A stretch of 63,181 nt of DNA, counting the filler, from Folioceros fuciformis (taxonomy: Eukaryota), in the NCBI GenBank assembly GCA_049999805.1. It is 6 parts of 6 records of this genome, joined end to end, with 100 filler letters (N's around TTAATTAATTAA, not from the genome) between each part and the next. Parts side by side here need not be neighbours in the genome. Positions count along the whole stretch, not along the records: positions 61,862 to 63,181 come from JBNGIO010005424.1; 5 more parts are not named here. One strand, 5' to 3'. Each line of letters starts with the position of its first letter. Within the stretch, counting starts at the first letter, position 1. Below are positions 1 to 63,181 of this stretch, piece after piece. The notes below the pieces were generated by a model. It had not been told where the DNA came from and ran no database searches. It saw nothing but the letters and a program-made list of their open reading frames with translations. The translations under genes were made by a program, and so were the position numbers.

Positions 1-101
1 TCGGAGAAGAAAGGAACAAGCCAGATGCGGTGGAGGAAAGCCGATGACAGCGCCGAATTCCGCCTCCTCTGTGGAATGAAAGATGAGGATGGTTCACGAA
101 G

Positions 102-2447
102 ATGACGACGTTCTTGCAGCGTCCGGGAGGAGCTGCGCTTCCTCCTCATGGCTTGAATCAGGCTATCGTTTCTGCTTTCGGGTCGGGACCGTGCGCGGTG
201 GGCTTCAGCTGCAGGGCAAGGAAGCAGCATCTGCAGCATCGGGTCGTTCCTGGAAGCTTCCTCCTTACGACACCTGCGGTGGCAGAGCACGGCATTGCTA
301 CGTCATGGATGGAGAAGGAGGAGGTGGTGAGAGCGCGGTGCGAGGGCTTGGACGCGGAGTTGAGCGAGGCCGTTGAGGCGTTGGAATCCCTGGTGGAACG
401 AGGATGTCGCGTGGAGGCGGGACTGCTCTTCCGGCTCGTGAAGAGGTGCGTTGCGCAGCAGGATCTCGCGGCCGGGAGGCGGGTGCATGCTGCGGCTGTG
501 GCGGCCGGGTTCGAGGGGAGTGCATTCCTCGCTAACCACATCATCGGGATGTACGCGAAGCACGGGGAGCTGGAGGTGGCGATGGAGGTGTTCGGGAAGG
601 TGCTGGTTCCGAACGCGCATGTCTGGGCATCCATCATCTTGGCGCATGCTAGGGCGGGGCGGGCGAAGGAGGCCGTCGCGCTCTACAGGCGTTTGCGAGA
701 GTCCGGCGCGCGGGCGGACAGCCATATCTTTGTGGCGGTGCTCACGGCGTGCGCCATAGCCGGAGACCTGAGCTCCGGGAAGCAGGTGCACTTCGACCTG
801 CTGGAGAGCGAGGGGAGCGCGAACGGCTTCGTCGGGAACAGCCTGGTGCACATGTACGCCAAGTGCGGGAGCTTGGAGCTGGCGCGAGACGCGTTTGAGA
901 GGCTTGAGACGCGGGACGTGGTGTCTTGGAACGCCATGATTGCAGGGTATGCGCAGAGGGACCGGGGCCGGGACGCCCTGTCGCTGTTTTGGAGGATGGA
1001 GCGTGAAGACGTGAAGGCGGATGAAGTGACGTATGCTTGCGTGGTGAAGGCGTGTGCGGGAGGAGGGTACCTGGAGCTCGGGCGGGAGGTTCATGCCCGG
1101 GTTCGGGAACGTGGGATGGAAGGCGATGTGGTTGTAGGGAGCGGGCTGGTGGATATGTACGCCAAGTGCGGGAGCTTGAAGGAGGCGAGGCAGGTGTTCG
1201 ACGGGTTAGCCGGGCGGAATGTGGTCACTTGGAACGCCATGATCGGGGGCTACGCGCAGCAGGGGCGAGGGAGGGAGGCCATGGAGCTCTATGGGGCGAT
1301 GAGGCGGGAGATGGCCTGGAAGGCCATGGCTGATCAAGGCACCTTCGTAGCGGTTTTGCAGGCGTGCGGGAACGTGGGGGCGTTGCAGCAGGGGAGGTGG
1401 GTGCACGCAGAGGCGCAGGAGCGGGGAATGGAAGCGGATGTGGCCGTGGGTAATTGTCTGGTGGACATGTATTGCAAGTGCGGGAGCATGGAGGATGCGC
1501 GGCGGGTGTTCGAGAGGCTGGAGTGTAGGGATGTGGTGACATGGAATTCGCTTCTGACGGGGTACGCGGAGCACTGCGATGGCGTCGGAGCGGTGCGGTG
1601 TTGGAGGGAGATGCGGGAGGCGGGGTGTGAGCCGAACGCGACGACATTTTTGTGTCTTCTCGTGGCCTGCAGTCACGCGGGGATGGTGGAAGAAGGGCGG
1701 GCGCTTCTGAGGGAGATGGTGGACGAGCACGGGGTGGAGCCGGGGGATGTGCACTACAACTGCATGGTGGATCTGCTGGGGCGGGCGGGTCGGCTGGAGG
1801 AGGCAGAAGAGATCTTGCAGACGAGGAAGTTCGGGAGCTTTGTGGTCGGCTGGACTGCTCTGCTGACCGCATGCAAGAGCCACGGGGATGCGGTACGGGG
1901 TTTGCGGTGCTTCAAGCGGCTGGTGGAGCTGGAGCCGGGGAATTCGACTCCGTATGTTCTGCTCGGGAGCATCTACGCGGGCGCGGGGAGATGGGAGGAT
2001 GTGGACAGAGTGGAGCGGCTGCGGAGGGATGCCAGGGCGTGGAAGAAGCCTGCCAAGGCGTGCATCGAGGTGGAGAACACCGTCCACGAGTTCACTGTGG
2101 GAGAGGAGAGGTGTGACGTGTCCTCCAAGATCAAGAGCGTGGAAGCCAGGTTGAAGCATGAAGGCGGGCATGTGCCGCAGACCAGCCTGGTGCTCAAGCC
2201 CGTGTCCGAGCGGGAGAAGGAAGATGCCCTGTGCGGGCATGCGGAGAAGCTGGCCTTGGCGTATGGGCTTCTCAACACTCCAGATGGCACCACACTGCTG
2301 GTCACCAAGAATCTTCGCATGTGTGGGGACTGCCATAGCAGCACCAAGATCATGTCTCGGATTGAGCAGAGAGCTATCGTCGTCCGAGACGCTCACCGAG
2401 TGCACCGCTTTGTGGGTGGCTCTTGTTCATGTGGTGATCGGCATTGA
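102..2447 (+). CDS. PLS-class PPR protein with C-terminal DYW:KP (DRH-type) deaminase domain; organellar RNA-editing factor
   Basis: Intronless 781-aa ORF with repeated P/L/S motifs (MYAKCG...VVSWNAMIAGYAQ) and E1/E2 motifs. It continues WKKPAKACIEV, HAEKLALAYGL, NLRMCGDCH and ends SCSCGDRH. Confidence 0.95.
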   Translation: MTTFLQRPGGAALPPHGLNQAIVSAFGSGPCAVGFSCRARKQHLQHRVVPGSFLLTTPAVAEHGIATSWMEKEEVVRARCEGLDAELSEAVEALESLVERGCRVEAGLLFRLVKRCVAQQDLAAGRRVHAAAVAAGFEGSAFLANHIIGMYAKHGELEVAMEVFGKVLVPNAHVWASIILAHARAGRAKEAVALYRRLRESGARADSHIFVAVLTACAIAGDLSSGKQVHFDLLESEGSANGFVGNSLVHMYAKCGSLELARDAFERLETRDVVSWNAMIAGYAQRDRGRDALSLFWRMEREDVKADEVTYACVVKACAGGGYLELGREVHARVRERGMEGDVVVGSGLVDMYAKCGSLKEARQVFDGLAGRNVVTWNAMIGGYAQQGRGREAMELYGAMRREMAWKAMADQGTFVAVLQACGNVGALQQGRWVHAEAQERGMEADVAVGNCLVDMYCKCGSMEDARRVFERLECRDVVTWNSLLTGYAEHCDGVGAVRCWREMREAGCEPNATTFLCLLVACSHAGMVEEGRALLREMVDEHGVEPGDVHYNCMVDLLGRAGRLEEAEEILQTRKFGSFVVGWTALLTACKSHGDAVRGLRCFKRLVELEPGNSTPYVLLGSIYAGAGRWEDVDRVERLRRDARAWKKPAKACIEVENTVHEFTVGEERCDVSSKIKSVEARLKHEGGHVPQTSLVLKPVSEREKEDALCGHAEKLALAYGLLNTPDGTTLLVTKNLRMCGDCHSSTKIMSRIEQRAIVVRDAHRVHRFVGGSCSCGDRH

Positions 2448-3079
2448 GGCCGCCTGGGGCCACCACAGTGCACAAACCCTGCCACCACCTTCCCTCCACC
2501 CCTGAAGCCCGAGAAACCAGTTCCAGCCTACTGGTTTGGGGAGAGGCAACCCTGGCCCACTGATCTGCCCCTGATGCAAGACCGACAGATCCCAACTTGC
2601 CCCGGACCCCCGTCGCTCTCAGAAACCTCCATGTCCCTCTGGGCTACAGATTTGTACACCCTGACATTCACCCCTCGAGCTGGACATCGGAAGGCGGCGA
2701 AGTCGGAGAGCGCCGGGCCGGCCTGCACCAGGCTGGCATCAGAGCCAGACCGATCAAAACAGTAACATTGAAAGTGCACTTTCTAACAGCCATGCAGCCG
2801 GATGACGTGCAACTGGAAAGTTTCAGGCTTGGCCGCCGAGTGTGCGGCTTATGCCGGGTGTGAAGGCCATACTTCATTCGTATTATTGTGCTAATCACTA
2901 TGCCCAAAGGAATGAACGTAATTGAATTTACTTGCAACTAACATTTGTCCATGACATGGCCTTTTAGGAAACTTTATTCATAAATAACCTTTTGTTTCTG
3001 ATACGCACAAATGTATACCTGCAATTCTCTAACAAATTGCTATTACTAAAATGATTTAGGTTTCGTTATGTTCATAATC

Positions 3080-3661
3080 TTATTCTAATATTTCTCTAAC
3101 AGGATATAATTCAGGATCAGGCCAAGGTGCGGGGCACCGATGTAGATTATTATCTTTGTTTGGGAAGTACTCATAAGTCATGACACAATCAGTTGAAGCA
3201 TATCTGCCAATAGAATAATTAAACCATCTAGGAAGCCTAATCCTAGGGATTTGGTCTGGTATAAGCCTATCACCACAATACACTGAATGAAGTTGGATCC
3301 GCACATATGCAAGACACAAAGCACAATCAACCTTAGCATAATCTTGGTTTACAGTATCCTTGTAGTACCTCTCAAAAAGCCCTCTACAATCTCCTGAGCC
3401 CATGAAATCCGACGTTACAATAAAAGCAGGATTAGGAAACAGTCTCGAAGCCGCATTAACTAGTTGTCTTGTGTATGCTTGTAATGTGATCAAGTGGGGT
3501 GGCGTAATGATTTCATAATTGCATTCATGCGATAAGTAGGTCTTTCCAAGTGTTGGGTTGGTTGGAATTTCTTGACCAGGATAATCTTCACAATTTGCGT
3601 GATACATAAGTAGTATGAGTGCATTCAAAACATGGATGACGTAATCCCTCGATCCCCTCAT
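3080..3661 (-). CDS. Secreted Cys-rich protein, divergent Ginkbilobin-2/DUF26-like (copy A)
   Basis: ATG-initiated intronless 193-aa ORF with a hydrophobic N-terminus. The Cys pattern SHECN..GDC..DCALC..YC..DCVMTYE aligns with the recalled Gnk2 pattern SSACN..ATC..DCTAC..IC..DCFIQYE. Paralogs nearby conserve the frame. Confidence 0.8.
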   Translation of the reverse strand: MRGSRDYVIHVLNALILLMYHANCEDYPGQEIPTNPTLGKTYLSHECNYEIITPPHLITLQAYTRQLVNAASRLFPNPAFIVTSDFMGSGDCRGLFERYYKDTVNQDYAKVDCALCLAYVRIQLHSVYCGDRLIPDQIPRIRLPRWFNYSIGRYASTDCVMTYEYFPNKDNNLHRCPAPWPDPELYPVREILE

Positions 3662-4249
3662 GACAGAGTTGCACTAGCACCTCATCAAAACTCTCTCCTT
3701 CAGTGATGTAGAATGTGGTCTCAATGTTGCAAGGAATATCAACACTAGCGTATTAGATTTACAATATATATACATATATGTGAGTAATATACAGACAAAG
3801 AGAGAAAAATATCTTTGGTATAGAAGACGATTCCTTTTGATTTTGAATATCAAGCTCCATATAAGAATCTATAGTTTTGTAATGTGGTTTTGAGAGTATG
3901 TATATATAAAAACATAGTAACTATGTATAAAAATAAATACATATAATGTTTTTTAATTTTATTATTTGATGCAATCAAAATATACCTTTTTCAAGAGAAT
4001 AATTGCATATTTTTAAGTCCCTTCGAGGCAAGTATGTTTGGTCATTTGTTGACTTCATGTAGTGGTAATATACCACTATGTTTAAAAATTGTTTCGGCAA
4101 TGAAATGCTTTTAGGATCCATATATGATAAGAAGAAACATATTGGGTTGAATGCATCGGCCCCAAGACAGAGGGCACAATGTTTAGCAAGGCAGTAGACC
4201 ATGAAGGATTAACCCCCATTGTTGCCTATCTTGTAACTTTTTACCATGC

Positions 4250-5492
4250 CGAGGATGTCAAAGTTAGGAATAAGAAAGGACCCATAAGTTGAAGATCACA
4301 AAATTATGCCAAATATAATGCAATAACGTTAGGGCTGGGAATACTAAAGTCGGAATAGGAATAGACCCATCAAGCCAAAGATGACAATGTCTTGAGCAAT
4401 GCAATAACATTAGGCTGAGGATATCAAACTTAGGACCAGGAAAGGACCCATCAAGCTAAAGATGATAATGTCTTGAGCATTGCAATCGCACTAGGCTGAG
4501 GATATTGAAAATCAAGAATAGAAAGCGACCCATCAAGCTGAAGATGGCAATGCCTGGTGCAATGAAATAACATTTGGTTGAGGATATTAAAGTCAAGAAT
4601 AGGAAAGGACCCGATAAGCCAAAGATGACAATGCCTGGTGCAATGCAATCATACTAGGCCAAGGATATCAAAGTTAGGAATAGGAAATGACCCATCAAGC
4701 CAAAGATGGCAATGTAATAACACTTGGATGAGGATATTAAAGTCCGGACCCGATAAGCCAAAGATGACAATCCTTGGTGCAATGCAATCACACGAGGTCG
4801 AGGATATCAAAGTTAGGAATAGGAAAGGACCCATCAAGCCAAAGATAGCAATGCCTAATGGGATGCAATAACACTTGGCTGAGGATATTAAAGTCAGGAA
4901 TAGGAAAGGGTCCGATAAGCCAAAGATGACAATGCACCACAAAGATGACAATGCTTGGTGCAATGCAATCACACCAGGCCAGGATATCAAAGTCAGCAAT
5001 AGGAAAGGACCCATTAAGCCAAAGATGACAGTGCAATAACACTTGGCTGAGGATATTAAAGTCAGGAATAGGAAAGGACTCGATAAGCCAAAGATGACAA
5101 TGCCTGATGCAATGCAATCACACTAGGTCGAGGATATCAAAGTTACGAATAGGAAAGGACCCATCAAGCCAAAGATGGCAATGCCTGGTTCAATGTAATA
5201 ACACTTGGCTAAGGATATGAAAGTCANNNNNNNNNNAATGCCTGGTTCAATGTAATAACACTTGGCTAAGGATATGAAAGTCAGGAATAAGAAAGAACCC
5301 AATAAGCCAAAGACGACAATGCCTGGTGCAATGCAATCACACGAGGCCGAGGATATCAAAGTTAGGAATAGGAAAGGACCCATCAAGTCAAAGATGGCAA
5401 TGCCTGGTTCAATGTAATAACACTTGGCTAAGGATATGAATAAGAAAGAACCCAATAAGCCAAATATGACAATGCCTAGTGCAATGCAATAA
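4250..5492. repeat. 81-bp tandem satellite (about 15-16 units) with alternating A/B subunits (162-bp dimer)
   Basis: Unit approximately GAGGATATCAAAGTTAGGAATAGGAAAGGACCCATCAAGCCAAAGATGGCAATGCCTGGTGCAATGCAAT..., recurring at about 81-bp spacing. Some units are internally deleted and there is a small N gap near 5230. Confidence 0.95.
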
Positions 5493-5685
5493 CATCTTTT
5501 GCTTATAGAAAGCCACAATATATGGAAGAGGGAGGCCAATCCTTCTCTAAGAATCTTCAATCATAAAATTTCTTGCTCACAAATAATACATATAAAATCG
5601 GTCCAAAGCCATCTTAAGGTTATCATAAACTATAATCCTTATTCCTTCTTACAAAAAGTACATTTTTTTCCTTGTACACACAAAT

Positions 5686-6249
5686 TTATCTTCTAGGATA
5701 TATATTAGGATCAGGCCAGGGTACTGGACATGTATCTGCGTCATTATTTTTGTTAGGAAAGTACTCGTAAGTCATCACACAATCCGTCGAGGCATACTTT
5801 CCTACAGAATAATTAAATCCCAAAAAAATTTTAATTGGGGTGAAGTGCCCTGGCACAAGGCGGTCACCACAATACTTTGTATGAAGCTGCACTCTCACAT
5901 AAGCTAAACACAATGCACAATCAACGTTCACGAAATCTTGATTAATGTTGTTTTGATAGTACTTCCTGAAAAGCCCTTTACAGTTTGCTGTCCCCTTGAA
6001 CTCTACCGTCTGGACAATAACATTGTTGGGACTCACTTTGGAAGCTTCGTTCACTAACTGTCTTGTGTAGGCTTGTAAACTAATTAAGTCTTTTAGCTTG
6101 ACGATTTCGTAGTTGCAATAATGTGACAAGTAGGTCCTTCCAAGTGTAGGGTTGGTTGGAGTTTGGTAAGTTTGACACTTTATGTGATGGAGGAATTGTA
6201 ATGTAAGTAGACTGCAAATATAAATCAAATAATACTTTCCGTGCTGCAT
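5686..6249 (-). CDS. Secreted Gnk2/DUF26-like Cys-rich protein (copy B)
   Basis: 187-aa intronless ORF with a signal-like N-terminus. It has the same Cys skeleton and the PTNPTLG / GKYASTDCVMTYEYFPN / CPxPWPDP motifs as copy A. Confidence 0.82.
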   Translation of the reverse strand: MQHGKYYLIYICSLLTLQFLHHIKCQTYQTPTNPTLGRTYLSHYCNYEIVKLKDLISLQAYTRQLVNEASKVSPNNVIVQTVEFKGTANCKGLFRKYYQNNINQDFVNVDCALCLAYVRVQLHTKYCGDRLVPGHFTPIKIFLGFNYSVGKYASTDCVMTYEYFPNKNNDADTCPVPWPDPNIYPRR

Positions 6250-6442
6250 GATTGACGTGTACTACCAAAACATGGTAATTATCCTTCAATAGAATAGAAT
6301 GTTAAATGATCATAAAGGAATAAAGAGATAGGTCACCTAATGTGTATAATATTGATTTTTGGAGTATATGCAAATGGAATAAAATGTAACAAAAAAATAG
6401 CTTGGTGTACAAGATATGGTTTGGACATTTCATATTAGTCAT

Positions 6443-6446
<4 letters not shown>

Positions 6447-6477
<31 letters not shown>
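6447..6477. repeat. (TA)n microsatellite
   Basis: Run of TA dinucleotides. A shorter counterpart lies in the duplicated segment near 15574-15590. Confidence 0.9.
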
Positions 6478-6482
<5 letters not shown>

Positions 6483-6922
6483 TCGATGCAGTCAAAGTAT
6501 ACCATGGTATTCTAAAAGAGTTGTTCTAAATTTTGAAATCTCTTTTAGAAAGTATAACCTAAAGATGACATCCTATTGAGTTTGATTATTGTTTACTATT
6601 CAATTTTATTTAAAATAAAATAAAACAAGACTTCATTGAATTACAGGATGAGAAGCTCATCTACCCAAAAAAAGGGGTAAACAAAAACCACAAAAGGTGA
6701 TTGGGCCAAAGAGAATTAGTATAATAGTATGGAATATGTAGATAAAATATATTCATACTAGGACTCTTTGTTTTATATCTTTTATTATCCTTTAGAACGT
6801 CAAAATTTTTAATAAAACCATATCGTTAGATAATAATCTTGCTACTAGTGTTATAGTTAATGGAGGCAAATATAAAGATCCATATGCTTATTGACTCATA
6901 TATGTGAGTTTTTAATAGGATA

Positions 6923-7323
6923 TGACACACACAGCGCCATGGCCAACCTGCGTGTGTAGCTAACGAGAACGAAGTCACCTCCAGCCATAGCCGGATGGGG
7001 CAGCAGGAACCGATCCAGAAGGTGCCTAAAGAGACTCTCCTAACGGGACATACAACCAGGTTGAAGACAAGTTATAGACTAATATGACTTTGCGTAGCCA
7101 TTAAATCGAATCGGTAATTAACCCTAGGTCAACTAGCCGCTAAATAAAGGATTAAGCATTTTACTTAGGAATTTAGTTCTAACAAACATTTAACGGCCCA
7201 ACAATCCTAGTTGCTGGGCAGGGACGCCTATTTCTTGGCCAATCCCAAGCACATGTATAAAAGCCATCACAAAGAATACAAGAGTGTCCTATCTCCACTA
7301 AGCAAGCTCTCTCGGTGGTAGCA
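6923..7323 (+). repeat. 5' LTR
   Basis: TGACACAC...GGTAGCA. About 23 substitutions and 2 small indels versus the 3' LTR by manual comparison (about 94% identity). Confidence 0.95.
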
Positions 7324-7327
7324 TATG

Positions 7328-7340
7328 TGGTATCGGAGCC
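7328..7340 (+). other. Primer-binding site (tRNA-iMet type)
   Basis: TGGTATCGGAGCC, 4 bp after the 5' LTR and one mismatch from the canonical TGGTATCAGAGC. Confidence 0.9.
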
Positions 7341-10300
7341 ACTGTTCAACGACTCCCAGGCCCCATACCCTAGATCTGGGATCAGTGGACATGATCGATG
7401 AGGCTAGGCTTAGCCGTACGAGAGGGAAGAGGCTCCCTACGATTCAGGAGCCCCTAGCACAGTGGAGGGACCAATCCCGACCAAGACTTGGATCGCCAAG
7501 AGGCAATCAGACCCGCGCCTCGGCGGATTGGGTGCAAGGAGGTAGGCACGACCGTTGGAGTTGACAAGCCTACCGCACTGGACAGGATCGAAGGCGCCAG
7601 CAGCTGGGGAAGCCTGGAACGATACACGTTCAGAAGGTTAGCGACTACCTCGAACATGAGGATACCTGCAATCCACGCATAGATCAGCCAGAAATATGAG
7701 CGATTATATCCTACCTTCGGAGGGAGACCGACTGATTTCCAACGGGAGTGAAGGAGAGAATCCACTGGAGGGAATCGGGGATCAGGTCTGCCAACGGTCA
7801 CCTCATCTTGGACCCAATTCCCAAGACCGGCGCCTGGCTTCCTCCCAAGCGCGAGTCGAGTCGAGGCGAGTCGAGGAGTCCTTGGAGGCAGAAGAGGCGA
7901 GGAGGCGATGCCGGGAGCTCCTGCACCTTCTCCAAACCTAGCTGGAGGCGGAGGTCCAACCGGTGGAAGGAATAGCCGGGCCTGAACCCGCGAGTATTCC
8001 TACCGAATACTGCTCCAAACCAGGGATCCGGAGGCAAGGGCGGCCCCATAAATGGGGTGGAATCAGCCTGAACGGTCCCCAACCACCCGTATCCACAGGA
8101 GGCCAGGACCCACCAGAGGAGGAGTTAGCCAGAGAATCGGCTCTGCGGCAACTGGAAGGGAGGACCCACGGGGTTGAACATACCTGTGAGGAGTTGCGCA
8201 GCTCCCTCTCCGGCCAAAGCCAACAACTTGAGAAGGTCGAGGAGTCGATCGCCAGGCTCGAAGCCCAAGTGGGGGAGGGGCAAACACAGTTGGAAAGGCA
8301 ATTGGAGGGTGTGCTCCAGATGCTGGAGCAAACATCACCCCCAGGACCCTTGCCACTCTCACCCTGCCACAAGACATCCAGGTCCACTGAGTCAGTTGAG
8401 GGCACACACCATTCGACTCCCTTGGCACCCCTAGGTCAAGCTTCTGAGGGTAGGAAGGAAGTAAGGGCCACGCCAACCATTCCTAGCGAACGTGACTTGA
8501 GCACAATAGACGAGGAACTGAAGAGGTTAGTCGTGGAACTCTTACCTGGCGACAAGGACAACAAAGACCTCAAGGCCATGGTCAGGCGCCTGCAGCTGAT
8601 GAGGTATGAACACTGGGAGAACCAGCGGGGAAGAACCGATAGCGAAGCGCAAGAGGGTGAGGACTACCAGTTCAAACCTAGGCCTTAGCTGGACAAGGAG
8701 CTCCACTAAAAAATCAAGACCACTACCTTCGATGGAGGAGCCAAGGATGGCCAGAGCGTCTACGACTGGTTAGACAAAATTGACAAGTATCTTGCTGTTT
8801 CTGACAAAGATGACTTGCAGAAGATCCAGTTCTGCGTCATGTCACTAGAGGGGTATGCATACCGTTGGTGGCACCAGCGGGACAAACAAGTCAACCTCGA
8901 CATGGAGTCCCCGATCTACTTTTGGCCAGTCTTCCGACAGATCTTCCTCAAACAGTTCCGGTCAGTGAACCACCGCAAGGACCTGTATCGGCAGTTCAGG
9001 AAGATCTTCCAACAAGGCACAATTCAAGAGTACTGTGACAAGTTCTTACAACTTACCCTGGACATGCCTAGGTTGGACGAGGAACAGAAAATTGAGAAGT
9101 TCATTGACGGGTTGAAGTTCGAGATGCGGGCATACGTGAACCAGACAAACCCCACAACCCTAGTAAAGGTTATGAAGGCGGCCATCAACTATGGCACCAA
9201 CAAGTACAAGCATCTTTCCTCAACAGGCCCTCCCAAGCCCAAGTGGAGCAAGTCTGCCAACGCCACAGAGAAGAAGCCCACCTTCAGAATCCTCATGGAG
9301 GAAGAGAAGGAAGACAACAAGAAGTCCAGGAAGTGCTTTACCTGCTCAGCTCTGGACATGGTTTGAAATCATGCCCATTCAAGAGGGACTTCATAAGCTG
9401 GCTAAAGGAGACAAGCAAGTCCACTAGGAGCGGCGTCTCCTCAGCCCCTGTCAAGAGTGGACACGCCATAACCCTCACATAGGTTAGTGAACCCACTCTA
9501 GCTCCAGCCATCCTTGATCCTGCAAGTAAACTTGGATCAGTTGCTGCATGCCAGTTAGGTCACATACCTATCAAACTTGAGGTGTCGTTGGCTGGAGTCC
9601 GGGCCACAGGGTTGCTTGACTCTGGGGCCAGTCATCATTATGTGTCCAAGACAGCTGTAGAAAGAGCTGGCCTGTCAGTCAAGGACACAGGTTAGGTCTC
9701 CACAATGATCACAGCCCTAGGCGAGAAGGAGAAAAGTAGAGAATAGTGGACAGAAGAAGCAGCGCTTATCTTTCTAGGAGGGTTCAAGGAGGTTCCCTAG
9801 CTGACCGTGATGCCCTCGCTCTGCCACGACTTGATCATAGGCAAGCCTTGGTTAGCCAGTCACTCGGATCAGCTGGAGGTAGACTGGAAGCAAAACGTTG
9901 TTCACCTCCTGCAAGACCATCAGACATATGTCATGTAGGGGGAATAGTACCTCCCTGACAAGCAACTGTTTGTTGTCTGTGCTCTCAATAAAGCAACTGC
10001 CATGGGCAGATTCTTGTACGTAGCAAAGCTCAAGAAGGTGCTTCCCTTAGAAGGCAATGTTGAGTCAAGGGCTGCAGAAGCCCAGGTCCATGAGGACCAG
10101 CTCCCACAGCCCATGAAGGACCTGCTCCAGAAGTATCAGGATGTGTTTGCTAAACCCACGGAGCTCCCTCCTCGAAGAACCGTGGACCATGCCATTGAGC
10201 TGTTGCCAGGCCACAAACCGGTTAGTATCCAGCCCTACAGAACATCTACTATAGACAACGAAGAGATCAAAAAACAGGTTGATGAGTTCTTACAGAAGGG

Positions 10301-13158
10301 TTTTGTACAACCTTCTCTGTCACCCTTTGGTGCTCCAATCCTCTTGGTTTCCAAACCAGATGGAGGATGGCGGTTGTGCATAGACTATCGAGGGCTCAAT
10401 CGGGCCACAGTGAGAAACGTCTACCAGATGCCAAGGATCGACGAGATCCTCAACCAGCTGCATGGAGCCAAGCTGTTCACCAAGACTGATCTCAGATCTA
10501 GCTTTCACCAGATCCGGATCAGGTCAGGAGATGAACACAAAACTGCCTTTCGAACTCGACATGGACATTTTGAATTCAGGGTAATGCCGTTTGGTCTTAC
10601 CAATGCTCCTGCCACCTTCCAGTGTCTCATGCAGGAAGTGTTGCGACCCCTGCTGGGACATGGCGTTGAAGTCTTCCTGGATGACATTCTCATCTACACC
10701 CCTGACCCTGAAACACATCTCCAGATGGTTAGAAAGGTGCTGGACTTGCTATGGCCAACACACTGTTAGGCAAGAGAAGCAAGTGCGTCTTCATGAGAGA
10801 GAAGTGTGAATACCTGGGACATGTGATTAGTGCAGAGGGCATCCAGGTTGACACATGTAAGGTCAGCGCAATGATGAACTGGCCCTTGCCATAGGACATA
10901 ACCCAACTCAGAGGGTTCCTGGGTATGGCCGCTTTTCCTCCGCATTCTGATTGAGCACTCGGCCATGTGAGGGCTTCTACAGACGCTTTATCAAGGGATT
11001 CAGCAGGATCGTTGTTCACCTGACAGATGCCCCCTGGCATTCCGCAAACAAGCCCATCCAGTTGGGAGCCAAGGCCGTCGCAGCTTTTGAGCAGCTGAAG
11101 CAGGCCCTTGGCTTAGCGCCAATATTGGCAGTGGCAGATCCTCACATGCCATACACCATCCATACAGACGCATTAGATTATGCCATAGGGGCAGTTCTGT
11201 CCCATCAAGGAAGGGCAATCGCCTACAAAAGCAGGAAGTTGCAAGGAGCACAACTAAACTACCCAATGCATGATAAGGAGATGTTGGCCATTACACATGC
11301 CCTGAAGGTATGGCGACATTACCTCATTGGGCAGAAAGTGGTGTATCATACCGACCACCACTCCTTGTAGCATTTCTTCTCTCAGCCCAACTTGAATGCT
11401 CGGCAACGATAGTGGGCTGAAGCTATGGCAAACTACCACCTGGAGATCCAATATTTAGCAGGCTCAACTAATGTGGTTGCAGATGCCTTGAGTCGGCGTG
11501 CCTACACCCTCATGAGAACCCAAACCCAAACAATCTAGTTAGTCCGGGATGGAATTCCTCATGACCCAGTCTTGTCGAAAATGTACAGACAGCTATTGAC
11601 AGATGCACAGACAGGGGTCCCTACAGCACTTACCCAGCAATATTCACTCTAGGATGCCTGTGTGTATCAAAAGGGAAGACTGGTCATCCCTTCACAGCTC
11701 ATGGAGTTGAAACAAGCCATCCTGCATGACATGCATGATTCACCCATTTCGAGCCACCTGGGCATTGACAAGACATATGCCAAGTTCAAGGAGCACTTTC
11801 ATTGGGAAAGGATGTGCGTTGACTGCATCAAATGGGTGCACTCCTGCCAGTCCTGCCAGCAAGCCAAGCCTAGCCATCAGAAGACGTAGAGGGCTTGTTT
11901 GTACCCCTACAAATTCCAAGTGGACGATTCAGGTCAATTGCTATGGATTTCATCACTCACTTGCCACGTACCCATTCTAGAAAAGATAGTATCTGGGTGG
12001 TCACTGACAGGTTCTCCAAGGTCTGCCACTTTGTTCCCTTGACCTCCACCATCACAGCATCCAAGTTGGCTGGAGTCTTCGTTCGAGAAATCTTCAGGTT
12101 GCATGGAGCCCCAGAAGACATCGTCTCCAACCAGGATCCTAAGTTCACCTCAGGGTTCTGGAAAACATTCATGGAAACCCTAGGCATCAAGCAAAACATG
12201 TCGTCATCGTATCATCCAGAGACATATGGACAAACTGAGAAATAGAACCAGGTCCTGGAACATATGCTTCGTCACTTCACCCATGAGAAACAAACAAGGT
12301 GGGAAGAACTCCTCCCTGTATTGGAGTATGCCTACAACTCGTCGAAGCACGCAGCTACAAAAGTGGCCCCGTCCAAGCTACTGTATGGAGAAACTCCGCC
12401 ACCACCAGGCTTGTGGCCCAGCAGTCAGGAAAAGTGGCGGAGTGCAGCTGAGGTTGCGGAGGACATCTGGCATGAGGTCAAGTTGGCGAAGGAGAAACTC
12501 CTCGCTGCCCGGGACAGATCCTGTAAAATAGCCAACAAGCTTCGCCGGGCAATCTGCTATAGCGTCGGCCAACAAGTGTGGCTTCGCGTGAAGCCTCATC
12601 GCTACCCAGCTCTGATCCAGTCACGGGATAAGCTATCCTACCGGTACGTCGGGCCCTTCACAATGTCCAGGCAGATCAACCCAGCCGCATACCAGCTCGA
12701 CCTTCTTGCTGATTGGCGTCTCTGCAGGACGTTTCATGTCTACATGCTCAAGCCGGTGATCTCACGCCCGCCACAACCCTACCTGCACATCCTCCGGATC
12801 CCTCTGCCAACCAGCAACGAGAATCACACCCTTCTTCCCAGCCCAGCCCAGCTCCAGGCAACTCCTTTGCTCAGTGCCCCACTCTGGCAACTTCCGTTGT
12901 TCCAGATTGCTCTAGTTCGGAAAACCTAGCCCAGACGCCAAGTTTTGGACCTCACCAACCCCATCGTATCCTCCAGTGTCGCGATCGCTAGCTCCGTTCT
13001 CGCTGTGTGACAAACTTCCTCGTGGCCTGGACATGCGAACCCGACAGTGCTGCGACCTAGGAACCTGCAACCTTTTGCCATCACTTCCCTCACTTGCGGG
13101 CCCAGATGCAAGCTTCCCAAGCTCCCAGACAGGTCGGCCAGGAGGACCTGGCCAGCTT

Positions 13159-13171
13159 AAGTGGGGGAGAA
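13159..13171 (+). other. Polypurine tract
   Basis: AAGTGGGGGAGAA immediately before the 3' LTR. Confidence 0.85.
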
Positions 13172-13572
13172 TGACACACGCACCGCCATGGCCAACCTGC
13201 GTGTGTAGCTAACAGGAACGAAGCCGTTTCCAGCCATAGCCAGACAGGGCAGCAGGAACCGACCCAGAAGGTGCTTAACGAGACTCTCCTAACGGGACAG
13301 ACAACCAGGTTGAAGACAAGTTATAGACTAATATGACTTTGTGTAGCCATTAAATCGAATCGGTAATTAACCCTAGGTTAACTAGCCGTTAAATAGGATT
13401 AAGCATTTTACTTAGGAATAACTAGTTCTAACAAACATTTAACGGCCCAACAATCCTAGTTGTTGGGCAGGGATGCCTATTTCTTGGCCAGTCCCAAGCA
13501 CATGTATAAAAACCATCACAAAGAATACAAGAGTGTCCTATCTCCACTAAGCAAGCTCTCTCGGTGGTAGCA
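13172..13572 (+). repeat. 3' LTR
   Basis: Direct repeat of 6923-7323, followed by TSD GGATA. Confidence 0.95.
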
Positions 13573-14077
13573 GGATATATATCCGGATCGGGCCAAGATA
13601 AAGGACACTGGTCTACCTGATGATCTTTCTTTGGAAAATATTGATAAGTCACCACACAATCGGTGGAAGCATACTTCCTGATAGAATAATTAAACCATTC
13701 AAGAAACCTATCACGGGGAATTTGGTCTGGTATAAGTCGATTACTGCAATATTGTGTGTGAAGTTGGATTCTCAGATACGCCAAACATATTACATAATCA
13801 ACCTTAGCAAGGCCTTTGTCTACATTATTTGCATAGTATTTCTGAAGAAGCCCTATACAATCTGCTGTGCCTAGAAACTGTGGCGTTTGGAGAATGGAAC
13901 TTCTTGAAATTTGATCTAGAGCTCTGCCAATCAATTCTCTTGTATAGGCTTCTAAAATTATCAAGTTTGGTAGTAAAATAACTTCTTGATTGCAGTAATG
14001 TGTTAAGTAGGTCTTTCCAAGTGTTAGGTTCACTCGAATTGGATCAATTGTGCAATCCCCACTCGACAAACATTGTA

Positions 14078-14608
14078 AGGACCCGATAAGCCAAAGATGA
14101 CAATGCTTGGTGCAATGCAATCACACTAGGCTGAGGATATCAAAGCTAGGAATAGGAAAGGACCCATCAAGCCAAAGATGGCAATGCCTAGTGCAATGCT
14201 ACATTTGGCTAAGGATATTAAAGCCAGGAATAGGAAAGGACCCAATAAGCCAAAGATGACAATGCCTGGTGCAATGCAATCACACTAGGCCAAGGATATC
14301 AAAGTTAGGAATAGGAAAGGACCCATCAAGCCAAAGATGGCAATGCTTGGTGCAATGCAATAACACTTGGCTGATGATATTAAAGTTAAGAATAGGAAAG
14401 GACCCGATAAGCTAAAGATGACAATGCCTGGTGCAACGCAATCACACTAGGCCGAGGATATCAAAGTTAAGAATAGGAAAGGACCCATCAAGCCAAAGAT
14501 GGCAATGCCTGGTTCAATGTAATAACACTTGGCTAAGGATATGAAAGTCAGGAATAAGAAAGAACCCAATAAGCCAAATATGACAATGCCTAGTGCAATG
14601 CAATAACA
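14078..14608. repeat. Second block of the 81/162-bp satellite (about 7 units)
   Basis: The GACCC core recurs at 14080, 14161, 14239, 14320, 14401, 14482 and about 14563, alternating CCCATCAAG and CCCRATAAG variants. Confidence 0.95.
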
Positions 14609-14799
14609 TCTTTTGCTTATAGAAAGCCACAATATATGGAAGAGGGAGGCCAATCCTTCTCTAAGAATCTTCAATCATAAAATTTCTTGCTCACAAATGA
14701 TACATATAAAATGGAACCGAAGCCCTCTTAAGTTTATTGTAAACTACAATCCTTATTCCTTCTTACAAAAAGTACATTTTTTTCCTTGTACACACAAAT

Positions 14800-15363
14800 T
14801 TATCTTCTAGGATATATATTAGGATCAGGCCAGGGTACTGGACATGTATTTGCGTCATTATTTTTGTTAGGAAAGTACTCGTAAGTCATCACACAATCCG
14901 TCGAGGCATACTTTCCTACAGAATAATTAAATCCTAAAAACACTTTAATTGGGGTGAAGTGCGTTGGCACAAGGCGGTCACCACAATACTTTGTATGAAG
15001 CTGCATTCTCGCATGAGCTAAACATATTCCACAATCAATGTGCACAAAATCTTGGTTAACGTTGTTTTGATAGTACTTCCTGAAAAGCCCTTTACAATTT
15101 GCTGTCCCCTTGAACTCTACCGTTTGGATAATAACATTGTTGGGACTCACTTTGGAAGCTTCATTCACTAACTGTCTTGTGTAGGCTTGTAAACTAAACA
15201 AGTCTTTTAGCTGGATGATTTCGCCATTACAATAATGTGACAAGTAGGTCCTTCCGAGTGTAGGGTTGGTTGGAGTTTGGTAAGTTTGACACTTTGTGTG
15301 ATGGAGGAATTGCAATGTATGTAGACTGAAGATATAAATCAAATAATGCTTTCCTTGCTGCAT
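14800..15363 (-). CDS. Secreted Gnk2/DUF26-like Cys-rich protein (copy B')
   Basis: 187-aa ORF with 21 aa differences from copy B. Flanks are also duplicated. Confidence 0.82.
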   Translation of the reverse strand: MQQGKHYLIYIFSLHTLQFLHHTKCQTYQTPTNPTLGRTYLSHYCNGEIIQLKDLFSLQAYTRQLVNEASKVSPNNVIIQTVEFKGTANCKGLFRKYYQNNVNQDFVHIDCGICLAHARMQLHTKYCGDRLVPTHFTPIKVFLGFNYSVGKYASTDCVMTYEYFPNKNNDANTCPVPWPDPNIYPRR

Positions 15364-15988
15364 GATTGACGTGTACTACCAAAACATGGTAATTGTTCTT
15401 CAATAGAATAGAATGTTAAATGATCATAAAGGAATAAAGAGATAGGTCACCTAAATGTGTATAATATTGATTTTTGGAGTATATGCAAATGGAATAAAAT
15501 GTAAGAGAAAAATAGCTTGGTGTACAAAAAATGGTTTGGACATATCATATTAGTCATTAAAAATAAATAATTGATATATATATATATATACATAATTCGA
15601 TGCAATCAAAGTATTTTGAAATCTCTTTTAGTAAAGTGTAACCCAAACATGACCTCCTATTGGGTTTCATTATTTTTTTACTATTTAAGTTTTTAATTTA
15701 AAATAAAATAAAATAAAATGAGACTTCATTGAATACCACGATGAGAAATTCATCTACCCAAAAAAGGGGGAAAACAAGAAACAAAAAAGGTGATTGGGCC
15801 AAAGAGAATTAATATAATAATATGGAATATGTAGATAAAATATATTAATAACAAGACCCTTTGTTTATTATCTTTTATTATTCTTTAGAACGTTAATCTT
15901 TTTAATAAAACCATGTCGTCAGATAATAATCTTGTAACTATTGTTATAATTAATGGAGGCAAATATACAGATCCATATGCTTATTGAC

Positions 15989-16315
15989 TCATATATGTGA
16001 GTTTTTAATAGGATATATATCCGGATCGGGCCAAGGTAAAGGACACTGGTCTACCTGATTATCTTTGTTTGGAAAGTATTGATAAGTCACCACACAATCA
16101 GTGGAAGCATACTTCCCGACAGAATAATTAAACCATTCGAGAAACCTATCACGGGGAATTTGGTCCGGTATAAGCCGATTGCCGCAATATTGTGTGTGAA
16201 GTTGGATTCTCAGATACGCCAAACATATGGCACAATCAACCTTAGCAAGGCCTTTGTCTACATTATCTGCATAGTATTTCTGAAGAAGCCCTGTGCAGTC
16301 TGCTGTGCCTAGAAA
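15989..16315 (-). CDS. Gnk2/DUF26-like copy C' (5' part lost in assembly gap)
   Basis: Frame is open from the gap: FLGTADCTGLLQKYY..VDCAICLAYLRIQLHTQYCG..GKYASTDCVVTYQYFPN..CPLPWPDPDIYPIKNSHI*. Confidence 0.8.
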   Translation of the reverse strand, partial: FLGTADCTGLLQKYYADNVDKGLAKVDCAICLAYLRIQLHTQYCGNRLIPDQIPRDRFLEWFNYSVGKYASTDCVVTYQYFPNKDNQVDQCPLPWPDPDIYPIKNSHI

Positions 16316-16415
16316 NNNNNNNNNNNNNNNNNNNNNNNNNNNNNNNNNNNNNNNNNNNNTTAATTAATTAANNNNNNNNNNNNNNNNNNNNNNNNNNNNN
16401 NNNNNNNNNNNNNNN
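16316..16415. other. Artificial scaffold spacer N44-TTAATTAATTAA-N44 (also 26785-26884, 41351-41450, 56633-56732, 61762-61861)
   Basis: An identical 12-mer with stops in all six frames is centred in five 100-bp N blocks. Confidence 0.95.
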
Positions 16416-16429
16416 TGCCGGACGAGGAG

Positions 16430-18442
16430 GTGGAGAGCCGGAAGGGCAAGCGGGCCAGAGAAAGCGATGAGAGCGACTCTGAGGAGTCGGGGTCGGAAGA
16501 GTCGGTGCAGAAGCCGCCGCCGCGACCTGCAAAGAAGACGAGGAGCAAGAAGATAGGGAATGGCGGAGGAAGCGATGAGGAGGATGGAGGGAAGGCGGCT
16601 TTGGAAGATGAACTCAGCGTGGAGGCCAGGGGGAGTGTTGGCGAGGAAGCACGGGCTTGGACGGCGGCTTGGACGCGGCAAAATCAAGCTAACGCAGTTA
16701 AGGCTGCGGCCAGAGCTGAAGCAGCGAGGCTTCGGAAGGGGAAGGGGAAGCGGGTAGGGAGAGGTGGAGGGAGCGATTCTGATTCTGATTCCGTGGCCTT
16801 GCGGAAGCGGCAGCGACCTAGACGGAGTAGTCGGGCACAGGAGACCGAGAATGAGGATGGTTCGGAGGAGGATTTGGATGCCTTCAACGTTGAGGGGATA
16901 GAGAATTCTGAGGACAATTCTGGTGGTGGAGGTATGGAGGATCGCGGAGCTGGACCATCGGGAGCTCGGGGAGGAGATGCGGAGGCGCGGGTTGGTGCTG
17001 CCAGGGCCAGGAACCTGGCCATCGCTCGCCGCAGGGCTTCGCATTTCGCTCACTTTCAGGCTGTGGATGTAGAGGTAGCGGCGGAGGTGGTGGCACCGGT
17101 GGCGGCAGCGCCATTGCCACGGCCGCGCGGGAATTGGCCGGGGCCGTTTTCTGTGGCCTCGGATTTGGTGAGGGCAAGAGCTGCCGCTGCTGAGCAGCGG
17201 AAGGCGTCCTTGGCGGCGCAGGGACAGGGGCGGCCGGCGCAGGACAGGCATATCTGGAAGCCCTCCAGGAATGAGAGCTTTGTGGATTTGAGAAGAAGGC
17301 CGCCTTCACTTCACAGCATAACGGTGGAGCTCCTGTGCAAGTACATCGATAACGTGGATTGCCTTGGAGTCTTGGCGGAGGAGTCCAGCAGGAAGTTGTG
17401 CATCAGGTTGTGTGAGTTGAGGAAGATGAGCGGGAGGGTGATGGCACTTCTCGTTTCCGGGCAGCCGGTTGAGCTCATGATTCCTGATTTTTCTGCTGTT
17501 CCAGAGAACGAGTTCTGTGCAGCAGCCCGGGAGTTGTCGACTGCGCGGCTGCAAACTCTTAAGTTGGGCATGTGCGGCCGAGTGTTGGCCGATCAGTTTG
17601 TTGAATGCTTCACAGGGTCTGAGAAGCAGGGGTTTCCTGTGCTCCGAACCTTATCTCTGCAGGGTGCGTACAGGCTGGCGGACCGGGGACTGATGAAATT
17701 GGTGGGGGCTTGCAAGGAGCTCACATGCTTGGAGCTGCGGCAGTGTAATTCCATCACGGAGTCTGGCTTTGTGAAAGTGATGGAAGTGGTAGGATCCAAG
17801 TTGGAAGCGCTATCGTTGGAGGGAAGTGATCAGCTCAACCCGGAGGATATGCGCGAAGCCTTCTTACTCATGCCCAATCTTCGGCGACTGTCATTGTCGG
17901 ACATCGTGGGGGTCACAGATAAGTTTGTGCAGTTGGTAACATGCTGTTCGGGAGCGAACTTGAGGGAGCTGGATGTTGGTGGCTGTGAGAAGCTGACAGA
18001 TGAGGCAGTGAGTGCGATTGTCGGTTTCTGCCCCGGCCTCAGAGTCCTCAATTTGGACAACTTGAATCTCCTTACAGATGTATCTCTGGAAACCATGGTG
18101 AACAGGGGAGTGAGCTTTGAGAAGCTGTCTTTGAGGCGTTGTAACTTCAGTGACGAGGCTTTGGCTTGTCTGGTCACTTCTTTAGAAGACAAGCTCAAGC
18201 AACTGTGTGTGAATTCAGTTCGACAGGCAGGGGACCAAACTCTCCAGGCACTTGCTACCCACTGCAAGGCCTCCTTGGAAGAGCTGGATGTCTCTTGGTG
18301 CCGCAACATGACCGATGAATGTCTTGGCCTCCTTGCAGATTCGTGCCGGCATCTTACAAAGCTTACCCTCTTCGGGTGCACCCAAGTCACTGAGGTCTTC
18401 ACTAACGGCCACTCCAACTCCAGCCTCGTCCTCATTTCCTAG
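16430..18442 (+). CDS. RAD7: RAD7-like LRR (RNI-like) nucleotide-excision-repair protein; 5' end probably in gap
   Basis: Acidic/basic disordered N-terminus, the Rad7-family motif WPGPFS, then PSL..C and many cysteine-containing LRRs ending LFGCTQVTEVFTNGHSN. Confidence 0.8.
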   Translation: MESRKGKRARESDESDSEESGSEESVQKPPPRPAKKTRSKKIGNGGGSDEEDGGKAALEDELSVEARGSVGEEARAWTAAWTRQNQANAVKAAARAEAARLRKGKGKRVGRGGGSDSDSDSVALRKRQRPRRSSRAQETENEDGSEEDLDAFNVEGIENSEDNSGGGGMEDRGAGPSGARGGDAEARVGAARARNLAIARRRASHFAHFQAVDVEVAAEVVAPVAAAPLPRPRGNWPGPFSVASDLVRARAAAAEQRKASLAAQGQGRPAQDRHIWKPSRNESFVDLRRRPPSLHSITVELLCKYIDNVDCLGVLAEESSRKLCIRLCELRKMSGRVMALLVSGQPVELMIPDFSAVPENEFCAAARELSTARLQTLKLGMCGRVLADQFVECFTGSEKQGFPVLRTLSLQGAYRLADRGLMKLVGACKELTCLELRQCNSITESGFVKVMEVVGSKLEALSLEGSDQLNPEDMREAFLLMPNLRRLSLSDIVGVTDKFVQLVTCCSGANLRELDVGGCEKLTDEAVSAIVGFCPGLRVLNLDNLNLLTDVSLETMVNRGVSFEKLSLRRCNFSDEALACLVTSLEDKLKQLCVNSVRQAGDQTLQALATHCKASLEELDVSWCRNMTDECLGLLADSCRHLTKLTLFGCTQVTEVFTNGHSNSSLVLIS

Positions 18443-18488
18443 AGTCTCAAGGGCCAAAAAATCTTCAGAACTTGAGTCTAATGTCCAT

Positions 18489-18544
18489 GCCTATGCCTAT
18501 GCCTATGCCTATGCCTATGCCTATGCCCATGCCCATGCCCATGC
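18489..18544. repeat. (GCCTAT)n/(GCCCAT)n hexanucleotide microsatellite
   Basis: Directly visible tandem hexamers just 3' of the RAD7-like stop. Confidence 0.9.
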
Positions 18545-21145
18545 AGATGTAGGAACTTTTAGTTACCGGCATTCTTGGAAGAGCAGGGTTCTCGAACAAA
18601 TCGGTCACTATAGCGTGCTTTCCGATGAGGCCCACTAGGTAAATCTTACTTGCTGATCCTCAAAGTTACAAGACCCAGCTCCTTTTCACTGAAAGAGACA
18701 GTGAGACGGATTTGCAAGTGTTTTGGACTCTCCCTTTCCCACCCAGTGGGGGCTTGTTTTGGGTTTCCTCCTGCTGAGTTCCGTAAGGAATTGGTTCCGT
18801 GCCGGAATCGTAAACTGTGGCACGAATGGGTTAGGTGGTGGTAGCATTTGCGAGTAATCACACAACTGCTGTCCCTCCCCCCCTGTATAACTCACGTACC
18901 TAATGAAGTGCTAGCTAAGACTTGAGTTCTTAGGTGGGTTTATATCTAAATATATTTAAAAATTAACATTAATACATAAGTAGTAAAATATATACACTGT
19001 AGTCTCAGGTTGAAATTAGTCAGTATTTAATTATTAGATACTGAAATATTTGTCTTAAATGAAACGGAAGACAATAAAATCGTGAAGAGAGAAGTGAGTA
19101 AGATAAAAGAGATGAGCAGACATTAGAGGCAAGGAGGCATAGCATCCGTCGTCCGTCTTGTGCCAATGGAAGTTGTGTACCTAACCAACCGCGTTGTGGG
19201 AACCAGTTAGAGCAGAGAAGTGAGTCCCGGGGTGGCAGAAGGCCCGGTGGCGACTTTGACGGAAACCGAAACCGAAACCGAATGAGCGTGCGCCATTTGC
19301 CGGCTTGGAGGGCAGGAGTTAGAACTTAAACCCTGGCTTGGCAGCCTGGACCCCTGGACCCTGAGCCTCTGCCTGAGCCTGAGTGACAGACAGCCTTTGC
19401 TCATCTTCTTTGCCAGGCCCAAACCGAAACCGAATCCACGCTCTCAGCCTGCCCAGCCCGGCCATCTCATCTCCTCTCCACTCCAATTGCACCGGACTCT
19501 GCTCGCCCGCTCGCAGCCCAGCGCCAAAACCCTCGCTTGTCCCNNNNNNNNNNNNNNNNNNNNNNNNNNNNNNNNNNNNNNNNNNNNNNNNNNNNNNNNN
19601 NNNNNNNNNNNNNNNNNNNNNNNNNNNNNNNNNNNNNNNNNNNCCTCCCCTCCCCCTTGCCTGCAGGCTACGCTCCCCTCCTCCTCCTGGCTTTCCCCCC
19701 GCGGGACCAAGGTTCGCGGCCACGGGGCTGTGGCTGTGCGCTGCTCCGCCCGCCTCCACCCGGTCGGCTCGCCTCAGCGCTCTGCTCTTCTCCAGTATGC
19801 TGTGCGCCCGGATCCCGGCCCGCCCTCCAAGGTAACACGCGCATTGAGCCGTTTGCAGGACAAGAACATGCGGCAGCCGGAGCTTGGAGGGAGGGGAGGG
19901 AACGAGGATGGGAGCCGAGGAATCGGATGGAGTGGAGGAGAGTAGAGCAGAGTAGAGTAGAAGAGAGGAGAGGAGAGTAAAGGAGAGGTGTGAGGGAGGA
20001 AGATGTGGGAGGTTTGCTGCTTCTTAGATGCCGGCAGGAGCCGGGGCGGGGCCAAGATTATCTTTCCATGACAATTGAGTGCCGGTTTGGCAGATCCTGG
20101 TGTGCACGCCCCGGCATTTGGAGCGCGCAGGCGGGGCGCTCAGTGTGAGCGTGGATGTGGACGGGATGTTGAAAGGTACCGTGCACGGCCCGGGTTCTGC
20201 ATCTGCTTGCGGTTTGTCGTCCTTTCGGCTTCGGGATGGGGGCCTAAACCCTTGACCCTGGGGCCTGCCTGTTGCAGGTCGGGAAGCGGGGAGTGGCATG
20301 TCAGGCATCGTTTTGATCGCCGTGTCCGAGCAATTGTGACGTTTTTTTTCAGCTCCTGCTTGTTGGATGAGCGTGGGGGAGGGAGAGTGGAGTGCAGTGG
20401 ACTGGAGTGGAGTGGACTGGGCTCTTGACCGCGTCGCATTTTGGATAGACAGGTGCGGGAAGCTGCTCCCGGGATGTGATGATGAGGCCGCTCGGGTGGT
20501 AGCTTTGGTTCCATCGCGCGGATCGGGAAGTTTTGCTGCCGGATTTCGCGTGCCGGGTCTGTCCGGGGACGGGGTAGGGGCTGGTAGGAGCTGGAGGTGG
20601 GTTTTGTGGACTGGACGCGCTCGACTCGGCATGGCTGGACCGTTGAGATCTTCTTTTGCAGGATGGTGGACCGCGTTTGCTCTTCCTTGACTGTGCTTCA
20701 TTCTTGCGCAGTGGGGGCCGGACTTTGGCGCTGGATGTTCTTGACCACGGACCGCATAGTTGGCAGATGCTCTTCGCCGTGGCCGGGACACGCATGGGGA
20801 TGGCGAAAGTAGGATGGAATGGATTAGTTCCGCAGACGTGGAGGATCGGCTTGGCTGGATGTGCTTGATCATAATTGATTAAGGTGGGACTTACAGATGG
20901 CTCCGTCTTTCTCCCTCCAAGGTGATCTTGCTTGCCGACTTCCACACTACCTCATTCACTGCATTTTGCTGTGTGTGGCCCTCCGGCTGCACCTCGCTCT
21001 ATCGCTGGCATCTGTAAACTCGTTTTTTCCCTGTAGCTGTGACAATCAGCGCTTGGATTACCAAACACCGCAACCTGAGACTACTGGAGTGGGCTGTGTG
21101 TACTGTGTCAATGTGCCCAGGTGCACATGGACTGCGGCTGGACTG

Positions 21146-24100
21146 ATGGAGGCAAGAGGTCGGAGAGTAGGTGGTGTTTTCCCGGGGTACAATGGACCGG
21201 CCCTTCCCCGGGCAATGCGATCCGCTCGTGTACGCCCATTCATACCATTCGTTAATTTTTTCTTTTCTGCGATCCTCCTTTCTTAGCGGTTGTGCGTCTG
21301 TGGTTATATATATAAAAACAAAACAGCAGGTAATGCATTGCCTTCGCTTACGTGGTTGAGCCTCGCCGATTTTTCAACGCCTGTCCTTTGCTCCGCTTGT
21401 GCTGTTTATGTTCACACTTTTGTGTGGTATGTTGTGCTTCTAGGGTCGTGGAGAGGCTGGTCGACAGACATCAGACGTAAGCGGACGAGCTGGCTTTTTT
21501 GAACTGCTCGCAACTGTCGCAGGGCAATTTCTGCAGGATGCAAGTGTTGGCCAAGAGCACGAAAGTGACAAGCTTAAGCAGAAATGCTCGCAGGTCGCAG
21601 ACAGTGTGCAGATCACATCTAACCAGAACCGTCAAAATGGAAACACTCCCTGCTTGGGACCGTGTCATTCAGGGTCAGAGGACAAGGAACCGTGGAAGCA
21701 TAATGTTGCACTTTCTAAGCAGAACAGCGTCTCTGGAGGGGCGCCTTTTGCTGCAAACTCATGTGACAGTAGCGTCGCTGTCCAGCAGAACACTGCGGCT
21801 GTGAAAGAAGATCAATTGGTTGAAAGTGGTGCGAGTCCTGTCAGCAATATCAGTTGTGAGGTCGTATCCTCTGAAGCTGTGGATCCCGTGGAAGGTGGTG
21901 CAGTGAAATCCTCCCAACCTCTTGGAGGGTCCAGCTATGACGGAAAGGTTATGAACGCTGATTGCCACTCCGGGACGGCCTTTGCTCCTCGAAAGATTGA
22001 CAACATTGAGAACCTGAAAAATGGGGAGGATCTTGTAGCGCAGGCTGAAACGCCTGGCTTGTCTAAAACCAGTGAGATGCCGCACAAGCAGGCTATGGAT
22101 GGAAATGACCGTTGCTTGTTTAATATGCTTTGGGAGGAAAGTCATTCGTGTGATATAGCTAGTGATGCACAGGACCACATTCAAAGCCTGTCAAAGGATT
22201 CCAGGGGGCCGAATTCTGATTCCTGTGATGGAACAGCAGTTGTCAAGGAAGAAACAGTAGAGCAGGTTTCCTGTAGGCAAACCCCTGTACAGCAATCATT
22301 GGATCTAGTGAAGGACCAAGGTGATGCGAGTATAGATGTAAATATGGATGCTAGGATGGATCTTGAGGATTATGTGGAGTCGAATCGACATGTGTGCATA
22401 GCAGAGAAGAAATTGGGCAATACCACGTGTGAGAGTGAGGATTTGAAACCAGTGGTAGATGCTGGCAACTCTTTGTCCGTCAATGTAAGTAGCATTGAAG
22501 AGGCAGTGGGTTCCGAGGAAGCAGAGCAGGGCGGTACACAGAGTAAGTACACTATGCAGGAAGATCCTGGAGGAATACGCCCTGTGGATCATCTTGCGGA
22601 AAAGAAGGTCTGCAGGGGCTTACGGCGAAAGACATCTGATTCGCTAAGAGATGCAAATACGAAGGATTCTTATGCCAAGAGTTTAAAAGCAAGGAAATTG
22701 GCAAAGGTTGCCAGACATACTCGTGGCTCAGGGTCCTGTTCAAAACGGAAGCATGCAGAAATGGAACTACAGTCAGATACAGGTAACAATTTGAGAACCT
22801 TTTTCAGTCGTCTTAAGTTCTTGTGTTGTTTGCCATTTGATTTCTTTTGCCTCTGCCTGCATATCCCACACTAGGTGTCCTTCACCGCACTAATCCTTCA
22901 CCACACTAATTGAAGGATTCTTCAATCGCACTGTTGTGCAACTTTTCTTGTTTATTTGCGGTGAGAGCTGCACGGACATTGATAGGTCTGTATTTTGGAC
23001 TTCCAGACGTGGTTCATGGCAAGAGGGGTTTCTTTGGAGATATTGCTTTCACCCGACAACGTACATCCAGATCCTTTTCAGCTAAAAGGAAGAAGATGGA
23101 GGAGGGAACTGACAATCTTCCCCCTAACCTGGAGCTCAACGGTAAACCTCTGACAGTGGAATGCGCTGACGGTGAGCCACCTGCTGCTTCGGCCAGATTG
23201 CGCAGTGGTGGGGCCTTGTCACCTGTCTGTTGTTCCCTTCAATCGTTCACTGACTTCAAGCTGCTGTTTGACACTTTTGAGTGGGTTCTGTAGCCAAAGC
23301 AGCAAGTGTGGCATCTTCTCCAACTGCAGGTCCGTCAAAACTGCCATCCAAGAAATCAGCGGAGCCACATGGTGTGTTACGAACATCTTGACCTGCTGCT
23401 TGTGAATCTGGCAGAAAGTGACCAGTTTGAATCTGAAAAGTGGTGCTGCTGATCACCTTCCTGTCTCAGTTGTTTTGTCTTGTTGTGTTGGGGGCCCAAT
23501 TGCCTTCCTAATTGGTTCCTGGTGGACTGCAGTTAAGTTGAGTATCAAGTCCTTCACCGTTCCCGAGTTTTTAGTCGATCTGCCAGAATCTGCAACTGTT
23601 GCAAATTTGAAGGTATTGCTAGCTCTGCGTTTGATGTAGCTATATCTGCATTTTTTGACTTTGTGCAATGTTTTGACCTCTGGTGAGGTCCAGCTGCATT
23701 CTCTCCAGTTTTGACCAGGGCACTTTTTGATTGTTGCACAGAGGGCAGTAATGGACGCCGCTATGGAACTTTTAGGTGGGGGTTTAAGGGTGCGTGTGCT
23801 TCTTCAAGGAAAGAAAGTTCCAGATGAAGGTGTCAGTCTGGGGCAGATGGGAATCTCCAGACATGGGAAGCCTGAATCTCTTGGCTTCATGCTGGAACCC
23901 AGTCCAGTCCCCCCATCTCCTACCGCTGCTGAGGATCCTCTCCTGGTGTTGTCCCGGGCTGCTGCTCAGCCATCTCCACGGTATATCAAGTCCCGAAGTT
24001 CATGACAAAGAAAGAGCTAGAGATGCAGATACTTGGGTGTCTTGTGTATACATGAGTTTTTACTCTAGTTAGTTGTGAATGGTATGTTGTCAGCTAGGAC

Positions 24101-25173
24101 TTATCACCAAAGCTTCTCTGGTGGCAAATCAAGGCATGCGGGCTTTTAGGGTTTTCTTGTTAGCGCAACAACTGATTAGTGAGTGCACTTGGTTTTCCAG
24201 GTATCCTGTGTTTACCGTGCCAGGGCTTCCTGTGACGGGAGATGCCGGTCGTGCTGCTTGCAAGAGTAGAGCAAACAAGGGCAGCGGTGTGCTGGAAGCT
24301 GATGGCGCGTTTGGAACGGTGGCGTGTGAGCAACAAATAGTTGGAGATCCGAATGGGCTATCGTTTGCGGTCGAACCTGATGTTTCAACAAATGGCTGCA
24401 ATGCAACAAAATGTAAGTCTATTGCTAGGGAAAGAATGACCCTTGCACCTCAGTGCACTGGTGTTGCTGCTGCGGGAGCCCTAGCTGCAATAAGAGCACA
24501 AGCAGATGGCCGCCAATGAGCTAAGTCAGAACCAGTGTCTGATGCAGCTCTGCCACAAGATCCATCGGATGATCCGTTGGTTTCAGCTTCTGGAGCCATC
24601 ATTCTCCATCCAAGCATGGGGGGCGAGAATATGCAAGGCATGGCCTTAGTACCAGTCAGGCAAAAACTGCGTGCCATTGATACCAGTAAAAGGAGGATAC
24701 GGAGACCCTTCAGTGTAGCAGAAGTTGAAGCCCTGGTGCATGCAGTTGAAAAACTGGGAACCGGCAGGTGGGAATGTACTAGTTAGTCCATGCTGAGTGT
24801 ATCATTGCAGCACATGTCTGAGCTCCTGATGCTTTGAAATTTGTTTCTGCGCAGGTGGCGAGATGTAAAGTTGCGTGCCTTTGATCAGGCCAAGCATCGG
24901 ACGTATGTGGATTTAAAGGTAGTGGGCTGTGAGTCTCTGTGATAGTTGCTGCTTACCATATAGACTAGCACATTTTGTCGCTTGCTGATAGTAATGTCAC
25001 TCACTTATTTTTGGCAACAGGACAAATGGAAAACTCTTGTTCATACAGCTCGGATCGCTCCTCACCAACGCAGGGGGGAGCCTGTTCCACAGGAGTTGCT
25101 GGAGCGTGTCACCCGAGCACACACCTATTGGGCAGCACAGCAAGCAAAGCAGCAAGCTGACCTTGATTTCTAA
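21146..25173 (+). CDS. Telomere repeat-binding protein of the TRP/TRFL family (multi-exon; ubiquitin-like domain plus C-terminal telobox Myb)
   Basis: Exon 1 (21146-21229) ends PRAMRSAR and exon 2 (21444-22782) contains FFELLATVAG. Later exons give VKLSIKSFTVPE..ATVANLK, GGGLRVRVLLQGKKV, RRIRRPFSVAEVEALVHAVEKLGTGRW, RDVKLRAF..HRTYVDLK and DKWKTLVHTARIAPHQRRGEPVPQELL. Middle exon boundaries are approximate. Confidence 0.92.
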
Positions 25174-26884
25174 AGGTCAACGCAAAGCACAAGTTCTCCT
25201 CATGCCATACTGCTGAGAGTGCGAGGTCTCTTGGGTCTCTGTACAGTTATTTCTTGAGTGACTAGTTAGCTCCTTTGCCTTGGAATTCTTGGGGTATGGG
25301 CATGTACCATGCATTATTTATGCTTATTCATATAGTTAGCGTCCAGGTAGGGAATCGATGAGACCTGCTGATACTAACCACAACCTGACTTTTGCCCGGT
25401 ATGTGGCACTGGTAAGTTACCCGATTACAACACGAAGCTGTGGGTCCATAGCGTTGGGTCGGGTACATTCTCTCGCCCTTCATCTTCTGTTGGAGTTAAC
25501 ATACGGTGAAGTCATGTCAGCATGGTACTCTCTCGCATGAGAGGTTAGCACAGGACAGGGACTAGGAATCTGCCGACAATACCAGTGCAGGGCTTGCTAT
25601 CGTGTTTCTTGTGAATCACAGGAGACCGCGAGTTTCTAGCAACTTGCGCATTATACAAATTATGTACAGGGGTAACTTACCCCAGGATCTTGTGAATTAC
25701 TGATATTACGATAGAAAGCGGTCGGTCCATGTTCTCAATATCAGACGTTTCACCCATGTACCACCTCTCGTCCCATGGGAAATGCCAAGAGTCCTGACGT
25801 GGGGTCCTGTTGAGTTGCAGAAGCCCACCTGGGTCGTGCTCTGCGCTCTTCGAGCCAATGCCATTCCTGCCTGGGAGATGCAGGGAGGAAGTCTCGATGT
25901 GACAACCAGTGACGGGCAAAAAAACCAACCGGTAGAAGTAATGAAGCTAGCATGAGCACCTAAAGTGCTTTGAGAGAGATTTCGTGGAGAAGCCCAAGTG
26001 GAGAGAGAGCTAAGGCTCCAAGCTGAGAAGAGGATGGGAGTTATCTCTAACCTCTTGTGTGTGTGTGCTTGTTGTCCCGCGGATGAAAAATTGAAGAGCA
26101 ACAGCAGCTAGAAGGGCTATATTGCTCTTCATTACTCATCCACGAGACAATAAGCACACATAACAGGTTTATGAGAGGAGGCTAAGCTAGGAGGCTACCT
26201 TTCTCTCCACTTGGCCTTCTCCAATAAAGCAATCTCAAAGCACACACTTGGTGCTCAGAATCGAAGCTCTCAAAGCATAAATGTTTTTTTGTCCAAGGCT
26301 AGGCCCCCTTTTATACTAAGGCCATGCTCCTCATACAAACTCTCCATGCATATTTTGCATGCACGCTCTTTATGCGTGTCTTTCATGCAAGCTTTCCATG
26401 CATGCTTCTCATGCAAGCTTTGCTATGATGGGAGAACTTAGTAGTAAATGCATAATTAGTGCACCACACTTTTGTAATGTTATTAGCATATATGCTTATC
26501 TATATGGGTAAGGTGAATTATGTAAACAGTAGAATATGATTTAATTATAGCTACTTAGGTCAAAAGTATTTGATCTTTTCTACCACCATGAAATGATTAA
26601 GAATATGAAGATAATGTATATTACCTTTTGCAAGTTGGATCACAAAGTTTGTTTGACAAGCTTGCTTTGATGCTTACATATGGGCGAAGAGAGGGTAAGA
26701 TTTTACATTTTAATTTTCCGTAGTTAATAATAAAATTATTATCTATCACTTTTATCATGTAAAATTATTCAATACATTTAATATNNNNNNNNNNNNNNNN
26801 NNNNNNNNNNNNNNNNNNNNNNNNNNNNTTAATTAATTAANNNNNNNNNNNNNNNNNNNNNNNNNNNNNNNNNNNNNNNNNNNN

Positions 26885-27900
26885 CGACTGGATTCCGGGA
26901 CCAGGCAGCTGCTCTCCGATTATGTACGTGCCGCGATGGTACTCCTGCAGTTCGTGAAGCTGTCCCGCGCGGAGGTCATGCAGATTCTTCGGGAGAACAG
27001 CCAGGGCTGGCGTGCCGTGGTTGAGACCATGTAGCGGGACATGGTCACCCCGTTGCAGGTGAAGGTAGGAGACGCCGGCAAGAAGAAATACAAGTGGAAG
27101 GGCAGTACCGGGCCGTAGAGGAGAGGATTTCCGAGATGGAGAAGGCGGTGGTGGACGTCCGGGCGTCTGCCAAGAGGCGAGAGGAGGAGATGAGGGCATA
27201 GATGCGAGCCGAGGTAGGGCGGAAGGTGGAGGAGGCAGTTGCTAGGGTCATGACGGAGGTGGAGAGTTGCCGAGGCATGGTGCGTCTGATCGTGGTGGAG
27301 GCGGAGATCAACCAGCGCTGTATTCGGACGTTGGAGGAGAAGGTGTAGGGAAAGGTTTCGGAGGATCTTGCGTACCTGACCGAAATGGTGGAGGACCTGG
27401 TGCAGGAGGCGGCGAAGAAGCCTCATCCAGATCCCACCCGGGTCTTGGATTCCTGCAAGCACGAGCTAGAGGCTCTGGAGCAGCGCATGAAGCTCTCGCT
27501 CCGCGGCTTGCGGGAGAGAACGGACGCCTTGGACGCCGAGCGCAGGCAGCTGAAGGACGTCGTGGTCTTGAAGGTGAAGGAGGCCGGGGATCTCTTGGCC
27601 TCGTGCTTGCTTGAGAAGGATCAGGCGGTGGCATCTGCTTCCGAAGAGCTCGGCGTGCTGAGGACCACGGTGGATAGCCTTGCTGCCAAGCAAATCAAGG
27701 ATATCTAGAGCTGTCGTGCCGACTTGCGCCAGATTCAAGGAAGTGTGGAGGATGCCAAGAAGAACATTGGATTGATGGCCAAGCTTCTCACCAAGAATGT
27801 GGAAACCGTGCACAATGGTAGAGTTGAGGACGGAGGAGTTGAGGACCAAGGCAGAAGGATGCCCATGGTAGTGCTCCATCACTGATTCCGAGAACGAGCC
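26885..27900 (+). pseudogene. Degenerate GC-rich coiled-coil ORF, probably TE-derived
   Basis: Long E/K/R/A/V-rich reading frame interrupted by several TAG stops and frameshifts. No recognisable family. Confidence 0.4.
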
Positions 27901-28902
27901 TTCCGTCTACTAGCCTGCGCAGAGTGGGATTGCACAAGTGGCTCTAGTTCCGGCTCCAACTTCGCCTGGGAAGGGGCCAGCTTTTCTGATGTCTTTCTAT
28001 TCATCATCATAGAAATTCCGTTTGTGGCGTTATAATTGTTCGGGGTGGGGACAATTTTCAGGGACATCATGTGGCTGCATGGCTTACTTCCACGTCCCGG
28101 GCCATGGTGCATCCTCCGAAAACAGAGGGCTGTGACCTAATTAAAATGAAATGATACATGTCGGTGCCCCAGTCATTTCATTTTCTTCTGATTGCGAGCA
28201 CGACATGAAGGAAAGTTCGACCGTCGTGTGAGGTTAACTGAGCTAGGAGGACAACAAGACTGCTAAGAACTCGTTTCACATTGCTCTACTTCAAGTAGAA
28301 CCGAAACCCCGGAAACAGACCTAACGAAGGGCGCGAAACGTGAATTCAGTTAACCAGAACGTGCTGACAGGATACGGTACAAAGCCCGGGGAAATGTTGA
28401 AGCCTCATGGAAGAGGGAGCTGATCTCAAAATCTCAAGAATTGTCTTCCTAGATGAGGTGAATGTGAGTCATCTTGCAGCCTTCTACAGGCGCGGAATTG
28501 GAAATTTGTGCTGCAATCTGTGATTGTGCTTCAGCTTCAGTGTTGGGTTGTTCGCTGATTTCGACACCAGCTTCGCATCAACTTCTCGTAAAGCACATGA
28601 CAATCTGAGGAACGGTTGGATAGGAAAGCTTGATTCCGAGAAGCCCCTTACTGGAGGAGGAGGAATCCCAGCGAAGCGTGACACCTGAGAGCCAGATATG
28701 CAGTTCGGTACAGCGAGCGTCTGGCTTGAAAGGGATCTTCCAGCAGCGAAGGTCTGCCTCCTCGGGCAGCAGCGCCGGTGGGGACATCTTTGGACATTTA
28801 TGTGGGATTGCAGGCAGTGTAAGGAGAGGGCCTGTTCGCATGACTTCCCAAGTAGAAAGACCCATCAGGTCTTGCACTGTGGCAATGCGGCAGAGAGAGT
28901 AG

Positions 28903-31900
28903 ATGCACGGCTGGCTGCTTCGGGCACGGAGAGGGCTCATGGTGCCCTCACATGGCACTGGAGTGTGCCGGATGAGAGTGACCCTAGTCTCGGAGGAAGG
29001 GGTGAGCGAGCTGTGTCGGCAGGGGCATCTCGATGAGGCCGTTGAGTCTCTGGCAGTTTTGGTACGCACGGACCCACATGTCCATTTCTTGAAAAATCTC
29101 TTCTACGCGGTGCTAAAAGGATGCGTTGCTAAGAAGGATCTGCCTCTGGGGCGCCGTGTACATGCTCTCACTGTGAAGGCAGGGTTTGAGTTGGATACAT
29201 TCTTGTGCAATCATGTCCTGCGAATGTATGCTTCTCATGCCATGTTGCAGGAGGCTGTGGATGTTTTTACTGTGGTTGTCAAACCAGATGCCTTTACATG
29301 GTCCGCCATAATTTCTGCGCATACTAACCATGGACAAGATAAGCAGGCTATAGAACTTTACCATGCTATGCGAAGGTCGAGTGTGATGCCAGATGGCCAT
29401 GTTTTCGTAGCAGCGATCCAGGCCTGTGCACGGGGAGTTGACTTGAAATCTGGGCAACAGGTGCATGCTGACGTGTTGGCTAGTGGCATTGAGCCCAACT
29501 TGTTTGTTTGGAATAGTTTGGTGGACATGTATGCAAAGTGTGGCAATTTGCAGGACGCGCGGGAATTGTTCGATGGGCTTGGGAAGAAAGATGTGGTGAC
29601 ATGGAGTGCCATGATAGCTGGATATGCACAGCAGGACAAGGGGCAAGAAGCCCTTCATCTTTACAGGGCTATGAAAGTAGAAAGCGTGGTGGCACCCAAT
29701 TGCGTGACATTCTTGTGCCTCTTGCAGGCGTGTGCAAGTGTTGGCGTCCAGGCTTTGGAAATGGGAAAGCGGCTTCATGCTCATATTAGAGAAGAAGGAC
29801 TTCAGGGTGATGTGGTTTTAACTGGGAGCCTGGTAAACATGTACGCAAAGTGTGGCAGCCTTGGGGATGCTCGGACAGTGTTTGATGGACTTGATAAAAA
29901 AGACGTGGTGACATGGAGTGCCATGATAGCAGGATATTCCCAACAGAGCATGGGGCAGGAAGCCCTCCGCCTCTATCAGGATATGCAAGATGAAGGTATG
30001 GCTGCACCCAATTCTGTGACATACGTTTCCCTTCTCCAGGCATGTGCAAGTGTGGGTACCTCGGCTCTGGAGAAGGGAAAGCAGCTTCATGGACAAATCA
30101 AAGAACGGAGGCTTCAGGATGTTGTGTTGGTAGCCAACGGCTTGGTACACATGTATGCAAAGTGCGGCAGCCTCGTGGATGCACAGTGTGTGTTTGACGG
30201 ACTTGGTGAAAAAACTGTTGTGACGTGGAGTGCCATGATAGCAGGATATTCCCAGCATGGCATGGGGCAGGAAGCTCTGCATCTTTATAGCTTGATGCAG
30301 GAGGAGGGCATCAGTGCACCCAATTCTATGACATTTGTGTGTCTCCTGCAGGCATGTGCAGGTCTGGGATCCTTGGGTTTGGAGATGGGCAGGCATCTGC
30401 ATGCACAGATCACAGAAGGAGGATTTCAGGCAGACATCTTTGTCGCCAATAGCTTAATAAACATGTATGGGAAATGTGGCAGGCTTGAGGATGCCCGGGG
30501 GGTGTTTGACAGACTTGTTCAGAAAGACGTAGTGACCTGGAATGCCATGATAGCAGGATATTCCCAGCAGGGCATGGCGCAAGAAGCCCTCCAACTGTAC
30601 ACGGCTATGCAACATGAAGGCATTGTTGGACTTGACTCTGTATCATTTGTGTGCCTCCTGCAGGCATGTGCAAGTGCCGGTACTCTGGGGTTGGAGAAGG
30701 GAAAGCAGCTTCATGCTCAGATTAGAGAATGCGGCCTTCTGGCTGATGTTGTAGGCGGAAGCCTTGTGAACATGTATGCAAAGTGTGGCAGCCTTGAGGA
30801 TGCTAGGGCACTGTTTGATCAGCTTGCTCAGAAACATGTGGTGACCTGGAATACCATGATTGCAGGATATTCCCAGCGGGGCATGGGGCAAGAAGCCCTA
30901 TGTCTTTTCAGGCGTATGGGTGAAGACAGGGATGTCACACCCGATTCAGTGACATTTGTGTCACTTCTGCAGGCATGTGCCAGTGTGGGCTCTGAAGCTT
31001 TGGAGAAGGGGAGGCACATTCATGCTCAAATTAGGGGACAAGGACTGGAATCTGACATGTTTGTTGCTAGCAGTTTGATAAACATGTATACAAAGTGTGG
31101 CAGCCTGGAGGATGCTCAAAGAGTGTTTGACAGACTAGATGAAAAAAATGCGGTGACGTGGAGTGCCTTGATAGCAGGATATTGCCAGTTCGGCATGGGG
31201 CAGGAAGCATTTCGGCTTTACTATGCGATGCAAGAAGAAGGCATGGATGAACTTGATGCCGTTGTGTTCACATGCCTTCTGCAAGCATGTGCGAGCAGTA
31301 ACACCCCATCTCTGGAGAGGGTTGCACAGCTTCATGTACAAATTAGAGAAAAAGGGCTTCAGTCTGATGTATTTTTGGCTAACAGCTTAATTAACATGTA
31401 TGCAAAGTGTGGCAGCCTAGAGAACGCTCAGGGTGTGTTTGATGGGCTTGGTCAAAGGAGTATCGAGACGTGGAATGCCATAATAGCAGGGTATTCGCAA
31501 CAGGGCCTGGCACTAGAAGCCCTTTGGCTTTACAATGCTATGCAAGAAGAATACAAGGTTGGCCCCAATTCCGTCACATTTGTGCGTCTCCTGCAGGCTT
31601 GTGCAATGGTGGGCAACTCGGCTTTAGGAATAGGGAAGCAGCTTCATGCACAGAGTAGACAGCGTGGACTCCACGCCGATGTGTTCGTGGCGAGTACTTT
31701 GATAAGCATGTATGCAAAGTGCGGCAGCCTCCAAGATGCTCGGGCCGTGTTTGATGGTCTTGTTCAGAAAAACCTGGTGACGTGGAGTGCCATGATAGGT
31801 GCATACTCCCAGCATGGCATGGGGCAGACGGCCCTTGATCTATACAGGGCCATGGAAGGAGGAGGAGTGGCTGCACTCGATGCTGTGACGTTTCTGTCCC

Positions 31901-33357
31901 TCCTGCAGGCATGTGCGACTGTTGGGATGTCAGCTTTAGAGATGGGGATGCAGCTGCATGCACGTATTAGAGAACAAGGCCTTCATGCTGATGTGTTTGT
32001 AGCCAACAGCTTGGTACACATGTACGCAAAGTGTGGGAGCCTTGAGCATGCTAAAAGTGTGTTTCACAGTCTGGTTCAAAAGGATGTGGTAACATGGACT
32101 GCCATGATAGCGGGATGTTCCCAGCAGGGTCTGTTGCAGGAAGCCCTTCATCTCTATTGGTTGATGCAAGAAGAAGGTACAGTTACACCCAGCTCAATGA
32201 CTTTTGTGTCCCTGCTGCAAGCATGTGCACGTGTAGGAACCCCAGCATTGGGGATCGGACGGCAGCTTCATTCACAAATTAGAGAACGAGGGCTTCATGC
32301 TGATGTGTTTGTAGCCAGCAGTTTGGTAGACATGTATGCTAAATGTGGAAGCTTAAAGGATGCTCGGGACGTATTTGACAGGCTTGGTGAAAAGAATGTG
32401 GTGACGTGGAGTGCCATGATAGCAGGATATTCCCAGCAGGGCAGGGGCCAGGACGCCCTCGACCTCTACAGGGCTATGCAACGAGAACGTCTCTCTGCAC
32501 CAAATTCCGCGACATTTCTGGGCCTCCTCCACGCATGTGCCAGTGTGGCAGCGTTGCATCTGGGAAGGCAGCTTCATGCTGAGATCAGAGAGCAAGAGCT
32601 TCAAAACGATATGCTCGTAGCTGGCAGTTTGATAAACATGTATGGCAAGTGCGGTAGCATGGTTGATGCAGAGCAGGTGTTTGAGGCGTTACCCGAAAGG
32701 GATACTGTCGTTTGGAATGCACTAATCGCAGGATTCAGCCGTCAAGGAGAGAGTTCTTTGGTGTTCGACTTGGTGCACAGAATGACAGAGGACGGGCTAA
32801 ACCCAGACGGAGTCACGTTCCTTAGTGTACTATCAGTCTGCAGTCATACGGGACTTGTGAACAAGGGGCGAGAGTACTTTGATGCTATGAGCGGACAGCA
32901 CGGAGTCACTCCCACGGTGGACCACTACACGTGCATGGTGGACCTCCTAGGTCGTGCAGGACACCTGCACGACGCACTGGCCTTGGTGAGATCAATGCCG
33001 GTTCTTCCTACCCCTGCTGTCTGGCACACACTTCTCGGTGCCTGTCGAAAGTGGAGCAACTTTGAGGTGGGACGCCACGCTTTCGACGAAGCAGTGAAGT
33101 TAGACCAGAATGACGCCTCAGCATATGTGTTAATGGCGAACATCTACAGGGGTGTGCATTTGTGGGAGCAGGCGCAAGAGGTCCAGACAAGGAGAGTAAG
33201 AATCGGAGCGAAGAAGTCGCCAGGGCAGAGCTGGTGGACTGACATGGACGGGTCAGTGCACAGCTTTTTAGTCGGGGACAAGAAGCCTCGCTCAACATCC
33301 CGGGGACCACGGAGTCTTCAAATGGGCCGAAACAGGAAGGACCAGCACTTGCAGTGA
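28903..33357 (+). CDS. Very long PLS-class PPR protein (about 12 PLS triplets) ending in E domains and a truncated WW-type PG box
   Basis: Intronless 1484-aa ORF with 12 MYxKCG-type S motifs and E1/E2. KKSPGQSWWTDMDGSVHSFLVGD is followed by about 25 unrelated residues and a stop, with no HxE or CxxC. Confidence 0.95.
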   Translation: MHGWLLRARRGLMVPSHGTGVCRMRVTLVSEEGVSELCRQGHLDEAVESLAVLVRTDPHVHFLKNLFYAVLKGCVAKKDLPLGRRVHALTVKAGFELDTFLCNHVLRMYASHAMLQEAVDVFTVVVKPDAFTWSAIISAHTNHGQDKQAIELYHAMRRSSVMPDGHVFVAAIQACARGVDLKSGQQVHADVLASGIEPNLFVWNSLVDMYAKCGNLQDARELFDGLGKKDVVTWSAMIAGYAQQDKGQEALHLYRAMKVESVVAPNCVTFLCLLQACASVGVQALEMGKRLHAHIREEGLQGDVVLTGSLVNMYAKCGSLGDARTVFDGLDKKDVVTWSAMIAGYSQQSMGQEALRLYQDMQDEGMAAPNSVTYVSLLQACASVGTSALEKGKQLHGQIKERRLQDVVLVANGLVHMYAKCGSLVDAQCVFDGLGEKTVVTWSAMIAGYSQHGMGQEALHLYSLMQEEGISAPNSMTFVCLLQACAGLGSLGLEMGRHLHAQITEGGFQADIFVANSLINMYGKCGRLEDARGVFDRLVQKDVVTWNAMIAGYSQQGMAQEALQLYTAMQHEGIVGLDSVSFVCLLQACASAGTLGLEKGKQLHAQIRECGLLADVVGGSLVNMYAKCGSLEDARALFDQLAQKHVVTWNTMIAGYSQRGMGQEALCLFRRMGEDRDVTPDSVTFVSLLQACASVGSEALEKGRHIHAQIRGQGLESDMFVASSLINMYTKCGSLEDAQRVFDRLDEKNAVTWSALIAGYCQFGMGQEAFRLYYAMQEEGMDELDAVVFTCLLQACASSNTPSLERVAQLHVQIREKGLQSDVFLANSLINMYAKCGSLENAQGVFDGLGQRSIETWNAIIAGYSQQGLALEALWLYNAMQEEYKVGPNSVTFVRLLQACAMVGNSALGIGKQLHAQSRQRGLHADVFVASTLISMYAKCGSLQDARAVFDGLVQKNLVTWSAMIGAYSQHGMGQTALDLYRAMEGGGVAALDAVTFLSLLQACATVGMSALEMGMQLHARIREQGLHADVFVANSLVHMYAKCGSLEHAKSVFHSLVQKDVVTWTAMIAGCSQQGLLQEALHLYWLMQEEGTVTPSSMTFVSLLQACARVGTPALGIGRQLHSQIRERGLHADVFVASSLVDMYAKCGSLKDARDVFDRLGEKNVVTWSAMIAGYSQQGRGQDALDLYRAMQRERLSAPNSATFLGLLHACASVAALHLGRQLHAEIREQELQNDMLVAGSLINMYGKCGSMVDAEQVFEALPERDTVVWNALIAGFSRQGESSLVFDLVHRMTEDGLNPDGVTFLSVLSVCSHTGLVNKGREYFDAMSGQHGVTPTVDHYTCMVDLLGRAGHLHDALALVRSMPVLPTPAVWHTLLGACRKWSNFEVGRHAFDEAVKLDQNDASAYVLMANIYRGVHLWEQAQEVQTRRVRIGAKKSPGQSWWTDMDGSVHSFLVGDKKPRSTSRGPRSLQMGRNRKDQHLQ

Positions 33358-34547
33358 TCCAGGAGGTAGGGATCGGAATAATGGCGCTTGCTCGCTGCAC
33401 AGCATGCATTGATTATCTAAAAGACTGAACCCAAGTTTTGGTACATTACATACGTAATTGTCACTCATGTCACTGTGTCCCTCCCCATCGGAAACGCATA
33501 GGACGCCCCCTTACGTCTGCAAAGAGGAAACCAAGTTGACATCCCGTGATGTGTGCTGGCTATCTGAGCGAAAGTGGAAAGCAACATTCAGCCATTTCCC
33601 TTGCCTCTTTCAAGGCACCGACGTCACACAAGTATGGACAATCGAAAGGAGTCGTAGCCAAGAGTACCGATCTCCACTTCGCTCTCATCTTGTGGAGACA
33701 TAATTCTAACTGAACATGATCCCTACCTCGATGCCCGCAATACGGCGCCACAACGTTGCAGCCAATAAACCACTGAGATGTCAAGTCTGCCAACATTCTC
33801 CTAGTTTTGCAGGTGAACGATGGCAGGGCGTGACATCTCGTTGGTGGATGGCTGGCTCGCGAGGACGATGAGCTCATGAGATGGCGGCGACGACACACAC
33901 ATCGAAGCTTCCTTGCGAGATTGCTGTGAAATGGAGCGAGTCTCCCACCGAGATGTCAAGTCTCCCATTCCACCGGCCGGCCAGTACCCGGCTCCTGCGC
34001 GACCGCTGCCAGGAACACGCTAAAGGAACAGCTCGGCGGGGAATGAGAAAACCTAGCCGAGGGTGTGCACTGCCAACAACGGAGCCGCTTGCAACACAGC
34101 TCTGATCGTGTCGTATATTTATGCCGCACCCTGCCGCAACACGACAATACAAGTACATCCACGGGAGCATGCTGTTCACCGTCTTTCCGCCAAATGGCAT
34201 TGGAGGTGAACCAACCACAACCGGCGTCACCCATGAGGCACAACTCCTCCACTCTTCGAGTTGAAGCGTGCTTCTCGTTCACCGTATTTACAGTCTTTTC
34301 CTTGCCTCAGAAAGCAAAGAAGTGCTACCTAGATAAGGTCATTCTGACAAACCACTCTAAGACAGCTCTTTACAATCCGAGTTAAATACATAGAAGCTGC
34401 AGCACCAAGTTGAGAACCCGAGGCAGAGTTCCTAAAATTGTACAAGATTCACACAGGCTACGAAAACACGGACAAATCATCGCACATGCCAAGGCCTTGG
34501 AAGTCGGAAGAGACAGAATCACTACCCAAAGTACAGCCTCTCAACTT

Positions 34548-37020
34548 CTACCACATATGTGAAAACAAGAACGTGTTGTCCCGAATTCTGCTGAACTCCA
34601 GCAAGCTTGCATAAGTGCGGTCTGCAACTCCCACGTAAAGGGCCTCAGTGTCAGGACTGAAGGAGATGCCGGCCACCTCCCCAAAGATGTCGATTTCTTG
34701 ACAAAGGTTGTATCCACCCCTGGTGTCAAAGATATGGACAAAGTCCGCCGGCTCAGCCATCGCCATGTAGCTGCCGTCCGATGTGAATCGGATAGACCTG
34801 ATTGCACCCATTCTCCCCTTCAGGACGGTGACTGCAGAATCTAACTGCCGTATGTCCCACAACCGGCACGTCGTGTCCTGGTTGCCTGTGGCAAACATGT
34901 GGCCATCGGGATGCCAGGCTGATGCAAACGAGAAATCCAAGTGACCTCTCACAGTTGCAATGACCTGATCACATTAGGGAGTTAGCCGTAGGAAGGGCAC
35001 AGGGAGATTCAAACGATGCAAGCTGGATGGAACGTGGAGGAACCACAAAATCCAAATAGAGCTGTACCTTTCCATTGTGGCAATCAGCAAGCAAACCTTC
35101 CGGCTCGTCACCAACCACGACCACCATCTTGCTGTTAGGGCTCACCGAAGTGTGCTGCCAGTTCCAAATCCAGAGTAAGACAAGGCATATGAACACTGCT
35201 CGGGCCCAATCTCAACTCAGTGTAAGAGTCAATTCGTGAGTGAGCAACGAGCCAGTATGCAAGCCACAAAAACTTCTGTCTTTGATTGGCTTCCAGCACA
35301 GTAGGAGAATCGCAGTCGATGAACCCCAAGCTAAAGCATGAGCAAGCACACGGAAGAAAAGGAAGACGCTCACATTCACTGCCCAGCTGTAGTGAAAACG
35401 GTTTAACACGCAAAAATTTTCAGTGTCAAACACCCGTACAATGGCATCATTGTTGGAGCTCATGATGCATGTCGCACCACTGCAAGCACAAACGAGGAAA
35501 AAAATGTCAGAAAGATCAGCATAAGCATCCACAGGTTTGGAAGCCGTTGTAAATTACTTCTACCCTTACAGGCTCACAAACAAGGAAAAAGCTAGACGGG
35601 CATATGACCTTGTCGAATCAAAAATTTCGATGGCATTGGTGATGCCATTATCATCATACGTGATCTTGTTACAGTAGGAGACTTCTGGGTTGTTTAAATT
35701 CTGATCACGGAGAAAGAAAAAATGTAAGACCATGTTTTACACAGACGACGCCATGACAGATTGAATGTGATTCGACGGTGCATTTTTCAGTAATGTGAAT
35801 TAACAACATACACAGCGATAAATTATGTACAGTCAACTGTATCTAGAAAGACAATACATCTACAATCAAAATATCACAAAAACAACATGACTTACTTTGC
35901 ACACCATTTCGCCTAGAAAGCCCCCAGCAACAAGAAGGTTGCGCTTAACACACATGGTGCTGATCTGCACACGTCCTAGCCCTGACTGACGAGCCAGGAC
36001 AAACCATCCACTCAAATAAGCAGTAAAAACAAATTCACGAGGCGAAAAAAGAAATCGAGGCTCATATGTCAATGCCCATAAAATAGCTGCCCTGATGGAG
36101 CGACGATGTCCTAAGCAGCTTATTTAAATGGAAGAGAGCAGACTATAGCATATCAAAACAGTCACAAATACCTTGTTAGCCGCAGGAGACTCTGTGTCCA
36201 GAACTTTTGTGACCTTCCTTCTAATTGCAGACCAATGAACAATCGAATTTGCGTCCTTCACGTATACATCATGCTTTGTTGTGGTCCATACCAGGTTCCG
36301 CAGCTACAGACCAACGCTTCCACAAATGAGCCAGCTGGAACTGACAGCGCATACACAGACAGGTAACCAACAAGCAGTTCACCTCGCGCAACAAGAACTT
36401 CATGGCTACAACGGACCAAGCCAACCCTTCATACTCACCTGAAAGTGGAGAATGTGCGACCGCACTTTCCTCGTATTGTACTGAAAGTCATAGAACTTTC
36501 CGCTTCTTTCCACTACTTTGCAATTCTGAAACAACATCTCAGTGCCAGCTCCAAGACCGACAGCAGAAAGGCAGAAAGACAACCTTGCCAGTAGGGTACC
36601 CAGATCACCTTGTCCAATTCCTCCCGAATCGTTGGCAAGTTCTGGTGATGCCTGTACTCACTCAGCCTCTTCTCACGGTACTTCTGCCGGGTAAATTGCA
36701 GCCTGCTCCAGGGAATCCCCTGTATATCCATCCCTTGCCTTGCTTGCACGCTGGAAGTGTCGGAAATCTCCCTCACCTGCGAGGCGTAGAAATTAAGCTT
36801 CCTCACACAGCACGGCAGCCTCCAGAGTCCCTCCCTACCATGCACTCCAAGCGCGAAATTCCGAGAGACGTAATTCTACCGCTGCAGCGTCACTCACCAC
36901 GCTGCCATCTCCTTCCGAATCACTCTCCTGCGCAGGCGCCTGCTCCGTCCTCTCCGGATCGTCGTCGATATCCACCATGTCACCGTACTCATCCGCGTAA
37001 TCATCCACCTCGTGCTCCAT
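34548..37020 (-). CDS. WD40-repeat protein (plant uncharacterised WD/DUF2415-type), multi-exon
   Basis: Exons encode MEHEVDDY.., DTSSVQARQGMDIQGIPW..YREKRL, FQLRNLVW, VQISTMCVK..AGGF and GHLDFSFASAWHPDG..ATGNQDTTCRLWDIR..QEIDIFGEVAGISFSPD. Confidence 0.9.
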
Positions 37021-37130
37021 CCCTTGTAGAAAGGACGGGGATAGATGACGCGCTTCAGCGAGGGCACGAGCTAGCAAGCTCGCATGCGAGAAGAGAATCC
37101 ACTACAAGCCCTGATACAAGTTAGAGCCAC

Positions 37131-37213
37131 CGCACGCCACGCCACGCCACGCCACGCCACGCCACGCCACACCACGCCACCACGAGCAGAGCCGAGCCGA
37201 GCCGAGCCGAGCC
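37131..37213. repeat. (CACGC)n and (GAGCC)n pentanucleotide microsatellites upstream of the WD40 gene
   Basis: Directly visible. Confidence 0.85.
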
Positions 37214-38039
37214 GGGAAGGGCAGGACGGCGTTGTCAGCTATTCCAGACGCGCACAAATCCAACACTAGCCCTCCGGCAGCAAACAACGGGTTGTGTACT
37301 GGTTGGAGAAGCCTCTACTCACCCGGTCGTCCTCCTCTTAGAGGAATAAAATAGCATTTCTCCGCCTTCCTCTCCTTCCCATCAAAGCTACGCTGCGCTT
37401 CGGGTGGTATGAAGAAGTAACTTCCAACTAAGCCTCGTTTGCCCCGAATAAGAACTTTCCTAGCGCAGCGGGATTTAGTGGTTTCAGAAAAGAATCAATT
37501 CTATCAACTTTCTACAGAATATCGGAATAAGTGCTGGAAAACTACAAAATGCAACCTAGCAAGTGTCGACAGCATATTACAGAGGAGGAGTATATTACAC
37601 AATGATGAATCTAGGTTTCTGCTATTAAATTATTTAAATATAAAATTAAAGGCTTTAATCCGAGACCAATTTAAAATTATTATACTATTCAACTTCTTTT
37701 TTATATAAGATATTTAAATAATAAATAAAATAAAAAATCTGTATGGAGAAGGGGGGAGGTGTTGGTGAAATGGCCTCTTTTAGAGCACATGAGGAAGTAG
37801 GCATACTTCCCTTGTGGGGGTGAGTATTAGCTTATCTTTGTAGTTTAATCTCGGCTGAGTCTTAACATGTTGTCATATTACATATGGTATTCATGTATGG
37901 TTCATTACTTAATAATTATTTACACTACACTATATTGTATTATGTATTATTTTATCTTTTGCATGATGGTAGTGCAAGTTTTTAAAAGAATTTTTTTTCT
38001 TCCTTTCATCACTACAATTACCTCTAACACTTTCATCTA

Positions 38040-38200
38040 TATCTACATCTCTTAGTGCTTCCTTCAATCAACACAAGAATCTTTAACACTTCATCCACAT
38101 CTCTTATACTTCCTTCAATCACCATAAGAATCTCCAACACAATGCATTCACATCTTTGGATGCTTCCTTCAATCACCACACCAATCTTTAACATTTGCAT
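38040..38200. repeat. Degenerate ~53-bp minisatellite (about 3 copies)
   Basis: CTTCCTTCAATCA(A/C)CA..AATCT recurs near 38058, 38110 and 38163. Confidence 0.7.
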
Positions 38201-38738
38201 CGACAGTTCTCAAAGCTGAAACTTGGCTTCTCAAATCTACAACCATAGCACATGATTTAAGAGTAACAATGCATATGCACACTTCAATAAAAAATCCAAC
38301 AAGAAAATACAAGCTTACTGTTACAATGAACACCATTGAGCAGTCGCTCTTTGCCCTAATTCAAAAAATATGTCATAAAAGACATATCTCCAACAACATT
38401 TTAGACCATGGCTATAAGGGCGCTATCCATGAGGTCACAAAGAATGTCTCAAGCTCTTTATAAATAATATTAATTAATTGATTAATATATAAAAACTAAA
38501 ATTAAATAAGATTCCATCATTTATATTCTTTTTTAATGAAAATATAAGATATCAATATGGTGGTAATAAAATATCATTTAATATAAAATTCACCCAATTA
38601 CATGTAATTGTACACTATGTACGTATTTGAAATGTTAATTACAATATACACTACTCAGCAAAGAATGGTGTGGTGGTTGAACTGTAGAAACAAATCCTAT
38701 AACTTTGGTGATGTACTTTAAATGTTATTTTTGTTGCC

Positions 38739-39257
38739 ATGATTATTTTTGAAAGTTCAAACATGTTATTTATTTCAATCATACCTGCAATTTTATGGTT
38801 CAACTTAATCTTTAATCATCCATTGATTGTTGATGCTGCTGACATTCTCGATCCAATGTACTATAGAGGTACATATAGAGCACACGAATGCGGTGAGCCT
38901 CCTTCAAGATTGGTTCGAGACAAACTAATGACAGTAACAAACAAGGCTCGTAGATTGGCAGGAAATGTATGGCCACCCATTTATTACTTGTTGCAATTAC
39001 CTGACATCCTCGTCACTGCTCATTGCATTCCACTGCAACAACAGGAAGAATTCCGAGATGTCCAGTTTCCACAAATTGTGAAGGCCAAAGCTGCATGTGA
39101 TGAATGTTTGCGGTACATAAGATATGAATTGATGATTGAACTTTGTCCCTTCAGATTGGAAGGAAAATATGCTTCAACCTTCTGTGTGTTCACATACAAA
39201 TACTTCCCAAATCAGGATAACCCATTGAACTCCTGTCCTCTGCCTTGGCTTATATGA
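38739..39257 (+). CDS. Dispersed, highly divergent member of the Gnk2/DUF26-like secreted family
   Basis: 172-aa intronless ORF with a signal-like N-terminus. TYRAHEC..AHC..ACDECLRYIR..LC..GKYASTFCVFTYKYFPNQDN..CPLPW matches the cluster genes. Confidence 0.78.
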   Translation: MIIFESSNMLFISIIPAILWFNLIFNHPLIVDAADILDPMYYRGTYRAHECGEPPSRLVRDKLMTVTNKARRLAGNVWPPIYYLLQLPDILVTAHCIPLQQQEEFRDVQFPQIVKAKAACDECLRYIRYELMIELCPFRLEGKYASTFCVFTYKYFPNQDNPLNSCPLPWLI

Positions 39258-39487
39258 GACAAGACAAGCTTTGAATGATGGTAGCTTAGTAGTACCTTGG
39301 CATGATAGTAGCTTAATAGTACCTTGGCTTATGTGAGACAAGTACTGAATGACAGAGCAACTCAGTAGTGAAGCTAGAGATGTGTTGATGGTCTTTGAGT
39401 ACCTTTGTTTGTGCCTTTGGATACAGAACTTTCACTAATGGAAAACGAATCTGGTATCTCGAACACATTGTCTTCCCTGAGCTGTGA

Positions 39488-39613
39488 TAGTAATGCGAAC
39501 CATGTGTTGGAATATTTCTCCCGTGGCCATAGAAAGGGTGCTCGAATTGGTGGTAGTAATGTGAACCATGTGTTGGGATATTTCTCCCGTGGCCGTAGAA
39601 AGGGTGCTCGAAT
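39488..39613. repeat. 66-bp tandem duplication
   Basis: TAGTAATG(C/T)GAACCATGTGTTGG..AGAAAGGGTGCTCGAAT occurs twice. Confidence 0.85.
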
Positions 39614-39985
39614 CCTGATCGTCCTCGTGGACTCCGTGCGATGCATCCAAACTGATCCACATGACCTCCTGTACACATTCTGAAGGCTGTTGTGAGAAGT
39701 AAGGTCGATTCAGGTCACAGTCCGTTGGCGATTCATGTAATCAGAAACATGAAGACGAAGTTGGCGAGATGGGTGGCGAGATGGGAACCGATTCTGCGGT
39801 TCATGTAATGAGAAACATGAAGTCGAAGTTGGCGAAATGGGAACCGATTCTGCGGTTACCTTGCTATATGATGGAACCTGGATGGACCCTGTAGCACAGA
39901 AGGCTCGTCGGATGCAAGAATGCGTTGTGTCCAAAGGACTAGGATTCCGAAGCTCGTTAGGGTGGGAGCACTGGGGGAGGACACT

Positions 39986-40492
39986 ATGGAGAACAATCCT
40001 CCGGCTCAGGGAGAAGCTGGCACGGCCGGGCTCTCATCTGAGCGTGACGAAGGTCCATCCGAGTTGATAAGTCATGAAGATAATCTTGAGGACCAAACTG
40101 AGGGCGATGTCGAGGAAAACCCCTACGCCTCAACCTTCATTGCTCCGCCACATATACTGGCGCGACAGATAGAACGGCCGCATAGGCCCCCGCTGCCACC
40201 ACTCGCCGATTGGAGAACTGCGGAGGAGCTGGAGGCCCAGGCGGCCGGCGCCGACGTCTTCAACCCGCGCGTTGGCGCCTTGGAACTTGCTTCCCGCGTC
40301 ATGGGCCTGCTGCGAGCGGCAACGAGGATCTTGGACGATCTGGTAGTCGAGCTGCACCGGACCTGGGAGTCGAGGGAGGGGGAGCTGGAGAACTTGCGCC
40401 ACCAACTGCGGGAGATTCGACGGAGAGAGGACCGAATACGCTGCGTGATTTGCTCAACCCTCCGAGCTCGGGGTTCCCTCAGGGACTACTGA
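39986..40492 (+). CDS. Hypothetical protein (acidic N-terminus, coiled-coil C-terminus); possibly TE-associated
   Basis: ATG-initiated, about 168-aa GC-rich ORF with protein-like composition. No recognisable motif. Confidence 0.35.
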   Translation: MENNPPAQGEAGTAGLSSERDEGPSELISHEDNLEDQTEGDVEENPYASTFIAPPHILARQIERPHRPPLPPLADWRTAEELEAQAAGADVFNPRVGALELASRVMGLLRAATRILDDLVVELHRTWESREGELENLRHQLREIRRREDRIRCVICSTLRARGSLRDY

Positions 40493-41463
40493 ACTTCAAT
40501 CAGATCCTGATCAAGTACTGCATGTATGAGCCAGAGATGCTTAAGAGTGTTTAACTAAAAGTAACATAAACGCAAAATGGCTAGGGAGTAAAATATCGAG
40601 AACCCACCTCCTGTGAGCACTGGAGAAGGTTCCGGTAGAACTTGGCGTTCACGGCACGCAACGCGTCGTTCGTGCAATACAAGAGGCATCCTGCGAGAGC
40701 AGAGAGTCACTTTTCCTGCAAGATCCATCTCCTGTGCGACACGGAAGACCGCTCCCGGCATCTACTTCTCCAGATCCACTTTGGCGTTATCCTGGCCGCT
40801 CAACTATACCCTAGCCCAGTTGAACACACATTGGAACCCTGAATTGCGGGAGCGGGATCAGTGAGCTCGCTGCAGATCTGAACCTTTGTCCCCACAGCTG
40901 CCGAAGAATCAGCAAGCCAGCAGCTCTGAATATTTACACTCAGTTCTTCCGGAAGTACGTGCTTCACCTGTGAAGATGGTGTCATCGACAGCCGATGCGG
41001 CAGCTCCGCATCTTGGAATCCACCACCCTCGCAGCATCCACTGCGACCGACACCTCGCACACAGCCATGGCCATGGCCACAGCCGCAGCCAATTTCTGGG
41101 ACCTCGCTCTCAGCACGGCCAGAGCCACCGCCGTGTTCACCTCCTGCCTCGCTCCAGAGACGGATCTCGCGGCTTCCACACCACCGCGACGCTGCAGGCC
41201 TGGCTCGTCGCCTTAGCTTCTGCAAACCTTGACCTGCCTGCTGCCATGGATGGCTTTGGGGCAGGGCCGTCCCCCTGTCACGCCGGCCGCCACCGCCTTC
41301 GCTGTGGAGGCGGCAGGAGAAGACACTTCCGCGGCAGAGCTCAGTCAGAGNNNNNNNNNNNNNNNNNNNNNNNNNNNNNNNNNNNNNNNNNNNNTTAATT
41401 AATTAANNNNNNNNNNNNNNNNNNNNNNNNNNNNNNNNNNNNNNNNNNNNTGTTGTCGAAATA

Positions 41464-41580
41464 AAAGACCACCACAAAGAAAGAGGAAGAACACTTGTAA
41501 AAAAAAAGACCACCACAAAGAAAGAGGAAGAACACTTGTTGAAAAAAAGATCACCACAAAGAAAGAGGAAGAACACCATT
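41464..41580. repeat. ~41-bp tandem repeat (3 copies) at contig edge
   Basis: AAAGACCACCACAAAGAAAGAGGAAGAACACTTGT is repeated. Confidence 0.85.
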
Positions 41581-43299
41581 GCTATTAATCTGTGCACTCT
41601 TTGATGAACCTTGAAAAGTCCTTACTCATGACCCATGGGTCTCAAGAGTAAGAGGATGGAAATGTGCTGGTCTCACATGAGAGAATACTTATGGACTTTG
41701 GCGCTTGCACAACCCTATGCCATCCATTAGCGGGGTCGTGCTTGCAAATCAAATCCCTTTGCCATGGGTCGAGCTTGCAAATCAAATCTCTAAATGAAAC
41801 ATAATTGGAGTGGCAGATCCAATCAATGCAAAGGGAAGGAACTCATTGTGGCTCTTTGGTTAGTGGATTCTTATTCAAAAGTTTATTTTATGCTACTTAA
41901 TCTGCTAGCCAAACTTTAGTTATGGGAACTTGAAGACAAATTCAACTTTGTTAGAGGTGAAGATGAAGATTATAGAGAGCTTGCTCAACAAGTTAAGAAT
42001 ATACTTCTATGTAATAGCCATGTCTTTTGCCCAAGCCCAAGGAGCCCCTAGGATCTCGTTAGCCATCCATGAGAGGAGTTGAAGATCACATTCTTGCAAA
42101 CAAGTGATCAACCTATGAATGGACTAGACTTGAACAAGAATGCGACAAGCATTTCAAGAGAGGAGGGACCACACTAATTGATCCCACCCAAGAATTATGA
42201 CCCGTAGATATGATGCAGTCAAGAAGCATCCAAACTTACATACTTCTTTAGATTATCTACAAATACATAGGCTTTAGATTGTCTACAAATACATAGACTA
42301 AGCCAAGATTCTTTGTATGACCTGGTCACTCCATCTAAGTACATCTAAGTATTCAATTTAACTCACATGATGTTGTATGGGAGATTGTTCACCAACTTCA
42401 AACTTCAAGAGTCCTTGAGCCAACTATTTTAGGAAGACACTTCAAATCAAAAAAATACTTAGTTTCTAGTAGCTTCATCTCTCAAATCTTGTAGGCTACT
42501 CTACTAAGTGATAGACAATCCGCATTCCCAGGTATCCAAGATTCCTTATTGGTAGTCAGTGAGTTGCTTTTCGGTGGAAAATGTGTTAAGAATATGATAT
42601 TAAAAAATGTTTAGTGATCAACACGGATGAGCCGGCCATACCGGTTCGGAAACCCGTATGCACGAAACATGCTAAAAGTGATTGGTATAGATGACAAGCG
42701 CCAACCTCAAATTGGTGTGGTCATGTGCCCGCAGTTGCAGTATGGCTGATAGCTTTCAGCCGGACACCCGAGAAAAATCAGCTTCTTGTAATGGGTTCTC
42801 CAAGGAGCATAGGTACTCGTCCTCCACCGGCTTTCCAGTTTCATCACTGGTTTGTACTCCATTTCTTGGAGATTTACTGTTGGTCTCTTCACTCTTCAGT
42901 CTTCGAGCTGAGCTTCCTCGGAACACGGGCTCGCACTCTCTCCGTTCATTTTCGCACGTTTCTTTGCTTTGCCGTCCCCTTCTTCGACACTTGGAACACC
43001 GAAATCAGAGCGGTGTCTCTCCAGTTCTTCTGTTCGCGGCAGCGGAAAGCTCAAAGGATTGCGTTGCATTGCATTCCGTGTTCCTGATGTTTCCCGGTTT
43101 TATTTCGGAATTAAGGCGTTGAAAGTAGCCTGGCAACGACGATAAAGTGGATGCAGGGGGGCCAAGGTCGATTGGGGTGTAAGATCTCGTCGACATCGGG
43201 AAGAGAAATTTAGACTGGAGAAGGGAGTGGCGCGGCCTGTAGAAAACATCAGAGCGAGTAACCTGAAATTGTCGCACAGATTTCCATTCTGCTATTGGC

Positions 43300-45470
43300 C
43301 GACGGCTCGTCAGAGGATTGCGGACTCTGGACGCAGGACTGTGCAGGTGTCTCATCCTCTAATGCAAAGTGCACGGACAGCCCTCTGCAGAGACATTTCA
43401 CATCATCATCAGTCGTTTTCTCCGATGCGCAGGAATGAGATCCAAAAGCACGGAGAGGAAAGTCTGGATCTGCCTTCTGCGGGGATTTTCTACGCTTTCT
43501 TCTTAGCGTGGTCATCACGCATATGACAAAGGACGAACGGTATATTGCTTTCCACTATCCATCCAGATGCAAGTGGCCACGTATGATTCGCAAAAGTTGG
43601 CTGAAAGGCTAACGTTCCTTCCGGCAAACTGCGACGGCCGCGTTCCATGATGTCGAAGAACCCACCATGTGCTGGTGACTGGTGGGGCTGGGTATGTAGG
43701 ATCACACGCTGCCCTATGTTTTACTGGAGGATGGTCATCATGTTACGGTTGTGGGGTGTGCTTGGGTCAAGCGATTTTGAAATTGTTTTCTCTTTTGAGG
43801 TGATGTGATAGCTAGGGCGGGCGCATGCTGAAGTAGATCGTGGCCGGAAACTAAATCTGTCATGCTGGTCTTGGAGGAAAATCTATCTCGTGGAAATTTA
43901 GGGGCAGTGAAGATCCTGCGAAGTCTTTTTCCAGAGCCAGGGAGATTGAAGTTTGTAGATGCAGATCTTGGAGACAGAAGAGCTATATGCTTGCCGTACA
44001 TGCTGGAACGCTCAAACAGGAGTTCCCGGAAACTTCTCGGGCGTTTTCTGTTTAGGAACGTTCGTTTCTTTTGTCACATGTAGTTCCAGATTCAGACCCT
44101 GTGCTTGGTTACCTCAGCGCTGTTGAAACAGATGAAGAAGAACATCTGTCTTCCAGGAGAACAAGTTCGATGTGCAGTTGCTTATGTGGGAGAGTGTGTG
44201 GCTGAGCACCTCCAGTACCGTCTCTCTCGTTCTTAACACAAGTCCAGGTTCTCGCCTTGCAAGAGGCAGTGCAGATCGAGAACAGGGTCTTGCACACTGA
44301 TGTCTGTATTCAAACGATTCTAGCAGGCATTACCACAACATCACAGTCAACACTGTGTTGTTGCTAGAAGCCATTAACGCCACGAATATTACCAATCTTA
44401 TGTACTCCAGAACCTGGGCAACCTACCGGAACCCAAGGAAATGCCTATAACAGAAGAGACCCCTCAAGTCAGCTTTTCACATCGGGCCATGTGATTCACG
44501 TGTTGAAGATGCTGACCAAATGTGAGCTGCTGCTAATCACAATTTTGCAGGTCCCCATTAGACCTTGTGGAAAGGCAACGCAGATGGCAGAAGACATCAT
44601 AAAAGGCTGCCCTGAACGGCAGGGTTGCAGTAACTATACTGAGGTCAGATGTGTGCAAATAGAGTGTAATATACTAATATACATTTCAACAATTGATAAA
44701 ATACAATCTCTGCATCTTTGCGCATGCCGTCTGTACCTTTTCTGCTCGAACGTGCAGATACTTCAGTGCCATCGGCTCAGACCCAAACGGTAGGTTTGGA
44801 GATGCACCAAGATCCGAGCTTCGTAGGCCCCTAGGGTCTCTGTTTCTCTGGGGCATGGTTTGATGCTGCCTTGGGTCTCATTCCAGGGCTGATGGTTGGT
44901 TTCCAGGTCACTTGTGCTCTAGCATCGTCATCGTCGACTGCTTCTCATTCAATGCTATGTGTACCCTGCAGGTGGAAGGAACCAATTATGAAACCGGGGA
45001 CGGTACATGTTTTCGCGATTACATACACGTGACGGACTTGGTCGATGCCCATGTGAAAGCCCTGTCAAAGCTGGCCAGCAAGGAAGTTCGGGTTTGCAAT
45101 GTAGGCATTGGAAAACATATTAGTACAATATATCATGGTCTAGTTTTCACAAATTGGCTTGTTTGCTTATGCCAGATACCGATCAGGTCTGATCGCTGAA
45201 ACACCCCCTGTCTGTCTTCCCAGTTGCAGGAAGGTGTGCCCGAGAATTTACAGAAGCCTGTGACGGTGCCACCGGTCAAAATACCACCGTCCTCCATGGA
45301 GAGACGAGAAGGAGACTACGATAACGTATCTAGTGACCTCCCAAAAAAAAAAAAAAGAGCTGACCTGGGTTGGACTGGAAGATATACCGACTTGCAGGAG
45401 AGTTTTGGAACTGGAAAAGAAAGGGCTCATCCCCATGGATACGAGTCTCGCCGATCACTTGGCCAACTTG
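43300..45470 (+). pseudogene. UDP-arabinose 4-epimerase (UXE/MUR4-like) unprocessed pseudogene
   Basis: Fragments HVLVTGGAGYVGSHAAL (then a frameshift), [32 protein letters not shown] and [29 protein letters not shown]. Other exons are frameshifted or degenerate, and introns are retained. Confidence 0.85.
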
Positions 45471-46933
45471 TGTTCGATTAGACATATGTATTACAGTAGA
45501 CCTTACTACTTCAGAATGGTCCTGTCAGCTTTTACAAACCACGATGCCATCCACTCATAACAAAATATTCGAAAGTTTGCAAAAGAAAACAGTTTCACCT
45601 CCTGTCATACGGCTATTCGTGATCTGGACTGTCCTCTGCCACAAGACAAAAAGACATCGCCATGCAGTGCTACCAGATGGTAGCAAATCGCCGTTTCCCG
45701 GGCATTTCTTCTTGTCCACAATGGCAGCCCGTCGTAGCCAGAAGAGGGTTGTACGTTTTCTCAGATCTGCAAGTATTATATGAGCCGTGAGTGCTCCCAA
45801 GGCGCTGGCACCTGCTTCCCACACTCTAACCACATATCCGCATAAGCAGCTTGAGAGGCAAGCAGCAGCACGGTTAGAGATATCCTCGTACGATAAGCAT
45901 TGTGATGAAGCATATGGACATCCAGGTCTGCGTCGCTGGCTGACGGCTAGCTGCAGCACAGGCTGGTGTGCACTCACTTGTCCAAGACCTAGCAACGTCA
46001 CGCATCCACTCGTCAGTCATCCGCAGAATGCAGGCGTAAGCGAGGACCACTTCTCCGTGAATGAATCATCGCAACGGAGTAGAGTATGGGGTTCTAGGTC
46101 AGGGCACGGGGTTCCTGGGAGGAGTATGAAATCGCCACCGCGGTTCGAGCTCCACCTCCTGCTCCAGCTCCAGTAGCAGCTCGAGCAAGCAAGCGGCCGT
46201 CGAACCGCCAGGTCGCGAGGTGTGGCACGTGCAAGCCTTCCTCGTCACGCGAAGCAGAGGTAGGCGGGCTGAGAGCGAATTTTTCGTTTTCTCCTTGTGA
46301 AACATCCATCTCGGGAAGCGAGGAGGCACGAATCGCCGACTGGGAAACCGGGCGCTGCCGGTGACCAGAATCGAATGTGGAAGACGACCTAAAGCAGCGT
46401 CGCCGGGAAGTGCGCTCCTCTGGAGGAGGATTGCATGCACAGCCACAATGGCTGCTGCTGCTGCGGCCGCCTTCGCTGCAGCAATCGCAAACGCAACCTC
46501 TGTTACACCAAGATGATGCTCCGTGGTCGTGTGGGCTTGCCTCCCTGCTTTTTCTGTCTGCCCTGCTACGCCGTCTTCGCTCCTCCTCTCAGGAGCAGTT
46601 TAAAACGCCAAGGAGCTGGAGGCTGTCTTTTTCCTTCTCGGGCGCCGACGGCTGTCGTTTGACTTGCCAATTCTATCTGCCCCTTTCCGTATGGGGCTCA
46701 TGTAGAGGTATACAACCTTGTGTGAGTAGTTTTCTCGGTGTATTCAGTCGTGTCGACCCACCTTGTTGGAGGGTTGCCTAGGCAAGTGCCGGGTGATCTC
46801 CTGCTGGGTCATGTGCTCTGTGAGGATGCGTATTCATGGGGCCTTTCGTAATTTGCGTGTTCCTTGACCGTGGAGTATCCTAGGAGTGAAATTGCGAGTG
46901 GTGGCAGCTGTGTGCGTGTTAGGGTAAGGTGAT

Positions 46934-49900
46934 GTGGTCATTGAGTTGTTCGCGACGGTAATTGGTTGGGCGCACGAGTTTTGCTTGCAGCGGACTGTCC
47001 CTGCCTCCTATTTCTACCGAGTAGTCAATCGCAAAGGTCCGGAGGCAGCGAGGAACGATGATTCCCGGAGGGCGAGGGGCCGGTTTTCGCTCATCTCTGA
47101 CGAGAGGTATGCTTCTGACGATGTATGGATCCTCCCTGTGCAAGCTACCGCTTTAAAGCCTGCTCTCACCGTTGCGAAATTGGACTCTCCAGGGTCCCGA
47201 GGAGTGGACGGGCCGTACGACAGGGAGGCTGGTCGAGCAAGAGAGGATCCACCTGACGCCCACGCCGCCCAGTGGCGAACTGAAGCTCAGAGGCTCGCGG
47301 CAGCGTACCTAGCGGAAGTTGCCCACGTCGATCAGCTCGGTGGTCAGGAAGTCGACTCCAGAGGCGATGATATCGATGCCACAGGGGGAGGCGTGAGGGG
47401 ATCGGAAAATTTTCTCGCATACAGAGTCTCTGAACGGGACAAACCGAAGCCCTATGTGGACAGGGATGTAATTGCGGAGGAGTCCCGTGGATTCGAGGGC
47501 CTGTCCAGAAGAGCGGGTGGAGATGATGGGCGGAAGACTGGTTTCATGCGCTTTGACGAGGCGGAGTATGGTTATGGCGACTTCAAGCTCGGCAGCAGCC
47601 AGGTTTTTGGAAAGGCTCCGTATGACGACTATGGGAGAGAGCCGAGATTTAGAGATGAAGCCAAAGAGCTTGACGTTTTGACAGGTGTCACTAGGCATGA
47701 GAGGGAACTGGCCACGTACAGCAGAGACGGGTATGATCCTCTGAGACCTTCCAGAAGAACTAGAAGGAGGGAGGGCATGGATTACGAGGGTGGAAGGAGG
47801 TACCCTGAGGATGAAAGGGTGGAGGACCTCTACTCGGTCAGAGGTGACAGTGTTTTGGGGAAGAGGAAAGTCAAGCCTTATGAAGGTGGCAGCGCCAAGG
47901 ATTATTACTCGGACAAGAGGCCAGTCTATCTCACGACTTTGGAAGCTGAACAGCTTCGACGGCCGAAGGGTGACGCTGATTTGGTTCTCGAGGAATATGA
48001 TTTTAAGGAGTTCGGAGGAGTGAAGAACGACATGCTGGTGGAAGGCCAGGACATGGTGGGTGGGTTGGTGGAACATGTCAGCAGGGGTGTACAAGACCTG
48101 GCATCACGGAGAGAGCGGTCTTTGAAGTCTGAAGCCTACGACCGCAGGTCTGCCCTTAGTGAAACGGTCAGTGATCGGGACTCAGACCGTCACTTCTCTT
48201 CCCGTGGAAGAAGAGGGAGGAGGCCACCTCCAAGAGGGCATTACAGTGGGGACTACCATGATGGTAGCGATTCTCGCCATGGCGGTTCACCCAGGACTCA
48301 TGCCCGAGGACCATCATACGTGGAAGAGAGGTTGGGCGGAAAGGGCGATTATCGGTATACACCCGCACTATTTGTTCGTGATCCTTCCAATGGTCACCGT
48401 TACAAGTCCCATGAGTCTGCCATGGATAAGGGCTATGAAGCAGCCTTGGAGCACGATAGGATACAGTCCCCCGCTGGTTATGAGCTGGGAAATGGTGGTT
48501 CATGGAGGGGTCGCAGTGGTGATGGTGGTGGCAGGGGCCACGATATGATGGAAGTGAGTGGACGGGATAAGCTTGCATTTTTGCACCATCCTGATAGCAC
48601 CTCGTTCCTTCCTTCTTCTAGGCACCATAGTGGTCCTCGATCTAGCTTTTCGAAGTACAGGCCTGACTATTATGAAAGAGACAGCTGGGCACCAACTTTC
48701 AGGGGGAGTAGGCGGGGCCGGAGAGGATCCCGGCACTGGGGGGGCGTTTCTCAGGCTGACGAACTTTTTCGCATGCATAACATGAAGGCAAGAAAGTATG
48801 CTGGTGAGGACTTTGCAGAGCCTCGATATAGAAGTTGGAGTCACAAAAGACCGCATAGAAGTCCCTCACGTTCAGGTGACCACAAAGCAAGTAGTAAAGA
48901 CTCGGATTGGGACGCAGATGCCGCAGATGGTGCTGTAGAGAAGCCAGATGGTGCTGTAGAGAAGCCAGATGGTGATGTTACCCCACTAAGGGATTCATCA
49001 CCCGGAGCGAATGGGGCGTTAGAACCTTCAGGTGTGGATGACGGATCATTGGGTGTCGTCATGGACTCGTCAGCTGTGACTGGAACTAGTTCCTTTCTTT
49101 CTCTATCGACGTCAGCCCATCATGAAATAAGTCCGCCTGTTCCTGAGCCAAACCCCGTCTCTTCTGATTTCAATCCACCCGTCCCTGATATTAATTCTCC
49201 TGTTCTTGAAGCAGATGATGGTGTTCCTGAGACACTTCCTTCCGTTTCTCAATCAAATCCATCTGTGTCCGGGGAGAGTCCTGCTGTTCCTGAGACGGAA
49301 TTCACTCTGTCAAATGTGACTGCTCCTGAGCCATTGGCTTCTGAGACAATGTCTGCTGTCGACAAGGTGGATGATATTATTCCGGAAATCAAACCCTCCC
49401 TTGGGCTCAGTGCTACTGCTCTTGAACGAGCATCAGCTGTTGATGAGTCTTTTCTCGCCTTTTCTCAACCAGATTGTGTTATCCTTCCATCAACCTGTTC
49501 AAAGTCTACATCTACCTCCCCTGCACCAGAGGTAGCCTCAACTGTTCCGGATTTAGTTCCATGTGCACTTGACTCAGGATCACCTATTTCTGAACGAACC
49601 AACTCCCCGGCTGAATCGGTTGCCACTTTTACTGAGTTAAAGCCAATTCTTCCCTCTTTCGTTGTTGGAACGAGGGTGGGAATCTTTCATGCGGACCAGC
49701 GGGACCCAGAGAGTGGAGCCGTGGTGTGTATCACCAGTCGGATGGAGGTTGTTGGAAGTGAGGGTACTGTCACGAGCACAGGGGAAGAAGCAAGCAGGCT
49801 GCAAGATATGGTAATGGCATCGGAGGGCAAACCAGCAGATGAACATCCAAATGAAGGCCTACTAGATGTCCAGACGAATAGCTTGGATGAATCAAGAGAG

Positions 49901-51654
49901 AAAACAGAAGCATACCAGCTTCAAGAGGATGCAGCGTTTCAGCTGTACACAAAGTTGTTTAAGGAAAGCACGGATTGGCGGAAGATGTATGAGGATCAGC
50001 GCCACTCCGGCAGTTTCGGCTGTGATGTCTGTCTCAGCTCTGGTATCATGTAAGTGTCTTGGCGGAAGTTCCTGCAAAACTGGCTTTAGATTTTGCAAGA
50101 AGGCTCCAGATTGTCATTTTTCTGCGATGACCTGCATTGTTGCTTTGTGCTCTCTGACTCTTACTGTTTGCAGAATCAAATACGCCAACCTTGCAAGCCT
50201 CATGGAGCACACGAACAGTTTTTCGAACTCCAATGAGCTTGCTGATCATCGGGGTTATGCTCGGGCAGTTTCTCACTTCCTGGAGTTGAGTTCATCTCCC
50301 CCGGAGGCAATGGAGCCTTGCAGTGCGGAGCCGAAGCAGGAGTTAAACTCGACAGCCGATGCTGCACTGACTCACCAGGTACTAGTAGGTTCTATTTGAT
50401 TGATTGCTTCTAGGTGCACAGAGCTTGTTTCAGCATCCTACTTGCCGCACGTGACATTGACCTTCAATCTTGCAGGCCACAGAAGATACAGAAACTGTAG
50501 CGTCAAGGGCCTTGGAGGACACCCAAGTTGAGGAGGTAACAGCCTCAGGTTCGCTCTCACATTAAGCCTGTCTTCTTTCGGTTGGGTAGGTCAGACAGTT
50601 TTCACCCCTGCATTGAGTGCTAATTGAGGGGTTTCTGGCAACGGGATAGTTTAGCCTTGGTAAACGGTCACGTCCAGCTGGAAACTAGGCCGTAGGTGCC
50701 GTTATGCTTACCCATGTTCCACGATATCAAGATCCTTTAGGACAGGAGTTCCCAGACCACAAATCCAAGGGTTTCCTGCTGTTTGATCTCCAGCCTCATC
50801 AGCTCCACTAACCTCTAAAGGATAGAATCTTCAACTGTCGAGCTACTAATATTTGGCGGAGGTCCTATTGGAGTGAATCCCTTATCTCGCTAAGGATAGT
50901 AATAACTGACGGAGGTCCTTAACTGATGGGATCCCCTAAGTTTGTCCCGCTATAGATGCCCAGCTAGACTCATCAGAAAGCGCTGCCTCTTCAAACCTTT
51001 GTTGAACTTTTCGGAGAGGTTAGCCTTGGAAAATTGGTAACGTCTAGCTTGGAGCTAGGCTGTAGGTGTCTTGACGCTTACCCATGGTCGTCGAGATCAA
51101 GATTCTTTAGGACAGGAGTTTTCAGACCACAAATGCAAGGGTTCCCTGCTGTTTGATCTCCACCATCAGCTCCACTGACGTCTAGATGATGGAAGCCTTT
51201 ATCTTCAACTGTCGAGCCAGTAATATCTGCCGGACGTCTCATCGGAATGAATTCCTAATCCCCCTAAGGATCCTAAGGATAGGAAACATCTCGTGGAGGT
51301 TCCTATCGGAGGAAATCCCTTAAGCTTGCCTCTCCCTAAGGATGCCCAGCCAGACTATTCAGAAAACACTGCCTCCTTTAACCTTTGTTGAACTTTTCGG
51401 CCTGGCCCTTCCGATACCTTTCAGCTGTATGGATCTTTCCCCTCCAAACTTGTCGAAACGTCTTCCTTAACCTTACCTTCCCTCCAGCAGATCCAAGGTG
51501 CTGCATTTGGATGAGACCTCTCTCCTTTGGGCCTATCGACGTTGCCATTATCACTTTATTTCTTTCCCTCGAATGACCGAGACGTTGCTTTTTGGCAGTT
51601 GATGGAGATCACGTAAAAGGTGTCAGTCACGTGTTATCCCCACTGAAGGATTAA
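46934..51654 (+). CDS. Large intrinsically disordered R/D/G/S-rich protein with a C-terminal CxxC..H..H putative zinc-binding domain; start uncertain
   Basis: A ~1040-codon open exon runs to 50049, followed by in-phase GT-AG exons 50174-50378, 50476-50548 and 51599-51654. Motif: AAFQLYTKLF..RKMYE..GSFGCDVC..LASLMEH..ADHRGYARAV. The ORF-track start is GTG; the first in-frame ATG is at 47546. Confidence 0.7.
50651..51400. repeat. ~370-bp tandem direct duplication inside an intron
   Basis: Copies ~50651-51013 and ~51020-51400 share TTAGCCTTGG.., TTTAGGACAGGAGTT..CAGACCACAAAT and AACCTTTGTTGAACTTTTCGG. Confidence 0.85.
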
Positions 51655-52360
51655 GTAGGAGCAGTGTTGACCAAAAATCAGACGGTGCTATGTAGGACCT
51701 GCTAGTAGTTCATTGGATTATATCAAGGCCCCAGCCAACTGGGCCCTTGAACGACAAATTTCCTGTCGTGCTAATTATCCTGAACGGAACTACCTAAGAC
51801 ACTTTAAATTTATGGCGACGCATCACTGTGTTACCTACAACACCTCTCACACGCGTGAAGGAGAAGTGGTCTTGAACGATAAGCCCGTCTGCTCCAGTGT
51901 AAAGAGTCCATGGACTGCTCGCTGCTGCCGATAACGATTTGCATTTGTCAGTCTCCCCGAGTGCATCTCACCGCCACCGCCCCGTAGGTCGTATGCGAGA
52001 TCTTGAAATGCATGCCCTGAATTGGATTTGAGGAAGAAGGGAATACTTTATCTTCCACGTCATAGGAGTACCGTCATGTTGTGAGAGGGAATCACGGAGT
52101 GTCGACTTGGCAGTCACTTGGCTTCCATCTTGCACTCGTCCACACAAGCCTCCATCACTTGTAGCCTTGGCGAGTCTTGATCCCTCGCTGCTGACAGCCA
52201 GAGGCTTCTCAACTCCGCTTCTATTTCCGACGTGACCAGCACCGAGCACTTGCGGTGAGCATCTGCGTCCCTGGTCCTGGTTCTGACTGAGTCTGTTGAT
52301 TCTTCTGAGGGCGTAACGGTTGCGTTCTTGCGCTGGACGATATCGCGTGCACTTAGGACC

Positions 52361-52929
52361 ATGACGGGCTCTGGATCACCCACAGCGGCCCACAGGAAGG
52401 GCAGAAAGGGCGATGGTTCTACCCGTCTGGACAAGCACTCAGGTGCGGTTGCTTATGCAGCTTTGTACCACTACTTATAGCTTTTCTTTGGTGGAGAGAG
52501 AGCCTTGGCTAATTCGTTGTGCTACTTACTTGTTCAGGAACAGGGAGGCTGGGCGGAGCGAAGAAAGGTACAGGACTTAGGCATCTCGCTCAGCTCAGAA
52601 ACGAAATGCGGTGCGGGTTTTGATGATGCGTGACATGTGCAGGCGGTGCAGGAGGCAGCTACACATGGGGTGTTCCTGGCCAAGAGTTTCTGGATGGTGA
52701 CGTCTTGGCAATCGATCGGAGCGACCCGAACTACCTGGACGACGACGAGCTTGCAGCCACTGTACACGAGGAGTACGTTGCCTTCACCCTCAGCAAGCTG
52801 GGTGCGAGATGGCTCTCTTACGGGTGATCAAAGAAACTACTTGTGTCCTTATGTTGTCTTTATTTTGGCAGGTCTGTTGAAAAGGTCGAAGATGAAGCTG
52901 AGCCTGTTGTCAAAGTAGTCGAAGACTAA
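52361..52929 (+). CDS. 99-aa miniprotein consisting of a PDCD4-N/SERBP1-like ribosome-binding motif without MA3 domains (4 exons)
   Basis: Exons 52361-52442, 52538-52567, 52643-52772 and 52872-52929 have GT-AG introns of 95/75/99 bp and splice in frame (300 nt). Product: MTGSGSPTAAHRKGRKGDGSTRLDKHSGTGRLGGAKKGGAGGSYTWGVPGQEFLDGDVLAIDRSDPNYLDDDELAATVHEESVEKVEDEAEPVVKVVED. Confidence 0.8.
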
Positions 52930-53608
52930 GCTCTCCTTGCGAAAACTGTTGATTTGAGTGAAGTCACATGGAGAAGCTAGGGACTTCGCTAGGGACTTCT
53001 CTCCCTGTACATACCTTGGCATTGGACCAGCCGCGTAGTTGGACGACGATGTTGACTGGATTTTGGCTCTTTCTTGAGACAGTTGGATGTCACAACGTCA
53101 TCTATGTAGTGGGCAAATAGATGGGCAGTTCACTCAGTTAATTTGCCTAATTACTGGCATGTTTGATTGCACACACATACGAGCATAGAGAATTCTGCTC
53201 GTCATACACACAAATCATACAGTAGTGAAGCGTGAAAATCTTGCTACAGAATTCACAACGACCGATCCTGCATGTTACACAGGAAGAAAGGTTTCCCTAA
53301 CATCTGCAGCAGCTTAATCAGACAAAGCTACGTGCTAGTTCCCCCCTAACAGAAGATTTGTAACACCTCACAAGACGACAGGACCTGTAACACCTGACCG
53401 TCCAAAAATCGATGAGCCATGGGAGAGACTCTCAACCTCGGGCACTAAGGATTTTGCAACTATCCGCAGATGTCCAGAGCGCTCGGGAAAAAACCGATTG
53501 TCAAATGACGTGCACACGTACCATACTGTAGGGAACAGACCATCGCACACAACAAAGCCAAAATGCCGAGGTTCTCCTCTACACATCACATCACATAACG
53601 TGCAGAGG

Positions 53609-56600
53609 TCAGTCAGGAAACCCACGCGCTGCCAAAGCTGCTTCGAAACGCTTGAATGAAAGAGGACGCAACTCCGTGCTCGTATCATCTTGAGGGGCTG
53701 GATAGTAATCCGACCGGAGCTGAAAGTCACGCAAATTGGTGCACTGTTTCAGCATGAAGAGAAAGTGTTCATGCACCGTGCCATGAACAAACAGCTTTCT
53801 TAGAGTGACACACTCCGACATCAGCCCCACTGCCGGAAGGGAAAGACCTCGGTGATTGAGATCTTTGTCAACTGGCGGACTGTACTTCAACTCCATCAGC
53901 CCCAGCTGCCTCAAATCTGTTAAGAGAAACCTTTCCCACTGGCTCAGGTCATGTCGACCCTGCGGGGCACTCAAGGCATAGCCCACTGCGTCACTGAAAT
54001 CCAGCTCGAGCTTTGAGAGGGAACGGTAGCGAGCCAGAGACCCCAAACCCCAGGAATTTGCCGGTGGCTTATACAGCTCTTTTACCTCGCCTTCTGCCCT
54101 GATATTGATCTCCTCTAAGACAGGACAAGAGCTGAGGCCCATGGCAGAGAGGTACTTGAGCAATGTCCAGGGTGTCGTCCACAAGGACAGAGACCTTAAG
54201 GAGCTCCACGTGCAGGGAGGTGGCTTCCGCCTTCGAGGAGTGGAATACTGAGTGCCACTCCAACCCATGGACAACACATCAGAAACATTGAGTGGATGTG
54301 TCGAATCATGATTTAGCTTGCCTCTTCCCGTGCCCGCCAGAGAATTGGAAGCTGTCTTATGGGCTGGAAACTGAGAAGTAGCCGACCAACCAGACGGTAG
54401 CTGCATCCAACTCTCTGCATGGTTCATTCCCGAAAGCTGATTACTGAACTGTGAGCACGAAACGCCATCTGGTGTGCTGCTAACATAAGCAGATTGCTGG
54501 CCACCGGCATCACTGAAGCAGCCACGGCCTTTCGTTCGAGAAGCAGAATAGGAATGATGCGAATCATAAAGGCCTGGAACTCCCATAACAACAAAAGAGT
54601 CATCATCATCTAGAGATCTCCTTATCCTTTTACTAGGAACCTGCATCCCTCCTTCCCCTGGATCAAAACCTATGGTCACAAAGTCACTGGCGTCTCCCGC
54701 ATCAAAGCCCATCGTCACAAAACCTGTATCTTGCTCTCCAGCATCGAAACCCAGCGTAACGAAGTCACTGTCCACGCAACCCATCCGGTCTGTAGACTTG
54801 TAACACCCATGCCCTGGTGCATGACTCGGTTGTGTGACGTGGAAGCGTGGCGGTGCAGGATATGGTTCTGGTGCATGATACCCAACAGCCACGAAATCAG
54901 TTCCTTCGCCAACGGAATCAAAGAAACCTGCACCTAGGGACGGTTCCGAGCCCCGCTTTCTGGACTTGCTCTTCCTGCTACTCAAGGCGGGGTGTCGTTC
55001 ATGACCAGAGTTCTTGCTCATAGCGTCCTGAAACAGATCTTCAGCACTCATGTTGAGTATGTCAGCAACGCTCAACTCACCAGACTGCCCAGATGTGCCT
55101 ACAGCTGCGGCTTCTTCGCGCGCTACAATTTCCTCATCCCAGACGCAGTCTATGCTGAGAGTGCGAATCACGGGCTGTATTGGCTCCAGGGCTCGCAAGA
55201 CCTGGGCACAGTTGAGCTGCCCGCAGCTGGTCACCTCCACATCCCGAAGAGTCGGGGCCAGGCACTTTACGCAGTTTGCAAGCCCATCGTAGGATATGCG
55301 CCCAACGCTCCGCAAATGCAGTTCCTGAAGACGTGTACAACCCTTGGCAATGGCAGACAAGGACCTGTCCACAAGGTCTGCACAATCCTTGATGGACAAC
55401 TTAACCAGCTGCTTGCAAAGAGCAAGTCCATCTGGCTCCGGTCCCTTGCACACTCCGTGAAAGTGGCTCAACCTAAGAACTCTCAGATTCTTGCAGTGGC
55501 TCTGTAGGGACTCCAGCGCAGGACCTGCATCCCTGACATTCTGAGCCAGGAAGAAGACCAGCTCTTCGAGGTGAGGAAGAGACTTGAACATTTCCTGCAG
55601 TCCAGTGCGAGTGATGTTGGCATCCTCCGATGCAATACTGTCTGTAACTCGACCTCGAGACGGATCCCACGCATTAGTGTCCACTAGATGGAGCACCCGG
55701 AGCTTTGTACAGGTTGTACCAAGGCCCATCAGGGCCTCGTCCCCGACGGGATCCACAAATCGTGGGTCGAAATCGCACAACACAAAAAATTCCTCCAAAT
55801 TCTTACAGCACTGGGTGATAGTCCGAAGCTCCTGCGACCGGAAGCCCTCTGGCGAAATCTTCAAGAGATTCAAACTCCGAAGGTTGCTAGCACAAGAGCC
55901 TTCCACAGCCAAGGCAGGGGCCACATCCTCCGTCCAGCAGTAAAACTTAGAAAGGTCCAGGCTGTTGAGTTTGGGGCAATTACTGAGCAAGCACACGAAC
56001 TCGCTCCCAGCTTCCAGGGCCGACTCAGGGCCGGCCGGCCTCTGATGCCATCTAACGAGCCGCACAGACTCCACGGAGGGCCACAAACAGGCCACCATCT
56101 GCACATCGTGCACACTCTTGGCATAGATAGTCACCTCCTTCACCAGGGGAAACGCTTGCAAGATGAGCCGGGCAAATCGATCCCCCTGCCTGATAGCCAT
56201 GTAGATAGAGTAACCCCAGGGAGAGACCAGCGACAAGTCAAGGCAAGTCACTTGATTGAAGCACATGGGAAGGGAGGCGAGATCAACAATGTTACCCCGC
56301 AAAGTCAAACTAGTCCTCGTCAGCCGCTCCAGCAGGTACCAATCACGGCACACAAGGGACATGCAATTCCTGGCGCGCACGTCAGTGACGCAGTTGAAAA
56401 TGCTGATGAGAATCGGCTCAGGGATATCAGAGATGTGCGTGCCATGCAGCCCGCACTTGCAACCAGGCGGATGCCTTGCATGCCTCTGCAACTCGGGCCC
56501 CAAGAACGGAGCGTGCAGCACAGGCGGGGGCTCCATGAGGAATGCTCCCGCACCGGACCCCGGGAAGTGCCCCCAGCCCGGTGCCGCAGCCGTGGACTGC

Positions 56601-56623
56601 AAAACCCCGCCCCCGAAATCCAT
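53609..56623 (-). CDS. MAX2: F-box/LRR protein MAX2/D3 (karrikin/KL-strigolactone signalling) with a ~300-aa internal insertion
   Basis: F-box ISDIPEPIL..RARNCMSLVC..LERLTRTSLTLRGN, LDLSLVSPWG, LVRWHQRP, LDLSKFYCWTED, and C-terminal LRKLFVHGTVHEHF..DYYPAPQDDTSTELR. Intronless. The frame is open to the adjacent gap, so the true start may lie upstream. Confidence 0.95.
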   Translation of the reverse strand: MDFGGGVLQSTAAAPGWGHFPGSGAGAFLMEPPPVLHAPFLGPELQRHARHPPGCKCGLHGTHISDIPEPILISIFNCVTDVRARNCMSLVCRDWYLLERLTRTSLTLRGNIVDLASLPMCFNQVTCLDLSLVSPWGYSIYMAIRQGDRFARLILQAFPLVKEVTIYAKSVHDVQMVACLWPSVESVRLVRWHQRPAGPESALEAGSEFVCLLSNCPKLNSLDLSKFYCWTEDVAPALAVEGSCASNLRSLNLLKISPEGFRSQELRTITQCCKNLEEFFVLCDFDPRFVDPVGDEALMGLGTTCTKLRVLHLVDTNAWDPSRGRVTDSIASEDANITRTGLQEMFKSLPHLEELVFFLAQNVRDAGPALESLQSHCKNLRVLRLSHFHGVCKGPEPDGLALCKQLVKLSIKDCADLVDRSLSAIAKGCTRLQELHLRSVGRISYDGLANCVKCLAPTLRDVEVTSCGQLNCAQVLRALEPIQPVIRTLSIDCVWDEEIVAREEAAAVGTSGQSGELSVADILNMSAEDLFQDAMSKNSGHERHPALSSRKSKSRKRGSEPSLGAGFFDSVGEGTDFVAVGYHAPEPYPAPPRFHVTQPSHAPGHGCYKSTDRMGCVDSDFVTLGFDAGEQDTGFVTMGFDAGDASDFVTIGFDPGEGGMQVPSKRIRRSLDDDDSFVVMGVPGLYDSHHSYSASRTKGRGCFSDAGGQQSAYVSSTPDGVSCSQFSNQLSGMNHAESWMQLPSGWSATSQFPAHKTASNSLAGTGRGKLNHDSTHPLNVSDVLSMGWSGTQYSTPRRRKPPPCTWSSLRSLSLWTTPWTLLKYLSAMGLSSCPVLEEINIRAEGEVKELYKPPANSWGLGSLARYRSLSKLELDFSDAVGYALSAPQGRHDLSQWERFLLTDLRQLGLMELKYSPPVDKDLNHRGLSLPAVGLMSECVTLRKLFVHGTVHEHFLFMLKQCTNLRDFQLRSDYYPAPQDDTSTELRPLSFKRFEAALAARGFPD

Positions 56624-56835
56624 CAACCCTTGNNNNNNNNNNNNNNNNNNNNNNNNNNNNNNNNNNNNNNNNNNNNTTAATTAATTAANNNNNNNNNNNN
56701 NNNNNNNNNNNNNNNNNNNNNNNNNNNNNNNNTGTGGGGAGGAAGGAGGAGGAGCGGCGTAGCATGGGTGGAGGGGCAGGATGCAGGACGAAGCAAGGAT
56801 GAGGGGGAGGAGGGAGAGCAAGGAGGTGAAAGAGA

Positions 56836-58149
56836 ATGAGCTGGAAGGGACGGCCTGGGGCCCGGAGCAGCAGCAGCAGCGGCAGCTCCAGAGGTGGAAG
56901 CGATGGCGGCAGCACCAGCTGCGAGGAGAAGGGGAAGGAGGAGACAGCGGAAGGAGGCGGGCACGCCTCCGCCTTCTCTTTAAAGGAGGCTGAGCCGTTG
57001 ATGCGCATGCGGCCGGTGGCAGCGTTGGAGAGACGGCGGGCAGTGTTCGGGGAGGACGCCTTGGCAGGGGCGACTCTCGGAGCGATGGCACACACTCTGG
57101 TGGCGCCCCTGGAGCGCGCAAAGCTGGTTCTGCAGACGCAGGAGGGGAACTCGGTCATCCGGGCCGGCTCGCAGGCACGATACAAGGGCCTCGTGGATTG
57201 CATCGTGCGCGTGGCTCGGGACGAGGGAGTTTTATCGCTCTGGCGCGGTAACGGGACCAGCGTTATTCGCCATTACCCCTCCCTTGGCCTCAATTTCGCC
57301 TTCAAGGTCTGTATGTATGTGCTGAGTCCGCAGCTCGTTGCTTTCGCATGTCAGTTGCTCTGTCTTTTAGTTTTGTGGATGCAAATGGATCTGTTCCACT
57401 AGCAATCCTGTTGAAGGCTTGTTGATTCGTGGATCCATCCTTGGGAATTGATCTTTGCTTGCAAGCAAACCAAGCAAGCTGACATTGTGTTCAACGGGGC
57501 TATGCAGGACCTTTATCGCAACATGCTGATGTCGAGACGGGAGGGGCAGGGCCGGCCAGGTAGCCTGGCCACGGCTCCAGCAAATTTCTTGGCTGGAGCA
57601 GCAGCCGGATGCAGCGCGCTGCCCTTCGTTTACCCGCTGGACATTGCACACACCAGGCTGGCGACCGACCTCGGTAATGGCCAGGCGCGGCAGTTCAAGG
57701 GAATTTGTCACTTTTTGGCCACCGTTTACCGGATTGAGGGCATCCGGGGCGTCTACCGGGGCCTTCCAGCCTCCCTGCACGGCATTGTGGTACACAGGAG
57801 CATCTACTTCGGGGCGTTCGACACGGCTAAGGATTACCTCAGCGGCCAGGAGCAGGTCAACTTGGCGTTTTGGAAGAAATGGTTGGTGGCTCAGGCTACC
57901 ACATCCGCGGCTGGCCTTATCTCCTATCCTCTGGACACGGTTAGACACCGCATGATGATGCAGGCGGGCTTGGAGCCGCATCGGAGAGTGTTTCAGAGCA
58001 CCATGGATTGCTGGAGGCTGATCTACAGGATGGAAGGGCTGGGCTCCTTCTACAGGGGCTTGGGCTCCAAGATGATCAGATGCACGGGGTCAGCCATCGT
58101 CCTTGTGCTCTACGACGAGCTCAAGTACCTTCTGCACTGGCGCTCATGA
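56836..58149 (+). CDS. Mitochondrial-carrier-family ADP/ATP carrier-like protein (PM-ANT/At5g56450-like), 2 exons
   Basis: Exons 56836-57306 and 57508-58149. Motifs APLERAKLVLQTQE, LWRGNGTSVIRHYPS..NFAFKDLYR, YPLDIAHTRLATD and YPLDTVRHRMMMQ. Confidence 0.9.
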
Positions 58150-58993
58150 TATGATTTTTATTTCTTTATGAAAATCCTGACAAACTCACTGGAGTGCTTT
58201 CTTGACAACACAGTTTATGGATGTACATATGTTCAGTCCACGTCCTCCTTCNNNNNNNNNNNNNNNNNNNNNNNNNNNNNNNNNNNNNNNNNNNNNNNNN
58301 NNNNNNNNNNNNNNNNNNNNNNNNNNNNNNNNNNNNNNNNNNNNNNNNNNNTTGTGAGGATGCCCAAGTTTACTCCTGTGATCTAGCTCCCTCAGCCTGT
58401 ATGTGTCTACTGTAAATAGTTTCAAGCGAAAGAACCAGCTTGATGGGTAGGTGGCCTTATGTGGTGGAGTTCTGTGCAGAACGGCAGCAAAACTCAGTAG
58501 TGCTGGGTTAAGAGGTCCTGTTCAAGTTGAAAACAGAAGTAACTGGCCTATTGGTCTTCCATTTAAATACTGTTGTGATTGTAGCTCGCCAACCTCTAAA
58601 GAGAGCTTGCAATCCCTCCCTGCTTCTTTTTTTTCAGGGACAGCGACTGGAGTGCGAGAATGGATAATTTTTTGCATCGAGTCTGTACGTGTCGTTGATG
58701 ACTTGAGTGGCAGACTGGCCCTCGGTAATATGTGTCCCTAATCAGAGTCTGTGCGTCTTGTGCGTTTGAAGTATTTAAGTCTGGCCCCTATGGTTCCCAG
58801 TAGTTGTAGGGAAATGTAAAGCGCTGTGATAGTTCAGTCCGAAACAGTGTAGAGTACAAACGTGAAAACCGAAACGAGTCAAATGAGCTTGCTGCGATGC
58901 AGCAACCTCATTTGACGCATCATTTGCAGCAAATGAGCAGACGCATTTTCGTGCCACCAGTCTTGAAACCTACAGCCGAGGAGGTCGAATTCG

Positions 58994-60763
58994 TCATGTC
59001 TCCTCGGTGCGGACCTGTTGATACACATGGCTTTTGATGATAATCTTGCCGACTCGAAATCCTGGAACTACCATAAAACCCACCTTGGGCAGGAATGTGG
59101 ATTTCTCATGCTCGTCGGCATCATCATCCACCACATTCACCATGTAAGTCGAGTCGAAATCTGCTCCACTCCTGACGCGAAAGATCCTTGCATGTGGCTC
59201 GAACGACAGGGCCAGCCTCTGCAAAAGCCACACCCACGTAGCAAACAGACAGAAGCTCTTAACGTAAGGGTGATCCGGTTGCTGGAGTAAATGCTGAAGG
59301 TGTGTCGGCGTGATGCTGGCTATCTTCTGGTCAAGAAACCGTAAAAACCGGGCTTCACTGCTTGATCTTTCATTCTTCGCCCGGAGCTCTGATATGTACT
59401 GGAAAGTGGGTCTGCTCTTGAGCTCCTCGAACTCCTTGAACCGCAGTGCTTGAGCCTCCTCCAAATCTAATGTGGGGCAGAAATATCCTTGGTTCGTGTC
59501 AAACCCATCCACTTCGAAACCACGGAACATGGCCGTGGAGATGGCATACGCAGTGGAATACTTGGCTTCGTGCGATTTTCTCGCGAACCGAATGCTCTTG
59601 ACCACTTCAATGTTGTCACCGTCATCTTCCGGAAGCTGGTAGCTTATCCTAGCTTCTTTATGCGCAACGTCATAGTCTCTGCAAAACCTCCTCAGCTTAT
59701 CCATCAGTTTTATAACACAGTCATCAAGCATAGGAGGCGACGCCGACGTGTCCAGGTAAGACCCGATCTGTTGGGACTTCGCTTTCTCCTGCTCAAACAT
59801 GTTCAGATGCTGGTTAAGCTTCTGGATCTGCATATCCTTCCCACGCAAACTGGCTGCCATCTCCTCTCGAATCTTATCTATCTCATTGCATGCCCGGCGG
59901 TAATTCGAGATCAAATTTTCCAAATCTTTTTCATGACGAATTTTCAGATCCGCGGTGTCTGCCAACAACGCACCCACCGTCTGGACATAGTGGTCGTAAT
60001 CCACGGGCTTGCCCTCAAGCTCCTCCGGAAATTTCGGAACCAGATCTTCCACCTTCTGTTTCGGAAGAAGCTTCCTCTGCACAAGGAAATTCCTCAGTTT
60101 CCCGTGGCACTCGAAAACCTTGAGAATCCATGTTTCACATGCCCCTCCCTTCTCTCCAATTTCGACAGCCATCTGCTGATAACGAGCGGCAAACCCATCG
60201 GCTAGGGAGAGCAATTCCTGGTACTGCCTTGAGGGAGCTGTGGAAAGTGAACCCTCGATTCTCGGATCCCCAATCTCAGACATTTCCTGGCTCCCTCGCT
60301 TTTCGACATCCCGCGTTTGCTGGGTTGGGTCCAACTCGTTCGTGACCAGTCCACCGCGCTGGTCAGGGAGCACCACACGCTGATCAGGGCTTGAACGTTC
60401 TTCCTCCCTCCCCGCAGCCTGGTCGTTGAGGACAAGCTGCGAGCTGGACCCGCCCGCATCGGTTGACACACCTGATCCATCTGGCTTCACCTTGTCAGTG
60501 GACATCAAACTCATGACCCCCTCCACCTTCTTCTCACCTGCTCTCGGGGCCTCTTCACCATCCAAGATCACAAACGGCTGCAGCTTCTGCTGCCAAGCCA
60601 TAGATTCCGACTTCGCCGCGCCCGCAATCCGTCTCAGGTCCTTGAAGTGATGTTCAAAACACGCAACCCACCGAAGCAGCTCCTGGAACAACCGCAGCAG
60701 CTCCACCTCCGTTGGAGCTTGAGGTGCCTCTCTACCCCGAAACCATGACGTAGACAGGCTCAT
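58994..60763 (-). CDS. IRK-interacting protein/GIL1-like coiled-coil protein
   Basis: Long ORF ending VWLLQRLALSFEP..IFRV..G..FDSTYM..V..KVGFMVVPGFRVG..IIKSHVY, typical of the IRKI/GIL1 C-terminal domain. An upstream exon is possible. Confidence 0.8.
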   Translation of the reverse strand: MSLSTSWFRGREAPQAPTEVELLRLFQELLRWVACFEHHFKDLRRIAGAAKSESMAWQQKLQPFVILDGEEAPRAGEKKVEGVMSLMSTDKVKPDGSGVSTDAGGSSSQLVLNDQAAGREEERSSPDQRVVLPDQRGGLVTNELDPTQQTRDVEKRGSQEMSEIGDPRIEGSLSTAPSRQYQELLSLADGFAARYQQMAVEIGEKGGACETWILKVFECHGKLRNFLVQRKLLPKQKVEDLVPKFPEELEGKPVDYDHYVQTVGALLADTADLKIRHEKDLENLISNYRRACNEIDKIREEMAASLRGKDMQIQKLNQHLNMFEQEKAKSQQIGSYLDTSASPPMLDDCVIKLMDKLRRFCRDYDVAHKEARISYQLPEDDGDNIEVVKSIRFARKSHEAKYSTAYAISTAMFRGFEVDGFDTNQGYFCPTLDLEEAQALRFKEFEELKSRPTFQYISELRAKNERSSSEARFLRFLDQKIASITPTHLQHLLQQPDHPYVKSFCLFATWVWLLQRLALSFEPHARIFRVRSGADFDSTYMVNVVDDDADEHEKSTFLPKVGFMVVPGFRVGKIIIKSHVYQQVRTEET

Positions 60764-61861
60764 GGTGGTCCGTTGACTCTGAGGCGGAGAAAGCTGCACA
60801 CGACGAAGAGAAACTTACCACATTGCCCGCGCTCTTCTGAAGGACATCCGTATCACCCAAGCTCCCATCCTCCAGTGAGCAAGACACGAATCAACTTGTA
60901 CCTCATCCGAGCTAGCATTGGCTAATGTCTTCCGAGAACCAGACAACATTCTGCTTCACCGACCACGATTTCACCAATCTCCTGTTACGAAGTTACCCCT
61001 TCCTGATCAGAAACCTCTTCCACACTGATGTCTAAGCTAAGCACCAAATCTAAGACGTAGGAACAAGTTGCGGGTGAAAGCCATATGCTACACAGTACAA
61101 TCAATCACAGCACAGGTCTTCGTGACAGAACGCCAGTGAAGAAACGCCGGCTAACATGTGGCCAGCCTCTCCCGACACTTGAGCCAGCAACCCCCTGCGC
61201 CTCGCTCAGCCTGCTTGAAGCAAGGACGCAGCACAAACGCTGGACTGAAATCGGGATAGCTCCCCCGGCGCAGGCCGCAGTATCCCTCCGCTTTCCTTTC
61301 CTCATCCTCGATCGGATCGGGAGTCCGACTTTGACAGAATCCAACACTGTACGCTTCCGCGTCACTGCAGCAACACGCGGATTTCCTTTCGTATTCTATT
61401 GGTTTACTGTCGTCACAACTTGGCTCCCTGGAGCCTAGTGGCACTTGAGCCCGAACGAGTTGAAAAGTGGGATATCGATTCGTTTCACAAAAAATCTTTC
61501 TCATTACCCGAAGGTCGAAGTGGTTGATGTTTTGCTTTGAAGCGTCGTCATCTTCACTACAGACATTCACGACCTTCGATCTCGAGGGAAACAGCTAGGT
61601 TTTTATATCGTGGAAACGAAACCACACGACTCAAGATTCCTCCAAGCAGCTTGGTAGCAGCGTCCAGGGCAGTGGAGGGCCTGTTACAACGGCCTAGGTG
61701 TCTCAAGAAGATGGTGCCAAAGTTCATAGAAGAAGATGCTCTCCCACACGGATCGAAGGCTNNNNNNNNNNNNNNNNNNNNNNNNNNNNNNNNNNNNNNN
61801 NNNNNTTAATTAATTAANNNNNNNNNNNNNNNNNNNNNNNNNNNNNNNNNNNNNNNNNNNN

Positions 61862-62811
61862 GCATGTGCAGAGATTATGGAAAACCACATGAAGACATCC
61901 GGTTTCCCTACCCTGTTGAACACATCCATCGCCTCCTTTAGCCTACCTCCACATGCATACATGCGCAAGATATGGTTCCCCAAATATGCATTCGACTCGT
62001 ACCCAAGTTTGACTGTGAGATCATGAACTCGTCGCCCCACCACCAAATCCTTCTTAGCTGTACAGAGTTTTAACACTGTGTAAAACAGAGACTGAGAAAC
62101 GCCAGAGCCTGACTGCACCAGAGATTCCAGGGCTCCAACGGCCTCAGAAAGCTTCCCCTTGTGACATAACATGCTCACGGTTGCAGCAGTTACGACGCCC
62201 GTTTCCAATTCTGCACGCCTGCCAGATCCACGCTTATACAGAGAGCTGCACTCGAAAGAAGAGACTCCATGGGCCATTGGATGTGGAAGTGCTGGGTTTC
62301 TTGCACTGCTGCCCCTGGAGCCCATTTCACCACCTGTACGCCTTCCAGGTTCAGGGTTATCTGGAGAGCTCAAGTTGGAAGCAGAGGAACCGAGACCCAT
62401 CTGCATATCCAAGGAGACGAGCTGCTCATCAACCCATGCTGGCTTTAACCTGTTGTCCAACCAGAGCACCTCCCCGGACCTCTTACGCCGGAAGTCAGGG
62501 GAACGGGAGCTCTTCTTGTCTCGTCTGTTATCCCACCACATGGTAGGGTCCAGAAAAAGTTGTTGCCACAAGTGCTCCTGCTGCTCCTGGCAACTACCAG
62601 CATCGTCGGAAAGCCCGTCCCTGCCCACACACGTTCTCGCTCTCGGACGTGGAAGTGCTGGGTTCCTGACACTGCTGCACCTGGAGGCTCTATTTGCAAA
62701 GGGATCACTCCCGAAGCTGAGGTGAGCGGGGGTTCCTGGTAGAGTCCTTGTACACACACCAATTCCAATTTGTTGGGTCCACAACAGGTCCGGTTGCCAT
62801 ACTGTGGCCAT
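61862..62811 (-). CDS. PLS-class PPR protein N-terminus with an OSB-type PDF motif; 3' part lost in gap
   Basis: ATG at 62811 and a transit-peptide-like start. LWQQLFLDPTMWWDNRRDKKSSRSPDFRRKRSGEVLWLDNRLKPAWV is followed in frame by PLS repeats homologous to the N-terminal repeats of the 28903 PPR. Confidence 0.88.
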
Positions 62812-63181
62812 CTTTCAGGGACCGCTGTCGGAAGATGACTCTCACAAAAGTCTCGTTTAGGCAGATCCCCGGCCGGTTACACTGTACGTACGTATGTATG
62901 ACCACAACAGCTTAAAGGGGTGAACCGTGAGCGGTTCTGCCTGAAGGGGTGAGCCGTCCTGTAACACCTGTAGGCAAGCTGTCGGACTGGTCCTTTAAAC
63001 CACTCGACCATGTGACGGATATTCGGGAGTAGCTTTATGTTGCAGTTTAGATATACAAAACAGTTAATTGCTTATCAGCTGCCATAAGAAAAACGATCAT
63101 TTCATTTAACGCTTGTCAACGTTAAGTTCATGCTAAGCTACATACCCCAAGATCCATGGTACCACGGTCTCTGTTTCTGAT

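Follow-up and report, generated by a model that had tools for sequence, protein, structure and literature searches.

Karrikin/KL and strigolactone signalling share MAX2 as their single F-box hub, a protein whose evolution one source (PMC5490202) characterizes as very conservative. Members of the MAX2/D3 family act with KAI2/D14 in the degradation of SMXL proteins. In the window analysed here, a stretch of 63,181 nucleotides of joined Folioceros fuciformis records, a gene of this family carries a greatly enlarged, repeat-bearing loop within its LRR solenoid. The question raised by this locus is what such a loop might do. The initial annotation took the repeats for five ATG8-interacting motifs that would link SCF-MAX2 to selective autophagy through ATG8 or ATG11/FIP200, with another kind of short linear motif as the fallback.

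The MAX2 gene

The gene is a single open reading frame on the minus strand (53609..56626; all features below lie on this strand) that encodes a MAX2/D3-type F-box LRR protein in 1005 uninterrupted codons and a stop, without an intron. Its 5′ end adjoins a run of N (56633-56732), so the coding sequence may begin a little further upstream; the first ATG is codon 2. The N-terminal F-box (aa 65-105; 56312..56434) is of the COI1/MAX2 type and is recognized by PF18511 (F-box_5) over aa 68-105, with an E-value of 2.2e-09 and 37.2 bits against a cut-off of 25.5. It is followed by LRR1-14 (aa 106-512; 55091..56311), modelled by AF2 with pLDDT mostly between 80 and 95 and ending in a strand at 489-493 and a helix at 498-512. 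Alignment, the AF2 model and matches to solved chains assign aa 807-1005 (53612..54208) to LRR15-20 and the C-terminal helix, giving a modelled solenoid of 20 LRR strands closed by a helix at 988-1000. The protein ends in GFPD; its terminal Asp (D1005) is invariant across 23 aligned MAX2 sequences, most of which end in G-[FYW]-P-D.

Solved chains match in two blocks on either side of the loop (MAX2 9kkx_C, E 1.6e-180; D3 5hyw_A, E 1.7e-139), and named MAX2 proteins, including those of Physcomitrium, Marchantia, Sphagnum and Petunia, match at 42-57% identity. With the solved structures (MAX2 9kkx_C; rice D3 5hyw and 6bro) and the Physcomitrium, Marchantia and Sphagnum orthologues, the protein has in common the F-box_5 domain, the 20-LRR solenoid, the C-terminal helix ending in D and a variable loop at the same site. 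A quick tree with SH-aLRT support places the gene outside the mosses. The locus holds a bona fide, expressed MAX2 orthologue from a deeply branching lineage of non-seed land plants, neither moss nor liverwort; the most likely source is a hornwort.

The loop between LRR14 and LRR15

The variable loop follows strand 14 of the modelled fold and runs from the end of DCVWD (aa 493-497) to W807, covering aa 498-806 (54209..55135). At 309 residues, it agrees closely with the initial annotation, which had placed an in-frame loop of ~305 aa at 54215-55135. The equivalent loop is 54 aa long in the Arabidopsis-type sequence P0099, close to the ~55 aa that the initial annotation gave for Arabidopsis, and ~55 aa in solved MAX2 9kkx_C; lengths among the 23 aligned sequences span 54-309 aa. 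The statement that moss MAX2 carries insertions is borne out within the present alignment, where six of the seven sequences of the moss clade have a loop of 138-167 aa.

Transcript evidence comes from run X1, which is inferred to be RNA because it contains spliced joints (10, as opposed to none in the DNA run X2). Record 5 of X1 (4741 nt) crosses four GT..AG introns of a neighbouring gene and continues unbroken from 52872 to 56620, with 0 differing letters, 0 gaps and no joint within the MAX2 coding sequence. The insertion is therefore exonic and transcribed, and the objection that it might be spliced out falls away, a result carried by one contig; as contigs drop rare isoforms, a minor isoform that skips the loop may exist. 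Run X4, from organism B, matches the window over 43 nt alone (50506-50548), away from MAX2.

The loop holds no stop in the coding frame, compared with 14 and 23 in the other two frames, and is rich in S (13.9%), G (11.7%) and D (7.4%). Its GC3 is 0.447, compared with 0.644 in the rest of the coding sequence; such a lower value could reflect weaker constraint. Disorder had been presumed for this region, and AF2 predicts it for residues 513-803, nearly all at pLDDT <50 and devoid of secondary structure, although just two alignment rows cover the loop in that prediction. A conserved island, SVADILNMSAEDLF (aa 519-532; 55031..55072), lies at its start and is nearly identical in P0002, the one related carrier of the insertion described below. 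The three basic patches of the initial annotation are all present. NLS-like RKSKSRKR (aa 551-558; 54953..54976) is weakly conserved in P0002, KRIRR (aa 666-670; 54617..54631) has KRAK as its counterpart at the same place, and RRRK (aa 798-801; 54224..54235) is not conserved.

Repeat units and their conservation

All five motif strings originally quoted are present in the loop, within nt 54569-54907. Unit 1 is TDFVAVGYHAP (aa 576-586; 54869..54901), whose F-V-x-V forms a canonical AIM/GIM-type core that reads F-V-K-V in P0002. Sequence reading and comparison with the DNA and P0002 define unit 2, SDFVTLGFDAG (aa 620-630; 54737..54769), unit 3, TGFVTMGFDAG (aa 634-644; 54695..54727), and unit 4, SDFVTIGFDPG (aa 647-657; 54656..54688). 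Units 2-4 recur with a period of 13-14 aa, and KRIRR separates the last of them from unit 5, DSFVVMGVPGL (aa 676-686; 54569..54601). The latter is a variant of the form D-S-F-V-x-x-G-V-P, preceded by DDD, and its G-V-P is conserved in P0002. The aromatic residues stand at aa 578, 622, 636, 649 and 678.

The repetition exceeds what composition would produce. FV..G occurs five times in the loop and at most three times in shuffled versions, so that 0 of 20000 shuffles reach five, whereas the bare [FWY]xx[LIV] core shows no enrichment (5 in the loop against a mean of 2.97 in shuffles, with 3249 of 20000 reaching 5). The repeat unit first described is consequently upheld as a five-copy element beyond chance, but it is longer than noted and extends into G-F-D. 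A six-frame scan of the window for the unit motif returned just the five MAX2 copies.

At the DNA level, Tandem Repeats Finder reports no array at 54100-55300. The central units form a diverged family of three 36-nt copies with 69-75% identity over those 36 nt, 33 of 51 same-residue codon pairs among units use different codons, and G(+4) is written with four codons among the five units. Since no array is detected, DNA identity is this low and codons differ, the units within the window are old at the DNA level. A recent origin by slippage was rejected on the same absence of an array and on the diverged three-copy family.

With aa 560-700 as phmmer query, 1.84 billion representatives yielded three matches, of which one, P0002, was real and was the sole other protein found to carry the insertion, likewise with five units. 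The remaining two, P0112 and P0113, were judged spurious, being repeat-rich and without F-box or LRR resemblance. Word-indexed searches with the loop retrieved P0002 alone from proteins of comparable length and no shorter protein, the ESM Atlas returned no usable match for aa 560-700, and among the 23 aligned MAX2 sequences the DFV..GFD array is absent outside these two proteins.

Comparison of the two carriers, on whose two sequences unit conservation rests, points to selection on the units. The loop is only 29% identical (97/333 positions, 26% gaps), yet the units are kept in number, order and key residues. F(0), V(+1) and G(+4) do not vary in any of the 10 units, F/Y(+5) is found in 8/10 and D(+6) in 7/10; position −1 is D in seven, S in two and G in one, and position −2 is S in six, T in two and D in two. 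At +3, the units have V, L, M, I, M in the window and V, A, M, P, R in P0002 (orthologous pairs V/V, L/A, M/M, I/P and M/R), with L/I/V in 4/10. The expectation that the motif would be conserved in a relative holds for the five units and for F, V and G, but not for +3. From these alignments, the constrained code is S/T-D-F-V-x-x-G-F-D rather than F-x-x-[LIV].

This pattern bears on whether the array could be a neutral relic, in which old slippage or duplication in a permissive loop left repeats without a function of their own. The wide range of loop length across land plants, the low loop GC3, the existence of two known carriers and the divergence of flanks and spacing (units 1 and 2 lie 44 aa apart in the window protein compared with 14 in P0002, so spacing is not conserved) would all suit such an origin. 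Against it stand three positions kept invariant in every unit while the loop around them fell to so low an identity, identical unit residues written with different codons, and unit number and order retained in both species, which together leave a relic quite improbable.

A different proposal casts the units as aromatic 'stickers' able to self-associate or to fold upon binding, perhaps as beta-hairpins of F-V-x-x, G and F-D, leading to MAX2 condensates or oligomers. Regular aromatics in a G/S/D-rich spacer and the periodicity of units 2-4 fit this scheme, but AF2 shows neither structure nor contact in the repeat region (pLDDT 24-43) and the ESM Atlas search yielded nothing usable; the proposal is considered very unlikely.

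Candidate partners of the repeat array

The reading originally advanced is that the units are AIM/LIR motifs, or FIR motifs for the ATG11/FIP200 claw, through which MAX2 would serve autophagy as a multivalent adaptor or cargo. Canonical LIR/AIM, GIM and FIR motifs, as set out in the excerpted part of a review (PMC7615515), share with the units an acidic or S/T flank, an aromatic residue at 0, V at +1 and placement in disordered sequence. Residues D/S/T occupy −1 or −2 in 10/10 units, which suits the LIR and FIR consensus of that excerpt, and all 10 units have acidic or phosphorylatable residues within −1 to −3. Unit 1 keeps F-V-x-V in both species, matching the GIM consensus (W/F)-(V/I)-X-V given in the same part of the review (PMC7615515), and the invariant V(+1) agrees with GIM as well. 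The units also lie in the region predicted to be disordered.

C53 is a known case of non-canonical ATG8 motifs arrayed within a disordered region (PMC10183829). The MAX2 loop resembles these shuffled AIMs (PMC10183829, PMC7515635) in that a single disordered stretch of a protein with a signalling or quality-control role contains several short, non-canonical aromatic motifs. The C53 motifs are ATG8/UFM1 motifs; the MAX2 array differs in motif sequence and protein family and is known here from sequence.

The fit weakens at the second pocket. As had been stated originally, three of the window units end in V, L or I and two in M, so the AIM core [W/F/Y]-x-x-[L/I/V] (Theta-x-x-[LIV]) is found in 3/5 units of the window and, in P0002, in 1/5, the others having M and M or A, M, P and R at +3. 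The FIR consensus, [DEST]-[DEST]-[FWYILV]-x-x-[ILV] in the excerpted review (PMC7615515), is matched by the same 3/5 and 1/5 units. Of the two pocket residues, only F(0) is conserved between the orthologues; the residue for HP2 drifts to A, P and R in P0002. The excerpt regards Ala, Pro and Met as too small to fill HP2 and mentions Met there in very few LIRs (PMC7615515). By comparison with the motif classes of that excerpt (PMC7615515), the units differ in this unconserved +3 and in an additional conserved downstream G-F-D, and the AIM model assigns no role to the invariant or near-invariant G(+4), F(+5) and D(+6). The lack of enrichment of [FWY]xx[LIV] in the loop also tells against it.

A full-text search joining MAX2, autophagy and ATG8 revealed, among the titles and abstract openings listed, no direct MAX2-ATG8 link, and neither this insertion nor an interaction of MAX2 with ATG8 was described in the literature searched. 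ATG8 or ATG11 as the partner is not supported for the array by the residues that are conserved, and the autophagy reading as a whole is judged unlikely. Unit 1 is the only canonical AIM in both species, and as some units do fit the AIM/FIR consensus, a partly ATG8-type mode may apply. A combined form of the idea, in which the array, or at least its F-V-x-V unit 1, docks ATG8 or the ATG11 claw and the LRR14-15 loop serves as an evolvable platform for lineage-specific effector motifs, seems rather unlikely. Were it true, SCF-MAX2 would be wired directly to selective autophagy in this lineage, either delivering SMXL-type substrates or itself being turned-over cargo.

The explanation favoured, with slightly better than even confidence, is a lineage-specific multivalent array of linear motifs acting as a docking module on a disordered tether, which corresponds to the fallback of the initial annotation with a code running F-V-x-x-G-F-D. 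The LRR14-LRR15 connection has been enlarged into a predicted intrinsically disordered tether of ~290 residues bearing five short motifs, [S/T]-D-F-V-x-x-G-F-D, interspersed with basic NLS-like patches. Such a tether would extend from the solenoid two repeats ahead of LRR17-20, the docking area of receptor and SMXL; in the available portion of a structural source (PMC12639087), the receptor binds LRR17-20 and the D2 domain of SMAX1 touches the LRR17 and LRR18 loops. The array could capture an oligomeric or multi-site partner by avidity, so that the partner would be brought to SCF-MAX2, or SCF-MAX2 to the location of the partner. The putative partner would read F(0), V(+1), G(+4), F(+5) and D(+6) and ignore +3, and therefore probably would not bind in the canonical two-pocket mode of ATG8.

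Alternatively, the units could mimic or plug into MAX2-linked modules, with G-F-D as a decoy of the C-terminal G-F-P-D tail docking the C-terminal helix, or with the G-V-P after unit 5 acting as a peptide of the COP1-type VP class. MAX2 is linked to photomorphogenesis, and this link, the prevalence of G-[FYW]-P-D tails among the orthologues and the retention of G-V-P in both species speak for mimicry. The residue order, however, is G-F-D-P as opposed to G-F-P-D, the loop does not dock on the solenoid in the AF2 model, and by estimate a 309-aa sequence of this composition would contain about one V-P dipeptide by chance, making mimicry scarcely probable.

The loop in other land plants

If a partner for the docking array is found, the array would mark a point where the KAI2-MAX2 pathway of an early-diverging land plant gained an input or output specific to its lineage; if no partner exists, the insertion would be an ordinary lineage-specific loop expansion. 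A transcribed, disordered insertion with a selected five-unit array, lying two LRRs away from where receptor and substrate dock, would show that a single surface loop has room to acquire new protein-docking functions. As a platform, the loop would display different motifs by lineage: the DFV..GFD array in the window protein, basic patches in mosses, and EAR-like DLN in ferns and conifers. Given a partner, comparison with the fern and moss motifs could make the rewiring of an old hormone pathway open to testing. Lineage-specific motifs in the MAX2 loop were not found in print.

The sequences compared here do contain them. An EAR-like [LF]DLN motif occurs in the loop of seven of eight fern-clade sequences and of Cryptomeria, and a K/R-rich patch in that of six of seven moss-clade sequences. 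These conserved short motifs occupy the same insertion site as the array, although each is present as a single copy as compared with five units in the window protein, and they provide a precedent that supports the motif-docking reading of the loop.

MAX2 identity and fold

By every feature tested, the protein encoded on the minus strand at 53609-56626, as 1005 codons open in a single frame, belongs to the MAX2/D3 family. The COI1/MAX2-type F-box (PF18511) is matched at aa 68-105 with 37.2 bits (Pfam cut-off 25.5), and the Pfam LRR matches are weak. A protein search with this sequence returned 110 proteins, nearly all MAX2 orthologues, with named MAX2 proteins from Physcomitrium (53% identity), Marchantia (55%), Sphagnum (57%) and Petunia among the matches. 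Structure-chain matches include solved MAX2 (9kkx_C, E 1.6e-180) and rice D3 (5hyw_A, 1.7e-139); both alignments split into two blocks, one on either side of a loop (residues 498-806), and about 55 residues of 9kkx_C (chain positions 510-565) are unaligned with the window protein.

An AlphaFold2 model built on a 23-row alignment (mean pLDDT 65.6, pTM 0.63) gives a confident solenoid of 20 strands with a C-terminal helix (988-1000). Ahead of the insertion site come strand 14 (489-493) and a helix (498-512), and strand 15 (812-817) comes after it. Almost every residue from 513 to 803 has pLDDT <50, and the stretch shows no secondary structure; this prediction of disorder is reasonable but not strong, because only two alignment rows span the loop.

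The sequence R-H-P-P-G-C-x-C-x-L-H-G-T-H directly precedes the F-box both in the window protein and in P0002, the one other MAX2 in which the searches found the same insertion. This C-x-C..H..H stretch (56429-56476, minus strand, aa 51-66) is absent from the other 21 aligned MAX2 sequences and may form a small metal-binding knuckle.

The loop and its distribution

The loop comprises 309 residues between DCVWD (aa 493-497) and W807 (nt 54209-55135), in agreement with the initial annotation, which had described an in-frame insertion of about 305 aa at 54215-55135. The coding frame contains no stop in the loop, and the other two frames contain 14 and 23. The five motif strings quoted in that annotation are present, with F at aa 578, 622, 636, 649 and 678, as are its three basic patches, which are candidate nuclear import signals; P0002 retains only the middle one. 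None of 20000 loop shuffles matched the count of five F-V-x-x-G units (shuffle maximum 3). The looser pattern [FWY]xx[LIV] is unenriched (observed 5, shuffle mean 2.97, with 3249 of 20000 shuffles reaching 5). Codon usage in the insertion is markedly unlike that of the folded part, and GC3 is 0.447 in the loop vs 0.644 in the remaining CDS.

Among 23 aligned MAX2 proteins (alignment A1), loop length ranges from 54 aa in the Arabidopsis-type P0099 to 309 aa in the window protein, the longest; judged by these lengths, the site is a hot spot of length change in MAX2 generally. The DFV array itself is rare. When aa 560-700 were run through phmmer against 1.84 billion representatives, three matches emerged, namely P0002, P0112 and P0113, and the latter two were judged spurious as carriers, being repeat-rich and without F-box or LRR resemblance. 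Word-indexed searches with the loop returned P0002 alone, with zero matches among shorter proteins. P0002 is a 961-aa MAX2 with 56-61% overall identity to the window protein, and its 277-aa loop also carries five units, with their order unchanged. A quick maximum-likelihood tree, midpoint-rooted and built without Selaginella and Isoetes, unites the two proteins in one clade (SH-aLRT 100). This clade falls outside the one that joins mosses and liverworts (support 88) and is separate also from Diphasiastrum, the fern clade and seed plants. By this position the window MAX2 is not from a moss, and a hornwort is its probable source.

Other motifs occupy this loop elsewhere. In alignment A1, [LF]DLN is found in 7/8 fern-clade MAX2 proteins and in the conifer Cryptomeria (P0013, P0015, P0016, P0022, P0023, P0058, P0043 and P0017), where it forms an EAR-like DLN motif. 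Such motifs recruit TOPLESS; if this one is real, an F-box protein would itself bear a co-repressor motif. A basic patch, H-R-L-V..K-R-R-R, is conserved in six of the seven moss-clade loops (P0003, P0006, P0007, P0010, P0011 and P0014). Most of the loop is missing from the 705-aa Sphagnum model P0004 but retained in P0003 (878 aa), which is near-identical to it; one of these models has therefore probably called loop sequence intronic.

Transcript evidence

No run is recorded as RNA; run X1 is marked as RNA by guess only and shares its organism label with the DNA runs. Its contigs show ten joints over 44000-56620, none of them present in the DNA run X2. Nine are GT..AG and one is CT..AC, the GT..AG signal on the opposite strand. 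Four joints in X1 record 5 (4741 nt; 52253/52356, 52438/52534, 52565/52641 and 52772/52872) are introns of the convergent plus-strand neighbour of MAX2. From 52872 the same record continues to 56620, and for a further 87 nt, with zero joints, gaps or differing letters. The entire MAX2 CDS, loop included, is therefore present in spliced-RNA-derived sequence, which bears out the exonic status that the initial annotation had left to a transcript check. Contigs drop rare forms, so a minor loop-skipping isoform may also exist.

Downstream of the MAX2 stop, convergent transcripts overlap: over 51596-53609 (both strands), record 5 connects the 3' end of MAX2 with the plus-strand gene, whose four short GT..AG introns lie within 52253-52872. 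Run X1 has two forms at 50545-51596: one lacks a 1050-nt stretch bounded GT..AG, and the other, a contig of 1107 nt, reads through it (50519-51625). Retention of an intron, a nested transcript or unspliced material in the run could each account for this.

Conservation of the units and candidate partners

Numbered from F as 0, all ten units (five in the window, five in P0002) carry F at 0, V at +1 and G at +4. Position +5 is F/Y in 8/10, +6 is D in 7/10, -1 is D in 7/10 and -2 is S/T in 8/10. Conservation in an orthologue, proposed earlier as a check, holds for F, V and G and is lost at +3: the window units have V, L, M, I and M there, and the P0002 units V, A, M, P and R. Identity across the whole loop is only 29% (97/333 positions, 26% gaps). 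Tandem Repeats Finder detects no array in the window units, the central three are 69-75% identical across 36 nt, and 33 of 51 same-residue codon pairs use different codons, with four codons for G(+4) across five units; on this comparison the units are therefore old at the DNA level. Read from the sequences, the pattern is one of amino-acid-level purifying selection on S/T-D-F-V-x-x-G-F-D, and a neutral relic is quite improbable. The insertion is real, expressed and under selection, and is known from two sequences.

The units had been read as AIM/LIR motifs. According to a review (PMC7615515), the Atg8-family interaction core has an aromatic residue at 0 and L/I/V at +3, a +3 requirement shared by the FIR consensus; Ala, Pro and Met are too low in volume for pocket HP2 (Met occurs there in very few LIRs), and the GABARAP-type consensus is (W/F)-(V/I)-X-V. 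Acidic or S/T residues lie upstream of every unit, V never varies at +1, and unit 1 reads F-V-x-V in both proteins. However, +3 is canonical in only 4/10 units, the orthologous pairs being V/V, L/A, M/M, I/P and M/R, so that conservation of both pocket residues, one of the features that define an AIM, is not found, and the conserved G-F-D goes without explanation. Because of the +3 drift and the unexplained G-F-D, ATG8/ATG11 docking, mostly through unit 1, is considered unlikely. The literature searches gave no account of this insertion or of a MAX2-ATG8 contact.

The reading favoured here, with moderate confidence, is that the loop is a putative multivalent docking array whose partner recognises the F, V, G, F and D positions. 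According to PMC12639087, the receptor occupies LRR17-20, with the SMAX1 D2 domain wedged between the LRR17 and LRR18 loops. A disordered tether that exits the solenoid behind LRR14 and is ~290 residues long can reach the receptor/SMAX1 end, and its five similar units, at intervals of 13-44 residues, would suit avid binding of a partner that is oligomeric or has several sites. Two speculative readings find no support in the AlphaFold2 model: that the units act as aromatic stickers or fold on binding, which is very doubtful, and that they mimic the C-terminal G-F-P-D tail or, after unit 5, a COP1-type V-P site, which is more remote still.

Neighbouring genes

Genes in the window are compact, with introns of 75-125 nt, and include large intronless PPR-DYW genes, whose expansion is linked to hornworts or lycophytes; both traits are in keeping with the probable hornwort origin. 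Domain matches place two large uninterrupted PPR genes, one with a terminal DYW deaminase domain and the other 1484 aa long and carrying an E motif, and a weak PPR fragment at 87-2447 (plus), 28903-33357 (plus) and 61864-62814 (minus). Pieces of an RVT_1 reverse transcriptase and a Tf2-type SH3 domain (9948-10769 and 12246-12929, both plus) point to a retroelement remnant. A mitochondrial carrier gene of at least two exons (56836-58149, plus) stands head-to-head with MAX2 in window numbering, and beyond it lies a gene with a GIL1/IRKI C-terminal domain (58994-60814, minus). Of 13 N runs in the window, ten group into five pairs, each with 12 bases between two blocks of 44 N, an arrangement that looks like masking and not assembly gaps; one pair (56633-56676 and 56689-56732) covers the positions directly upstream of the MAX2 start.

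Follow-up and report, generated by a model that had tools for sequence, protein, structure and literature searches.

OSB proteins, which belong to DNA recombination surveillance, and PPR editing factors, which belong to RNA maturation, have been studied as separate organellar systems, and at the locus described here a module of the one is fused to the repeat array of the other. PLS-class PPR proteins act on RNA, and they are the specificity factors of organellar RNA editing. The locus raises the question of what a PDF motif of the OSB type is doing in front of a PLS array, and of whether this combination is a genuine and recurrent protein architecture.

A PDF motif and PLS repeats in one reading frame

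The window, which is the whole stretch of 63,181 nucleotides of Folioceros fuciformis DNA that was analysed, contains a partial PDF+PPR coding sequence of 316 codons (61864..62811, minus strand; ATG at 62809-62811, no stop), the product of which is referred to as P0001. The frame, which starts with the ATG at 62811, takes in both the motif and the PPR repeats without a break and reaches an artificial scaffold linker at 61762..61861. This linker consists of N44, TTAATTAATTAA and N44, occurs six times in the window, and here cuts the 3' end of the P0001 gene. No PPR-like ORF was seen beyond the linker on the minus strand (61000-61761), and therefore either the remaining 3' sequence of the gene is absent or the two sides of the linker are not contiguous.

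P0001 is composed, in order, of a disordered N-terminus of approximately 75 residues, a PDF motif of approximately 64 residues, a flexible linker of approximately 65 residues, and a PLS PPR array. The N-terminal region that precedes the PDF motif (residues 1-75; 62587..62811, minus strand) was described by its composition and pLDDT; it contains 0 E, 0 K and 8 R and has a net charge of +3, a composition that is compatible with, but not proof of, targeting, and the region is a possible targeting sequence. The PDF motif (residues 76-139; 62395..62586, minus strand) was delimited with the OSB-only profile introduced below. Its core lies at 62419-62571, and these coordinates, given in the preliminary description of this DNA, are correct and fall within the motif. 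The pattern W..LF..P..WWDNR..K.....PDF..K..GE.LWL.....P.WV, which had been read from the sequence at that time, is present at residues 82-127 of the ORF 62811..61864 on the minus strand. A linker in which S, G, R and P are abundant (residues 140-205; 62197..62394, minus strand) lies between the PDF motif and the first PPR repeat, and the first P-L-S PPR triplet together with the start of the next P repeat (residues 206-316; 61864..62196, minus strand) was placed by alignment to PLS9-PPR.

The stretch also contains a 42-nt direct repeat, with copy 1 inside the peptide linker region (62279..62320) and copy 2 in the N-terminal region (62645..62686). The two copies are 88% identical, are spaced 366 nt apart, and encode a similar peptide on either side of the PDF motif. 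Mobile insertion of a PDF cassette marked by this repeat was rejected as an explanation, because the repeat is too long and too imperfect for a target-site duplication, and also because the paralogue relic and the relatives described below show that the motif is ancestral to the subfamily.

The identity of the motif was assessed with a profile built from 328 PDF motifs of OB-fold-bearing, PPR-free proteins (the OSB-only profile), with 1247 six-frame pieces of the window as the search space. The P0001 ORF matched profile positions 5-67 of 68 with 82.9 bits and an E-value of 6.5e-25; a match to the OSB PDF profile was one of the points on which the preliminary description had made its reading depend. 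When the 71-residue PDF segment was compared by phmmer with 1.84 billion representatives, 656 matches were obtained at E<=1e-3, with 185 at E<=1e-10 and 19 at E<=1e-30, and these include P0008, annotated as 'protein OSB3' of Chenopodium quinoa, which carries an SSB/OB domain and four PDF stretches. Furthermore, BLASTP alignment of the segment to each of the four PDF motifs of a named OSB1 (Eutrema salsugineum, P0168) gave 43-54% identity, with E-values of 1e-16 to 2e-14. The OSB-only profile, the phmmer relatives, and the OSB1 alignments agree that the motif is a genuine OSB-type PDF. Twelve columns are invariant over 10 PPR-linked PDFs (P0001 included), and these columns coincide with conserved positions of the OSB-only profile consensus. 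Across the 63 kb window, a six-frame regex search found the combination WW[DEN]N[RK] / PDF[KR] at the P0001 locus alone. No Pfam model matched the PDF segment of P0001, and a word-indexed homologue search with residues 60-140 returned no match at E<=0.01, whereas exhaustive HMMER and profile searches succeeded.

P0001 was also examined for an OB fold. Pfam PF00436 was absent at E<=1, and residues 1-65 are predicted to be disordered; because an OB fold was tested for and is absent, the gene is not a member of the OSB family but encodes a PPR protein of the PLS class that has borrowed an OSB module. None of 24 PPR-bearing relatives, in a database of which P0001 is not a part, was matched by an OB profile iterated from OSB3.

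The repeats behind the motif are of the PLS class, and the PDF motif lies N-terminal to them in the same frame, as had been described, with 316 open codons and a match to PLS9-PPR. The PPR part matched the designer PLS9-PPR (5iww_D) with an E-value of 1.7e-44 and a synthetic PPR-DYW (9kfx_A) with an E-value of 1.4e-35, and the match to the P-class designer dPPR-U10 (5i9f_A) was weaker than those to the PLS designs (E 2.9e-18). Residues 206-313 aligned to one full P-L-S unit of 5iww_D with per-domain E-values of 1.6e-13 to 5.9e-13, and likewise to a full unit of 9kfx_A. The Pfam PPR match of P0001 was weak, at 22.6 bits versus a cutoff of 25, and the single-repeat PPR models of Pfam stayed below threshold because a single triplet precedes the artificial linker. 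In the ESM Atlas, whole P0001 retrieved only generic PPR clusters at 0.89, all of them from Streptophyta, and the PDF motif alone retrieved no usable match.

An AlphaFold2 model of P0001 (316 residues) was built with a 12-row alignment. Residues 1-27, 29-36 and 38-65 had pLDDT values below 50, and the PDF residues 71-140 had block pLDDT values of 86-97 in this full-length model, in which the motif consists of a helix (71-87), two short strands (92-94 and 107-109), and a second helix (126-140). Linker residues 141-200 had block pLDDT values of 41-55, with most of 141-205 below 55, and the PPR part was modelled from residue 209 onward as helix pairs, with seven helices in all and pLDDT above 90. 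When the PDF motif was modelled alone with 10 rows, the same elements were obtained, with a mean pLDDT of 86.5 and a pTM of 0.73. As modelled, P0001 is a folded PDF bead on a flexible tether before a PPR solenoid. Foldseek found nothing in the PDB for the PDF model at E<=0.001 (0 matches; best E 5.8), and when 48,161 chains were compared by VIA-align the highest Z was 4.0, so that no chain reached Z>=5; this absence of look-alikes among the structures compared gives no fold assignment and does not show that the PDF fold is new.

Relatives of the fusion in ferns and lycophytes and within the window

The best 150 of the 656 phmmer matches were classified by domain content. An OB fold was combined with PDF in 79 of these proteins and lay N-terminal of the first PDF in 78 of the 79; another 62 proteins carried PDF only, many of them being poly-PDF proteins or fragments. 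The remaining nine carried PDF and then PPR, with 1-3 copies of the PDF, which was N-terminal in 9/9, and with an OB fold in none. The PPR families in those nine were confirmed by Pfam, for which 16 proteins had been picked by length and motif position. A second profile, A1, was built from ten PPR-linked PDF motifs and matched 186 proteins at E<=1e-3; among the best 120 of these, which were examined, 12 had PPR families, and again the PDF was N-terminal in every one (12/12). The recurrence of the same order in 12 of the best 120 of 186 profile matches answers the earlier concern that PDF-PPR might be a one-off.

A source organism was named for 8 of the 12 PDF+PPR relatives, and all named sources were ferns or lycophytes, two of the groups in which the preliminary description had proposed that co-occurrence be sought. 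The ferns were Adiantum capillus-veneris (two proteins), A. nelumboides, Ceratopteris richardii, and Pteridium aquilinum (two transcript ORFs, P0100 and P0169), and the lycophytes were Selaginella moellendorffii and Diphasiastrum complanatum. Seed plants, bryophytes and algae contributed OSB-type or PDF-only proteins alone among the best 120 of 186. Both Pteridium transcript ORFs retain the PDF together with the PPR, which indicates that the motif is not spliced out in these relatives, as it had been thought it might be. PDF+PPR is a recurrent fern and lycophyte architecture, in which 1-3 PDF copies are always N-terminal of the repeats.

Among the matches listed, the closest relative of P0001 was P0118, a PDF-then-PPR protein of 401 aa (36% identity over 256 residues, E 3e-49), which is encoded on a single 1416-nt contig and is collinear with P0001 through the motif, the linker and the repeats. 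In the relatives P0137, P0057, P0095 and P0100, 1-20 residues stand before the motif; a cleavable targeting peptide would hardly fit into so short a stretch, and therefore an organellar location is not secured. At the other end of the protein, a DYW-type C-terminus had been expected for P0001, and this expectation is not supported by the relatives, as 0/12 of the PDF+PPR proteins list PF14432 (DYW_deaminase). The E motif (PF20431) was listed for 2/12 (P0131 and P0169), and the fern and lycophyte PDF+PPR proteins that were aligned at full length end shortly past the last PPR-like repeats. Full-length PDF+PPR members are seen without a DYW deaminase.

Public records give the PDF+PPR proteins no label beyond hypothetical or PPR-containing. 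The searchable literature yielded no description of the architecture, in agreement with the earlier statement that no functional description was known; subscription PPR papers and supplements could mention it. The available text of a 2026 survey that covers 182 OSB genes uses neither PPR nor pentatricopeptide (0 occurrences; PMC13393729).

The history of the PPR-linked motifs was examined in a tree built over 62 columns, which was poorly resolved; of its 69 motifs, 19 were PPR-linked and the other 50 came from selected named OSB/PDF proteins. Fifteen of the 19 PPR-linked motifs fell in one group. The PPR-linked label changed three times on the tree versus a mean of 16.8 changes after shuffling, and 0/500 shuffles were as low. 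Forcing the 19 PPR-linked motifs into one clade gave a tree that was better by 16.6 lnL units (p-AU 0.829). A single origin of the PPR-linked PDFs is compatible with these data, though not proven by them.

Related genes are also present within the window. A paralogous PLS PPR gene of 1484 codons (28903..33357, plus strand) has an E motif, a truncated DYW start, and no intact PDF; Pfam assigned PPR families and E_motif to it and no DYW_deaminase, and its shared repeats are 47% identical to those of P0001. A decayed PDF relic of this paralogue (28766..28916, plus strand) lies in a frame other than that of the downstream PPR ORF. At 28803-28916 the relic gave the sole other match to the OSB-only profile in the window (12.9 bits, E 0.0044), and it keeps the W-D-.-R, DF and V..L positions but lacks the second W, the P of PDF, and LW. 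At the DNA level the relic aligns collinearly with 62581-62490 (92 nt at 64%, E 9e-4), and the collinearity then continues in the PPR part (66% over 321 nt). A degenerate relic that is collinear in this way shows that the PDF module was ancestral to the subfamily and was lost in the 28903-33357 copy, and its decay beside a PPR frame of 1484 codons that has been kept means that the module is dispensable for some copies at least. A third PLS PPR gene of the same subfamily (102..2447, plus strand) has an E motif and a DYW deaminase domain (DYW_deaminase, 4.7e-35), and is 44% identical to P0001 over the shared repeats; no PDF was detected upstream of it, in the approximately 370 nt before the first repeat.

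Public contigs from four runs, representing four studies and three organism labels, were placed on 61863-63181 at >=85%; the best-matching run may derive from the sample behind the window itself. The numbers placed per run were 1123, 763, 3422 and 5929, and at place 62559, inside the motif, 61, 57, 88 and 104 contigs had another letter. These counts, which bear on neither expression nor exact gene number, indicate that, in three labelled organisms or more, similar sequences form a large family to which the PDF-bearing gene belongs. There was no cover at 62875-63181 in runs X9 and X10, and no single public contig spanned the whole of 61863-63181. Many contig joints (e.g., 62582 to 62765) join diverged paralogues with unknown letters, and they are not suited to inference of splicing or indels.

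Possible roles of the PDF module

The PDF motif of AtOSB1 is reported in the available text of one review to be sufficient for ssDNA binding (PMC6963530), and the available text of another reports that AtOSB1 and AtOSB2 prefer ssDNA to dsDNA or RNA (PMC4166229). The reading that we tentatively favour is that the PDF of the fusion keeps an ssDNA ligand and would anchor the protein to nucleoid ssDNA while the PLS array binds a specific nascent RNA. The PLS array would read a specific organellar RNA, as PLS proteins do, and the PDF module would supply a second, sequence-unspecific hold on single-stranded nucleic acid, which would be ssDNA as in OSB. In this way, the PDF would hold the protein at places where single strands are exposed in the nucleoid, for example at transcription bubbles, at R-loops, or at replication or recombination intermediates, and the long linker would let the PPR array catch its target on the nascent RNA. 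Where a DYW domain is lacking, as in the relatives, PDF+PPR proteins would act as specificity or stabilising factors and would not be deaminases themselves. It should be noted that we infer the ssDNA preference by carrying it over, from reviews, from angiosperm OSB proteins, which also have an OB fold, and that the PPR array rather than the PDF may supply all of the relevant affinity.

If the tethering model is correct, editing or RNA stabilisation would be co-transcriptional by construction, with the PDF bound to ssDNA and the PPR array capturing the nascent transcript. The natural PDF-PPR fusion is a ready-made test of whether RNA processing is tethered to the nucleoid. Ferns and lycophytes have retained the fusion, and the lineage of the window has it in many copies. 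The broader proposal that PDF+PPR proteins are an old and conserved DYW-less PLS class, as old as the ancestor shared by ferns and lycophytes or older, and that they couple the nucleoid to RNA processing, is rather doubtful.

The binding of PPR arrays to RNA is parallel, so that the N-terminus faces the 5' end, as in the structures of PPR10 and designer PPR proteins. Given this polarity, a PDF that is N-terminal and held on a flexible linker would grip ssRNA 5' of the PPR footprint, and it is possible, though somewhat unlikely, that the module binds RNA at this place, where it would strengthen binding or prevent the site from folding, independently of the nucleoid. Such a role would fit the position of the module N-terminal of the repeats, both in the best 150 of 656 (9/9) and in the best 120 of 186 (12/12), its attachment to a linker that is predicted to be flexible, its copy number of 1-3, which is expected of an avidity module, and the fact that PLS proteins act on RNA. 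However, the preference of OSB1 and OSB2 for ssDNA over RNA, as given in the available text of PMC4166229, speaks against this role, and the conserved residues are common to the PPR-linked and the OSB motifs, so that the sequence suggests no change of ligand. Were the module to bind RNA, the PDF would be a general single-strand binder, and the view of OSB function would change as well.

The P0001 motif is intact at all 12 invariant columns and scores like genuine OSB motifs, the 316 codons of the frame are open, and the architecture has been retained by fern and lycophyte lineages. These observations make it unlikely that the P0001 copy, and perhaps much of its subfamily, is young, redundant or decaying, with a PDF that is inherited baggage, headed for loss and without a function of its own. 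That possibility draws on the frameshifted, degenerate PDF relic at gene 28903-33357, the lack of a detected PDF at gene 102-2447, the highly multi-copy nature of the family, the 42-nt internal duplication in the N-terminal region, and the 3' end of the P0001 gene, which is cut by the linker.

It is improbable that the PDF serves protein-protein contact, through oligomerisation or through docking to OSB, nucleoid or editosome proteins, rather than contact with nucleic acid. AtOSB2 is reported to be tetrameric in the available text of PMC6963530, and the small helix/hairpin/helix model has no structural match to a known nucleic-acid-binding fold; however, ssDNA binding is the sole function reported for the motif in the available text of PMC6963530, PMC4166229 and PMC13393729. 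The PDF motif of P0001 has a net charge near zero, which favours neither a protein-contact nor a nucleic-acid role.

Finally, an assembly chimera or mis-joined frame that unites an OSB fragment with a PPR gene, which might be suspected in a window with many linker gaps and with no public contig spanning the whole stretch, is close to refuted, because the motif, the peptide linker and the PPR repeats all lie in one gap-free piece (61862-63181), contigs from other runs that were placed on 61863-63181 tile across the linker, and the same order is found in independent genomes, in transcripts of other species, and on the single 1416-nt contig that encodes P0118.

Comparison with OSB and PPR proteins

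[quoted passage not shown] The two differ in what accompanies the motif. In OSB proteins the PDF is preceded by an SSB-like OB fold on its N-terminal side (as in 78 of the 79 OB-bearing proteins), whereas P0001 has no OB fold and instead carries PPR repeats C-terminal of the PDF.

Similar to the PLS-class editing factors, P0001 has P-L-S triplets and a usual first repeat, and its window also holds two PLS genes, one with E and DYW and one with E. Dissimilar from the PLS editing factors of the PLS, E, E+ and DYW subclasses, P0001 has an extra N-terminal module of OSB origin that is predicted to be folded. The PPR-SMR proteins and PRORP, which has an NYN nuclease, likewise combine a PPR array with a second functional domain, and in these proteins the second domain is C-terminal and catalytic. 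The PDF accessory module, in contrast, is N-terminal, is non-catalytic as far as known, and is derived from a DNA-maintenance protein. With approximately 60 residues, no solved structure found, and a fold that is predicted to be autonomous, the PDF module could be used to extend designer PPR proteins.

Possible duplication of the PDF+PPR gene with its upstream region

When contigs from four public sequencing runs (X1, X2, X9 and X10; three labelled organisms) were aligned to positions 61863-63181, which hold the PDF+PPR gene (62811..61864, minus strand), hundreds to thousands of them matched the gene at an identity of at least 85%. The 370 nt upstream of its ATG were also covered by contigs under the window's own organism label (A); these data suggest that the gene was duplicated along with its promoter region. 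A 19-nt direct repeat (GCTTAAAGGGGTGAACCGT-like) occurs twice in this upstream region, at 62910-62957; its copies are 29 nt apart and approximately 100-145 nt upstream of the ATG.

The other PPR genes of the subfamily

The PPR gene at 28903-33357 (plus strand) is an intact PLS-E gene of 1484 codons, and directly upstream of it, at 28766-28916 on the same strand, a decayed, out-of-frame relic of the PDF motif (the ssDNA-binding motif of OSB proteins) was found. Together, the relic and the gene represent a case in which the PDF module was lost within the subfamily.

The gene at 102-2447 (plus strand) is of the PLS-E-DYW type, and its DYW domain was detected by Pfam (4.7e-35). This domain carries KKPAKA at the position of the PG box of canonical proteins, and its C-terminal end reads GDRH rather than DYW. 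The domain appears to resemble the 'KP' DYW variant of hornworts, lycophytes and ferns, which is associated with U-to-C editing. GC3 is higher in this gene (0.78) than in the window's two remaining PPR genes (0.52-0.55).

PDF motifs in other proteins

Among the related proteins retrieved by database searches, the poly-PDF proteins P0003, P0002, P0010 and P0007 contain 9-13 PDF stretches in tandem, and neither an OB fold (the other OSB domain) nor PPR was detected in them; one such protein, from Kingdonia uniflora, has 13 stretches in 1160 aa. The kinesin motor domain of P0041, a 1526-aa protein of Coptis chinensis, is preceded by three PDF stretches; an OB fold was also assigned to this protein by elimination, so that it may be a gene model that merges an OSB gene with an adjacent kinesin gene. 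P0029 (EukProt, 286 aa) has four PDFs and is filed under the transcriptome of the dinoflagellate Biecheleria cincta; it could be genuine, from a plastid-related lineage, or else contamination.

Scaffold gaps and neighbouring genes

At six places within 5227-61861, scaffold gaps are written as N44, TTAATTAATTAA, N44, a linker with stops in six frames; in addition, there are two gaps of N100 and one of N10, and the sequence joins across gaps may be non-contiguous. Long open frames without a stop codon encode a GIL1/IRKI C-terminal domain (58994-60814, minus strand), an F-box (53609-56680, minus strand) and leucine-rich repeats (16364-18442, plus strand), and the gene content around the PDF+PPR gene is that of an ordinary plant nuclear region.
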